Assembly: GCA_973895155.1 (NCBI GenBank)
Contig: OZ316897.1
Span: 17,032,058 to 17,096,057, forward strand
Origin: Marsupella aquatica
Lineage: Eukaryota; Plantae; Marchantiophyta
Direction of reading: 5' to 3'
Length of the DNA: 64,000 bases
The notes under the pieces were generated by a model, which searched no databases, was not told where the DNA came from, and saw only the letters and a program-made list of their open reading frames with translations. Within the stretch, counting starts at the first letter, position 1; the number at the start of each line of letters is the position of its first letter. Below are positions 1 to 64,000 of the stretch, in pieces. The translations under genes were made by a program, and so were the position numbers.

Positions 1-2
1 CT

Positions 3-1897
3 CTGGTCACTAATGAATACCAAGCTCTTCATCAGCATATGATAACAATTGTCAATCAGCAACAACAGGAGATTAAAGCAGCTGCGCAGGCGGCTTCTGC
101 TGTCGCTGCAGCAGCAACACCAGCTGGCCCCGGAGAGATCGTTCTGCTTGGACAACGAGCAAGTCCCCAAAGAAGCTTTCCTGCGGCTTCATCCCATTCC
201 GGAAGCCAGCGGTCACGAAGCCTCACTCCTCCAGATTCTGGAAGTGCTATGGTCTCGCAGGCTCCTGCCAGCAAGGTGAAGCCTGAATCCGGGAAAGTCC
301 CGATGGAAATGACTCAAGTTTCTCAGGAATTAAGAAAGAATTCCCGACAAACTACTGCTGGTGGACAGCGACCCTATGCTCAGGAAACAAAATCCCAATC
401 CTCAGAGCGAGATTCAGCTATGGAAACTAATGAGTCTCCCTCCCACGAAGAAACAGCTGTGTCTGAGGCTCAGGAACAGCCCCAGGGGTGGCCACCAAAT
501 AAAAGGATGAAGTCAGTCTTGCAGGATACTTCTGTCCGCAATGCCCGTGTTTCCGTGCGCACTCGAACGGAAGCTCCAACGGTAAGGGAGCTGGGAATTT
601 GAATACTTTTTCAGTTGATTTTCGCCGAATTGAATTCAGCAAATGCTTAGGGACGTCTTGCTTTACAACAGAAAATATTTTTGTCGGTTAGAATTTGGGC
701 TCTGAGCTTTCTTGATCGTTTACAGATGAACGATGGTTGCCAGTGGCGCAAATATGGACAAAAACTTGCTAAAGGAAATCCTTGCCCTCGCGCTTACTAT
801 CGCTGTACTGTCGCTCCTGGATGCCCAGTTCGGAAGCAGGTGAGCTATTTCGAACTCATCATGTATATGTATTATTCTCTCTGTTTCAGCTTAGGTTGGC
901 GTTGATTATGGGCATCATTATGGCATCGGTGCCAATTCTTTCAATGAAGGTGGGGGTTGTTAATTGCCATGTGAGTGGCGATAGATAGACCAACGACGAA
1001 ATCTGTGTCGTGCTCTTTCGAGGCGCTAGAACCTCCCACTCTAACTGGATCAGACGTCCCACTCTAACTGGATCAGACGTCTTCTGTCAAGTTCTCGATC
1101 GATGATACATGTGGCAACTATAGACAATATGGTCGTCTTGGATCTTTGGACATTGTCGACGGGCGATTGACGTATTCGTTCGAATATTCTTGTAGGTTCA
1201 AAGGTGTGCAGATGATCGGTCGATATTAACTACGACTTACGAAGGGACTCACAGTCATCCTCTGCCCGCGGCTGCTATGGCGATGGCCTCTACCACTTCT
1301 GCTGCCGCTGGGATGCTGCTGTCGGGTTCTTCCACAAGTAACGACAGAGGAGAAGGGGGCGAAAACGCCTACAACCTGGCGGCTACGCACTCGGTACCCA
1401 TGATGACCGCCTCGGCACCGTTCCCCACTATTACACTAGACCTGACCCGTAGTATGAACCCAGCCATAGATCAGATACACATTGATGCTGGCAACGCCAG
1501 CTCTCGGATGCCCTTTTCTTTTGCTTCTCAATCAGCTGGATTGCAGATGCACGCCGGAGCCATGTTAGGAGCAATTCAATCTCCTTATTATGCAGCTGCA
1601 CAGAAGCCCGCTACTGGTGCATTTCCCATTTACGCCAATCCTCTCGTAGTCCAACAACAACAGCAGCATGCGAGAGCAGGGCCCCCTCAACTTCTTGCTG
1701 ACAGCGTGACTGCAGCAACAGCCGCTATCACATCGGATCCGAACTTCACAGCCGCCCTAGCTGCGGCAATAACCTCTATGCTGAGCTCTCAAGCAGGTGG
1801 ACCGGTGGTAGGCGCTGGCAATGCAAGTCTTGGAGAAGTTCTTCGGGGTGCTCTTGGTGGACTTCCAGTTGCCACAGCGCATGCGAGAAAGGATTGA
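3..1897 (+). CDS. WRKY: WRKY transcription factor, group IIb (5'-partial); exons <3-581, 726-839, 1196-1897
   Basis: Spliced translation gives ...[13 protein letters not shown]|[38 protein letters not shown]|[24 protein letters not shown] (WRKYGQK + C-x5-C-x23-H-x-H). GT-AG introns at 582-725 and 840-1195 (V-type intron of groups IIa/b). Group IIb motifs [13 protein letters not shown] and [18 protein letters not shown] are present, and a coiled-coil remnant (EYQALHQH) lies at the window start. Confidence 0.96.
1035..1081. repeat. 23-bp tandem duplication in WRKY intron
   Basis: tcccactctaactggatcagacg x2. Confidence 0.9.
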
Positions 1898-4800
1898 CCA
1901 TCACCGAGAACAGTGCAATGCTTTTTGTTTGAAATTTGACGAATACCCAAGGATGGATATGCGGAGTCACTGCGTTGGACAGGATCCATTCCGGAAGGAT
2001 TGAATCCATGAGAGATGCACGTACGCGTGCATTTCCACAAGTTCTGGATCCTTTCGAACCTGAGCTACCTCCAAACTACCATTGACAATATTTGGGAGAA
2101 CTAGTTCATATCCGCGGCGAATTTTGTACATAGAGAAAATGTCTAGATCCCGTTATGGAAGATAGATTTCATCGGAGGCGCACACAAACAGTGAACATTT
2201 TTGGCTTCAGAGATCCTGCAGATGAGGTTGTAGAGTTTTCGTTTCGTGATAGCTGGACTGAATCACGTGTACATAGGTGTCAACACATTCTTTCCTCAGG
2301 CTAGCAACCTGCAGAGGTAACACATTTGTGTGGAGGTTACGTATCCGCACACGGATCATTAGGGAATGCACTTCGACTCAGATCGTGAACATCATTCTTG
2401 ATACAGCCAAGGACTACAACGACTAATCGTGTTCGCTTGAATATGCTGCATGAATCTAGAGCTTCTTAGGAAATGTGTGACGAGAAGGGTGGCGAGATGT
2501 ATGTTCGAAATCTTCCCTCGTCTGAATCATAGTTTTTGCGACAGTTCTAACTTCATTGCCATGGCAAAAGAACCCGAAAAACCGTGTTTTGGACCTTCCT
2601 AGTACAGTCGGCTGTGATTTCTCAATTAGCTTGCCTTTCTCACTGAGCGATAGATTGTCATTGTGTGAAATTTGTGTGCACACCTGAGTCCGTATGCCGA
2701 ATAGCAAATGTTGAACTCTTGCAAGTCGATTGAAGAATGTGGGGAAACTAATAAGTCAATAGTAGTGTCTCAAATTTTAACTGCACTGAGTAAATGAACG
2801 ATGGTCTTACGTTTCACGTTACTAGTTCCTTCTGTTACCATGTGTGTGTGCGTTGGGGGAGGGGGAGAACTCAAAGTCAGCATTGCGATAGTGAAATCCA
2901 CCGCGCACATGCGAAGAAGGGCAAGAATCGAAGGGGTGTATCACTAACTAATCCAAGTCTGGTTAGGGGACGAGCAAACGATAGCTCATACACCACGCTC
3001 ACTGTCTGCATATCCCTAGAAGAGACCTACTGTCATCCTACGTTGACGGCAGTTCGGTGTCGATCGATGGTATTTACTGTGCTGCATTTTGTGTCTGTTG
3101 TTACTTTCACGTTGACTATAATGATACAGTCCCGACGGTGCATTGTGCATCATGACAAGTAAGCTGTGCCGAAACGACCAACTGTGTAAACCCTGGCGAC
3201 CTGTCCCGCATTCTGACAAGTTGTCGAGGATTTCCTCGCAAAAGTCAGCCCTGAAATCTACTTTACCTCCGGAATCCGATCGTGTATATATTCATAATTA
3301 TTGATGCCGACGATGACCGAACGGAACGTTAATGGTTGAATGTGATGTGCTGACCACCACCTGTTCCAACTAATGAATGAGTCTCCGTTCAGGGCGAGTC
3401 TTACCGTTGGATCTCGGGTACTTCAATTATCACACTCCCACTATCGTTGCCACGATATGCCAGAAGTGAGAGTTGACTACAGTAGTAGATAATATTTCTT
3501 TTGTTTTCAGTGTGTCGGGTTGTGAACTGGAGTACTGTTTTTCCAAGAATGAATTCGAGAACAAATCCACGGTAGTAATGTACATAAAACTTACAAAAGT
3601 GCAAAAAATAATAATAGTCGAATCAGACGACTAAACCAAGAAGGATAACCTCTGTCATGTGGAATGGCTCGGTTTACAGTAACAGAAATGGTCAACAAAG
3701 ACTTGACTTAGTTTACCTCTAGAGGTCAGACGTGCAAACCGATGTAGAATCAATCGAGGGTTGCTGTAACACAGTCATCCTCAGAGCGATTTGCCCTCGA
3801 TCTCCAAAGCATTAATTATCTTGAGAGGTAAAGTGAAAACCGTCAACGCAATCCATGGTCCCTATCATAGATTAATGATTTGTTTGGCGGCCACAGATTG
3901 CTCGCGTTCCATATTCCGCAATGCATTTATGAATTGGCGGTAGTCGATGCACAATCAGTCATTCTCATCTACAGGTACCGCAAATGATACTAGGAGATCT
4001 GTTGTAATGGGGAGTCTCCACGCAGGACTTGGCGATGAATGACGCACTGGCCATGACCGCAGTTGACGATGATACATTGATGCTACAATATCAAGGCCTC
4101 ATCCCAGGACCTCGGAACCAGGACAAATGCAGTAGAAACGGAAACAAATAATGTTAATGAAAGTTTAGGTTACTTCAGGCTGAGAACCTTCGACTTGCAT
4201 CGTCTGGGAGATTTTTAACTGTTTTCGAAGCACACTTTCTGGAAAGAAAGCGTCTAAAAGTCACCAGCTCCAAATGCATTTGTTTTTTCTCTCACCTGAT
4301 TTATTTGTTTCTTCTCTCACCTGATTCAGAGTCTACAATTCACGGTAAGTGAAGACCCCTCGCAAGATATCCTACTAAGGTGGCAACAAACTTTCATTGT
4401 GAGCAAGGGACACTGGCGGCCAGACTGTACACTCGAACCTTCTTGGAACAGAAAATGTTTCCGAATGGTAGTGGCCATTTTAGACGGAGCCCTCGCATGA
4501 ACCGGAACAGGCGTTTGACAATCCAGCCCGCAAACTCGGGACTCGTTTTGAACCCAGCGCATCAAGATTAATAAGACTGGTCACGTGTTTTATTTTATAG
4601 GTCGGATTGTCCATCTGAATTACGGCCTACAGAGGTCTGTAACCAGATACAGTCATGCACATTACAATACATGGAAGCAAAGGGGGAGACTATTGTCGCG
4701 CTTAGTGGTGGGTCACTTGGCTAGGAATTGTAGTGTGCTTTAATAAGTCCTTCCCTAAGAAATTTTTGTGGGTGATCCAGGCCCGCACCTACACTATTTC

Positions 4801-7316
4801 TTAGAATTTGTGCAACTGTATCGACATGGTAGCTCCAGCGACATAAGGGAATCGCTTTCGATATCGCCAGCATTGAAGATTTCCCAGTGTCGTGGTCATG
4901 TGAGTCTTTGGTGTCGTGGCATGTAGCCACGAAGGGCCAACCTGTAAGTTCGCTCTCGCTGTCAATTTGCGGTCCTGTGTCTGATCGCGATTGATCCGTG
5001 GCTTAACGATCTGCCGTTACTTGGATACGGGAAAATTAGACATAGAGTTACGAGTCCAGACTGATTTATGGTCTGGTCTCAGCCCCTGGTTTGTTAATAA
5101 TTATAACCACTAAGTATCTCCAATACTCGAAGGCTCAGCCAAATCTTGTTGTAGGAACGGCCCGCCCCTACACTGTAGACAACCAGCCCGCCAACTGGCT
5201 CGAAGGTCCCGAGGAGGGGAACACCTTTGATAGTAGTGGTTAGCCAGGATTCGGATTAGAACACACCAAAGGAGAAAGTCAAATCTGGTGAGGAAGACTC
5301 AACACCACTGCGTTGGTTCGAAGCGTATCGAAAGGATTTGGGACTAATGAGTTAGGCAGTAGTTATTTACGAATTCGATCTGAAGTAATTCCCAGCCTGC
5401 TGCTGTGATGAGGGCTAGATAAACTAGAACGAAGGTCGTCGCTATTTTCCAGCATTCACCAAGTAAGGCCATCTCAAGGCTCATTATGACAACTCCCGTA
5501 CTTTGCTGCCTGCGTTACACTTCTGCTGCCCTCAGATTTGTTCCAAGTGTGATGAGCTGTGAATTGACCCCACTTTTTGGTGGGATGTGTATTTAAAGGG
5601 CTGTCGTCCATAGGGTTCGAGTCCACTACTGGCCTGCCCCCGTTCCAATGGTCTACCATTGCACAAGCATATACAGTAGCAATAGTCAGCATCGCAATAA
5701 TACCAGTATCTAACTCACTATGAGGGTCAAAAGGCACAGGCAGGTAAGGGCAGAAATGAATTACCCTTGACATTGCGTTTCGTTCCTATTTTTCCAGCTG
5801 ACACTAGATTGCTTGCTTCTCAAATATTTGCGTGAAAGATTATATCCACGGTTGTCAGTCATCGTCTTCTTTTTTGAAAGTGAGTGCGTCAGCATCGATC
5901 GTGCGCTTCCAAAGCGACTGTATCAGCAATGAATCAGCATCACTCATGTTGTCACAACTCGCACTTGCAGTGTACCACCACTTTGTGCACCCGTCTCTGC
6001 TTAATTAATGAATTGCCATGTACGCTATAGTATGTACGCGGTAAAGCAAAGGTTAAAAGAGCTATCTCCCTCCAGGCGTGGAGTGTTTCTCCAATAATAA
6101 TATCGATACAGTTCCACTTATCGCTGTACCGCAGGTTGGCCATACGTGCAAATGACGGGTAAATCTCTCGCCATCTTCGACCTCCTTTCCGTACTTATCT
6201 TCCCCGCAGATCCGGGATTCTCGTTTCCATCGACTCAAAGCTGTGCCTCTTGGAAGCTCCCACGGCATCATGGAGTGATTGGAGTCACTGGAATAGTGGA
6301 ATCATTGACTTCAGTCAGAAGACAGATGAATGTGCTTTCTTCGATTACCTTTTTGAGCGCTGTCATTCGGTGGAAGGAGTCCGAAGCCTAGTCAGCTCCT
6401 GAAGACCTTTAAGGCAGGGTGCTGGAGGATTCACTTTCTGCCATGCCTCAAAGCCCAACGTACGACAAGCTGCTATGTATGGATTTTTCGATGAGATCAC
6501 TTCAATCCAACTTTATACGGCAATTGCGGCCAAAAGCGAGAGAGAAACTTCTTCCAAAGGTCCGATTTGTGGCCCATGAATGGCAGCGAAAGAGACGGGC
6601 CGGCAGCCTCTCTTTTGCTACAGAAAACGTGCCGTTCACGGGGCTTGGTTTAACTTACTCTGCAGACTAGTGTAGTGACGGCATTTTTTTTAAAAGCTTG
6701 TATGCTTCGTTAGCTTTATCTTTATCTTCTTTATCTTATGCCCAGACCTTCGGGATTTTTTCCTTTTTGGGGTCGAGAAATGTATCAACTCATTGTCAAG
6801 ATGATCTGTTACTTTTACTAAAATCAGTAGAGACTAAAAATAACTTAGTCCGTAAAATGTATAAAGGTCTGTTTACCAGATCGTTATGGGCAATAAAAGC
6901 CAATTAAACCTAGAGGAAACTTTATTTTGGGGGCGCATTATATCTTATACTACTACTATGTTCTCGACTATGTCCTGAGCAAACAATGCCTTACTACATA
7001 ACGTAAATGAAGGTGACTGCATTCATGCCTGCCCAAAGCACCTTTAGTAAACAAATACCTTACATCATTTCCATAGACTCGCCTATCCCCAATCCTTATT
7101 GTGTCGTGACATATAGTATCGTAGCCATAGTGTATCGAAAACATACAAGTCACCTGCAATGCATGTGTGTAAGCTGCTAGCAACCAACATCCTTAGAAAA
7201 AGTCCAATCACATTCACAAGTGCCAAGAAAAAGCAACTGAGGTGGTATGTACGTAGTGGAGGTGTAAACCTCTGTATCCCCCCCAGACCACAGCCAAAAG
7301 GAGGGCTGAAGAAAAT

Positions 7317-10300
7317 TCAGGTAGCACGTGGAGCACAGGAAGGGCAAAACCATAACCCTTCTGGCACCTGGGTAAGTTCAAGCCGAAGGCAGAAAAGATG
7401 GTACCCTCCATTGCAATTATCACATAGCAGCATCTAGTCAGCATCGTCAATTCGCAAACAGACTTTGCAAGGGTAGTCCACAGGTGGAATCTAGGTAGAA
7501 GTCACAATGGTGGGATCCAGGTTGGGCAGATGACAAGGGGCGCAATTCTTGGCATTGTCAGCAATTGTGCGCCCATCTGCCCCTTGTAACTCTAGCACTC
7601 CAGACGGTCAAATAGCCTTAACCCTGAGAATGGTACGACTGGTAGAGGTGTCCAGGGTGTCGTTAGCTTGCCGCTGCAAGTACACAAAATCTCCCACATC
7701 AAACTTCCTGACCTTGGGCTTAAATGTGCCCCCTCGTGTGTGTGCATAACGCAGTGTGTCTCTGTGTTGTGCAATGGCCAAATTCTCCATGGCCATGGGC
7801 ATAACCCTCCTGAATAGGGCAGCCCTCTCAGAGATCACATCAGACCAAGTCACAGCTGAATCCAAGTCCACCACCTGAAGCATGTGAGCAGCAATAGCAG
7901 AAGGTGGAACTGGGTGACGACCAAACAACAAGAAGTAGGGAGAAAAGTTAGATAGTGATGCATGTCTGGACATCCTATACCCCATGGCAATGTAGGGTAA
8001 GGCCAGGTCCCAATCCTCCTTGTTTTTGGTGAGGCAGATCTTCCAGAGGCCCTTCTTGCATGTCTGAACCATGCGCTCTGCCAAGCCATCTGCCTGTGGG
8101 TGATCTCGTGATGTTCGACGATGATCAATGAGGGCCTGATCAAGCAGCTCCTGGAACTCTCCTCTAAACTCTGAGCCCTTGTCAGTGAGACATTATGCAC
8201 AAGCTCCAACGCGGCTGAGAACTTGTTGTAGGAATGCCTGGCAGGTGCTACGGGAGGTCTTATCTGGCAATGCCACAAGTTCTATCCACTTGGAGAAATG
8301 CTCTATCATGATCATGATGTAGAGATTACCCCAAGATGTGAGGGGTAATTCTCCAGCCAAATCACATGACCAACGATAAAACATGCCCTGAATAGGGAGT
8401 GGATGAAGTGTGAGTTGCCGAGATGTGAAAGAAGTCCTTACCCTATCACACTGCTCACACCGGGCAATAACATCTCGAACCTGGCCATGCATACCTCGCC
8501 AATGATAATGGGGGACCAAGAGGCTATAAGTCCTCTTAACACCAAAATGACCCAGCTCAGAATGTACCTTACGGATAAGGCCAATCCTCTCATGAATGGG
8601 TGGAACCACCACTTCCCTGTCTGGCAAGCAGCGCACAAGATGATCTCCCTTCCACAAGTAGCGCTTGGACCTTTGCTGAATTTGGTCTCTCTGGGCAGCA
8701 GTAACATGGGTGGGGTACTCCCCATGCTGCAGAAATCTCAGAGTGTCGCTGTCCTCCCATATGTCCACCACAGGTTGGTCAACAACGTAGCATGGCAGCA
8801 AAGCAAGATAGGTAGATGCATGAAATGTAGGCAGAATGGAAACCTGGTCAAAATCCTGCCGTGCATATGAGGAATCATCAGAGGCAATCAAAGGGCTGCG
8901 GGACATAGTGTCAGCATTTTGATGTATCACACCAGGCCTATGAATTACCTCAAAATCACACTCCTGGAGTATGAGCGCCCAACCAGCAAGCTTGCCAGTA
9001 AGCTTGTCGTTGGTCATCAACCACTTCAAGGGCTGGTGGTCTGTGTAGAGAACAAACCTGGTCCCATAGAGGTAGGGCCTGTAATGTATGACAGCCCACA
9101 CAACAGCAAGGCATTCACCCTCATAAGAAGAATAATGACTCTCTGCCTAATTGTTGCTCCTGGATGCATAGGCAATGACGTACTCTTTACCTTCCTCATC
9201 ATGCTGGCCCAGAATGGCACCAATCCCAAGGGCACTCCAATCTGTGTGTAGCACAAAGACCTTGCTGAAATCAGGTCTTCTCAGCACCGGGTATTCTAAG
9301 AGCTTCTTCTTCAAAGTGGCAAATGCTGCGTCAACATCTGTACTCCATGTCCAAGTCACATTCTTTTTCAACAAAACATACAATGGGTGTGCAATGGTAC
9401 TGAAATCTTTGATGTAGATCCGGTAGTAATTGCACAACCCAATAAAGCTCCTAAGAGTGTGAACATCAGTAGGAGTGGGCATTTCCAAGATGGATACCAC
9501 CTTGGCCCAGTGAGCCATGGTTCCATTTGGAAGAATGCGGTGCCCAAGGTATACTACTGATCTGACAGCAAATTCACACTTCTTGGGGTGTATCTTTAGG
9601 TTCACCTTCTTAAGCCTCATGAATAGCTCTTCAAGGTCAAGTAGATGCTGGTCAAATCCTTTGATGTGGACCAACACATCATCAATGTAGCATTTCATAA
9701 ACTCAGCACCTTGAAGAACCTGGTCCATGACTCTTTGAAAGAATATATATGGGCGCATTCTTCAAGCCAAATGGCATCACCAACCACTCCCATAGTTGGT
9801 TACTACCATGGAAAGCTGTTTTCTTGTGGTCCTTTGCAAGTAGCAAAATCTGGTTAAAGCCTTGCCTTAGATCCACAAGAGTGAAGATGTCTGAGTCTCC
9901 AATGCTGTCAAATAGCTCCTCTGGCCGTGGCATGGGGTACCTGTCTTGGGGTGTGACTAGGTTCAGTGGCCTGTAGTCCCCACACATGCGCTTCTCTATC
10001 CACAATCCACTGGAATCCTTCTTTGCTGGCATCACTGTAGCTGCTGCAAAATCTGATGTGGATGGCTGAATAAGACCAGCTTCATAGAGCTCTTGGCACC
10101 TCTCATCCACCAGCTGCCACTCATGCTTACTCAAACGATGTCTCCGCCTGAAGATAGGTGTTTCATCAGCCAACTCAATGGAGAACTGCATAGTCTTGCA
10201 CTTACCCAAGTCCTTCATAGAGAAAGCAAACACGTTCTCATGCTTGAGGAGCAAATTCAGCAACTGGTCCTTCTGTCTTTTACTCAGGTGGTTACCCATG

Positions 10301-11498
10301 ATGAATGTGTAGTTGGCAACACTAGGAATAGGACCTGATGTACTCGTGCTTGAAGAGCCAGAAGTGCCAGCCTCTCCACTGTCCAAGCTGCTAGCATGCT
10401 GCTGATAAGGTGATGAGGCCTCTCCAAGGCCTCTTGTACCTGCTGATCTGAGTTGGTCCACACCATGAAACTCAGAAATATTGTCAGCTACGTTACAAGG
10501 GACCTCCTCCCCCCCAACACTTGGACTGAAGCGGTGAGTGTTGAATAGAGGTAAGTGCACCTGGTCTGGATGCCATGTAGCAGCACCATGGAGTGGTAGA
10601 GCTAGAACTCCAGATGCTGGATGAATGTACATCTGAAAAAGGATGCAAGTGACCAGAAGCCAAGTGAGAGCATTAAGATCCATTACCCTACCAAGTAAAG
10701 CATTCCTGACCAGCCTGGTGATTTGGGTGTGGCCTGTAGTACAGGATTGGAAGCCCATAGCCCGTTCTCTCTCCTCAGGACTAGGTTCATCCCAAGTACC
10801 GGTAGAATGTCGATAAACCAGGCCAGGACCATCACCCTGAAAGGCATGTGCACCTGGAAAGGATACAAATGTAGACCAAGCAACACGGGGCTGTCCAATG
10901 GTATTGGCTGGATACCAAGGTGCTGGCTCTTGCCGTGTAACTGGTTGGAAAGAACTGTTAGGATCCAAAATCTGGTCCACTATGAGGTTAGTGTCCCTAG
11001 ATGTGTGGCGAAGAGCTAACTCCAATAAGGAAGGTGGTGCAAGGTTAGTCCAAAAGTTACGAAGACGATGTGCATAAGAACCACAGTGTACTGCATCAAT
11101 GAGAAGGGGTGGTCCCAAGTAGTGTTGGACCACATTGAAATCCTCCTTGACCTGTGGACGCTGGTCAAACTGAGATGGAGTATTCTCAATGATATAACCA
11201 ACAGCAGGATAAAGGGATTGAGCCCAAGTGAGAATCTGAACCAATGCTGTGAAAGGCCAGAACGAGAATCATGCAGTCCAGCACCGTGACCAGCAGCTGA
11301 ATACCCTTGGCATTCCCAACCAGCTATGATCAAATCAAGGGAGCCAAGAAGGGTTAAGTGCCGGTGCTAGACAAGCTGGATATCTCGAGGAAAGAAAGAA
11401 AATGCAGACTTCCATGCACTGTGTGGAAACTGCTGGGGAAATTGCTCTGAAAATTCCAGTAGACGGGATTCAGCCACTTGCCTTGCACCTGGATCAAT
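7317..11498 (-). pseudogene. pol: Disrupted pol of copy 1: C-terminal part of C5-DNMT, RT, RNase H, integrase, PHD
   Basis: Motifs GWECQGYS, IIENTP, RMCGDYRPLN, CYIDDVLV, LHTDWS, integrase H-H-C-C and WSCDLAG, MAERMVQT. Stops and a frameshift near 9745. Relative to copy 2, internal deletions at ~11498 (protease and DNMT motif I) and ~11999 (most of gag). Confidence 0.93.
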
Positions 11499-11683
11499 GG
11501 ATGAAGAATGGAGTGAGCCCTCTAGCGCTCTCATGACAACTCTAGCATCCAGCTGTAAATCATGGCAACTGAAAAGTGGAGTTGTAAGAATCCTTTGTGC
11601 TATACCGGAGGTGAAATGCTCAAGCAGCTTAGGAGAAACAACTCCCTGTGAAATGTCAGCAGCACCTGGTGGTGGAATGGATG

Positions 11684-11980
11684 CTCGGGGGTCTCACTAC
11701 ATGGGGACCTCCCCATCACCTGCGACGTTTTTAGGCCTTGGACCCCCTAAAATGTAAGAAAAAAATATTATTTTTTAACCCCTATAAAGTTGGAATATTC
11801 TTAGAATATTCCAAAAATTGGATTAAAAAGGCCCTAATGTTCTTATAAGTCTCAAAATTGAATTTAAAAGACCCTATTGTTCTTCTACAAAAATTCTTAA
11901 GTCTTCCCTTACAACCAATAAAATGACCCTATCCTTCGTCGCACGTGATATGCCATTTTTGTGGAAGTGAAACCCCCGAG
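11684..11980 (+). mobile_element. ~296-bp MITE, TIR CTCGGGGGT(C/T)TCACT, 8-bp TSD
   Basis: TSD AATGGATG on both sides. The empty site is visible in copy 2 (ggaatggatgtagctgcagc, ~52372-52391). Near-identical copies at 13464-13759 and 57410-57705. Confidence 0.95.
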
Positions 11981-12889
11981 AATGGATGTAGCTGCAGCTG
12001 GCATCCATGCTGTATATCGGTGAAGCAGAAATAACCACTAATGCAGAAGGGGTAAATGGCAATGAAGTGATAGCAGGCTTCAGAGTAGTGGTGAAGCGAC
12101 TGCCAAATATAGCAGAAGGATTGTGTGGTGTGGGTGCTGCTGCTGTCTGCTGACGTCGTCGAAATTGCCGAGACTCCAATAAAATTGGCACCAATGGTCG
12201 TGGATCACTCCGTAAGTGGTACCGGGGTGTTGGTGGCGATGAGCTGCTACCTCCTGGCTCGTCGGCTGACATGCTGCATGCTCACCCGGGGTGCCAATGG
12301 GAAAGAAATTGACAAGAAAAAGAAGTGGCAGGCCCAAGGCTAGGAAATAAACCCACAAAGGAAACAAACGGTGCAAGGCAGCAATGTGTAGAATGTGTAA
12401 ACACACAGAAAAACCATCGGCAAAGAAAAGACCCTTAAAAACTCCAATTATACCGGTGTTGTGCTTGCTGGATTGACTATCTGATGAATATGCCGGGCCC
12501 TCAGCTTTATGCAGATGACATGTGGCGGCAGCAAAGAAATCCGGAAAATTGGGCCCTTAAAAACATAAACCTGGGACCCCCTTAAGTGTATACATCGGCC
12601 CTTTCAAATGTATAAATATGGGGCCCGGTTAAGTGTATACATCGGGCCCCGATGTGGACCCGGGAAGTAGCAAGCAAGACGGAAAAGAGACCGGGCACGC
12701 GTCGGCAGCAAAATGGTCGTAGTGGGGACCGGCCGCGGTGCCCTATGTACATGCCCTCATGGGAGTCGAAAGACCCTCGCGCAGCGGGCGAGCGACCACG
12801 GAGGAATGGGGGGAAAAAGACGAAACCCAAGGCGAGGCGAGAGAAAAGAAAAACGGCCTTAATTGCTCCAGCCCTGCAAAGGGCTTCGT

Positions 12890-13400
12890 GCCATACGCCC
12901 TCCTTAGTCCTTATGAGCTCCCGAAAAGGGAGGCTATGAGCTCCCCCTCAATCCACTCCTTAAATGCTTCCGTGCCTGGCAGAGTGGCAGAAGGACTCCA
13001 GGGAAAGGAGTCAAATGTAACTCCCCCCTTCTTTAATTCTCCATAGGGCCTCGTGCCCTCCTTGCGCTTCAGCTCCCTCTCCTCCTTGCTTTCGCTTGTG
13101 CTTGGCTGCCCCTCCCCCTGCTTTAATGCTGCTTAGGGCCTCGTGCCCTCTCCTGGCACTCTCGCTCCCCCTTTAATGCTTCATAGGGCCTCGTGCCCTC
13201 TCCCTGCACTCGTGCTTTGGCTCCCCCTCCCCCTTTAACGCTGCTGAAAGTGGGCTCTGTGCCCTGCAGGACGACTCCGAGAGAGGGAGTCAAATGTACT
13301 CCCCCTTTAATGCAGCATAGGGCTTTGCGCCCCCCTTTCGCTTCCCCCTCCCCTTGTTAATTCTCCAGAGGCCTCTGTGCCTTCTCCTCTTGGCTCCCGG
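12890..13400. repeat. Degenerate ~50-60-bp tandem repeats in the 5' leader of copy 1
   Basis: Recurring cccc(t)tttaatgc...atagggcctcgtgccctc units, about 7 copies; a shorter version is at ~54745-54880 in copy 2. Confidence 0.75.
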
Positions 13401-13463
13401 CTTGTACTCGCTACCCCAAAAGAATCATTAAAATGTAAGGCGAAAGGTGAAGGGAAAGAAAAT

Positions 13464-13759
13464 CTCGGGGGTTTCACTTCCACAAAAATGACATATCATG
13501 TGCGACGAAGGATAGGGTCATTTTATTGGTTCTAAGGGAAGACTTAAGAATTTTTGTAGAAGAACAATAGGGTCTTTTAAATTCAATTTTGAGACTTATA
13601 AGAACATTAGGGTCTTTTTAATCAAATTTTTAGAATATTCCAAGTATATTCTAACTTTATAGGGGTTAAAAAATATAAAAAATTCTTACATTTTAGGGGG
13701 TCCGAGGCCTAAAAACGTCGTAGGCGATGGGGAGGTCCCCATGTAGTGAGACCCCCGAG
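13464..13759 (-). mobile_element. ~296-bp MITE (same family), 8-bp TSD
   Basis: ctcgggggtttcact ... agtgagacccccgag; TSD AAGAAAAT. Confidence 0.95.
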
Positions 13760-14623
13760 AAGAAAATGAGGGGAAGAAATGGGCGCGCGGCCCTATGCAC
13801 TTGGGAGGTATTCGCGAGGTGGTCGAGGCAGCGACGAGGTGGTCACGCTGCGGCCGAGGTAGGATGCAGCCGTGGCCGGCAAAAGAAACACCAAAAAAAT
13901 GGCCCGAAAAAGGTCGTGGCAGGCGCTAAAGCAGCATTTGGCAGCGGCCGGAAATGAAAAACCGTGAAAGCAAAGTGCGAAGGAAAAGAGGGAGGGGGGG
14001 GCTGTTTGACTTAAGTGTATATACTTAAGTGTATACACAAAAGCCATAACTTCCACCCCATCGCTCAACGTTTTTCCATAGAAATTGCACCGGCATCAAT
14101 GGAAAAGTGTCAACTATCTTGAGCAATTGAGAAGCACAGTGTCTCTGATCTTCTTCCCTTCACCGCTAACCCGACGACAGTTCTTCTTGAATAAAAGGCG
14201 TAAGAGAAACAATCGTATTGAAATCGAACCGAAAACCGGCGGGATGCCAAGATCGGTCGGGAGCATCTAACGAATCACTGTGTGAATTCCGTGTACAAAA
14301 CTGACAAGCACTGTCTGAGCTCTGTCAACAGCGATTCAAGAAGAACTGAAAAACGGCAAAGAAAAACATGCCCTAAGTAGGACCGGGTCCAGGCATCACA
14401 CTAACAAACATCTTTGCTTCAAGAACGGCCCAGGCTCGCTACAAGAACATGACACTAACTCAAATAGTACACTAGCCCTAACTACATACCTAGCGGGCAT
14501 GCGAGGGACATGCCGATGTGCACAAGAGGCACTGTCCCTCGGCATGACAATTGCATCATTTCCATAGACTCGCCTATCCCCAATCCTTATTTCCAGTATT
14601 GTCAACTTTAGTTACACCCCTAA

Positions 14624-15368
14624 GGGGGGCTTTACAAGACGGTGGGGGCCGTTCAGTGTCTCTCCATCCAAAGCCAATCTGATGGCCATTTCCTTACAAA
14701 AAAATTAAAATGCCTGAGAAAAAATGTGTCATGCATCATGTCTGGAAGTAATCAATGCAATTCCCTGAAAAGAAGTGGCCGTTTGCTCCAAGTTTTTAGA
14801 CCACCTCAAGAGGAGGTCCAAGTTTTTGACAAAAAAACTTGCACACATCAGCAAAAAAGCCCACTAACAGATGACTAGGTTTGGTAATGTTTTTGCTTGA
14901 TGTTGTTGAGCATAGACGACATTCGTAACGGCAAGCCCATGAACCATCTAACCCACAATAGTTGACACAGAGAGATACGTGATTCACCTCCACATGAGGC
15001 TACGTCCACGGGAACACACAAGAACTTTACTACACTCTGGGCCGACCGGCCATACCAAGCATCCATAGCACAAGCTCTCCCTATCTCTCAACTAGCTCCG
15101 TATCAATGAGCCTAAGTTCCACCAGGGTCTGGCATCAGACTTGACTATATGCACAACAGCACTACCGCTAACATTAGCTAAGTCCTAACCCGAGTTAGAC
15201 TAATTGTGGTTAGCTCATGAGTCACAAGACTAGAGCAATATCTAACAGATGTGCCCCCAAGTTCATGTAAAGTTAAGTGTGGCCAGTTCCCACATATGAA
15301 TGGCTTGGATTGCATCTCTCACTTAGAAAAAAAGGAATTGCTGCCCCCAAGTTCTTGTAAAGCCACCC
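14624..15368 (+). mobile_element. Tourist-like (PIF/Harbinger) MITE containing a nested solo LTR
   Basis: TIR ggggggctttacaaga ... tcttgtaaagccaccc; TAA on both sides; homologous to 34318-34720 and 55933-56140. Confidence 0.88.
14904..15247 (-). mobile_element. Solo LTR (~344 bp, probably Copia-type)
   Basis: tgttgag...ctaaca termini, 5-bp TSD GATGT. Absent from the homologous MITE at 34318. Homologous to 58759-59103 in reverse orientation. Confidence 0.88.
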
Positions 15369-15813
15369 TAATGTCATGGTGTAGAGGAGTCCCTAGTGTC
15401 ACGGTCTAGAGTAGCTTTATTGCAATTATATGGTCAAATGAGGATTATGCAGAAGGGATCCATGTATTTGGACTCCCCATGCTCTTATGCACTCACAAAT
15501 AGAGTATAAATATTAAAAATTATTGTTACCATAGAAATTTTGGGTCCCATTGTCCCACCCTAAACCCTAAAATTTTGGGCACATCAAAATATGACATATA
15601 TGGTATACCACATCCCTCCATACCATGATAAACCTTGTCATATCAATGAGTGCACACTCTATGTTAGCAAATTTTCATGTGTGATTATTGATAGGGGAAA
15701 TTATGGCTTATTGTTCCATTGTGAGTAGGATGGTGAGTATGTGGAATTGGCAAGCATGTTTATGAGTACATCGCCCCATGCCCGTGTGTTGCACAAAAGA
15801 TTTTGAGTGAAGG

Positions 15814-16322
15814 TGTCATGCCGAGGAACAATGTCTCTTATGCACATCGGGATATCCCTTGCATGCCCGCTAGGTATGTAATTAGGGCCAGTACTTGAGT
15901 GAGCGACATGTTCTTGTAGCAAGTTTGGGCCATTCTTGAAGCAAATGTTTCTTAGTGTGACGCCTGGACTTGGTTTACTTAAGGCATGTTTGTCTTCATT
16001 GGTTTTCAGTTCTTCTTGAATAGCTGTTGAGATAGAGCTTGTCGATTTTGTACATGGAATTTAGACAGTGATTCGTTAGATGTCCTGGCCAATCTTGGCA
16101 TCCCGCCAATTTTCCTTTTAATTTCAATACACTTGTTTCTGTTATGCCTTTTATATACAAAGGTTTACACCTCCACTACTTATAATTATACCATCTTATT
16201 TGGTTTTTTTTTGTGCTTGTAAATGTGATGAGACTTTTTCTTTGCATTGTTGGTGATATATATATTGTTGGTGACTTGTATGATTTTGATATGCTCTGGC
16301 TACAATACTATATATCATGACA
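15814..16322 (+). mobile_element. Solo A-B terminal-repeat unit of the Gypsy-DNMT family (diverged)
   Basis: tgtcatgccgagg ... gccttttat|atacaaaggtttacacctccactac ... tatatcatgaca. The A/B junction (16154/16155) is the same as in 46140-46679. TSD not recognisable (aagg / tggg). Confidence 0.88.
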
Positions 16323-19300
16323 TGGGCAAGATTTTGAGGCATGACAAGATTTCAAGATGAAATGTATTTAATGGTGCCAAAATGAAAAGATTTTTAATGA
16401 ATTATCAGAATTGGTTTCAGCCAAGCTTTGAGATGCTCTAATATGGTTTAAGTACTTAGACAGGCAGCAAACCTGCATCTACTGGCTACTACTGGCAGCC
16501 ACCGACTAATGGAGCAAGCCACCCCACTCTCGAGACCTCCATTACCTTTACCTGCATAACGATGGAGACAATATGATTTAGGTACTTATCTTCATTCTGC
16601 ACGGAGCAAACCTGCATCTAACTGCTACGGGAGCAATCAGGACGGACAACATTATAGAAGGAAATAGATTCACCTTCATCTGAGAGCCTTCATCTGAGAG
16701 TGCTGCATTGGAAAGATTTGAGATCAGCAATAGATGGCCTTTACTGATATGGTGGGGTTTAGTAGTAACCGTTGACATCCTGTTCCATCATCATCACCAG
16801 ATCATAGAGATTCACTCGGGAGAAAAAGTCAACTTTCACTGGCGCTAACTCGAGACTTCGATTCCACGACATCCGTCTCCTACTCTCGTCCTTTCTTGCT
16901 TCTTTTGGTTGTGGCAGGGCCGGTGGAATTGAACGCCCCAAAAGGTGTCCGGAAATCGGGGCGAGGTCTCATTGAGTCATTGAATTGCCTTCGAGAAAAG
17001 CTAAGTTTAGATACCTCCGTGGCATTTGCATGGGACCAAAAAAAGATGCAACTTCGTTCGGTCTCTTGCGGGGAAGGTCAGCGTCATTCGGGGAATCAGG
17101 CAGGTGATGAAGGCTGCTGCTGCTGATCACGGGCTGCTTGCATGCCTCGAAGGTTTCCGCAGGTCTGCACCTTAATATAACTTGTGACCCTCCGTCCCTC
17201 AAACCTTTGCGGAGCAACTTGCGCAACAAGGGCGGCGCGAGGTTTTGACGCGGCTGCTGCTTGCCGACCTTAATTAATCAATCACAGACCTCGGCTGCCT
17301 CTCCCCTTCTTCTTCGCGCCGACTGCTGAGCTTTCACTTGCGTGCATCACGACTGGACGGTAGTAGTAAGAAAAATTCCCGTGAACTATGGTGGGCAGGA
17401 GGGAATGGCCCCGGGCGTTAATTTCATATCTTTCTTGTCCGGTGAAGGATGTTGGTTAGCGAAACAGTGACATTCTGTGTTCTGACTCAAGAGAGAAGAA
17501 GAATGATGTCGATGACATTATTTTGTGACTCGGAGATACTTTTGGCTATCTTTTTAGTCAACACAATCAAGAAGACTTTCCACGAGTAAAGACTCCCAAG
17601 CTTTTTTTTCAGAAGTACTGTCTGGAGTAACATGCTGTCATGTGAGTAGCTATATTCTTTGAAAGTTTGAAAGGAAAAGAATTGCTTTTGGCATATTATG
17701 AAGAACAGTAAACAGTGTCGGACAGTAGCCTGGAAGGGCAGGAAGGCATTGTGCTATCTGTCAACACATGAGAGCCCAAACCTGCGCCTATTGAGGTTTA
17801 CTAAATGCACGCACTCTTTCTTTCCTGTCTTTCATTTTTTCTTGTTACCCGTTCTTCTGTCTTTTTTTCTTGCTTGTTGCCCGTTCAGCTCGCTCTCCTC
17901 AATTGTGATAAGTTACTGATATATGAATGCAATTCAATGATATTTTGAAGGGGAAAAAAAATTGGTAGCCATGTGGACAATGCACTCGACTTGAGTAGGC
18001 TCTCTCCCGAGTGGAGTTCTTTGCCTCGAAAAACCCAATTGAATGAGCTCCTAGTGGAGTTGACTTTCATCTTTGAAATGTCGTCGAACTTAATTGAGAT
18101 ATGGCCCATTCAGCGACTCTATACGTCATACACTTACAAACTAGTTGCCATTCGAATGACAACGGGAGTGATTGCACGACAGAGGCGTGCACAAGCCTTG
18201 ACCCCTCTCATGAATTGTAGCTGTCTCACGAGTAGCGCGCACACGGTAAAGTCTGTCTCGTTGTTCAAGTGTATGATCATGCACGGGCTGACACGAACCT
18301 GTTTTTCGTACGTCTGTCTAGAAACGTACTTGAGAATGACGCTCCTCCAACCTACCCAAATGAGGTACAGTGAAATTGGGGTTGTCGTATCGCTCGTATC
18401 GTCGGTCATGGCTGGGAAGATGGCACGCTGGAAATGTCTACAAACTACAGTGAGTAGTCTACTCTCTCGAACAGTACTCACTACCAATATATATATGGCA
18501 GCATTACCTCTTCTGCCACACCGATCTCCTTTCCCCATTGACTGTGGTCTGCGTGCTTGTGTCGTAAAGTAGCACGAGTTCACTAGCACGTCAGCTCTGG
18601 GACTTCGCTTCATTGACGGACCGACATTGATATAATGGAGCCTTCATCACAAAGCTTCTTATTAAAGGGGATGTTTCTGATGAAATCCAGGATCCTTACC
18701 GCACACTGTCTTTTCCTTTTGGCTGCACTACTGTTGATTGAGAAAAAGGTCAAGCTCCATGTTCAAGTAGGTGGATTCATGGAGAGAATCGTACGTTTCT
18801 GAAATTAATGCCCACATGGACAGATCTTCTAAAGAATAGAATTATTTTCTTCAATACTTTTGATGTTTAGGCGTACTGTACAAGAGATGGGATACTCGTG
18901 CTACCATTTTCCCATAGTGGACACCCAAGCCAAAACACCTGGAAAACATATAAGGCCAAGGAGAGACCAAAATCAATGTCAAAAGATAACCAATCATTAA
19001 CATGTCAGCTAAGAACGAGGATGTCCTCTCAATCAGATGTGTAGAGGATGTTCAGAGGTGCTCTAAAAGTTAGTCAGTCAGGACATGACACAAAATGCAC
19101 CTAAGCACAAACACAGAAAAAGCCAGGGACCCACTTCGATCTGTGCAGCTAGGATCGATAAACTTTCAGACCAAGTTGCCTCCTCTCATTTTGTAAAGTG
19201 AACTCTGACCAAAGAACATAAATCTACAAAGACTGAGGGCAACTTGCATGTGAGCGGCCCTACCCTTTGTGGCCGTAAAACTGACTTGTGGCAGCATATT

Positions 19301-19760
19301 AGTGCATGCGAGAAAAATACCTCATCACCTCCCCTGCCAGTCCTGCCGCAAACACTTAGCAAATCAAAAGGCAAGCCAGGCTGGAAAATTTATGGCCCTT
19401 ACAGATCCCGACTTCAAACTTCCACAAAAAACAAAAGCCCTAAAGTAACATAGTCATATCGTGACAGTCTGCCATTGCAAGTTTTGCAGTGTGCTTGTTT
19501 TGCTCCTGGTAGTCACTCTGTAAAACACCGGCTTCCGCAAATTACAAATGAAAGTGAGAATTGGATTCACAAACACTTCTGAGTTTGCAGCTCTCAAGCT
19601 CCAACTTTCCACACCAACTTCAAAGAAGAACCAAGCTGAGCGGCAACTTTGCTTTTAATTGCAAGGAGGTGTGGAAGTCCTCCCAATTCCAGTCACTTTC
19701 ACCTTGCACAACGCACTCTACGTACCTTTTAATTCAAGAGTTTGTCAATAGCAAGTTAGT

Positions 19761-19886
19761 CTTACTTCCAAAAAAATGACACATCACGTGAAACGAAAGA
19801 TAGGGTCATTTTATAGGTTCTAAGGGAAAATTTGAGAATTTTTTGAGAAAACAATAAAGTCTTTTAAATCCAATTTGAGACTTATA
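19761..19886 (-). mobile_element. Fragment of the ~296-bp MITE family
   Basis: acttccaaaaaaatgacacatcacgtg...gatagggtcattttat...gagacttata matches 13476-13600. Confidence 0.75.
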
Positions 19887-19959
19887 CAGTTTGCATACTT
19901 AATTGCTTGCTTCCCCTCTTTTCAAGCTCTTGTTTGTGCATTCTAGCATCATAGCAACA

Positions 19960-20830
19960 AATAGTGCTGAGGGTCAGTATTTCTCATTGGCAGAGTTGAA
20001 GTAGTTGTGCATGTCCTGAGTGAACATTGGACATGACACTATTGTTGGTGCAGGGCAAAAGAACCAAGCTTTTTGGGACCGTGTTGCTTCAAACTACAAT
20101 CAACACATACCCAAAAGCACCTAGGAGAGGAGCTAGATCTTTGGAGGGCAAATGCAGAGATTGCTTGAAGCAATATGTTGCTAAATTTGTTGGGTGAGGT
20201 TGTATGCCAATATAGAAGCCCGTGTTGAAGATCTCACATTGTCAGATTCCAATGCACAAGACACTCTTTCGAAAACTAGGAGCACTATCCTAAAGGGAAG
20301 AAGTTTCAGTACATTGATTGTTGATACTTGCTCAAAGATTGTCCAAAATTTTCCCATTCCATCGAAGACATGTATGGCCGATAAAAAAGAGCAAGAAAGG
20401 GAAGGGCAAGCCAGGGCAAGGATGCCGATAAGGGCCTTCCACTGACAGACAGAGAAGGAAAATGTTCCTCCCACACCATACTCCCCCACAGAAATCATTA
20501 ATCCAATTGGTGGTGGCAAAAAGTCTGCGGTATTCTACAATAGCAATGGACATGAGAGGCCCATTGGCAGCAAGTCTGCAAAGAAGCTGAAGGGGGAGGA
20601 ATTTGCATTTAGGGTTGCAACTTATGCACCAAGGGACATGACAGTCACATGCAGAAGCAATCTGACGGGTGAAGGTCTTGGAAGAGTAATCGCTTCATTA
20701 TTTGTTCAGTTTGAGGGAAGACATGGATCCACAAGTGTTGGGGGAGGGAGCTACAAGAATTTGAGGAGAAATTTGAGAAGGAGGATGCTGAACTTACGGA
20801 GGGCACCCAAGAGGGCGCCTCCTGCTGCAG
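19960..20830 (+). pseudogene. Harbinger Myb/SANT-like (NAM-associated) accessory ORF remnant
   Basis: Degenerate translation HDTIVGAGQKNQAFWDRVASNYN...RSLEGK...RPIGSKSAKK, typical of plant PIF/Harbinger ORF1. Many stops; boundaries approximate. Confidence 0.7.
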
Positions 20831-22189
20831 TGAGTAGGAGTGCCACTGTCCGCGAGTCAGCGCTGTCCCAATTTATTACAAGAGAGGAGATACAGATTGC
20901 GAGGAGTCCACAACACCAGTTGAGAGTGTGAATGTGCCAATAATAATAAGGATGGAGCGCTCCTCAATCTATGGATGGCGATGCTGGATTGATCATGATA
21001 GGTCACACATGTTTTAGGAACTAGTGGATTCAGTTTAAATTCAGTAGCTTTAAACCCAATTGTACATGCAATGTAGACTAGAGCTTTCAATGTACTTTTG
21101 CAAATGATAAGTACAAACTTTCATTGTATGGATTCTTGTGACCCGGTGTCCACTACATTGGGTCTCTTTCTCATAATTATCTGGTGCTGTCATGTGAATG
21201 TACACATTGATCAGGTCTTGGTAGATTGCTTCTCTATACCTGGAGCAAAGAGAAGTATGTAAAGGCACAGACATAATTGGTGAGTTTGCTAATGCTTCCA
21301 AATGTCTGTAAATTTGACACACGAGAATCACTCTGAGAATCAATAACTACCTCTGTTGCCTCAAGTGAAGGGAATCTGTGTATCGTCTTTTGTGCCCAAC
21401 TCTTGTCAAACTTAATTTGTTGCCTCTTCTTGTCCCTACTAACAAAAGGAAGTCTCTTCAACACTCCTTACGGTCTTTTCATTGTTTGCTTTGCAATCTC
21501 CCCACCTCATTTTCAATTGTCTTCCACAATGCCTCCGGCCAAAAATGCTTGATCCAAATCCCACAATGCAGGGGCTCCAATTCAGATTCAGGATGCAGCA
21601 GTTCCACACAAAGCTTCACAAGGCTCTCCTGATTTGTTGCCACCTCCTAGAACGGGCCACGGCCAGGGCAATAGCATTGCTTCAGGACCTCCCGTAGCAC
21701 CTGGCCCGTCCTCCAAATGTCAATGGTCAATTGATGAGCCGGAAGTAGCTTCTCCCAGGGGGTTTCTTGGGTTCAATGTGTACTTTAATTATTGATTTCC
21801 CACTCATTCGCAATGCAGAAAATGTTGGCAAAAGAAGAGGCACCAGAGAAGAGAAGAGGCTGGAGAAGTGTAAAGCAAAGAAGAGGGTGGAGAAGAAAAC
21901 AAACACAAGGCTGCTGAGAGAGTTTGAAGCACAAGATGAAGAGTACTTTGATCAAGCTAGGTACCCATGACAGATTGGATGTTGAGTTACTAGATGTAAT
22001 GTAAAATAGGATGTTGAGTTACTTATAGTTCCGTTCATCAGTTTGAGTGCTCCTCACTTGATGTCACTGTCGAGCATTGAGCTGCCCAATTGTATTCTAC
22101 AAAATCAGTCTCTTCATTGCTAGAAATTGCATACGAACCTGAACATTGACATGATTGTCTTTTCTTTCAAAACATAGACAATTGAACTT

Positions 22190-23030
22190 TAAAATTGGCT
22201 AACGTAATCAAATCTGTGGCCCTGTCCCTTCAAAGCACACAAGTATTCTATCAAACCATTCTGTAGCATGTAGTGGGTCTCTAAATCACAGATAGATGTA
22301 CATACTTAGCTAGGTATTGCTTCCAATCAGAAGTGGGGAGTAACTGTCCTCCACCCAAGGTGCAACCTGGGTGTTGCTCTCATTCATGTGGCAAGTTGTC
22401 ATCATGATTGTCCTCCACAATCATGTTGTTTAGGATGATAAATGCAATGCAAATGTCTTTAATGACACTTGTGTTGTGTACCCTACAGGGGTTTCAAATT
22501 ATTGCAAATCTAGCCTGCAAAACGCCAAAATACCCTCTTGACATCCTTCTTGACATTTGGCAAACCGCTTCCTAGCATCACTTCTAGCAGTGCAGTTGTC
22601 CAGACAAATATAGACAAGTCGGGATAGATCCCATCCATGAGAAGGTGGTACCAAGAATGATCTATCCCATTGACTGTGAAGGTCACCTCTACATTGCTCC
22701 TCAACATAGTATTGACAATTGGTGATCTGTCTAGCACGTTGAGGTCATTGTTACATCCGAGCAGACCAAAATAGCCATGCCAAAACCACAAGGATTGATC
22801 AGCGATGGCCTCCAAGACAATAAGGTTATCCCTATCCTTGTTGGTGAACAAGTCTTTGCTAGGCAAAGGGCAAATGTTTTATTTATAATGCATACAATCC
22901 AATGAACCAAACATACTGGGGAACCCTCTGGCCTCATTAATCTTATTAATTATTTTGTTTCTTCAGGTCCTCCCTAGTCGGCTGTGTGAGGTATTGTGCC
23001 TCAAATACTTCTCGCATGGCCCTGCAGCAT
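22190..23030 (-). pseudogene. Harbinger (HARBI1-like) transposase remnant, 3' part
   Basis: NEARGFPSMFGSLDCMH, IVLEAIADQSLWFWHGYFGLLGCNNDLNVLDRSP, YHLLMDGIYP, KDVKRVF, THYMLQNGLIEYL. Confidence 0.9.
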
Positions 23031-23738
23031 CCCGGGTATGTAACTCCCCTTTTTATAAGACAAGTTTTTAATTCCTTATAATGGCCTTATATGCAATTGA
23101 CCATCTTAGATTTTATTTTAGTCTAGTAAAATCTTGTACCTCTCAACTTAAGGAATCCAAAAATGTAACTTAAACTTAAAACAAGAAGCCTTAAATGATG
23201 AGTAACAAGCCCATACTTTAGAAACTCTAGCCAAAAAATCAGAAAAAACAATGAAAAAGTCAAAAAAGTGCAAAAATTAGCCCCTATTTTAGAGCAAAAA
23301 TATGGAGCGAACAAAATATGACATAAACTAGCTATGTTTTGACACCTAAAAATGACCAAATTCATCTGAAGTTACATTCCACCAATAAATGATCTCAAAT
23401 ACAACACTATTATCTACAATGGTCTCACAATTACACGAGGTGTCTTTTGAAACAACAACTAAATCACCTCCAAAAGCCATTGTCATTTAAAAACCAGAAA
23501 ATAAATTACTACAACTTAACCTGATACACATTATTGTGAAAAGAAGACAAGGAGAATAGAAATGACACCATCTAATTGAATTGAAACACACCCACTAAGA
23601 TAATATTAAACTACAAATTTCTCAAGAAACTTTAACCATGAATTCATGAATAAGTGGTAAAGGCATTTTGAAAATTTGTAAAATTTCAAGTTATCCATGT
23701 TTTTCAATGGTAATGTCACAAACAATAACTACTTTTCA

Positions 23739-26700
23739 TTACTCAAATCCAGAAGTCCTCAATTCTTGAAACAAAATATCCCTAGATTTATCTCCTAGCG
23801 GGGTTCTAGCTGATCCATTCTCTTGTTCTTGCTCTTTCTCTTCTGCCAAAAATTCAGTCAATCGGATTTTGATTCGATCTACTGTCTTTTTGTACAATGT
23901 ATCAGATTTTGTCAACATGAAGTTGTAAGCAAAAACAGTCGTTGAAGATAAATCAAGCTCTTGGTGAAACCATATTGGTTTCAAAGTTCCTTTCCCACGA
24001 CCACTTTTCGTAGTTTAAGACTTCTGGTAAGTACTTGGCTTTCCAAGGATCTGACCCGGTTTTTGCAGCATGCCATAAAACATAAATCATTTTTGGAATG
24101 TTGAACTCGTCGCGCTGGTCAATTCTTTCCACCTTGGCCACCCAAAATGTTTCTGATTCTTCTCCAGCAACAGAAATATAAGTGTTGACTTCAAGATCCG
24201 AAAAGTCTCCTTCCATATTCTCCTTCTCTGCATCTATCTTTCCTTGATTCCGATAAGGACCCACGTATATATCTCTGGTAGGTCCGTATACTCTCTCTTC
24301 AATTTCCTCTTCATTGACAAGGACTCTGGGAACTTCAGCAGCAACAGCAATCTCCCCTTGGGAGCGTGGCCATTGAAAAGGGAAAATCAATGGTCTTTGA
24401 TCAAGGAGCAAAGATTTATTCAATTCCCGTTGCTCTTCAAAAAACATTCTCCACCAGTTCACTTCCTCTTCTGAGAATAAAGTTTCAACTGCAAGTATTC
24501 CCTTTTGAATCTCATTTAACGAATCATCCATCTCCTTCAAAGTCATTCTTGAAGAACTAGACATATTTGGTTGAGTCCTTGTAACGTTCTTATCCCCCTT
24601 TTTGAAAAGGGGTAATCCGGGAGCACAACCCATCACCTTTTCTAGCTCCTCTTCCCTCAAAAATTTCACGCCTCCGTCAGGTTTCCAAGTTGAGTCCGTG
24701 GAAAACTTCTTCCCCCATTGGGTTGGAACTTGATCTTCCAACTTGTCAAATGCAAATTTGTACTGGTGGTGGAAGGTAACATTTCAAATCCTTTCAATGA
24801 CTAAAGGTGGATCTAAGAAGGCATATTGACGGAAATCATATGTTTCCTTTAAAAGAGTGATATTTGGTTGGGGTTGATATGATTCACAAATAATATCACA
24901 TAGGCTTTCGTATGTGAATGCCTTAAACCGTGCTAGTCGTTTAGAAAATCGACTGAACATTTGATCTATTTGGTCGTGTGTGTGTCCAACCAACAAGAAT
25001 CCTAGTTTGATTTTCCGAAAAACCTTTCTTCGAATCAACATATGAAGAAAGGCAAAGAGTAAATTATTTTTATTTTCTCTACTGGTATTATCAAGTTGAA
25101 GATAGAGAACAAGCGGCAAGCCACCAGACTTTTCTTCCCATTTGTGAAACACCCTTTGCATGATTGTGACTGTAAAGTTTCCATCATTATGCAATACAGG
25201 ATAATTAAGAAACACTCTTGAAAATAGTGCACCATTGAAAGCCAGGCATCCGACAACGTGCATTTGGATCAAACATGTTTCGTCCACCGATTTTGGGGGC
25301 CGCGGCCAATGAGGCAACCTTGTCTTCTTCTTATCCATCCCATCAATGACAACTCCCAAATATTTATCAGAATTTGAAAAACATTTCTTACGATGCTTCG
25401 CGAGTTTCTCACGTTCTTTGGATTGTTGGTCTCTATGTTTTTGTAACATAATTTCCCCTCGCCCTGGAAAAACAACTTGTTAGTTTCTTAAAAAAAAAAT
25501 AGAAATCATGTGCTAAGCCATATTCTTGAAACAAAAACTTGTCAAACTTGTAAGTAACTTAATCTTTTCGGTCTCCGAGACAGCTTTGTCCCGAATTGAT
25601 TTGAACTCCTCGCAATCCGTGCAAGCACTGAATCGATTGACTGGAGGAATCTTCACATGGCCAAATTCTTGAACCCAAACTTTCAAGAATTGTCGATAGG
25701 ATATTTTTGATGATTCATCAATCTTGGCATAGTTGGAGTCGTAGATCTTCCATACCTCCAGCTTTGAATAATTATCCGGTAAATGTGAAACTTCTTTATT
25801 TGGCAATGTTTCCACGCGTGTCTCAAAAAACGACCTAAGCCAACTGACCAAGACTAATATTTTAACAGATGGAGGGCGTCCAACTGGTTTAGAATATCCT
25901 AAGTCTTGGTTGTCTAATTTCAAAATTCTATTTAATCTATGATTGCCAACGCAAAATATAATCTTGAAAGCTTTCCGACAAATACTCTTTTGACCAAACG
26001 TGTAAGATATAGTCTGCCTCCCTCCTTCATTTCCGTCTCGCTTTATAAGCCACTGCAAAGATAAAGATCGATCCTGAGATTTCTGCCTCAAAAATTTAGA
26101 ACGCGCCTCACGAATTTCTTTTGGAGATAGACTTAGGAGACAATGACTCTGACAACAGTACTTACTATTTGTTTTCTTGATATCCTCCTCTTTCAACTTT
26201 GTTTCACACGAAGTGGCATTGCTCGTACGTTTGTAACGACTAGATGCCACCAGAACATCATCATCCTCCCCACTCTCCGAAGACTCGCTTTCATTCGATG
26301 ATGAAATGGTCACCAACATTTGCTTCTGAACATGCCGAGATTCCAGACCTGCAACCTTCGGAGATGGAGGCTCTTCCTTCACTCTATGTAGCCTTGGAAT
26401 ACCTGGGCATATTTCAGAAATCCCTCCATTACCGTGTAGGGACCCTTTCAATATTTTCCTAGGGTCCCTCTCCACCAGGTTGGTTTCCCTATTTGAGTTT
26501 CCGTGACTTGATCCGCTCCCTGCCCCAACACCATGACTCCTAGGTAAAACTGAGGAATGCACATTAGAATTCCTTTATGGAATACTTTTCAATAACACTG
26601 GTCGTCTAGTTTCTTCCCTCATCCCCCTATAAAATGTTTCCGACGTTGGCTTACCAAAGGTTTTACTTTTTGGCATTTGCTTCAGCCGCTGAACACTTTG

Positions 26701-27128
26701 GAGACTACAAAAATCTCTGTCATTTTCCCCACTTAGTGCTTTCTTCGTCTTTCCAAATCCAGTCTTCATGAATTCATGAGACCATTTCCCAGACATCCAA
26801 ATAGGCATTGAACCTTCCAGATTACTCCCCAATTTGTCCTTTGTTGGTGACAAAGGAGATACAACTTGACGTCCAGGGGGACCAATACTCTCCAAGGAGT
26901 CAAAGGAGCTCCCTGACCTCTCTTTACCACCGACCAATGATTTCTTCCCACTAATTGCAAGTCGTAAAGGACTACGTTTTAACTTGCTCATAGGGGTGGG
27001 GGTGGCATATCTAAAACAGTAGTTATTCCAGGGATATCTGGGCCAACCACTGTGCAGGGGCCATCCGGCAATGAAACATCATCAGAAACTCCATCTGAAT
27101 AATCATCTGATTCGTAACATGCCGCCAT
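23739..27128 (-). pseudogene. Sola1-type DDD transposase (disrupted; one intron at ~25464-25561)
   Basis: CCQSHCL, ICRKAFKIIF and FSACTDC in the N-terminal part; catalytic-triad motifs VIDGMD, YLQLDNTSRENKN and FLLVGHTHDQIDQMFS. In-frame stops at 26575 and 24784, frameshifts near 27000 and 23990. The splice donor appears mutated (TTAAGT). Confidence 0.8.
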
Positions 27129-27669
27129 TGGAAAAACTAGTGCAAATTGACAAGAAAATCAGTAAAATCTAACAAATCTTCTCAAAATAATGACCAAGAG
27201 TCATGAATAAACGAGCCTATTTATAGTTTTTCACGGATTGTTGGGACTTTTTAACTTCAAAAATATCAAATATTCATGAAATTTGCAAGCTTTTTCCCGT
27301 TAATATCCCAAAATATTCATGAATAATTGGCCCGAAAACATTGATTTATCATGATTCGGGGTTAATTTTACTAAGTGTCGCCTGATCCGTGATTAGTATG
27401 TATAACCAAGGAACACGGGGCAGCCCATTCATTTTCACTCAATGTCATTTGGATTTCCTTTGTAAAAGAGTGAAAAACAATCTCGTTGTCCAATTTCGTG
27501 CCATTTTCAGCACTCATCGGCGACGTGTCGCGAGTTGTCGCGGTCGCACTTCATTTCGACCCTGTTTTAGGTAGTAATTTAGGCCCTGGGTGATTTCTTC
27601 ACGTCACCCCCCCCCCTCCGAACCCTATTTTAAATACCCTTCTGCATCACCGAGGTGTACAAGCAAAGA

Positions 27670-27747
27670 GAGAGGAGACTCCCTTCATGAATTCATGAAG
27701 GTCGGAGCGAGAGGGAGACTCCCTTCATGAATTCATGATAGGAGTCC
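27670..27747. repeat. 40-bp direct repeat, each copy containing the palindrome TTCATGAATTCATGA(A)
   Basis: gagactcccttcatgaattcatga x2; perfect 20-bp palindrome at 27682-27701; lies between the two divergent genes. Confidence 0.9.
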
Positions 27748-27903
27748 TGGGGTGGTCGAGAGCGTTGTTAGATCCGTAAGGACACGGCTTTAGTAGCCAT
27801 TTGTTGGCACATTCCTTGGTTCTGTGGCACTTTGTCTCGCAGGTTGGGGTTGAAGTGGACTGATTTTGTGGTATGTTCTCAGGTTTGAAGATCAGGCAAA
27901 AAC

Positions 27904-30900
27904 ATGACAATGTCGCAAGAAGAGCTGGTGGATGACATCTTTTCGCGCCATCCTTTGACGGACTTCCACAACTCATCCTGGACGATTTCCTTAGGGACGG
28001 AAACATGGAAGAAGCCCTTCCTAATGCTGTGTGTATTTGAGGGGCTTCCATCGGGGGCATTAGGGTGGGTAAATTACGGCCGCATCGATGTATTTCGACG
28101 GGGCGACGAAGTTGTGAACATGTTGATCACAACGAAGGAAACATCAACTTTGATTGTCGTGGATGTGGAGAGGTTTTCTGGAACGGCTGCCACCTCCTAT
28201 CTCGATGAGGATATCGATAGCATCATTGAGACTGTCAAGTCTCTTTCGAGTGAGGAACGTTACCACAACGTCGCGGGAAAGATTTCCGGTTTTGTGTTCG
28301 AATTTCACGCTAGCACTTTAAAGAGTGCAATCCGAAAATCAAGAGAGATTCTTCGGAAAAGGTCGGCAGAGAAGGGGGTAAGTCGTCCACCCAAATCTGG
28401 GGCTTCCGGTGTTCCTTCTGGATCCAGGCCTAGCATTTTACCCGATGATATTTTGAACGTGGTAGCGCCTACAACCTCCCGGGAAGCAGCAGCATCTGGA
28501 GGGGGATCTCAAGTTGGCAGATCATCCCAGGGAACGGCTTTGACTGGTGGGTCGGCACAAGGTACGACTGGAACTCGCATTTCTTCAAAGAAGCGACCTG
28601 CTATGACTCCTGAGCCTACCGAGCCTAGTGCTCCAAAGTTAAAAAAAAAGACTTTGGAGAAAATTCCAACGCATTTGGAGCAAAAGGCTCAATCAATGTC
28701 AATGGATGCACGGGTATTGTACCAGGAGGAGATTCTGGGAAGATGTGGTGTTCAAGAGGAGACCGTGACCGTTGACATTGGTCAACTTTACCCTCCAGTG
28801 AGAGAGAAGGCTGTGGGCTTGCCCATTTACCAGGTCCGACACATCCAACCATATTTCTTGACCCAATTGACCTTGCGTATGAAGACTGTAGGTGCCAGTC
28901 CACTTGCAGCTCCGTTTGTCCTCTTGGTGGATCCAAAGGAGTGTGCTACTAGGCAAGACTTTGATTTTTCAAGGAAAGCTGATTACCATTATTATGTGAT
29001 TGGGGGCAACCATTCAGCCTGTGCCAAAGCAGACCTTGCTCTTTAGTTCCCTAACAACAAGGCATTTCGGAGAGTGCAATCTTGGATATTTGCGAGATTG
29101 AGTGTGCAAGAGGCAAGAAACCTGGCGTGGAGTCACAATATTGATTCTGAATTTCGACAACAGATGACGACAATCGAGAGAGTAAATTATATTCACATGA
29201 GATTTGTTGAGAATGGATTGTCGTCCAACCAGGATTTCAAGAAAGAGTGTGCTACTGAAATCAATCTCAAGGATTGGGGTGTACGAAAGGATGCTGAGGT
29301 TCTTAATGCCAATGATAACCTATTTCAGTTGGCATTCCGACAAGATCCTGTGTGGTCATTTGTGAGGCAGATTTGTGACAAGTGGGAGATGTGTGAGATC
29401 AAAGGTCAAAAAGGAGACAAGGGCAAGAAGAAAGTCTCTAAGTCTGGAGATGCCAAATTGCCTTATGAGGACATGAAATTAACAGAGTGGAGACACATGC
29501 AGGCCTTGAAAGATCCTGATATGATTTGCCCAGTGTTACAGAGAGTTCTTACTAAAGAACTCTCTTTACAGGAAATGGGTCACGAATTTACTCGACACAA
29601 ATTTCAGATGCAGGTGCAGAAGGCCTTCCTCACGTGTCTACACGAGGAGAGTTGGTCAGGTTGTAAAACCAAGTACCCTGAGCATTGCACAGACAATGTG
29701 CTTAAGAATTTTGTACCTGTTTCCAAGACATGGGTAAGATTCTGTCACCTTTCTTCGAATGATTGTTTGAATTTGTTTAATATTTGGAATCCTTGTTTCT
29801 AATTGTACAGTTCCTTTTTGTAGAAAGATACCACCTCCCGGAAAAAGAAGGGAGATGAGGAAGGCAAAGATCTCAAGTCATTCCCGGACAAATTCAATGC
29901 GCATATTGTGCAAGCCCAAAATTGGCTATCCATGAAGACTTCTAGTCGGCAAACCCAAGAGGGGGAACTTCATCCAAATTCGTTTGAGCATCCAAAGTTT
30001 GGTGATGTGCACTATGATATTTTTACTCATGATGCTCAGTGATTACATGAGGTGGTTCCGGGTTGGGCTTACACATTAGCTTTAGTGGATATTCCCTACA
30101 GGTTTGCATTGCCTGGATGTCTTCATGAGGACACTATTGGATGGGGAACTGAGGAGATCACAAAAATGGTCCAATCGTTCAAGGTGGCTACTACTGCAAA
30201 GTTGTGGCATATTATCATTCACCACAGCCTTGACCAATATGAGGCCATCAAGACCGTTTTGAAAGCGGAGTGTAATGGAGGGTTCCAGAATTGTGTGTGG
30301 TAAGAAATATTTGTTTTTGAAAAAAACAACTATTAGTTATTCATGATTTATGAACCATTTTTCTAAGTTTAAATAACTCCTTGACTTTTTGTGACTTTTC
30401 AGGGTTAAGGATAATGTGAAGAATGCTGGTGGACCAAGATTGAACAGCAACTTTGAGTGCTTTACAATTGGCTTTCACAGCCAGGATGGTAAACGGTCAT
30501 TGGAGCACTTCAATTTTGACACAAATGAATCAAGGAACAATGTGGTTGTATGCGCAGCTGTGACTAAGAAGCTGAAACACAACGGGGATAACAAGGCAGT
30601 GAATGTTTATCAGAAACCAAGTGCATTGTTAGATTGGGAAGTGAGTCATTTTAGTTAGGTTGGAGACTGGGTTTTGGATATTTGTTCAGGATCAGGATCA
30701 GGGACTGGGACAACCTCCTCCTTGGCCATGGGGAGACATTGCGTTGCCATTGAGATTGACGAGCGACAGAGCAGTGTGTTGAAAGGGAGGATTCTTAACC
30801 TTGCAGATAACATTGAAGAGGAAGACGGACAGGGGGAGACGGATGAGGAGAGTGAGGAAGACATTCCTCAGGCCGGAGAGGATAGCGTGGTTGACGATGC

Positions 30901-30976
30901 CACAATTGTTCCAGAATTGACGACAGGGACTTCCGGAACTGAGGAAGGGGAAGCGGTCCCTTTTGGATTAGACTAG
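27904..30976 (+). pseudogene. ParB/Srx-like domain fused to a beta-class N6-adenine/N4-cytosine DNA methyltransferase; exons 27904-29733, 29824-30299, 30403-30976
   Basis: ParB-like: YQVRHI...APFVLLVD...YYVIGGNHSACA...EARNLAWSHN. MTase: IFTHDAQ...LALVDIPY (motif IV), CVWVKDN...NFECFTIGF, YQKPSALLD, GDWVLDICSGSGSGTGTT (motif I), GRHCVAIEID. Two GT-AG introns restore the frame. In-frame stops at 29044, 30040 and 30656. Confidence 0.85.
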
Positions 30977-31870
30977 ATAAATAGAGGGACTCGTAGCATT
31001 TGAAACCACTTGGGCTTAAGTTGGGTTATATTTTGTAAAACTTTGAGTTTGACTTAAACTCTGATCGATGAGTTTGATTTTGATTACTTTTATAAAGTGC
31101 ATATTTCAAGGTTTATACAATTGTGAGAATATCATATAAGATATGCTTAGATTTTGGTGGTAAAATTCTCTTGAGTCTAGTTTGGAAAATACATACCATT
31201 TTTTGGTGGTTTTTTGGTACACATTTTTTAATATCATGAAGATTTTGAAAAGAGAAATAAGGCTTTGGACTCATCCCTTAAGGCTTCTTGTTTTAAGGAA
31301 AACCAAACATGTTTTGATGTGCTACGAGTTGATCAAAACCAAATTATATGGGTTTTTTTAATACAGGGTTCTACAGCAAAACTAGCTGGCTTTTTAGGAT
31401 TTTTATTAAAATTTAAAAAATCTTTTAATAAAAATTCCAGCATGTGTAGGAATATTTACGGACCCCCATTAGGAGTCTCTTGCAAAGTTTCTGCCATGAG
31501 GTTGTGCCACATCACCACAACCAGCCACAAACAGGAATGATCCTACTTTTAACAATAACAAACGTGCACATTCCTGTTTGTGGCAAAAGCAATGTAATTT
31601 TTGGGGCACCATGCTGTAAATATTAATCGTAAAAAAACAAAATACAAAGGAAGAGATGACATTTAGTAAAATAAAGTTACCATTTTGATGTTTGTCAAAG
31701 ATATATCAATGTTTTATATCAAAATGCTTGTATTTTTAAATTGTTTGCAAGTTTGAAAAAACCAATCGATAGAAATGTACATAGTTAAAACCCCTTTGGC
31801 TTCACATTGTAAAACTAAATAATAAATCTCCTTAGTACTTGATAAAATCTGCCAATGTGTGATTCATGGA

Positions 31871-31930
31871 AAAACGTCTCAATCTTAAGAACGTCTCAAT
31901 CTTAAAAACGTCTCAATCTTAAAAACGTCT
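31871..31930. repeat. 17-bp tandem repeat inside the Sola-like element
   Basis: aaaacgtctcaatctta x3.5, embedded in looser ~70-bp repeats (ttgacaaaat...cattggaaagcta) spanning ~31830-32230. Confidence 0.85.
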
Positions 31931-33169
31931 TGACAAAATCTTTCAATGTTAAGATCATTGGAAAGCTAGAGAAATTTAGATACTAATGATCTCTCTATTT
32001 CTTGACAAATAATCTCAATGTCACACATTAGAAAGCTAAAGAGATTGAAAACCTCCTGATCTCTTTAGTACCGTAACAAAATCTGAGATGAAATTTGTTA
32101 ATGTCGGAGTCAATGTTGGAAAGCTAAAAGAATTCATGAAGTCATGATCAAAATTTCTTATACTCACACTCATTGGAAAGGCAAAGAAATATAAAAACTC
32201 ATATGGAACTTGACAAAATTTGTCAATTTGAGGCTCATTTAAAACACTTTCTCGATTAAGAGATATCACAATCTCATCACCGTCATAGACTTAGCCTCTA
32301 CAAATTGATTTCTTTGATTACGTTGCCATCGCTTGTCCACAATGCTTGCTTCCCGGCTTGAATTGTTCGCATCTTTTAGATAGTCTTCAACTAAAGCTCA
32401 CTTTGAACATAGGTTGATGCCAAATGCAGCCTCTATGTCAAAGAAAAAATTGTTGGTCTTCCCCTCACACCATAGCTTTCTTAAATAAAAATAACTACAA
32501 ATCCTTTGTGTGAAGTGATCCTTTGTTCGTTTTGTGTGTTCTTCCCACCGATTTGACAAGCTTTCTTTTGCCAACAGCTGAGTGTTGTGCAGCTCCAGTA
32601 TGTCTTGTGGCGGTAATGCTCAATGTAACTCACAAACAATCAATCAAGAATGGTTGAAACATGATTTCTCCAATGTGTAAACAAAACCTGTCAAAAATCT
32701 CAAATCCTCCACATTCAACCTTCCGTTTCATAAATCTCTATCTTTTGAGCATTTGTTTTGTACGAGCACACACCAACACCATCGGGAGACTCAAAACCGT
32801 CGGTTACCGCCTTGCTTAAAATTGATTTCACTTAATCGCACACACATTCCTTGGATGAACATGGGGGTCCACGGATTAATTTTTAATTTCATATGAAAAA
32901 GGAAGAAAACCAAACCTTTTACATGACTTGAAAATTTTTAAAAGTGGAAAACCCAGGTTTTTTAAAATTTTATTATTATGTATAGCCAACTTTTTAGTCC
33001 ATATAAAAATGTACACCCCTGCCTATTATACAAGAGTTGCATACCCGGGGTTCCATTAAGTTAGGGGTAAAAATTCCTTTAAAAAAACTTTATTGACTCA
33101 AGTTTTAGGGTGTTTATTCCCCCAAAACTTCGTGCCTTATATGTGACACCGCTTGGATTGAGGCCTTCA

Positions 33170-33500
33170 ATTGCGTCTCTTTTATGGACAAAATACCCCT
33201 CACATTGGCACACAACATCATGAATTTTCCAAAGCAAGTGACTGTCCTATACCTTAGTCTGAAGTGGGCATCCATATCACTGGATTCACACAAAAATAGT
33301 CAACCCCAATTTGTTTGTGGTCAGCGGCACTATCTCGATCAATATTAATTACAAGGCTTTCCAGGCCTTGATCCTCCATGAATTAGCTTGTGCAAGCATG
33401 CCAGTCCATCAAATTGAATGGCCCATAGATTGTTGTCTTCTCCCACCATTCTTGTTCCTGATGGAGCTTTGTCAATGGATCTTCAATGTGGCACGCCATT
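33170..33500 (-). pseudogene. Harbinger transposase remnant, 5' part
   Basis: DYFCVNPV...AHFRLRYR...KIHDVVCQCEGYFVHKRDAI, the segment that precedes the fragment ending at 23030; about 50 codons are missing at the junction. Confidence 0.72.
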
Positions 33501-34317
33501 GCCCATGAGAGTCCATCGATGACAAGCGACGCCAATTCAATCAAACACACTTTGCTCGGACTGTGAATAGTTTGATAGCAAATTGCTCATGAGGAAGAGC
33601 ACACTTTTTGCAATAAGCTTTCAAATTGTTTCCTGGGCATTTTGATTCGAGGTTTCAACTGGTTCTTTATGGAATTTGCGCTCCAGTGCACTCTCAGTTT
33701 GAAAGTTTGAACAGTGTTCCAGGCAAGGTTCCAGGTTCAAACTGGAACTGTAAACTGCAGGTTGGCATTTTAGCGGGTAACCGGTGGGGTATACTACCGG
33801 CACTAGGAGCATGGCCAGTCGCGTGGGTCAAAAGGGACATTTTTTGGCAGTGCCCGTAGGCTAAAGGGCAGCTTGGGTGGACGTTTATTATAGATGGAGT
33901 GTGTGAATAGATCTGATGGTGTTAAAAAACATTATTTTGATGAAGGGTCATTATTGGTTCTTGCTTTTCCTTCTTGCTTGGTAATCAGTCCACACCAAAC
34001 ACAATTCATTTTTGTCTTATTCTTTCCACTTTTTAAGGTTTTCTTTTTTTTTTCACTCAAAACAGCACTTCAAACTTGAGTGACAACCTCTGCATTTCTG
34101 GGGCAACCTTGTATTATAACTTTTGATAACCTTACATAACCATGTGAAAAAATCTATGGCCATTTGTTTACTAAAAGCTTTTGAAGCTTTGAGACTCCCA
34201 CCTGGGCCCATCTAGGTAAGCTACTACAGCATGATATAAAATCCTTATAAATTTATGGAAAACCCGGGTGAGATCGTTGTGGCCCCCAAACTTGCAATCT
34301 GCAAGAGAAACTCCTGA

Positions 34318-34720
34318 GGGGGGCTTTACAAGACGGTGGGGGCCATTCAGTGTCTCTCCATCCAAAGCAAAGCTGATGGCCATTTCCTTACACAAAAGTT
34401 TAAATGTCTGAGCCAAAATGTGTCAGGTTTGGAAATAATCAATGCAATTCTCTGAAAATAAGCTGCCATTTACTCTATCCAGGTTTTTAGACCACCTCAA
34501 GAGGAGGTCTAAGTTTTTGACAAAAAAACTTGCACACATCATCAAAAAAGGACCCAAGGGGGCAGTGACAAGATGACTTGGGTAATGTTTTTGGTTTATT
34601 GTGCCCCCAAGTTCATGTAAAGTGAAGTGTGGCCAGTTCCCACATATGAATGGCTGGGATTACATCTCTCACTTGAAAAAAAAGAAAGGAATTGCTGTCC
34701 CCAAGTTCTTGTAAAGCCCC
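34318..34720 (+). mobile_element. Tourist-like MITE (~403 bp)
   Basis: ggggggctttacaaga ... tcttgtaaagcccc; 3-bp TSD TGA. Confidence 0.88.
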
Positions 34721-35676
34721 TGAAACGACCAGAGTATGACACTATATGAGTCTTGTGTTTGCTCCGGGCAGAATGATTCCGACATCTAAAGTCAATGGCC
34801 AAAGCTCTGGAACTTGACAATCATGCAAGCAAGCCGAACAGTCTTATCCTTTTGCTGCAAATCGCAAGAGCAAGTTTGGACGACATTGCTGTGGTTCGCA
34901 CAGATTGCACAGTGCCAGGGAAAACTTGGCCACGAAGTCATATGAAGTCTAGGACCATTCCACCGGTTAGTAGCCCCACGACCTCGACATGCGTACATCT
35001 TGGTAGACTCGGGTGCTTTCCTCAGCTTCACCAGATTCAGATATGACGTCGTTTCTTGACAAGAGTTTGACCTCACCGACCAGTCACCGATTTTCAAACG
35101 AGAAGCAATACACTGAAGGTACTTTAGGGTGAGTCGACCAAACATTTCTTACAGATGATTGTATTAAGAAGCGTCGTTGACGTTGGATCGGCTGATCAGC
35201 AGCAGAGGATGAGTTGATAATAATAAGTGAAGCCTGGACCATGTGATCTACATACCATGGGATTTACATAGTCCATTGCGAGCTGGTACGAAACTGTGAT
35301 TTGAATTATCTACTCCTACGAAATAAAATTGCAGGAATCCGTATATGGGTTGTTCCCTTTGAAGGACAAGTACGCTGCACTAGCATGGTACGTGGAGATG
35401 TGATTATTACAGTGATGCATGAAGCTTGCGCGGGTGTGTGGGCAAGTAGTGCAAGAGGCCACTTGGGTTGGGAAGTGTAGCGCAAACCCATCTGTATGGG
35501 AAATTGGGCATCACTTAATCAGAATAAGACTAGAAAATTCCAGATGTCCGCTCAGACTGCAATGTAAGAACACGAGTTTTACATTCCTTGCTTGTAAGCT
35601 TTAGTGCAAATTTTCCCCGCACGTACATTTGTTTCCCAGATATCTGAGCCATTTTCATAGAAGAGCCTAAGAAAAA

Positions 35677-35726
35677 CAATTTGTTTGGTGACCATCGCAG
35701 CAATTTGTTTGGTGACCATCGCAGCA
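35677..35726. repeat. 24-bp tandem duplication
   Basis: caatttgtttggtgaccatcgcag x2. Confidence 0.9.
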
Positions 35727-38700
35727 AACAACAGATGGGCGTGACGGGACTTGGCTTGTAGTAGGTGATTGTCGTAGGTAGGGTTTTTAAGTGGCTGTCG
35801 TTAGACTGCCCTTGGGTAGCTCACTCAAGTAGTGACGAAAACAGCTTTCGACTCCTGTAGTCAATCCCTTTTATTTGTTATCTGAAACCTTTGCTTTAAA
35901 GCACCTTTGGAGCGTGAAAACTGGAGTGGCTGCCGTCGGGCGAGCTTTCGCAAAAAGTTATGTACTATTGATTTTGGTAATTGGTCTGGTTGTGAGACCG
36001 CATTCGGGACCCTCGTACTTTCAGTACTCAGCAAAATCTAGCTTCAGTTTGATTCCCTAAGGAAATATATCTTCAACCCAAAGTTGACCGGTTGTCAACA
36101 CGATGGATGTGACACAGTGATTAGATACGATTCTTGACATCTCAAAAAGACACTGAAACGGTCCCAGCAACAGTCGCAGTATCATTATGGCAATACCTCA
36201 TATTTGACGATTTGTTGACGTGAAAGTCGTGAAAGTGCTCGACATCCGAATATGTTAACTTCGAGTACAAGTCACCCCGAACTATGCTAGGATAAAAGAA
36301 GAAGACATGAACAGTACTCGAATATACAGAGCGTTCAGTTTTAGGCCTGATGTTTTCAAGGCCCTTTTATGTGTTTCCTTGTCGCTTATCTTGTAAACCA
36401 TGTCATTGGGTGGGCCATTTCTTGAAATGCCTAGTACCATTTGTTTTTGGATTCTACAAAGTCTACGAGATATAGTGTTGGATGATTACTTTTCAGCAAA
36501 ATGATGAAAATGCAAGCATCGGATGATGACATTCGTCTTCAGTTGGAATTTCCTAAGTATTCGAGTTCTAGAACGGATGGTGTGAAAGATGCTCTTTATT
36601 CGCCAGAAGGATGCAAATCGCACCAAACATATAGGGTTAGGCAGATCAAAAGGTTCAACCAAAGCAATGAAAGGAAAAGGAAAACTCAGCGCTCAAAAGT
36701 AGTTCAGGTTATTTGATCAAGTTGACTCGATATATCGATCCTTCTTGGACTTTGGGCATGATTTGGCTGTTTCTATAAGTTTTTCTGGTCTCTCGTGTAG
36801 GTATATTTGGGCTGATCCCGGCTGTCCCGTCGTCGATAGGCCCTTGATCTCCTTGTGCTGTGTGGCCTGGCCTTCTCATGATCGATTTGCAATTTACAAT
36901 TGGATTTCAAAAGAGAAGAAAAGCAAATAACGTGTTCCTGTTAATTATTCTAAAATACCTTATTTGTATATCTGGGCATATCTGCCAGGAAATTGTGGTT
37001 TTGTGGGATGGCCGCCACTATAAGCTCACAAGACTTGGACTTCTCGTTCTTTCCCATTCCTCTCATACCTTTTCCCATGCCCCTCATACCTGTCCTCTGC
37101 TGTGTCACTTTGCTCCATTTGGTTCAAGGTCATGAAAGTTAAAATTTCTAGGACCTTAAATAGAAGCAAACAAGTCTTCTCTGAGTTGGACAAAACCCAT
37201 GGGGATTTTTCTGCGACGGTGACCCAGCAGGTGGTAGCTGGTAAGGGCATTGATAACTGTTTCTTAATTCCACTTGGAACAAAATCATAGCAAAAGATTG
37301 GGAGCCAGAAGGCAGGTGGTATTTCACTTACTGACAGCCGAATGTCGTCTTGAAGCCATGTTCGAAAACGAGTGTGACTATATTAGACCGTAGACTAGGC
37401 AAGTCTGCTTTACACGTCATCATCTACAGTAATTGAATGCCTCCAGTATAATAGTATATAGTATCCTCTGGTCAACGGGCTACTCAATTATACGTCAGCA
37501 AAAGAGGAACTCTTCACGTCAGCACCTAAACGTGGTCACCTGTCATTCATAGATTCGCATGACCTTCTCGATGGTTTCCAGGCGAAATGTGGCATGAGTA
37601 CTGCCAACCAAACTGGGTAACTGGCTGTAAAAAGATGTGGCGTGGCGGTCAGTGAGGGACTCCAGGCCGCACAGGTTGAGCAGCTTCCTTCTGAAGGCTA
37701 CGCTAGGCCAACTAGACGTTACCTAGAGTCCCCGAGCTGAGGGCAATTGTTGGATTGGAGAACGGAGGCGGCTAGATGGTGGGCCTGTGGCCCCACTAAT
37801 ATTGGTGACTCTAGCCAATGAGAAAGACTCTGGAGTTTGTTTCCGATTGTAATATTCTAGATAGAGAAGACCCGCACTCGTCACGCTTTGACAAAAGAAG
37901 TACAGTTGTAATCTAGATTTACTGCCTTGACTCCGATGAATACTTAATTATAATTGCTCTCCAAACTCGGAAATGTGATCATGCAATGATCAACTTCGGA
38001 GAGAAGATTTGGCTCAGACGACCAAAATATTTCATTCCCACTTTTCCCTCGTGGGTCCGTGCTGGGTGATTAATTTTGTTGCTTTCCTGGCTTCTCGGGA
38101 ATGCAGTGGTAGCGCGGCGAGGGTTGACCTTTTGGAGGATTAAAGTTTATACGTAGTCTTTACTTTTATACAGTCTGTACTCTGCAGCATGTGTCTGCCA
38201 CCTACTACCGGCAGTCTAGTACAGTCATCTTTTCGATGTTTTTGTTCTCGTTTTACTTGTGTCTCCCACTCAATCTCCGCGATGCTTCATGTCTCCGCTT
38301 TGTCTGCGCATGCCAATAGTTTGCCATTGTTTCCGGATATAGATTAGAAAGCTATGGTGATCGCCGATCAAACCCAGGTGGGAATCTCGAAGTACGTGCA
38401 ATTCGCATCTGACCGGGCCGCGCGGGCTCCCGTTTGAACCGAACTTACTTCTATCCTATTTGAAAAGACATCACCTGATTATTTAGGGTAGCACTGGCTA
38501 TGGACGATGATGTGCTGCACGTCCGTGTAGATTATTAGTGTGATAATTGGAAGCCAGTATTCATGCCAAATTTCAAATTGCTGTTGTTTTGACAAGAGCC
38601 ATCTTCAAAATGATCGTATGATTCCAGTTCTCGATAGTATATCGCTACAACAAGTTATACTCTGGCGGGCAGTGTGCACATGGGCACGTAGAGCCAAGAT

Positions 38701-41463
38701 TATCCCTCGAAGATGTTGGAGGAAGTCCTGGTGAGTTGTACGGGAGTCTTTAGCGAGCTACATTGCAAATACATGCGCAACCAAATCACCCTTGAACTCT
38801 CATTGTCTTCGAAGAATTAACTTTAGTTCACCTTTGCACATGAGTACTGTACGTCATTTCGATATGTTTGATGAGAAATAATCACGATTTTACCATTCCG
38901 TGGCCTTTCATTTTTGTATGATCAGAGATCACCGCATCACGTCGTGCACCGAATCCTGGCATCTTACAACCACAGCATATCTGAAGCAAAGCAAAGAGGA
39001 GATTCTTACCGTGTGCGGAAATTAAAAAATTGGGTCTGCAGCGTCAATTCATTCCCCAGCGACAGTTTGTCTCATAGAAGTGACGTAGGAGTAAACAATC
39101 CAGCCTATACGTCATACGTAAGTACTTCGAATTTCGTTAAGTTACAGGGAAGTCATTGACAAGCTTGCAGATGAGCGACTGGGTCTTGCAGAATTCGTCT
39201 TTAGCAGATTTGAGTGCGTCTTTTCGATACGTTTGAGGACGCCTGCATTCTTTGACAAAATCCAAAACGAAAACTTCTTCCTCTCTTCTCGACATCGCCA
39301 TTAATCGCAAATATTTGCCCAGTCAAATAGGATAGGCTACTACTGTAGTCTAGACGTAAGTTCTGTTTTTGTTTTTGAAACACAGACAACTTGCGGTCCC
39401 TGTCAAACACGCCACTTGAAGAGGTTTAGACGGGACGTTTTTTAGGACTGAAGGATCTAAAATCGTAGTAACTAATTGTGCCAGATGAAAGGTTACTCGT
39501 AAATTGAGCAAACTAGTTCCCTGTCCGTTTGAAACACGCAACGAGAGGATAACACAGGATCGTCATACATGAGAAGCCCAGAGACTTTTGCCGTGGTCCA
39601 GTGTCACAGAATACTGGTCACCTGCATTGGGCCCAACGCAGTTCAACTAAAGGAGGTCAAAAAGCATGCACCCAAACCACAAACCCCAGAAACAGACTTG
39701 TGGACAGAGAGAACCCAGAAAAGACCATCGCTCAGACAAAGTCCTCGCGCAGCAAGGTTTACGGAGTGCACCTTGACAGAGAAATCAGCCAGGACACATT
39801 AACAAGCAGAAAGAAATACCAACAAAGGATATACTAACAAGCAAACCGCGATGTATGTGTCACTGGTCTCCGTTGGACTAGTCTGATATCGCGTTATCCC
39901 GCACGTGTTCTAGCACTGTACAAAATATTAATTCACATAGAAAAAGGAAAACGTAACGCAAACTTTTATCAGATGAATGATACTCTTGTGGAGCAGCTCT
40001 TGATGACACAATGTTTTTGCTCGAAAATATGTTATCTACATACATCTTAACTTCTCAACACTCGAATACGAATAGTTTTCTATTACAATGCATGCATGTT
40101 GATAACTTACCCCTGAACATGACATGCACTTCGATGCGCAGTACTGATGTGTAGGAATAGCTTTGATTGGAATTGGTGAGTCAGGGCCCCGGGGGGGGGG
40201 GGGGAGCAGGTCGATGACTTTATCCTTATTTTTGTGTATCTGATCATAATAAAAAAAGGTATTTACGGAATGCAACAACGAAATACCCGGCTTTATAGTC
40301 TTTATCAGGAAGTATCTGGTAGGAAGACTGGGCCGTGATTTTCAATTTCTGAACGCCCACTTTCAATGCACTTCGTCACAAGTTTACAAAATTCAACTTG
40401 CCCTTTCAGCTTTCTTACGACCCTCCCCTCGTCCGCCCGCCTTTTATGCGGGCGGTTGAAAATTTATTGCTCCAACAACGTTCTCCCTGACATGTTCGAT
40501 GGGAACGAGCGCAAAAACAATTTCCAATTATCCCTCAATTTTTTGTCAATTTGGAAATCCTCCAGGTCACTCTATCTGAAAGAATTAGCAGCAACGAAAG
40601 CTTCATCGTTGTGGCCGAACCGTGAGTATCATGGTCACGTACGAAGTCCATTCGGGGCGAACACCTGGGCAACTCATAGGAATTTTAGTTGTAATTGCCA
40701 AGAGAACAGTACCCGCGAAGAATTTAACAAACGAATAAGGGATATTAGACTTCAACTAATATTTTAAAAGGCATCAATCGATCTGACAGACATCAACGGA
40801 GTCATTCAAACCTCTTACAACTACCTTTGTGTTATATCTCCTCCCCTGTGTGTAGATATTTTGCGAAAACTGTGCAAATACCTTGCACGAATAGAGTGAC
40901 GAGTCAAGAGGATTTTTCTGTTACAGCACGAAGGGAGAGGAGACGATTCAAGAGTTGAAGATTGATCAAATGTATTCTAGGTTGGAAAAAATGTACAGGT
41001 TAACTGCATGTTTTAGTGTGGTGCCACAAAAAAACACTAGAGAAAACGCTGAAACTTTTTGAATGAGACCTGACAGATGTACTGGACACTTGAAGTTACG
41101 TATGCATCCTTAAATTACCAACGAAGTATAGTCACTGGAACATCATTTTATTTACACCAGCTTGTGATTTTAGATTCCAATTTGCTTCAAGGCTGCACTG
41201 TAATCTGTGATGTTTGGACTTAAGTCTCATTCGTCTCCTCTATCTGATGTTTTTGCTGTGTTCCCTCGTGCTCTCATGTTAAAGATGTTTGAATGTTTAC
41301 ATCTTCAAGCCATTGACAGATCCGACCTATCTGTTGCTACAGACTGAAAAAATAAATAACGTCTTGGAACCCCGCTGTTGTGCCAAATACCCGCTACTGA
41401 AACATGTGACATTGTCGATCAAGTGAATGGTAAGTCCAGCCCACCGATTCACCAAATCTCTCT

Positions 41464-42956
41464 TCATTTGCTTGACTTAGTTCGTTTCAAGAAAGGGTGG
41501 TTTAGAAGTTGCTCGCACGTCCACCTGGCCTCGGGGTCTTTTATGAAGCATTTTTTAAGGAAATCAATGCATTCGGGTGAGAGACGTTTGAAGATTTTGG
41601 GAATCTCGGGGGAGTGCACAATTCGTTCGGGCCCTGTTTCTGGCGACAGGAAAGACTTTAATTCTGGAGTCACTGGAGGCTTTCCGGTAATCATCTGAAC
41701 AACTGTACATCCCAATGACCAGACGTCAGCAGAAAGCCCTTGCCCTAGTCTTCTATGCACCTCTGGCGCCATCCAGGCTTTAGTACCTGCTCGAGAGACG
41801 GAAGTACGCTTCTCGCCGGGATTTTCCTCGATGCGTTTCGAAACTCCAAAATCTGAAATCTTCAAGTTAGGTTTCCCCATCAGAATGTTAGATCCCTTGA
41901 TATCGCAATGGACTATGTTCTTTGAGTGAAGGTATGCTAGTCCACTCAGAATCTGCTTCGTGTAGTTTCGGATGACGCTTTCTTTCATCATCTTCTTGTC
42001 CTTAAGACAGTCTTTGATCTCATCTGAAAGAGTTCCTCCTTTAATGTATGGTAGATATATTTCGGTCACCATTGGTTCCAATTTTGATCGAGTAGCACCA
42101 GTCGGTGCCTTTAGGGTTACAGGTACCCTGCACTCGCCCATGTACTCGATGATATACGGAGAATTGAGCTGCTTCAGAAGATCTGCTTCCTTCGTCAGGC
42201 TCTTGAGTGCTCCTCGTCTCGACGGTTTAGCGCACTTGACAGCAAAATGCACCTTGTTGGCTTTAGAGTAGCACAAATGGACCACTGAAAAGCTTCCCTC
42301 CCCCAAAATTTTGAAGTCGTACACTGGATGCCATTGGCCAGCTCCCGTGTGACTTCTGCGAGCATCCTACAAATCCAGTCATAGAAACAGTGTACCAATT
42401 AATGACATGAGATTGGTTAGAGTTCTCTGACTGCACAATCACTACTGACATAATTGTTCACTTTTTGCATTAATGTCCGTGAGATGTTAATCGATCAGGA
42501 ATACCATACTTGAGTCTCCAAATGTGAAATCAATTTAGTTGATTATCCAGCATATCATTATATATCCAAATGCTGTATCAATGTCCTGCAACCAGGATAT
42601 GGAATTTGAACTCATTGAAATGTCCTGTATTGCTCTACAGCTTGATTTTTAAGTCAGACATTTGTTCAGCTTACCCAAGAAAACCGTTTCCGAGTGCTGG
42701 CTCTCCAGGAGCTTTCATCATAGTCAGAATCTGTATCACTCTCCCATCCTGTGTCCTCACCTGAATAGTAATACTCGCTCTTTGAATCTATACTGCTGCT
42801 GCTATCATCATAATAAGTATCATCACTATCGGAACCGGAACTCGAACTGGAGCTCGAACCGCCGCTGCGCGTTTCATCGTCTCCGCACGAATCCCGACTG
42901 ATGCTTTTAGAATAATGATCCAGGTCCTCACGTTTTCGCTTGCGCCCGAGCAACAT
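41464..42956 (-). CDS. MAP kinase kinase kinase (STE11/MEKK-like, HCD-type as in MAPKKK15-21); exons 42956-42675 and 42366-41464
   Basis: LGEGSFSVV, FAVK, HCDIKGSN, DFG, GTKAWMAPE, DVWSLGCTVVQMITGKPP, RWTCEQLLNHPF. A phase-0 GT-AG intron (42674-42367) joins a basic/Ser/acidic N-terminal exon in frame (FSW|DARR). The start ATG is inferred. Confidence 0.9.
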
Positions 42957-45703
42957 TTTCTCATCAACCTCAGGCTCCAATTTTGCACCCTGTCTGCCCT
43001 TAGCTATCGTGTCTACAAGTACGCGACGTAAAGGTTACACTTCTGAAGTTGGAGTTCTTCACAAACGCTTTAATGCCTCAAAGAAATCGTCGCGTGCAGG
43101 TTCTTCCCAGTAGAACAATGGAACTTTCGATGGATCAAAAGCTCGGTGTGAGAAAGCAAAAGCAAGACTCGTCCTCTTAAATACCTAGCGAGAGTCGTTC
43201 GAGCTTTAAACTAGGGTGCTGGTAGATCGACCGTCATCAGTCAGGTTCTCGTCACGGTCTCTCATCAGTTGGTACTTGCCATCTGTAAAACGTGTCAATA
43301 GGCAGTTGCAATTCAATCTCATGCAAGAGATGCAGTTTGCTCTACATGGTCCAAACAAATGAATCTCCAAATTTTTGGCAGCAATTCTAACTTCGACCTT
43401 AGGTATCTCGAGAATATAGACAGTCCAACACAGCTCGATTAGAATTCCAAACCATCCAGACCGGACGAAAACCTAAATGATTTTCTTCTACATGGATCTC
43501 CTATTTGTTTTAGTTAGAAACACTTCGAGCTGAAACTATACAACAGCCAAGCTTTTCCTTGCATACTGCGCATCGATTTCCCTCACTACGAGAACTTGTC
43601 CAAAGACTAAAACCTGCTCAGCAATGGTTCGATAGACGGATCAGCCACGTAGCAGATGGTCTATCGAATTCGAACGAAGAAGGGCTGGTAAAAGTAAACA
43701 ACTGGATTGAATGCCTGATCAGAGCTCAACATTGTACAAAGATGGCAGACTCGATCTTTCCCAGCCAAGTACAAGTGAATCGGGACAATCTACCCAACCA
43801 TTGGTGTGGCATCTACAACAATCTGGTAAGCTAGAACGGCATCGATCTCCCGTAAATCAACCCAGAGGAGTTGTTGAAGAATCTACAACGCCCGGCTCCA
43901 ATCCAGGCAGGTCTGGTCCGGCAAAGCCATTTGACTCGAAAGTGGTTACTCTAACCATCAATAGACTCGAGCGAGCTCTAGTCATGTCTTGCACACCAGG
44001 GAAAGGGCTGGCACGTACGTACTGACTAGGTAAGCTGAGTAGAGAAGTTTAACAATATCAAAGGCAGCGCGCTGCAGTGTCTATTCACATACTTCCCTCA
44101 GAACGGCGTGTTCCAGTCTTGTTTATCCTCAGAGCAGTCTTCCAGGTTCGAGGAGGAGCCGGGGAGGATCGACAAATGAAGCAGGCCAAACTGGAAAAGA
44201 GAGAACGGAAGAAGTTGTGTGGGTTGTCGGTGCATCTGTTCTCAACACCACCATTCTTTTTTATCCCTACAAACACAAAAACAACTTGCGAAGTGAGAAT
44301 TTCTGTTAACCAAAAACCACCTCTAAAAGTTTTTCCGATTTTACTTTGGATGCAAACCAGCGCGCTCACCGTACTATGTTCTGACTCCCAAACCCGCTCC
44401 CAAAGCTATGAGTCTTAACGGAGGAACAACTTAACCAATGCTATCCGCTTGTTGGAACCGGTAAGACCCATTTCTCCTACATTAGACTCAAAAATCCCCA
44501 ATTTACCGTATCGGGATGCATGGAGGGACACCAATCCATCAAGATCATATCAACCTGCACCAAATCACGAGTACTATTTTCCTCCGCTCTCGGAAAACGA
44601 CTTTCCAGGTTTCAGTGGGCTCACCCAGAAATCTCTCCCCGGAGCCGCTGACTATCATCAGTCAGGTTATTCGACCACAGCCGAAAAACTTCAGTGCGCC
44701 CCAGGACTTCCTCATTGATGAGCTCCTTAGGCACGGCCTGCCCTAAACTCGGAGCTTCTCCCTCATGTACCTGCAGCGCTACTAGGGGCATGGGTGGTCC
44801 GGGCTGGTAGTGCTCGGCCTCGGTCTTCTCTGAAAAATGCGAGCACACCGCAGCCACTCTAATCCGATCCATAATGAATCGAATTGACACTTGACGGACA
44901 CGCAAATTATGAGCTATGGCTACTTGTCCCCTAGTCTTGCTTCGAAGGGTGGAAATTCATGGAAGCAACTGCTGTCCCATCTGTCCAGGAAACAGATGAG
45001 AAGGATCGTCATTCCTTTGTAACGCTATCATGCTTGAGCTGTAGATGCGCGTAGAATCATTCTCTCTACGTTGAAACAACTTCTTCAGACAACATTGGTG
45101 AAGGTCACACTACCTGCTCAAGAGTGCTGGATAAGCTGAAGCTACAATTATACCAGCCTCAGCGGCTCATTGAGAACTAAAATCACTGGGTACAATTTGT
45201 CAATCTGCTGTAGCGTGGTGAAGACATGCCGCAGACGTTTGGCATTCAGCATCGCGACGCCATCATCGCAGTACAACTGTTGGCATCATCATCGATCATC
45301 CGGTATATTGTACAGATTATCGAGGATGCCTGATAATGCAGGGATTCTTCTCCATCCGCAAGCGGCAAATTGATATTAAAGGCCACTATAGTCATGAGAC
45401 CTAAACGAATTTACCATCAAGATCCCTCTTGCCACCACCTTCACGTACATCAGCCTCGCATCCCTCCCTTATCAAACCAACAAATAAAGCTCCAAAGCTA
45501 ATTTGACCACGGCCCATTCCCTTCACTGCATAGTAATCAATCAGAAGTCCATCGCCTAGTATGAAGATATCGATTGACGTCGGGTGGACCTCGCCGACCC
45601 TAGGAACTGTAAATCCGTCGTTGTTTTAGTTTCACCACGCTTTTCTCCAACCATTTTCGTCGTAGGGATAGTAGAAGGAGTGGAACTGACTGCTCTCCAT
45701 CAC

Positions 45704-46139
45704 TGTCACAATGCCCACCAGCATTATACATATATCACAGTAGGGATCCCTTTCATCCCAAAGGCAAAGCTGAAGATCCCAAAGGCAAAGCTGATGATCC
45801 CAAAGGCAAAGCTGATCCCAAAGGCAAAGCAACCCAACCCAATGAAAGGGATGAAAAGAGGGGAAATGACCCCAAGAAAAACAAGCCCAGGGTCCCAACC
45901 AAAAGCCAACAAAGAACAAGGACCAAAAAGTAACCACCAACAAAGGACAAGGACCAAAAAGTAACCAGCAACCAACAAGGACTAAAAAGTAACCAACAAA
46001 GGAGTTGTGAAGGCTAACACCCTACAGAAGGGAGAACTGAAAAGCATAGGAGGGTCACCAAGTGGAACCTGTCAGGAGTCCCTAAAACCAACGGCCTCAG
46101 CCCTATGAAGAAAGGTGAATGCATTATACAACTCCTTGG
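45704..46139. repeat. Repeat-rich segment, possibly an older solo LTR (continuing at 55750-55789) into which copy 2 inserted
   Basis: Seen: atcccaaaggcaaagctga x4 (45755-45830) and acaaggaccaaaaagtaacca x3 (45915-46000). Inferred: tgtcaca...taataaca termini with tcac/tcat flanks. Confidence 0.45.
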
Positions 46140-46317
46140 TGTCGTGACATATAGTATCGTAGCCATATAGTGTATCGAAAACATACAAGTCACCAGCAAT
46201 GCATATGTGCAAGCTGCTAGCAACCAACATGCATAGAAAAAGTCCAATCACATTCACAAGTGCCAAGAAAAAGCAACTGAGGTGGTATGTACATAGTGGA
46301 GGTGTAAACCTCTGTAT
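46140..46317 (-). repeat. Terminal repeat B2 (178 bp)
   Basis: About 3 mismatches to B1 (46682-46859) by eye. Confidence 0.95.
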
Positions 46318-46679
46318 ATAAAAGGCGTGATAGAAACAAACGTACTGAAATCGAATCGAAAACCGGCGAGATGCCAAGATCGGCCGGGAGCATCTAACGA
46401 ATAACTGTGTGAATTCCGTGTACGGAACCGACGAGCAGCCTCTGAAAAACTCTGTCTCACAGTGATTCAAGAAGAACTGAAGAACGGCAAAGAAAAACAT
46501 GCCCTAAGTAGCACCGGGTCCAGGCGTCACACTAACAAACCCCTTTTGCTTCAAGAACAGCCCAGACTCGCTACAAGAACATGACACTAACTCAAGTAGT
46601 ACACTAGCCCTAACCATACCTAGCGGGCATGCGAGGGACATGCCGATGTGCACAAGCGGCACTGTCCCTCGGCATGACA
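46318..46679 (-). repeat. Terminal repeat A2 (362 bp)
   Basis: About 7 mismatches to A1 (55384-55745) by eye. Confidence 0.95.
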
Positions 46680-46681
46680 GT

Positions 46682-46859
46682 TGTCGTGACATATAGTATC
46701 GTAGCCATATAGTGTATCGAAAACATACAAGTCACCAGCAATGCATATGTGCAAGCTGCTAGCAACCAACATGCATAGAAAAAGTCCAATCACATTCACA
46801 AGTGCCAAAAAAAAGCAACTGAGGTGGTATGTACGTAGTGGAGGTGTAAACCTTTGTAT
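46682..46859 (-). repeat. Terminal repeat B1 (178 bp), directly after the PPT
   Basis: Separated from A2 by 2 bp (+ strand gaca-gt-tgtc). Confidence 0.95.
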
Positions 46860-46866
46860 CCCCCCC
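46860..46866 (-). other. Polypurine tract (G7)
   Basis: GGGGGGG 32 bp after the pol stop and abutting B1; same arrangement in copy 1 (7278-7284). Confidence 0.75.
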
Positions 46867-46898
46867 AGACCACAGCCAAAAGGAGGGCTGAAGAAAAG

Positions 46899-49800
46899 TC
46901 AGATAGCACGTGGAGCACAGGAAGGGCAAAACCATAACCCTTCTGGCACCTGGGTAAGTTCAGGCCGAGGGCAGAAAAGATGGTACCCTCCATTGCAATT
47001 GTCACACAGCAGCATCTGGTCAGCATCATCAATTCGCAAACACACTTTGCAAGGGTAGTCCACAAGTGGAATCCAAGTAGAAGTCACAATGGTGGGATCC
47101 AGGTTAGGCAGATGACAAGGGGCGCAATTCTTGGCATTGTCAACAATTGTGCGCCCATCTGCCCCTTGTAACTCTAGCACTCCAGACGGTCGAATAGCTT
47201 TGACCCTGAGAATAGTGCGACTGGTAGAGGTGTCCAGGGTGTCGTTAGCTTGCCGCTGCAAGTACACAAAATCTCCCACTTCAAACTTCCTGACCTTGGG
47301 CTGAAAAGTGCCCCCTCGTGTGTGTGCATAACGCAGTGTGTCCCTGTGTTGTGCAATGGCCAAATTCTCCATGGCCATGGGCATAACCCTCCTGAATAGG
47401 GCAGCCCTCTCAGAGATCACATCAGACCAAGTCACAGCTGAATCAAAGTCCACCACCTGAAGCATGTGAGAAGCAATAGCAGAAGGTGGAACTGGGTGAC
47501 GACCAAACAACAAGAAGTAGGGAGAAAAGTTAGACAGTGATGCATGTCTGGACATCCTATACCCCATGGCAATGTAGGGTAAGGCCAGGTCCCAATCCTC
47601 CTTGTTTTTGGTGAGGCAGATCTTCCGAAGGCCCTTCTTGCATGTCTGAACCATGCGCTCTGCCAAGCCATCTGCCTGTGGGTGATCTCGTGATGTCCGG
47701 CGATGATCAATGAGAGCCTGATCAAGCAACTCCTGGAACTCCCCTCTGAACTCTGATCCTTGGTCAGTGAGACATTCTGCACAAGCTCCAAAGCGGCTGA
47801 GAACTTGTTGCAAGAATGTTTGGCTAGTGCTATGGGAGATCTTATCCGGCAATGCCACAAGTTCTATCCACTTGGAGAAATGCTCTATCATGATCATGAT
47901 GTAGAGATTACCCCGAGATGTGAGGGGTAATTCTCCAGCCAAATCACATGACCAACGATAAAACATGCCCTGAATAGGGAGTGGATGAAGTGTGGGTTGC
48001 CGAGATGTGAAAGAAGTCCTTACCCTATCACACTGTTCACACCGGGCAATAACATCTTGAACCTGGCCATGCATGCCTCTCCAATGATAATGGGGGACTA
48101 AGAGGCTATAAGTCCTCTTAACACCAAAATGACCAAGCTCAGAATGTACCTTACGGATAAGGCCAACCCTCTCATGAATGGGTGGAACCACCACTTCCCT
48201 GTCTGGCAGGCAGCGCACAAGATGATCTCCCTTCCACAAGTAGCGCTTGGACCTTTGCTGAATTCGGTCTCTCTGGGCAGCAGTAACATGGGTGGGGTAC
48301 TCCCCATGCTGCAGAAATCTCAGAGTGTCGCTGTCCTCCCATATGTCCACCACAGGTTGGCCAACAATGTAGCATGGCAGCAAAGCAAGATAGGTAGATG
48401 CATGAAATGTAGGCAGGATGGAAACCTGGTCAAAATCCTGTCGTGCATCTGAGGAATCATCAGAGGTAATCAAAGGGCTACGGGACATAGTGTCAGCATT
48501 CTGATGTGTCACACCAGGCCTATGAATTACCTCAAAGTCATACTCCTGGAGTATGAGCGCCCAACGAGCAAGCTTGCCAGTAAGCTTGTCATTGGTCATC
48601 AACCACTTCAAGGGCTGGTGGTCGGTGTAGAGAACAAACCTGGTCCCATAGAGGTAGGGCCTGTAATGTATGACAGCCCACACAACAGCAAGGCATTCAC
48701 CCTCATAAGAAGAATAATGACTCTTTGCTTGGTTGTTGCTCCTGGATGCATAGGCAATGACGTACTCCTTACCTTCCTCATCATGTTGGCCCAGAATGGC
48801 ACCAATCCCAAGGGCACTCCAATCTGTGTGTAGCACAAAGACCTTGCTGAAATCAGGTCTTCTCAGCACCGGGTATTCTGAGAGCTTCTCCTTCAAAGTG
48901 GTAAATGCTGCCTCAGCATCTGTACTCCATGTCCAAGTCACATTCTTTTTCAACAAAGAGTACAATGGGTGTGCAATGGTAATGAAATCTTTGATGTAGA
49001 TTCGGTAATAATTGCACAACCCAATAAAACTCCTCAAAGTGTGAACATCGGTAGGAGTGGGCATTTCCAAGATGGATACCACCTTGGCCCAGTGAGCCAT
49101 GGTTCCATTTGGAAGAATGTGGTGCCCAAGGTATACTACTGATCTGACAGCAAATTCACACTTCTTGGGGTGTAACTTTAGGTTCACCTTCTTAAGCCTC
49201 ATGAATAGCTCCTCAAGGTCAAGTAGATGTTGGTCAAATCCTTTGCTGTGGACCAACACGTCATCAATGTAGCATTTCAGAAACTCAGCACCTTGAAGAA
49301 CCTGGTCCATGACTCTTTGGAAGAATATGGGCGCATTCTTCAAGCCAAATGGCATCACCAACCACTCCCATAGTTGGTTACTACCATGGAAAGCTGTTTT
49401 CTTGCGGTCCTTTGCAAGCAGCAAAATCTGGTTAAAGCCTTGCCTTAGATCCACAAGAGTGAAGATGTCTGAGTCTCCAATGCTGTCAAATAGCTCCTCT
49501 GGCCGTGGCATGGGGTACCTGTCTTGGGGTGTGACCAGGTTTAGTGGCCTGTAGTCCCCACACATGCGCTTCTCTGTCCACAATCCACTGGAATCCTTCT
49601 TTGCTGGCATCATTGTAGCTGCTGCAAAATCTGATGTAGATGGCTGAATAAGACCAGCTTCATAGAGCTCTTGGCACCTCTCATCCACCAGCTGCCACTC
49701 ATGCTTACTCAAACGGTGTCTCCGCCTGAAGATAGGTGTTTCATCAGCCAACTCAATGGAGAACTGCATAGTCTTGCACTTACCCAAGTCCTTCATAGAG

Positions 49801-52800
49801 AAAGCAAACACATTCTCATGCTTGAGGAGCAAATTCAGCAGCTGGTCCTTCTGTCTTTTACTCAGGTGGTTGCCCATGATGAATGTGTAGTTGGCAACAC
49901 TAGGAATAGGACCTGATATACTCGTGCTTGAAGAACCAGAAGTGCTAGCCTCTTCATTGTCCAAGCTGCTAGCATGCTGCTGATAAGGTGATGAGGCCTC
50001 TCCAAGGCCTGTTGTATCTGTTGATTTGAAGTGGTCCACACCATGAAACTCAGAAATAATGTCAGCCGCATTACAAGGGACCTCCTCCCCCCCAACACTT
50101 GGACTGAAGTGGTGAGTGTTGGACGGAGGTAAGTGCACCTGGTCTGGATGCCATGCAGCAGCACTGTGGAGTGGTAGGGCGGGAGCCCCTAATGCTTGAG
50201 GAATGTACATCTGAAAAAGGATGCAAGTGACCAGAAGCCAAGTGAGAGCATTGAGATCCATTACCCTGCCAAGTAAAGCATTCCTGGCCAGCCTGGTGAT
50301 TTTGGTGTGACCTGTAGTACCGGGTTGGAAGCCCATAGCTCGTTCTCTCTCCTCAGGACTAGGTTCATCCCATGTACCGGTAGAATGTCGATAAACCAGA
50401 CCAGGACCATCACCCTGAAAAGCATGTGCACCTGGAAAGGACACAAATGTAGGCCAAGCAGCACGGGGTTGTCCAATGGTATTGGCTGGATACCAAGGTG
50501 CTGGCTCTTGCCGTGTAACTGGTTGGCAAGAACTGTCAGGATCTAAAATCTGGTCCACTGTAAGGTTAGTGTCCCTGGATGTGTGGTGAAGAGCCATCTC
50601 CAGCAAGGAAGGTGGTGCAAGGTTAGTCCAAAAGTTACGAAGACGATGTGCATAAGAACCACAGTGCACTGCATCAATGAGAAGGGGTGGTCCCAAGTAG
50701 TGCTGGACCACACTGAAATCCTCTTTGACCCGTGGACGCTGGTCAAACTAAGATGGAGTATTCTCAATGATATAACCAACAGCAGGATAAAGGGATTGAG
50801 CCCAGGTGAGAATCTGAACCAATGCTATGAAAAGGCCAGAACGAGAATCATGCAGTCTAGCACCGTGACCATCAACTGAAAACCCTTGGCATTCCCAACC
50901 AGCTATGATCAAATCAAGGGAGCCAAGAAGGGTTAAGTGCCGGTGCTGGACAAGCTGGATATCTAGAGGGAAGAAAGAAAATGCAGACTTCCATGCACTA
51001 TGTGGAAACTGCTGGGGAAATCGCTCTGAAAATTCCAGCAGACGGGATTCAGCCACTTGCCTTGCACTTGGATCAATATCCACATAGATGTACTGCTTCA
51101 CCACCATGTCAGACTTTAGGAGAGCTTCCAGGCCTGTAGAAATGCCACCAAAAAGCTCAAGCAATGTAAGGCCATCTGAAGGAGGAGTCCATGTAACTGG
51201 TGCGCTCAAGATTGGGGCTATTGGTTGTCCATTATGCTGCCCAAGGTCCTCAAATTTGTGCAATGCAGCCACCAAAGGTCCATGGGCTGCTTGGAGCCGT
51301 TGTACCACCTCTGGTTGATGATCCACGTTGCTGGAAAGTGCTGCTATACGTGCAGTAGCATGTGCAGTAGCCACCTCATCATCATCCTCCTCAATCCAAT
51401 CCTGCAATGGGTGGTTGACATAGGTAGCTGTGTGCACTGCTTTCAACACACAGTGGTGAGCCATAGGGGTATGGGCACCATGCAAATCAAGTGGAATGTA
51501 TCCCAAGTGTGAGCCATCCGTATGCCAATCAACTCTGTAGTATGCATGCTCATGCCAGTTGTCAATGGTAAAACCTGGTGGGAACAAAGCCTCCTGGCCA
51601 ATGAGCACATCATACGTAGTGGCATTGGTAACCAAACATCTAACTGGGAAATGCAGTTCCTGATCTGTACCTCCATTAAAAGTGAGAGTGAGTAAAGTAG
51701 AACTCTCACCCAGCACATCCTCCACAGTGCCACTAGCAGTCCGAATGTGCCACCTGGATTGCTGTAAATGATCAGTCAGCAATCCCATCTTCTTGGCAAA
51801 CTGAATGCCCAAGATTACTGGTTGAGCGCCTGTGTCTAGCATGACCACCTGAGGAGTGTGACCCTCCAACTTGACTGCTGAATTCCTATTGTCAACAATG
51901 GCAATGGTGGTGGAAACTAAAGTCTAGTCACTAGGCACCACTTTTGGCAAATGATGAGGTACCTTGTGAAGGGAGTTAGTGTCCATGGTCTTCCCACTCA
52001 ACAGCATAGCCAGGAAAGATGAAGCAGCATGACCAGAATCAAGTGTAGCTCTGGTCACACAATCTGTAGCAATACTGTCATCTCTACCACTGGAAATCGG
52101 TACTGGGATAGCCAAACCAGTGGAAGCATGCAATGAAGAAGAAGAAGGTCCAGTATATACATGAGATTGGACCTCCAAAACCGGTGTCACAGGGGCTGAT
52201 GAAGAATGCAGTGAGCCCTCTAGCGCTCTGATGACAGCTCTAGCATCCAGCTGTAAATCATGGCAACTGAAAAGTGGAGTGGTAAGAATCCTTTGTGCCA
52301 TACCGGAGGTGAAATGCTCAAGCAACTCAGGAAAAACAACTCCCTATGAAATGTCAGCAGCACCTGGTGGTGGAATGGATGTAGCTGCAGCTCCCTCCCC
52401 CCTCGCCAACAAGGTGCGCTCTTCAGCAAGTGTGAGGGGCTGAAAAGATTGGGGCATGACAGCCCGAGCTCCCCTGGCTCTAGTCATAGGACCAGCAGCA
52501 AGACCATCAGCCTGTACAATGCGGCGTGTGGGAGCAATACGGGAGGCAGCACTGGCCTGCTGGTAAGCAAAATAGGAAGGGCAGAATGAATCTGAAAATT
52601 CTGCTGTAAGGCCAGGCTATGTAGCAGAGGACAGCACACACTCACCCATATGAGCATCAAATGGCAAGCCATAGAAAGAGCGGGGTAGAGGTGCTGAACT
52701 ATCAGTGGTGCCTGGGCCAGGGATGGGTTGCACATGACCAACCGGTTGAGAAGGACCAGCAGAGGCAGTGGACTTGCCTTTGATGTTGGCAAGTTGGGCA

Positions 52801-54247
52801 CGTAAGGACTCAACCTCATGAATTAGAGACTGGAGTTGAGTTGCCTGTGCGTTGTGAGCCTCCTTCTGAGCTGGTTGCTTCTGTTGCTGCTTGGGCAATT
52901 TGTTAGCACTGGATGCTTTGCCATTGGAAGGAGGAGCAACTGATGCAGTAGGAGCCCTCCTAGCTGGTGGGGGAGTGGAAGCAGGAGTAGGATGAGGGGT
53001 CTGCTATTGTAGCTGCTTCCTCTCTGGGAATTTGGCAAAGCAAACTACCTCCAAGTGGCCCACTTTTCTGCAAAAATTACAAGACAGGTCCTCAGCAACA
53101 ATATCACATTCATTAGCCTTGTGATTGGGGTTACCACAGTAGTTGCAAGATGGCAGCATGAGAGCAGCATGGGCTGGCTTGGTCTTGGAACCATACTGTG
53201 CCACACGGGAAGGGGTGGCCAGTGTAGGGGCAGCAGCCTGGTACCTGGATCACGGTGGACGCGCAATACTGGCCTCATAATGTGCATGGGCCAACTCAAG
53301 TTTCTCAGCAGTGTCATAGACATTGAGCAGGGTGTAGCTGTCTCCAAACTCTAAGAATACTTGCTGCAACACTTGCGAATGGAGAGCTGGTGGTCAATGA
53401 TGCTCTGGGTGTCCTCCTTCAGCTTGAGAAGCCGACGATACATCATCTTCAATGTTTCATCACGCTGCCTCACAAAGGTGGCCAATTGCATGATTTTGTC
53501 AGCACTCTTGATGGGGAATTCCAATTCAAGAACCTGGAAAAACTCAGCCACTGGATCAGCAAAGGCAGGGGAATCAATGGTGGGAGAAATGCCTGATGTA
53601 GCCTGTGCCAAGATAGTGGGAGTAACTGGCGCAGTGGTAGGAACTGGAGTAGGAGGGGAAGTGGCAGGAGCAGCAGCATGGGCTGCAATGGCATTCTGTA
53701 ATGCCATTTGTGAGGCAGCCGCAATTGCACTGGCATAGGCAGGGTTAGGCAATTATGTGACAGCAAGCAGCCATTGAGAGTGCTGCTCATACACATCCAA
53801 AGCCTCATGGTGCACATACCTAGCTAGCTGCTTGAATGCAAAAGCATTTGTGAAATTGCTGCCGTACTTCAACTCCAATTTGTAAACGATAGTGTAGAAA
53901 GTGGATTTGAACTCACGTAAAGAGACAGTGCCTGGCCGCCCGCTGAAGCGCTCAATGCGGCCAGATGAGTGACTGGCATCCATGTTGTATGTCGGTGAAG
54001 CTGGAACAATCATTGATGCAGAAGGAGAAAAAGGCAAAGAAGTGATAGCAGGCTTCGGGGTAGAGGTGAAGCGACCGCCAAATGTAGCAGAAGGGTTGCG
54101 TGGTGTGGGTGCTGCTGCTGTCTGCTTACGTCGTCAAAATTGCCGAGACTCCAATGAAATTGGCACCAACGGTCGTGGATCACTCCGCAAGTGGTACCTG
54201 GGTGTTGGTGGCGATGAGCTGCTACGAGTCGGCTCCTCTGCTGACAT
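46899..54247 (-). pseudogene. gag-pol: Single gag-pol ORF (~2450 codons): Gag with two CCHC knuckles, aspartic protease, C5-cytosine methyltransferase (~50240-51170), RT, RNase H, DDE integrase, PHD finger (~46914-47051)
   Basis: CNYCGNPNHKANEC and CNFCRKVGHLEVVC; MLDTGA; LLELFGGI, GWECQGFS, IIENTP, HRLRNFWTN, LLGRVM; CYIDDVLV; HTDWS/EGEC/YTDH; WSCD, LTDQGSEF, GLAER; CKVC...CDNCNGGYHLFC...WFCPSC. Eight in-frame stops and one frameshift (~53210), all 5' of 50747. Confidence 0.95.
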
Positions 54248-55370
54248 GCTGCATGCTCACCTGGGGTGCCAATGGGAAAGAAACTGACAAGAAAAAGAAG
54301 TGGCAGCCCCAAGGCTAGGAAATGAAACCCACAAAGGAAACAAACGGTGCAAGGCAGCAATGTGTCGAATGTGTAAACACACAGAAAAACCGTTACAAAG
54401 AAAAATTGTCGGCAAAGAAAAGCCCCTTAAAAACTCGGGAAAGGCCTAATGTTGGCGGCAATAAAGAAATCCGGGAAAGGAAACTAGAAGTGGCCCTCCC
54501 TTAAGTGTATACATCGGGCCCCTATGTGGACCCAAAAACTGGCAGGAAAAGGAAAACCAAAGAGGCACGCGTCAGCGGGAAAAGAAAACCGGGCCAAGTG
54601 GGACACAGGATCTGAAGTGTATACACATCAGCCCGATGTGGACCCGAGAGATGGAAACAGGTCGATCGTCGCGCAGCAAAAAAGCGAGACAAGCCGAAAA
54701 AGGCGAAAAGAAAACGGGAAGAGTGAGGCGAATAAAAAGAAATGAGCCCTGTGCATAGGGCTTCGCACCCCCCTCCCCCCTCCTTATGAGCTCTCGAAGC
54801 CTCCTTTTATTGCAGCATAGGGCCTCGTGCTCGGCCCCCCCTCCTGCCACCAGCTCTATTAAGACCAGGGCACGATGCCCTATGTGCGTAAGGCGGAGTG
54901 AAAGGAGCGCGCGCGGCCCTATGCTCGGCCCAGGGGCATTGATGGGCCCCGAATGTGTGTATACATAGGCACTCAGGCAGGGTAGCTGCCGGACCGAAAG
55001 CATCTCGCGACGGCAAAGAGTAAAGAAAAAGGGGTCGCGACCGGGGAATAGCTCGCGACGGAAATTGGCCGGGGAACACCAAAAAATGGCCCGAAAAAGG
55101 TCATGGCAGTCAGCAGCCGGCAGCCATAGTGGAAGCAGCAAAGGGTCCCCGGATGCAACCGGAAAGAAAAAATCGGGCTCCAACAGGAGCGTTATGTGTA
55201 TACTTATGTTAAGTATACACTTAACACCATATTGGACCCATAATTTCAACCCGTGCCTCCATTGTTGCTCAAAGAAATTGCACCGGCTTCGACAGAAATT
55301 GTCTGGACCGACATAGCAGCTGAGAAGCACAACGTCTTTGATCTTCTTCTCTTCACCGCTAACCCGGCGG

Positions 55371-55385
55371 CAGTTCTTCTTGAAT
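55371..55385 (-). other. Putative self-priming primer-binding site
   Basis: cagttcttcttgaat is the perfect reverse complement of attcaagaagaactg (55531-55545) inside A1; conserved in copy 1 (14178-14192 / 14334-14348). No TGG-type tRNA PBS is present. Confidence 0.72.
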
Positions 55386-55745
55386 AAAAGGCGTGATATA
55401 AACAAACGTACTGAAATCGAATCGAAAACCGGCGAGATGCCAAGATCGGCCGGGAGCATCTAACGAATCACTGTGTGAATTCCGTGTACGGAACCGACAA
55501 GCAGCCTCTGAAAAACTCTGTCTCACAGCAATTCAAGAAGAACTGAAGAACGGCAAAGAAAAACATGCCCTAAGTAGGACCGGGTCCAGGCGTCACACTA
55601 ACAAACCCCTTTTGCTTCAAGAACAGCCTAGACTCGCTACAAGAACATGACACTAACTCAAGTAGTACACTAGCCCTAACCATACCTAGCGGGCATGCGA
55701 GGGACATGCCGATGTGCACAAGCGGCACTGTCCCTCGGCATGACA
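55384..55745 (-). repeat. Terminal repeat A1 (362 bp), 5' end of copy 2
   Basis: Direct repeat of 46318-46679; homologous to 14191-14549. Confidence 0.95.
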
Positions 55746-55932
55746 TTGGCTCCAGTAAAGCTTCTCTGACACCACCCCCTCTAATAACATCATCCCAGTT
55801 CCAAATAGCATCCAGTCCCAAACAGACTGGATGCTATCTGGGTTAGAACACTAATTATGGGCCCCAAATGGCATCCAGTCCCAAGACAATGCTATTCAGG
55901 ATAGAGTCTTACTGATAAATGGCAAGCAATTA

Positions 55933-56140
55933 GAGGGGGGCTTTACAAGGCATAGGGGGAGTTCACTGCCTCTCCATGGGAAGCTAATGGCCATTTCTTT
56001 ACACAAAGTTAAAATGTCTGGACAAAAGTGTGTTCTGGTCTGGAATTAATCAAGGCAATTCTATGAAAAGAAGGGACCATTTGATCAAGTTTTTTAGACC
56101 ACCTCATAAGGAGGTCTAAGTTTTTGACAAAAAAAACAAG
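55933..56140 (+). mobile_element. Tourist-like MITE, truncated copy
   Basis: ggggggctttacaagg...ttagaccacctcataaggaggtctaagtttttgacaaaaaaa matches the 14624 and 34318 copies; right TIR not found. Confidence 0.78.
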
Positions 56141-56571
56141 CAAACAAATGCCTGAAATAAATTAATCTGATTGCTTTCCAACTCCTGGGCTCCATCCTCA
56201 TGCTCCTCATAATCACTTTATGTATAATCAATTGAGGTTTGCAGGTTTTGGGTATGCAATCTTCTACCTAAGCTCCAAATCCCGATCCACCAGTTCTTCT
56301 TTACCTCGGGGTCTCCTGTCAATCTAGGGGCCAATCCTTTCCATCGAATAATCTTTGCACGATTTTAAGTCTTCCATCCACTTTGGCAAGTCCTACTTGT
56401 GTCTTCAGTAACTCACTTCATAAAGCCCTTTGAGTAATGTTTTTATTGCTTCCTTCACATCTTTTCTCTTTCCCAAACTTGTTCCAGAGATTTCATTCGT
56501 CATTCTTACTAACAGACTCCAAATCAATTGGAGCCCCGAATCAAGATTTTCTTTACAACCCAAAGAAACTA

Positions 56572-57248
56572 GACTGTTCACCGTAATTAGTGTGAGTAAC
56601 ACTAATTTGAGAGCGCCCATTTTTGGGGTCTACTCACGAATTAGTGTTAGTCACATTAATTGCGAGCAAACTCTAATTCCGTGTGCGCCAAATACTGTTA
56701 TATAACACTAATTCACGTGGCTTTTTTACTCGTATCGCGCGACGCCAGAATGACTCGAGAATGATGGCAACCAGGCCTCTCATCATAGGCTCTTTGTTAG
56801 GGTATTCAGTTGTCACTCTCATTCAGGCTAATATTGATTGATGAGCACAATGTGAGCAGTAGTTCAATGTGAGCTAACAGAAAAAAGATCCCTAATAGAT
56901 GCTTTAGCCTCCACTACTATAGAGCTCTCCGCACCTCCAAATGCTCTACTGTTGGATGTGAAATAAAACCTCCAAAAACGATTGCGCACGGGAGTAAATG
57001 TTGTGGAGCCCTCAAATCCTTAGTAGATACTCACATAGCCCTCCACTACTACAGAACTTTCACCTCCAAATGCTCTATAGTAATATGTTGAACAAAACAT
57101 TTAAACAAAACCTCTTTTTTTTTTTTTGAAAGTCGGTATTAATTAGTGTTACTTTTGCTCTCAAATCAAGTTGACATAAATTAGGGTGACTAACACTAAT
57201 TTGAACATAACACTAATTCTGGCATAACACTAATTCCGGTGAATAGTG
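56572..57248. mobile_element. MITE with TIRs and repeated AACACTAATT motifs (possibly Tc1/mariner-type)
   Basis: gactgttcaccgtaattagtgt ... acactaattccggtgaatagtg; flanks ta / tg; many acactaatt/aattagtgt subterminal copies; internal ~43-bp direct repeat at ~56905 and ~57036. Confidence 0.7.
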
Positions 57249-57409
57249 TGGAGAAGCGAATAGGGATCAAGATATGTGGATGTCACTTTGTATTTGTTCT
57301 CCAGAACTTCGAAGCAAAAGGTCACCAACTTGAGGTTTCACGCTGCAAGTACCTGATCTGGAACTAGGCAACACGCACAAAATGATATTCATGTATCCCC
57401 TTTTGCATT

Positions 57410-57705
57410 CTCGGGGGTCTCACTACATGGGGACCTCCCCATCACCTGTGACGTTTTTAGGCCTTGGACCCCCTAAAATGTAAGAAAAAAATATTATTTT
57501 TTAACCCTTAGAAAGTTGGAATATTCTTGGAATATTCCAAAAATTGGACTAAAAGTCCCTAATATTCTTATAAGTCTCAAAATTGAATTTAAAAGACCCT
57601 ATTGTTCTTCTACAAAAATTCTTAAGTCTTCCCTTACAACCAATAAAATGACCATATCCTTCGTCGCACGTGATATGCCATTTTTGTGGAAGTGAAACCC
57701 CCGAG
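57410..57705 (+). mobile_element. ~296-bp MITE (same family as 11684), 8-bp TSD
   Basis: ctcgggggtctcact ... agtgaaacccccgag; TSD TTTGCATT. Confidence 0.95.
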
Positions 57706-58758
57706 TTTGCATTCGTGGCAACAGAACACAGATCGTAATTCGATACATTCAATACTACTACAAAAATTGAAAAACAATACTCTATACAGAGTATAAGTAG
57801 TCATACAAGTCAAAATACTTTTTTGCTGTGAATATCTATACAAGGAAAACTACGTGACATGGGAGCGCAAGGAATGCACCAAAAATGAAGCTCAAAAACA
57901 TATACGAGCTCCTCCTTAAACTACAATTTTTTGGAGGGGTGTCCACATGGCACAATTTGATTGGTCCATACAAAAAAGGATTGTGGCCAAAAGACTTTTT
58001 GAGTGACTGTAAAGTATCTTCTGAGAGATGACTGCTTTTAATTAAATGGGGGAAAAAGATGAAAGCGTGAATATGAGATAGTTCCCATTCATTTGAGTGT
58101 GCTTTTATTTACTTTATAAGTTTGTTTCAAAAGTGGATCTCTTTTATTCAATGTGGGTTTTTAGAATGTTTTAAATTAAACTTGGTAAGAAAAATTTGGA
58201 TCCATAGATCCTGTTGAGTACTTGTTGTGGGTTTTAGAGGAGTCTAATCTGGACATGGGATGAGAAAAAGAGATCGGGATCTGCATCGATATTCAAATAT
58301 GTATATGGATGAGTGACTCGCTGCAAGCAAAGAATGTGACATCTTTAAACCACACCTGCCACTATAAAAGCTTCATTCCATGTCTCACTACTCACCATAA
58401 AAGATGGAACACTAGCACCTTTTGTGGAGTACTTGTCAAAAAAAAGTTTTGCAGTCAGCACCTTTTGTGGAGCTCAAAGCCCATTTCTGAACTTGTACTC
58501 TTTAGAATGAGAACTACGGGTTACCCGTAGCCGGGGCAGGTGTGGTTTAATTGAGTAATAGATGTTTGAATCCCTATTGTATTTGTGTGAGAAGGGAAAA
58601 CACACAAGCCTTGCTCGGATTAAAAGTAACTCAGTGCATTAAGGAACTGTAGTTCAACATATATGGTAGAGGTGCAGTAGCTAAGTCAACCTTTGCTTAA
58701 ATTTTAATCATGCCACAACATTAAGGGACTCATATGCATGTTATTCCTCCCATTTTTT

Positions 58759-59103
58759 TGTTAGGATTTACTCTTAGGTCTAGAGTTACAAATGTACCGT
58801 AGTTAAGACTAACCTTCATCGCAGACTTGGTTAGGTTAGTCATGCTGTGCACACTCTATAACCAAGCGGTGTTTGCTTGGAGAGGTGAAACTCAAGCTCA
58901 TTGTTACGGAGCCAGTTGAGAGATAGGGAGAGCTTGTGCTGTGAATGCTTGGTATGGCCGGTCGGTCTAGAGTGCAGTAAAGTTCTTGTGTGTTCCCGTG
59001 GACGTAGCCTCATGTGGAGGTGAACCACGTATCTCTCTGTGTCGACTATTGTGCATTGAATGGTTCATGGGCTTGCCGTTGCAATCATCGTCTATGCTCA
59101 ACA
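58759..59103 (+). mobile_element. Solo LTR (~345 bp)
   Basis: tgttagg...gctcaaca; 5-bp TSD TTTTT; homologous to 14904-15247. Confidence 0.88.
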
Positions 59104-61368
59104 TTTTTCTTAGAGATCCAATTTTATGTGATATCTCTTTTTGATTTTGACTTGTCAAGGGTGAAAGATGAAATTATTGTCTGAAGGTTCTTGATTGGGA
59201 TGGATAGTGTCTTCCATAATGATCTCGACTTATTTATGGTATTCTCCATTTTGATTAATTTTGATTTTGGACAAACTTTTGGGTAAAATTTTGTTTTCCA
59301 GTAAAACATAGAGTTTTCTGCTATATCAAAAACACACTTCTGGTTTAATAGTCATAGTTCTCATTAGGTAAGTCATGGTGTTCTTGATGATTATGGGTCG
59401 ATTGAATCTACCCAGGCTTTAACCAATTGAACCCAATTGTAGCATGAATTATTTCTTAGCCTGTGCATCACAAGTCTACACGATTCTGGGCCAAGAGGGA
59501 AATCATAAATTGCCGCCCTAGCTTGGGTACCCAGAAAACACCGACTTCCTATACTCAAAGATAAGGCTCACATGATCAGCAATGAAATGAATCCGAGAGC
59601 ACGAGTAGCTCGAACAGATCGCCAGTGGTGATGCCCAATTCCTTCTGGAAGCTCCCCACCTCAAACTTCCAACAATTGACGACTCTTATTAGGCACCTGT
59701 TCTGCACCCACAATTGCAATCCTGTGAAATGATTGCGTTCACCAGTGGTCGCAGCGTAGAGTCTAGAGATCCCCAAGCGTGATCCACTGTACCTTGCAAC
59801 AAAAGCACGTAGCTGATAGATTTATACTCGCATGCCCATGTATCTGCCTGTAGTCGGTGAATCTATCTGTGCGAGGCACAATGGTTAACTGCAGGTATGT
59901 ATGAATGTCGTGCGTGCAAAGGTTCTAGACCGGCGATTTATAGCTATATCCAAGAAGAAGAATTTAACTCTCTGAGAACTCAGGATGACATTGGTGGATT
60001 CAGAGCATGCCTCGATCTGTCGTAGTGGCAGCAAGTCAGGACGGGTATGGGGATCGATAGTGTGCAAGGATTGATAGCGATTACGAGCTGACGACCAATT
60101 CTAATAACACCTAAACTTCCATCATGGTCTAATGTTGAATGGTCGTCTCCTTAAGTCAATTAACCAATTTCACGAGATATGGCCACCCTGTTTGCACAAA
60201 TTGTCGCGCAATGATCTTCGAGGAAGGTGAAGCTCATGTGTAAAACTATCTCTGGTCACACTTTCCGACCACTCATCAAATCAGTTTTTCTCAAATTCTA
60301 TCTTGATTTCAAACCGAGTTGCTATTGGTCACCATGCATTTCCGACGTAACTAAACTACGAATCAATTAGAAGGGAACTTAACTTTGTCTTGGTGAGATT
60401 GGGTCCTGTCTTTCTACAGTTGCAGCTGCCCAACTCTACCTCCATCTCGAACCTGAAATAGACATGCGCAAAAACACGTTACGACTGAGATTCCTGAAAG
60501 CAGATAAGGTCTTCTTAGTCTTTCCCTACCGGATGCAACAAGCAATACCTTGGTTCTACACCTTGGTTCTACACCTTGATTCAACACCTTGATCTATTCA
60601 CCTCGTGATGAATAGATCGACAACGAGGCCAGTTTACCGCTCAATCGATGTACTTCGTTCATAATGTGGAAACCTCCCAACTGATGTTATTTCCAGGAAC
60701 CGAACCCTGAATTGTTTTTGCGTACTGTTCTGCCTTTTTGTCGCGCTCTTGCGCGCGTGGCCTGGGCAACTTGGGTGGTGGGGTTCCCGAAAATCCCATC
60801 TTCTTGAGCCAATTGCCTATCTATCAGATATCTATGAAGTATAATAATAGATTTTATTCTTTCCATTTGACTCGCCCTGCTGTAGGTGGACTCTCTCGGA
60901 TACGACACTGATCATAAGCAGGAGTTGAAATAAATGACCATTCCACAATGCCCCCGTTTCCGGCCTCTTTCCTTTTTCGCTTGCGTTGTTGGGGCAAAGT
61001 ACAGGAGTAAGTTGTTGTTCCGCTCTGTTCTGCTCGACGATGTGGCTCTGGCATCGAGAGTGCAGGCTAACATTCTCTGTTCTGAACTTGTTGAGAGAGT
61101 GGGGGGAGACACAGAGACACAGAGACACAGATAAAGAGTGGAGGCCTCCAAATATCTCTCCGGTGGAATGTCAGCGATGGTTCTCAGCTTGAGGGAACTG
61201 ATATCCACTGGCACAACGCGAGAAGGAAGTATTTGGAGAAGGTTGGAATAGAATTATAGCTGGTTAAGGTTTGGGTTTTGTTCTCGTTCTGATTTGTCCC
61301 GTGTCTTCTTCTTCTGGAGGTTGAGTTTTGGTTTTCTCGATTAGTTTTCGACTGTTTTGTTATTGAGT

Positions 61369-61779
61369 ATGGTGCGTGTTGGAAAGAATTCCGACATTCT
61401 TCCCCTCGATCCAGAGCAGATCGAGAGGAAACAGAAGGTGAGCAAAATCTTCCATCACTTCGACGCAAATGGGGATGGGGGGCTCGACAGGAAGGAAATG
61501 GCAGCGCTGGTGATAGCCGTGAATCGTCGGGTCAAGTTCTCGGAGGTGCAAATCAGCACTATTCTGGACGAGGTGTTCCGGTTGTATGGACAGTACATTG
61601 CGGGCGACACGGGGCTGAGCTTGGACGGGCTTGTGAGAAGTTACGATGATGGAGCAGGGGACGTGGACAGGGATTTTGATGCTTTGGGTCTGGATTTGGA
61701 GGACGCTAGAGGAGGAAGGCTTATGGAAGATCCTGATGGGGCAGCTGAAGTAGAAGCAGGTGCAGCAGTTGCAAAATGA
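61369..61779 (+). CDS. EF-hand protein (136 aa) resembling the N-terminus of plant calcium-binding TPR proteins (At1g05150/At2g32450 family)
   Basis: KVSKIFHHFDANGDGGLDRKEMAALVIAVN..VKFSEVQISTILDEVFRLYG...GLSLDGLVRSYDDGAGDVDRDFDALGL; canonical DxNxDGxLxxxE loop. Confidence 0.82.
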   Translation: MVRVGKNSDILPLDPEQIERKQKVSKIFHHFDANGDGGLDRKEMAALVIAVNRRVKFSEVQISTILDEVFRLYGQYIAGDTGLSLDGLVRSYDDGAGDVDRDFDALGLDLEDARGGRLMEDPDGAAEVEAGAAVAK

Positions 61780-62420
61780 GGGTTGGAAAGGGGAGAGACA
61801 TCCTTGGAAGATGCTCTTGGCCCGAATGGATTAGTGTCCATCGGTTAAGAATGCAATCTTGGGATGATTATGCACTTCCAACTCAAGAACATGGAAATGA
61901 ACTATGTTAATACTGTAGATGTGAACATATGCAAAATAGTTCGAACATTTAGAGACCGTAATGACCATGTAGATTGTGTACAGCAGATGTCACTACGAGT
62001 GAAGCATTTGTAATTATTGTCGTGGAGTACTGAACCCTGACTCGCACTTTGCAATGACATATTTCTCATTAATAGTAATCTTGCAGAGGGATTTCGCAGA
62101 AATTTGGTCCCATACAGGTGTACCTATATCATTTCTTTCGCAGGGAATGTGTTCGGACAGGTTTCCCACATCGATGTATTCCTAGAGTTAGCTGTCTTGG
62201 GAGGGAACCAGTATGAGAGGGTGTCGGTGCTCAGAAAGAATCATCAGGGTCTCAAACCTGCACATTCCCAAGAATTTAAGCATACAGCAAGAATCACTAG
62301 GGTGTCTCAAAGTTACGCATTCCCAATAATTTTTAACAGCCGTGATGGAAAACATGTGTTTGAGGTCATGACCAGGGATTTTGGTCAAATAACAGTTGTT
62401 CGAGATCATGTCCAAAACTG

Positions 62421-62782
62421 GGATTTTGGTCCAATTCACCGTATCTGGGCTTTGCTTTGAGATGGGTTACACCACGCCCCCACGGAACAGTGCACATCAT
62501 GAATTTTTCAATGAGCCCCGACCATTCTTGAAGGGCACCAATGCATTTATTGTGGATCAAATCTACGTGCGGACACCATTGCACCGACCACCCAAGTTGT
62601 TTTGGAATTTTGGTCCAATTCACCGTATCTGGGCTTTGCTTTGGGATGGGTTACACCACGCACCCACGGAACAGTGCACATCATGAATTTTTCAATGAGC
62701 CCCGACCATTCTTGAAGGGCGCCAACACATTTATCGTGGATCAAATCTACGTGTGGACACCAGTGCACCGACCACCTAAGTT
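62421..62782. repeat. ~183-bp tandem duplication
   Basis: ttttggtccaattcaccgtatctgggc...gcaccgaccac repeated at ~62424 and ~62608 with few mismatches. Confidence 0.9.
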
Positions 62783-64000
62783 ACTGACGGTCATGGTTTG
62801 TGAGAAACATAAATTTTTGGCGACACAATTTTGGTCATGAGAAACCTCCAGGAAATAGCTAGTTTGAGACTCCCCATTATAGTTTGAGACTCCCCATTAG
62901 AAAGGGCCTATTAGAAAGGATGATTGGATTGAGGGCAACATAGAGGGAAGCAAAAAGGACTTTCAGGTGGGTCGGAATGATAGATATGACGTTAGAGAAT
63001 CAGTGTCAGATACCCTGTCAGATGTTGGAAACCTTATGTAACTCAGGCTTGAGAGGAATCAGTTGACGATCTCGTAATTGCACCAAACTCCTTTCTAAAA
63101 GTAAGGATGGCTTCCGTCGCTCCCACCTAACCATCTGGATTTCTGGCACGCAGTACAGGTACTTTACGTGTACAAAGTCAAGCTACCATTTTAAACCACT
63201 CGTCAGTGGTCTGGCAGGTTGATCCCTTCACGATGGATCGCTTCGGATGTCTTACTAGCTGATTGATCTGCCAGTGGCATTCTAAAGCCCCATAATCATA
63301 GTTGTCTCGATTGAAGTAAAAAATTGCTCAAAATCTATATCCTTATGACTGGTTTTTTACGATGTCGCTTACCATTATAATTATGAATTGCTGATGCAAT
63401 GTGGGTTGAATAATCTTCCTGAGTTGCAAGTCCAAATCATGGTACTACAACACCACTGATCATAGATGGAATGCATTTTCAGTATTGCTTTATCGATCTT
63501 TCCAGCTTCGGGAGAATCGTATTGATGGTTGTGTGCTGCATGGGTAGCAGTATGCTGAGATTGGACCGGAAGGGATAGTCCCATGGTCAAGTTAAAATGT
63601 TTCCAGATTTGTTTTTGCTCACTAGTGTAAAACGATAATGTTGTGGCTGGAATTCTGCTCAGTACTGGATACAGATACGCTGTCACGCACGTACCTGTGC
63701 GGCTATGGTCAAATTTGTACATTGCTAATGATTGCTTCCTTGCGAAATTGTGTGAGCTCTGGCTTCACCATTAGAGCAGCACTGAATTGCACGGTTGGTA
63801 TGAATAATTGCAATAAACTGAACGTAGGGAGATGCCAAGGAACATTCTTTCCACGGTAGAGCTTTCATTGACTGGGCACATACATCATTATCGGTCTGAA
63901 GAGAATCCCGGGATGGCAAGGTGTCTGAAGTTGTTTTGCATAATGCTAATGATGAGAAGACTAACCTTGAGCTTGCTCTGACCCAGAAACTCAACAAGAC

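What the first reader, a model, noticed from the sequence alone, without database searches (positions are those of the whole stretch)
46140..55745. DDE-integrase Gypsy element with PAT/Ngaro-like split direct repeats instead of LTRs: apparent integration of a cDNA circle cut inside the LTR
Seen: in element sense the order is A1(362 bp)-leader-gag-pol-PPT-B1(178 bp)-AC-A2-B2. The whole unit is bounded by TGTCATG...CACGACA and a 4-bp TSD (TTGG). The reverse-transcription landmarks (PPT before B1, PBS after A1) define the LTR as B+A, beginning ATACA and ending TTTTAT, which lack TG...CA. The integrase-type ends sit in the middle of that LTR, as GACA-AC-TGTC (46676-46685). Known: A1-ORF-B1-A2-B2 is the layout of PAT/Ngaro tyrosine-recombinase retroelements, which integrate circles; ordinary Ty3/Gypsy elements integrate linear cDNA between two full LTRs; IS3/IS30 DDE enzymes cut abutted ends separated by 2-3 bp in circles. 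Inference: linear cDNA BA-int-BA is ligated into a 2-LTR circle (junction TTTTAT|ATACA at 46318/46317), and the integrase cleaves the internal CA-AC-TG site of the upstream LTR, giving exactly A-int-B-A-B. I am not aware of this being described for a DDE-integrase element, and standard LTR finders would miss or mis-trim it.
Basis: partly seen in the sequence, partly recalled or inferred. Interest (0 to 1): 0.95.

Follow-up and report, generated by a model that had tools for sequence, protein, structure and literature searches.

The report
Retrotransposon that integrates from mid-LTR
This broken plant jumping gene and its relatives across green plants and algae begin and end at a small palindrome in the middle of the repeat that reverse transcription is predicted to put at the ends of the DNA copy, so their ordinary integrase likely cuts the copy open internally instead of using its free ends, a route that my searches did not find described for this class.

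Summary
Observation confirmed: A1-internal-B1-AC-A2-B2, ends TGTCATG/CACGACA, 4-bp duplication; Pol is protease, DNMT3-like methylase, RT, RNase H, DDE integrase, PHD; no tyrosine recombinase. The PBS is a predicted Tf1-type self-primer, not a tRNA site. A related metagenome family without detectable repeat similarity gives 39 unique 3' ends: 20 end in B, 18 in B-RY-A|B, 1 aberrant, none conventional; all 12 5' ends start at A; 10 of 10 whole copies carry 4-bp duplications (7 exact). The spacer is always 2 bp; the A|B join is ragged. The GACA-RY-TGTC palindrome recurs in 8 of 24 distant loci, including the chlorophyte-type subclade. One first-reader prediction fails: the mirror product A|B-AC-A-internal-B is missing (0 of 12 versus 18 of 38, p=0.002), so random cutting of a two-LTR circle is insufficient; integrase likely commits to the left site. 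The layout was noted once (KnitGypsy-Dnmt3, 2018 figure legend); I found no mechanism in print. This scan reported the lineage six times before, twice in this genome. New variant; interest 0.78.

The parts
55746..55749 (-). left target-site duplication (CCAA in element sense)
55384..55745 (-). A1: left end of the inserted copy, starts TGTCATG; predicted 3' part of U3 plus R-U5
55533..55544 (-). predicted self-primer and transcript 5' end (AGTTCTTCTTGA), complementary to the PBS
   Evidence: start of transcription inferred, not measured
55372..55383 (-). primer-binding site directly after A1 (TCAAGAAGAACT), not tRNA type
52620..54133 (-). gag-like region, broken by stops and a frame change; two CCHC zinc knuckles near 53150-53040
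   Evidence: PF00098 on the first knuckle
51585..51875 (-). aspartic protease
   Evidence: PF13975, PF13650
50211..51176 (-). C5 cytosine methyltransferase domain of DNMT3-like type inside Pol, with an in-frame stop at 50750-50748
   Evidence: PF00145; the DNMT3 label rests on recalled motifs and on PMC5890265
48540..49577 (-). reverse transcriptase (YIDD) and RNase H
   Evidence: (best PDB match Ty3 Gag-Pol, E 2e-89)
47400..48182 (-). integrase: H2C2 zinc domain and core with D-D-35-E
46917..47051 (-). C-terminal PHD finger in place of a chromodomain
   Evidence: PF00628, E 2.6e-10
46860..46866 (-). polypurine tract (G7) directly before B1
46682..46859 (-). B1: predicted 5' part of U3; starts ATACA, ends CACGACA
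46673..46686 (-). uncut internal attachment palindrome CACGACA-AC-TGTCATG (core 46676-46685; spacer 46680-46681)
46318..46679 (-). A2
46140..46317 (-). B2: right end of the inserted copy; the A2|B2 join at 46318/46317 is the predicted join of the two cDNA ends
46136..46139 (-). right target-site duplication (CCAA in element sense)
7102..14549 (-). second copy, A-internal-B only, same ends, 4-bp duplication CAAT; internally deleted, with two short inserted elements
15814..16322 (+). older solo A|B (76% identical), same TTTTAT|ATACA join, no matching 4-bp flanks

Best explanation
This is a broken copy of a Gypsy-lineage retrotransposon whose inserted copies start and end at a palindrome lying inside the predicted reverse-transcription repeat, most likely because its DDE integrase cuts that internal site rather than the free ends of the DNA copy. 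Steps. (1) Shown: ends TGTC...GACA with 4-bp duplications, PPT before B, PBS after A, 2-bp spacer. (2) Inferred: the RNA runs from about 200 nt inside A1 to A2 and primes itself as Tf1 does, so reverse transcription yields B-RY-A-internal-B-RY-A. (3) Inferred: staggered cuts on either side of the 2-bp spacer give two ends with a recessed CA-3'OH and a 2-nt 5' overhang, the shape of a processed retroviral end. (4) Inferred: a one-LTR intermediate cut at its only site gives A-internal-B, which lacks a second R and would be a dead end. (5) Inferred: a two-LTR copy cut at the left site, with host end-joining of the right cDNA end (A) to the left cDNA end (B), gives A-internal-B-RY-A|B, the form that keeps an R at both ends of its RNA. 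(6) Hypothesis for the one-sided outcome: after the second strand transfer the left repeat is duplex at once, while the right repeat stays single-stranded until 9 kb of plus strand are made, so integrase commits to the left site. Whether the A|B join is made before integration (two-LTR circle) or after it is open. Confidence by step: internal integrase site about 0.9; join remade by end repair each cycle about 0.8; the timing explanation about 0.4.
For: Window: three copies with the same ends, two with exact 4-bp duplications. Family M (52 of 89 fetched loci; integrase 61-83% identical to the window's, repeats without blastn match to it): 39 unique resolved 3' ends = 20 B-flank, 18 B-RY-A|B, 1 aberrant; 12 of 12 5' ends begin at TG(T/C)CATG with no B before them; 10 of 10 copies with both ends have 4-bp duplications, 7 exact and 3 with one transition. 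Spacer 2 bp, purine-pyrimidine, in 20 of 20. A|B joins: 5 blunt, 9 lacking 2 nt at an AT overlap, 3 with larger deletions, 1 other (by eye), scattered over the tree (9 changes, shuffled mean 8.2). A1 and A2 of one copy are sisters in 5 of 6 copies. The two forms are mixed on the tree (15 changes, shuffled mean 13) and do not differ in end-branch length (0.074 and 0.076, p=1.0). The self-primer differs between four families yet stays complementary to the PBS, and lies about 30 nt below a TATA-like box in three. All 18 exact GACA-RY-TGTC matches in 860 kb of loci lie downstream of a PPT-like G run. In public runs 14 contigs leave A at its TGTC start into unlike sequences (agreement 0.4), whereas the listed loose ends at the A end are the PBS and at the B start the PPT; four deletion variants and one insertion variant of the A|B join are listed. 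HIV-1 and foamy-virus integrases can cut a palindromic circle junction to give CA-3' ends (PMC4372172, passages).
Against: No cDNA, circle, transcript end or cleavage was observed; all mechanism is read from inserted copies. The mirror product is missing, which a plain circle model does not explain and my timing step only rationalises. L034 has a partial extra A at its 5' end that could be a deleted mirror product. L050 ends B-GT-A joined to inverted element DNA, not to B. The solo A|B in the window has no matching flanks. The B1/B2 tree is largely unresolved: own B1 nearest in 4 of 16, and one weak pairing of two B2 (83/79). Trees are star-like, so 'not clustered' is a weak test. Two distant loci (L064, L065) have a G run but no palindrome; 10 of 24 were uninformative. 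One search showed 18 of 104 loose-end rows. Three family-M loci with 10 kb upstream (L028, L030, L038) showed no A there.
Confidence: 0.72

Rival explanations
1. One reading: a covalently closed two-LTR circle is the substrate, and either of its two identical sites may be cut.
For: The A|B join sits exactly at the PBS and PPT boundaries and is ragged; two-LTR circles form in the nucleus by end joining (PMC7197481, passages).
Against: Predicts equal numbers of A|B-RY-A-internal-B; seen 0 of 12 5' ends against 18 of 38 3' ends (Fisher p=0.002; the sets share copies) and 0 of 7 whole two-site copies (p=0.008 one-sided).
Confidence: 0.1
2. A-internal-B copies are not one-LTR products but arise later from A-internal-B-A-B by recombination between B1 and B2, which keeps the target duplication. 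The rest of the model stands.
For: B1 and B2 are direct repeats only 360 bp apart; the product would look the same (sequence logic).
Against: The short form is not more frequent among older copies: end branches 0.074 against 0.076, and 7 of 15 copies in the youngest supported clade.
Confidence: 0.2
3. PAT/Ngaro-like copying: the RNA covers A1 to B2, the order A1-B1-A2-B2 and the A|B join are inherited, and the B1-A2 junction only templates closure of a circle that integrase then opens.
For: Same layout as PAT and Ngaro elements (PMC4157794, passages); it would explain the one-sided order without an extra step.
Against: The join lies at the PBS and PPT boundaries in families with unrelated repeat sequence; join types are scattered; A1 and A2 are homogenised within a copy; the predicted RNA start is inside A.
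Confidence: 0.1
4. Chance nesting of a solo repeat at the end of an ordinary element, or collapse of repeats in assembly.
For: Short-read metagenome contigs can mis-join repeats; L050 may be such a case.
Against: Constant 2-bp spacer in 20 of 20, target duplications around the whole unit in 12 of 12 copies with both ends (window included), same layout in unrelated families.
Confidence: 0.01

Closest known systems
KnitGypsy-Dnmt3 of Klebsormidium nitens (de Mendoza et al. 2018, PMC5890265; section 9 read whole, passages, supplements searched)
   Same: Gypsy domains, DNMT3-type methylase in Pol, repeat layout 'the same as that of a DIRS retrotransposon' (Fig. 4c legend). Three Klebsormidium proteins fall in the same RT-RNase H clade as the window's element.
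   Different: The text I read gives no target duplication, attachment palindrome, primer type, short form or mechanism. The figure itself is not held. The three Klebsormidium proteins I had gave no methylase hit, so their identity with KnitGypsy-Dnmt3 is not shown.
Tf1/sushi group and plant Tcn1 chromoviruses (PMC7175516, PMC6317226; passages)
   Same: Self-priming: first 11 or so bases of the RNA pair with the PBS.
   Different: They end in two full LTRs and Tcn1 carries a chromodomain; this element has a PHD finger, and chromodomain-bearing proteins fall outside its clade (no named Tcn1 reference in the tree).
PAT, TOC and Ngaro tyrosine-recombinase retroelements (PMC4157794; passages)
   Same: A1-ORFs-B1-A2-B2 split direct repeats.
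   Different: No tyrosine recombinase found; DDE integrase, protease, PPT, PBS and 4-bp target duplications instead; a short A-internal-B form is as common as the long one.
Integrase cleavage of two-LTR circle junctions in HIV-1 and foamy virus (PMC4372172; passages)
   Same: A DDE integrase cuts an internal palindrome and yields CA-3' ends fit for integration.
   Different: There it is a back-up route at the junction of the true cDNA ends; here the palindrome is templated inside the repeat, the cDNA ends carry no integrase signal, and every copy seen uses the internal site.

Membership tests
Ty3/Gypsy LTR retrotransposons | Pol order protease-RT-RNase H-integrase with D-D-35-E | tested here: met
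Ty3/Gypsy LTR retrotransposons | TG...CA ends with a 4-5 bp target duplication | tested here: met
Ty3/Gypsy LTR retrotransposons | two complete LTRs at the ends, PBS after the first and PPT before the second | tested here: not met
   left end is A only; right end is B or B-RY-A|B in 38 of 39 resolved ends. Gypsy by its proteins, not by its end structure.
KnitGypsy-Dnmt3 type | cytosine methylase inside Pol | tested here: met
KnitGypsy-Dnmt3 type | A-coding-B-A-B repeats | tested here: met
KnitGypsy-Dnmt3 type | common descent with the published element | tested here: inconclusive
   Klebsormidium proteins share a clade (SH-aLRT 99 for 36 rows; 87 for the streptophyte-type subclade), but the published element's own sequence was not in hand
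Tf1/sushi and Tcn1 chromoviruses | self-primer complementary to the PBS | tested here: met
   (prediction from sequence; RNA end not measured)
Tf1/sushi and Tcn1 chromoviruses | chromodomain after integrase | tested here: not met
   PHD finger, no chromodomain hit
Tf1/sushi and Tcn1 chromoviruses | RT clade with named Tcn1, Tf1 or Chlamyvir references | not tested
   no named reference was among the proteins fetched
PAT/TOC/Ngaro | split direct repeats | tested here: met
PAT/TOC/Ngaro | tyrosine recombinase instead of integrase | tested here: not met
   no such Pfam hit in 7 of the 27 frames of 100 aa or more, chosen on the coding strand; DDE integrase present

The most novel reading that the evidence does not exclude
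An old clade of Gypsy-lineage retroelements, present in both streptophyte and chlorophyte lineages, has uncoupled the ends made by reverse transcription from the ends used for integration: integrase acts as a site-specific endonuclease on a 2-bp-spaced palindrome inside the repeat, always at the left site, and the element can only stay replication-competent if host end-joining seals its two cDNA ends. This would be a third integration route beside linear DDE integration and tyrosine-recombinase circles, and a template for how split direct repeats arise.
Probability: 0.6. Interest if true: 0.9.

Novelty: new variant of a known kind. Interest (0 to 1): 0.78.

Why it matters
Textbook LTR elements and retroviruses integrate the free ends of a linear copy, and circles count as by-products; internal cleavage is known as a back-up in HIV-1 and foamy virus. 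A whole natural clade that seems to rely on an internal site gives a direct system for asking how an integrase cuts a duplex palindrome and picks one of two identical sites. It would make host end-joining part of the replication cycle and about half of all insertions dead on arrival. The layout also means that finders looking for two terminal LTRs will likely miss or mis-trim these abundant elements in bryophyte and algal genomes, together with the DNA methylase and PHD finger they carry.

Tried and rejected
No RNA holder listed: nothing on expression or transcript ends. Summed contig depth was not used for copy ratios. blastn of the window's A, B and leader against the 89 loci gave no hit, so boundaries in family M were found afresh. 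Viral contigs gave one distant match; L081, L088, L089 (22-27% identity) were not analysed; 10 family-M loci did not reach or show a repeat; 8 duplicate loci (L003, L008, L010, L019, L022, L028, L043, L078) and 3 ends cut by the contig (L001, L002, L015) were dropped before counting 3' ends. Reading A+B as an ordinary TG...CA LTR was rejected: PBS and PPT lie at the inner A and B boundaries. A tRNA primer was rejected: no TGG start. The self-primer scan found the pair in 7 of 12 family-M 5' ends at 10 nt or more without mismatch, and missed it in 5 decayed copies and in L084; its hits in L077 and L085 were not verified. Literature searches: 'split direct repeats'+gypsy+integrase, Klebsormidium/methyltransferase/PHD (11), Chlamyvir+PHD (16), 'split LTR'+gypsy (37, none), KnitGypsy (47, only the 2018 paper), Marchantia/Ty3/DNMT3 (48), Chlamydomonas/PHD/REM1 (51), 'circularly permuted'/'two-LTR circle' (63; the hit concerns sheared circle reads): none described this mechanism. 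Subscription journals, Repbase reports and bioRxiv supplements are not covered. A sequence look-up in the scan's notes found nothing.
Full report
Observation. The layout is as reported. On the minus strand lie A1 (55745-55384), the internal region, a G7 tract, B1 (46859-46682), AC, A2 (46679-46318) and B2 (46317-46140). A1 and A2 differ at 7 of 362 sites, B1 and B2 at 3 of 178, the unit starts TGTCATG, ends CACGACA and is flanked by CCAA on both sides. Pol holds protease, a C5 methylase, RT, RNase H, an integrase with D-D-35-E and a PHD finger; its best solved match is Ty3 Gag-Pol. The copy is broken by seven in-frame stops and a frame change. The window holds two more copies: A-internal-B with the same ends and a CAAT duplication (7102-14549), and an older solo A|B with the same TTTTAT|ATACA join but no matching flanks (15814-16322).

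Where reverse transcription starts and stops. The 12 bases after A1 do not begin with TGG; they are the reverse complement of a stretch 201 bases into A, and pairing extends to 14-15 bases into the end of A. Family M has the same arrangement with two compensating changes, about 30 nt below TATAAAA; L082 and L035 have other sequences that pair likewise. Tf1 primes with the first 11 bases of its RNA (PMC7175516, passages), and REXdb predicts the same for Tcn1 (PMC6317226, passages). So the RNA likely starts inside A, and with the PPT before B the cDNA repeat is B-spacer-A. This is inference; no RNA run was available.

Where integration happens. No genome was held, so I fetched 89 related loci. 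Fifty-two matched the repeats of one family, M (integrase 61-83% identical to the window's; repeats without blastn match to it; host not determined). After dropping 8 duplicates and 3 ends cut by the contig, 39 3' ends remain: 20 stop after B, 18 run B-RY-A|B, and one (L050) runs B-GT-A into inverted element DNA. All 12 5' ends start at A with no B before it. Ten copies have both ends, four short and six long; all have 4-bp duplications, 7 exact and 3 with one transition. No conventional copy was seen. In public runs of the window's own family, 14 contigs of run X3 leave A at its TGTC start into unlike sequence, while the listed loose ends at the A end and B start are PBS and PPT (18 of 104 rows shown).

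Two junctions of opposite character. The B-A spacer is 2 bp in 20 of 20 copies and always purine-pyrimidine; distant relatives mostly have GC, a perfect palindrome, and the variants fit decay of methylated cytosines (inference). Cuts on either side of this spacer would leave a recessed CA and a 2-nt 5' overhang on both ends, as in a processed retroviral end (established chemistry, recalled). The A|B join is ragged: 5 blunt, 9 short of 2 nt at an AT overlap, 3 with larger deletions, 1 other, scattered over the tree. Public contigs add four deletions and one insertion at this join, and two joins of the B start to internal positions. A1 and A2 of a copy are sisters in 5 of 6 cases; the B tree is mostly unresolved. 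Short and long forms are mixed on the tree and of equal apparent age, so both likely arise at each round; these trees are star-like and the test is weak.

Breadth. Of 24 distant loci (41-55% identity), 8 have exact GACA-RY-TGTC 58-190 bases below a G run, one has one mismatch, three end after B, ten are uninformative and two lack it. L083 shows B-GC-A|B. All 18 exact matches in 860 kb lie at this position. On an RT-RNase H tree of 51 rows (2 short rows left out; quick method, rooting uncertain) the window's element sits in a clade of 36 rows (SH-aLRT 99) with Calypogeia, Marchantia, Coleochaete, Closterium and Klebsormidium proteins in one subclade and Pleodorina and Haematococcus proteins in another; palindrome-bearing loci fall in both, and chromodomain-bearing proteins outside. 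The palindrome occurs with the methylase before RT, after RNase H, or absent, so it does not depend on the methylase.

A two-LTR circle has two identical sites. Cutting the right one gives A|B-RY-A-internal-B. That form is absent: 0 of 12 5' ends against 18 of 38 3' ends (p=0.002; the sets share copies), and 0 of 7 whole two-site copies. L034, with a partial extra A, is the one doubtful case. I therefore hold that integrase commits to the left site. The simplest reason is timing: after the second strand transfer the left repeat is duplex at once and the right one only after 9 kb of plus-strand synthesis; if displacement does not occur, the nicked one-LTR circle has a single site and gives the short form. 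This step is a hypothesis. It also means that a circle is not required: cutting the left site of a linear copy and repairing the A and B ends after insertion gives the same product.

Comparison and novelty. De Mendoza et al. 2018 state in the legend of Fig. 4c that KnitGypsy-Dnmt3 has the repeat structure of a DIRS element with Gypsy domains; section 9, the passages and the three supplements searched give no ends, duplications or mechanism, and the name occurs in no other paper of the library. PAT and Ngaro share the layout but use a tyrosine recombinase (PMC4157794, passages). HIV-1 and foamy integrases can cut a palindromic circle junction as a back-up (PMC4372172, passages). Eight searches aimed at this layout or mechanism found no description. 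Six earlier notes of this scan, two from this genome, reach the same basic reading; they are leads, not support, and the first pointed me to the 2018 paper.

Verdict. A real, clade-wide departure from the LTR end structure; layout noted once in print, mechanism inferred and untested. New variant of a known kind, interest 0.78; 0.9 if obligate internal cleavage is shown.

Noticed in passing
window 11684-11997, 13463-13759, 57410-57705, partial 19764-19886: A 300-bp non-coding element in three near-full copies (92-97% alike) and one fragment; two sit inside the second retrotransposon copy in opposite orientations. Looks like a MITE.
   Followed up: partly
window 7060-7101 and 14550-14590: The second copy sits in a roughly 39-bp tandem duplication of the target, so its flanks match far beyond the 4-bp duplication.
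   Followed up: partly
L041, L046, L061, L062, L065, L077 versus L004, L035, L082; L048, L085, L086: The methylase lies between protease and RT in the window's subclade, between RNase H and integrase in the chlorophyte-type subclade, and was not detected in some members: moved or gained twice within one clade.
   Followed up: partly
L082-L087: Six contigs filed under bacterial or archaeal genome bins carry this eukaryotic retroelement; likely contamination of the bins.
   Followed up: no
window 23953-26574 (-) and 27889-29802 (+): Two long stop-broken coding regions facing apart; one frame matches DUF7869 (E 2e-48), the others nothing in Pfam; perhaps a decayed DNA transposon.
   Followed up: partly
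window 41464-42366 (-): Intronless 300-aa protein kinase frame (PF00069, E 1e-59).
   Followed up: no
window 46000-54000 and 8000-12000: CpG is strongly depleted in the coding part of both copies (observed/expected about 0.2-0.26) but not in the leader (about 0.7).
   Followed up: no
proteins P0298, P0311: Gypsy-type Pol with integrase-PHD and PF05869 (an adenine methylase family, name recalled) instead of the cytosine methylase, just outside the clade.
   Followed up: no
L046, L062 downstream of integrase: 2.5-3.8 kb lie between the PHD finger and the PPT in these chlorophyte-type elements; content not examined.
   Followed up: no
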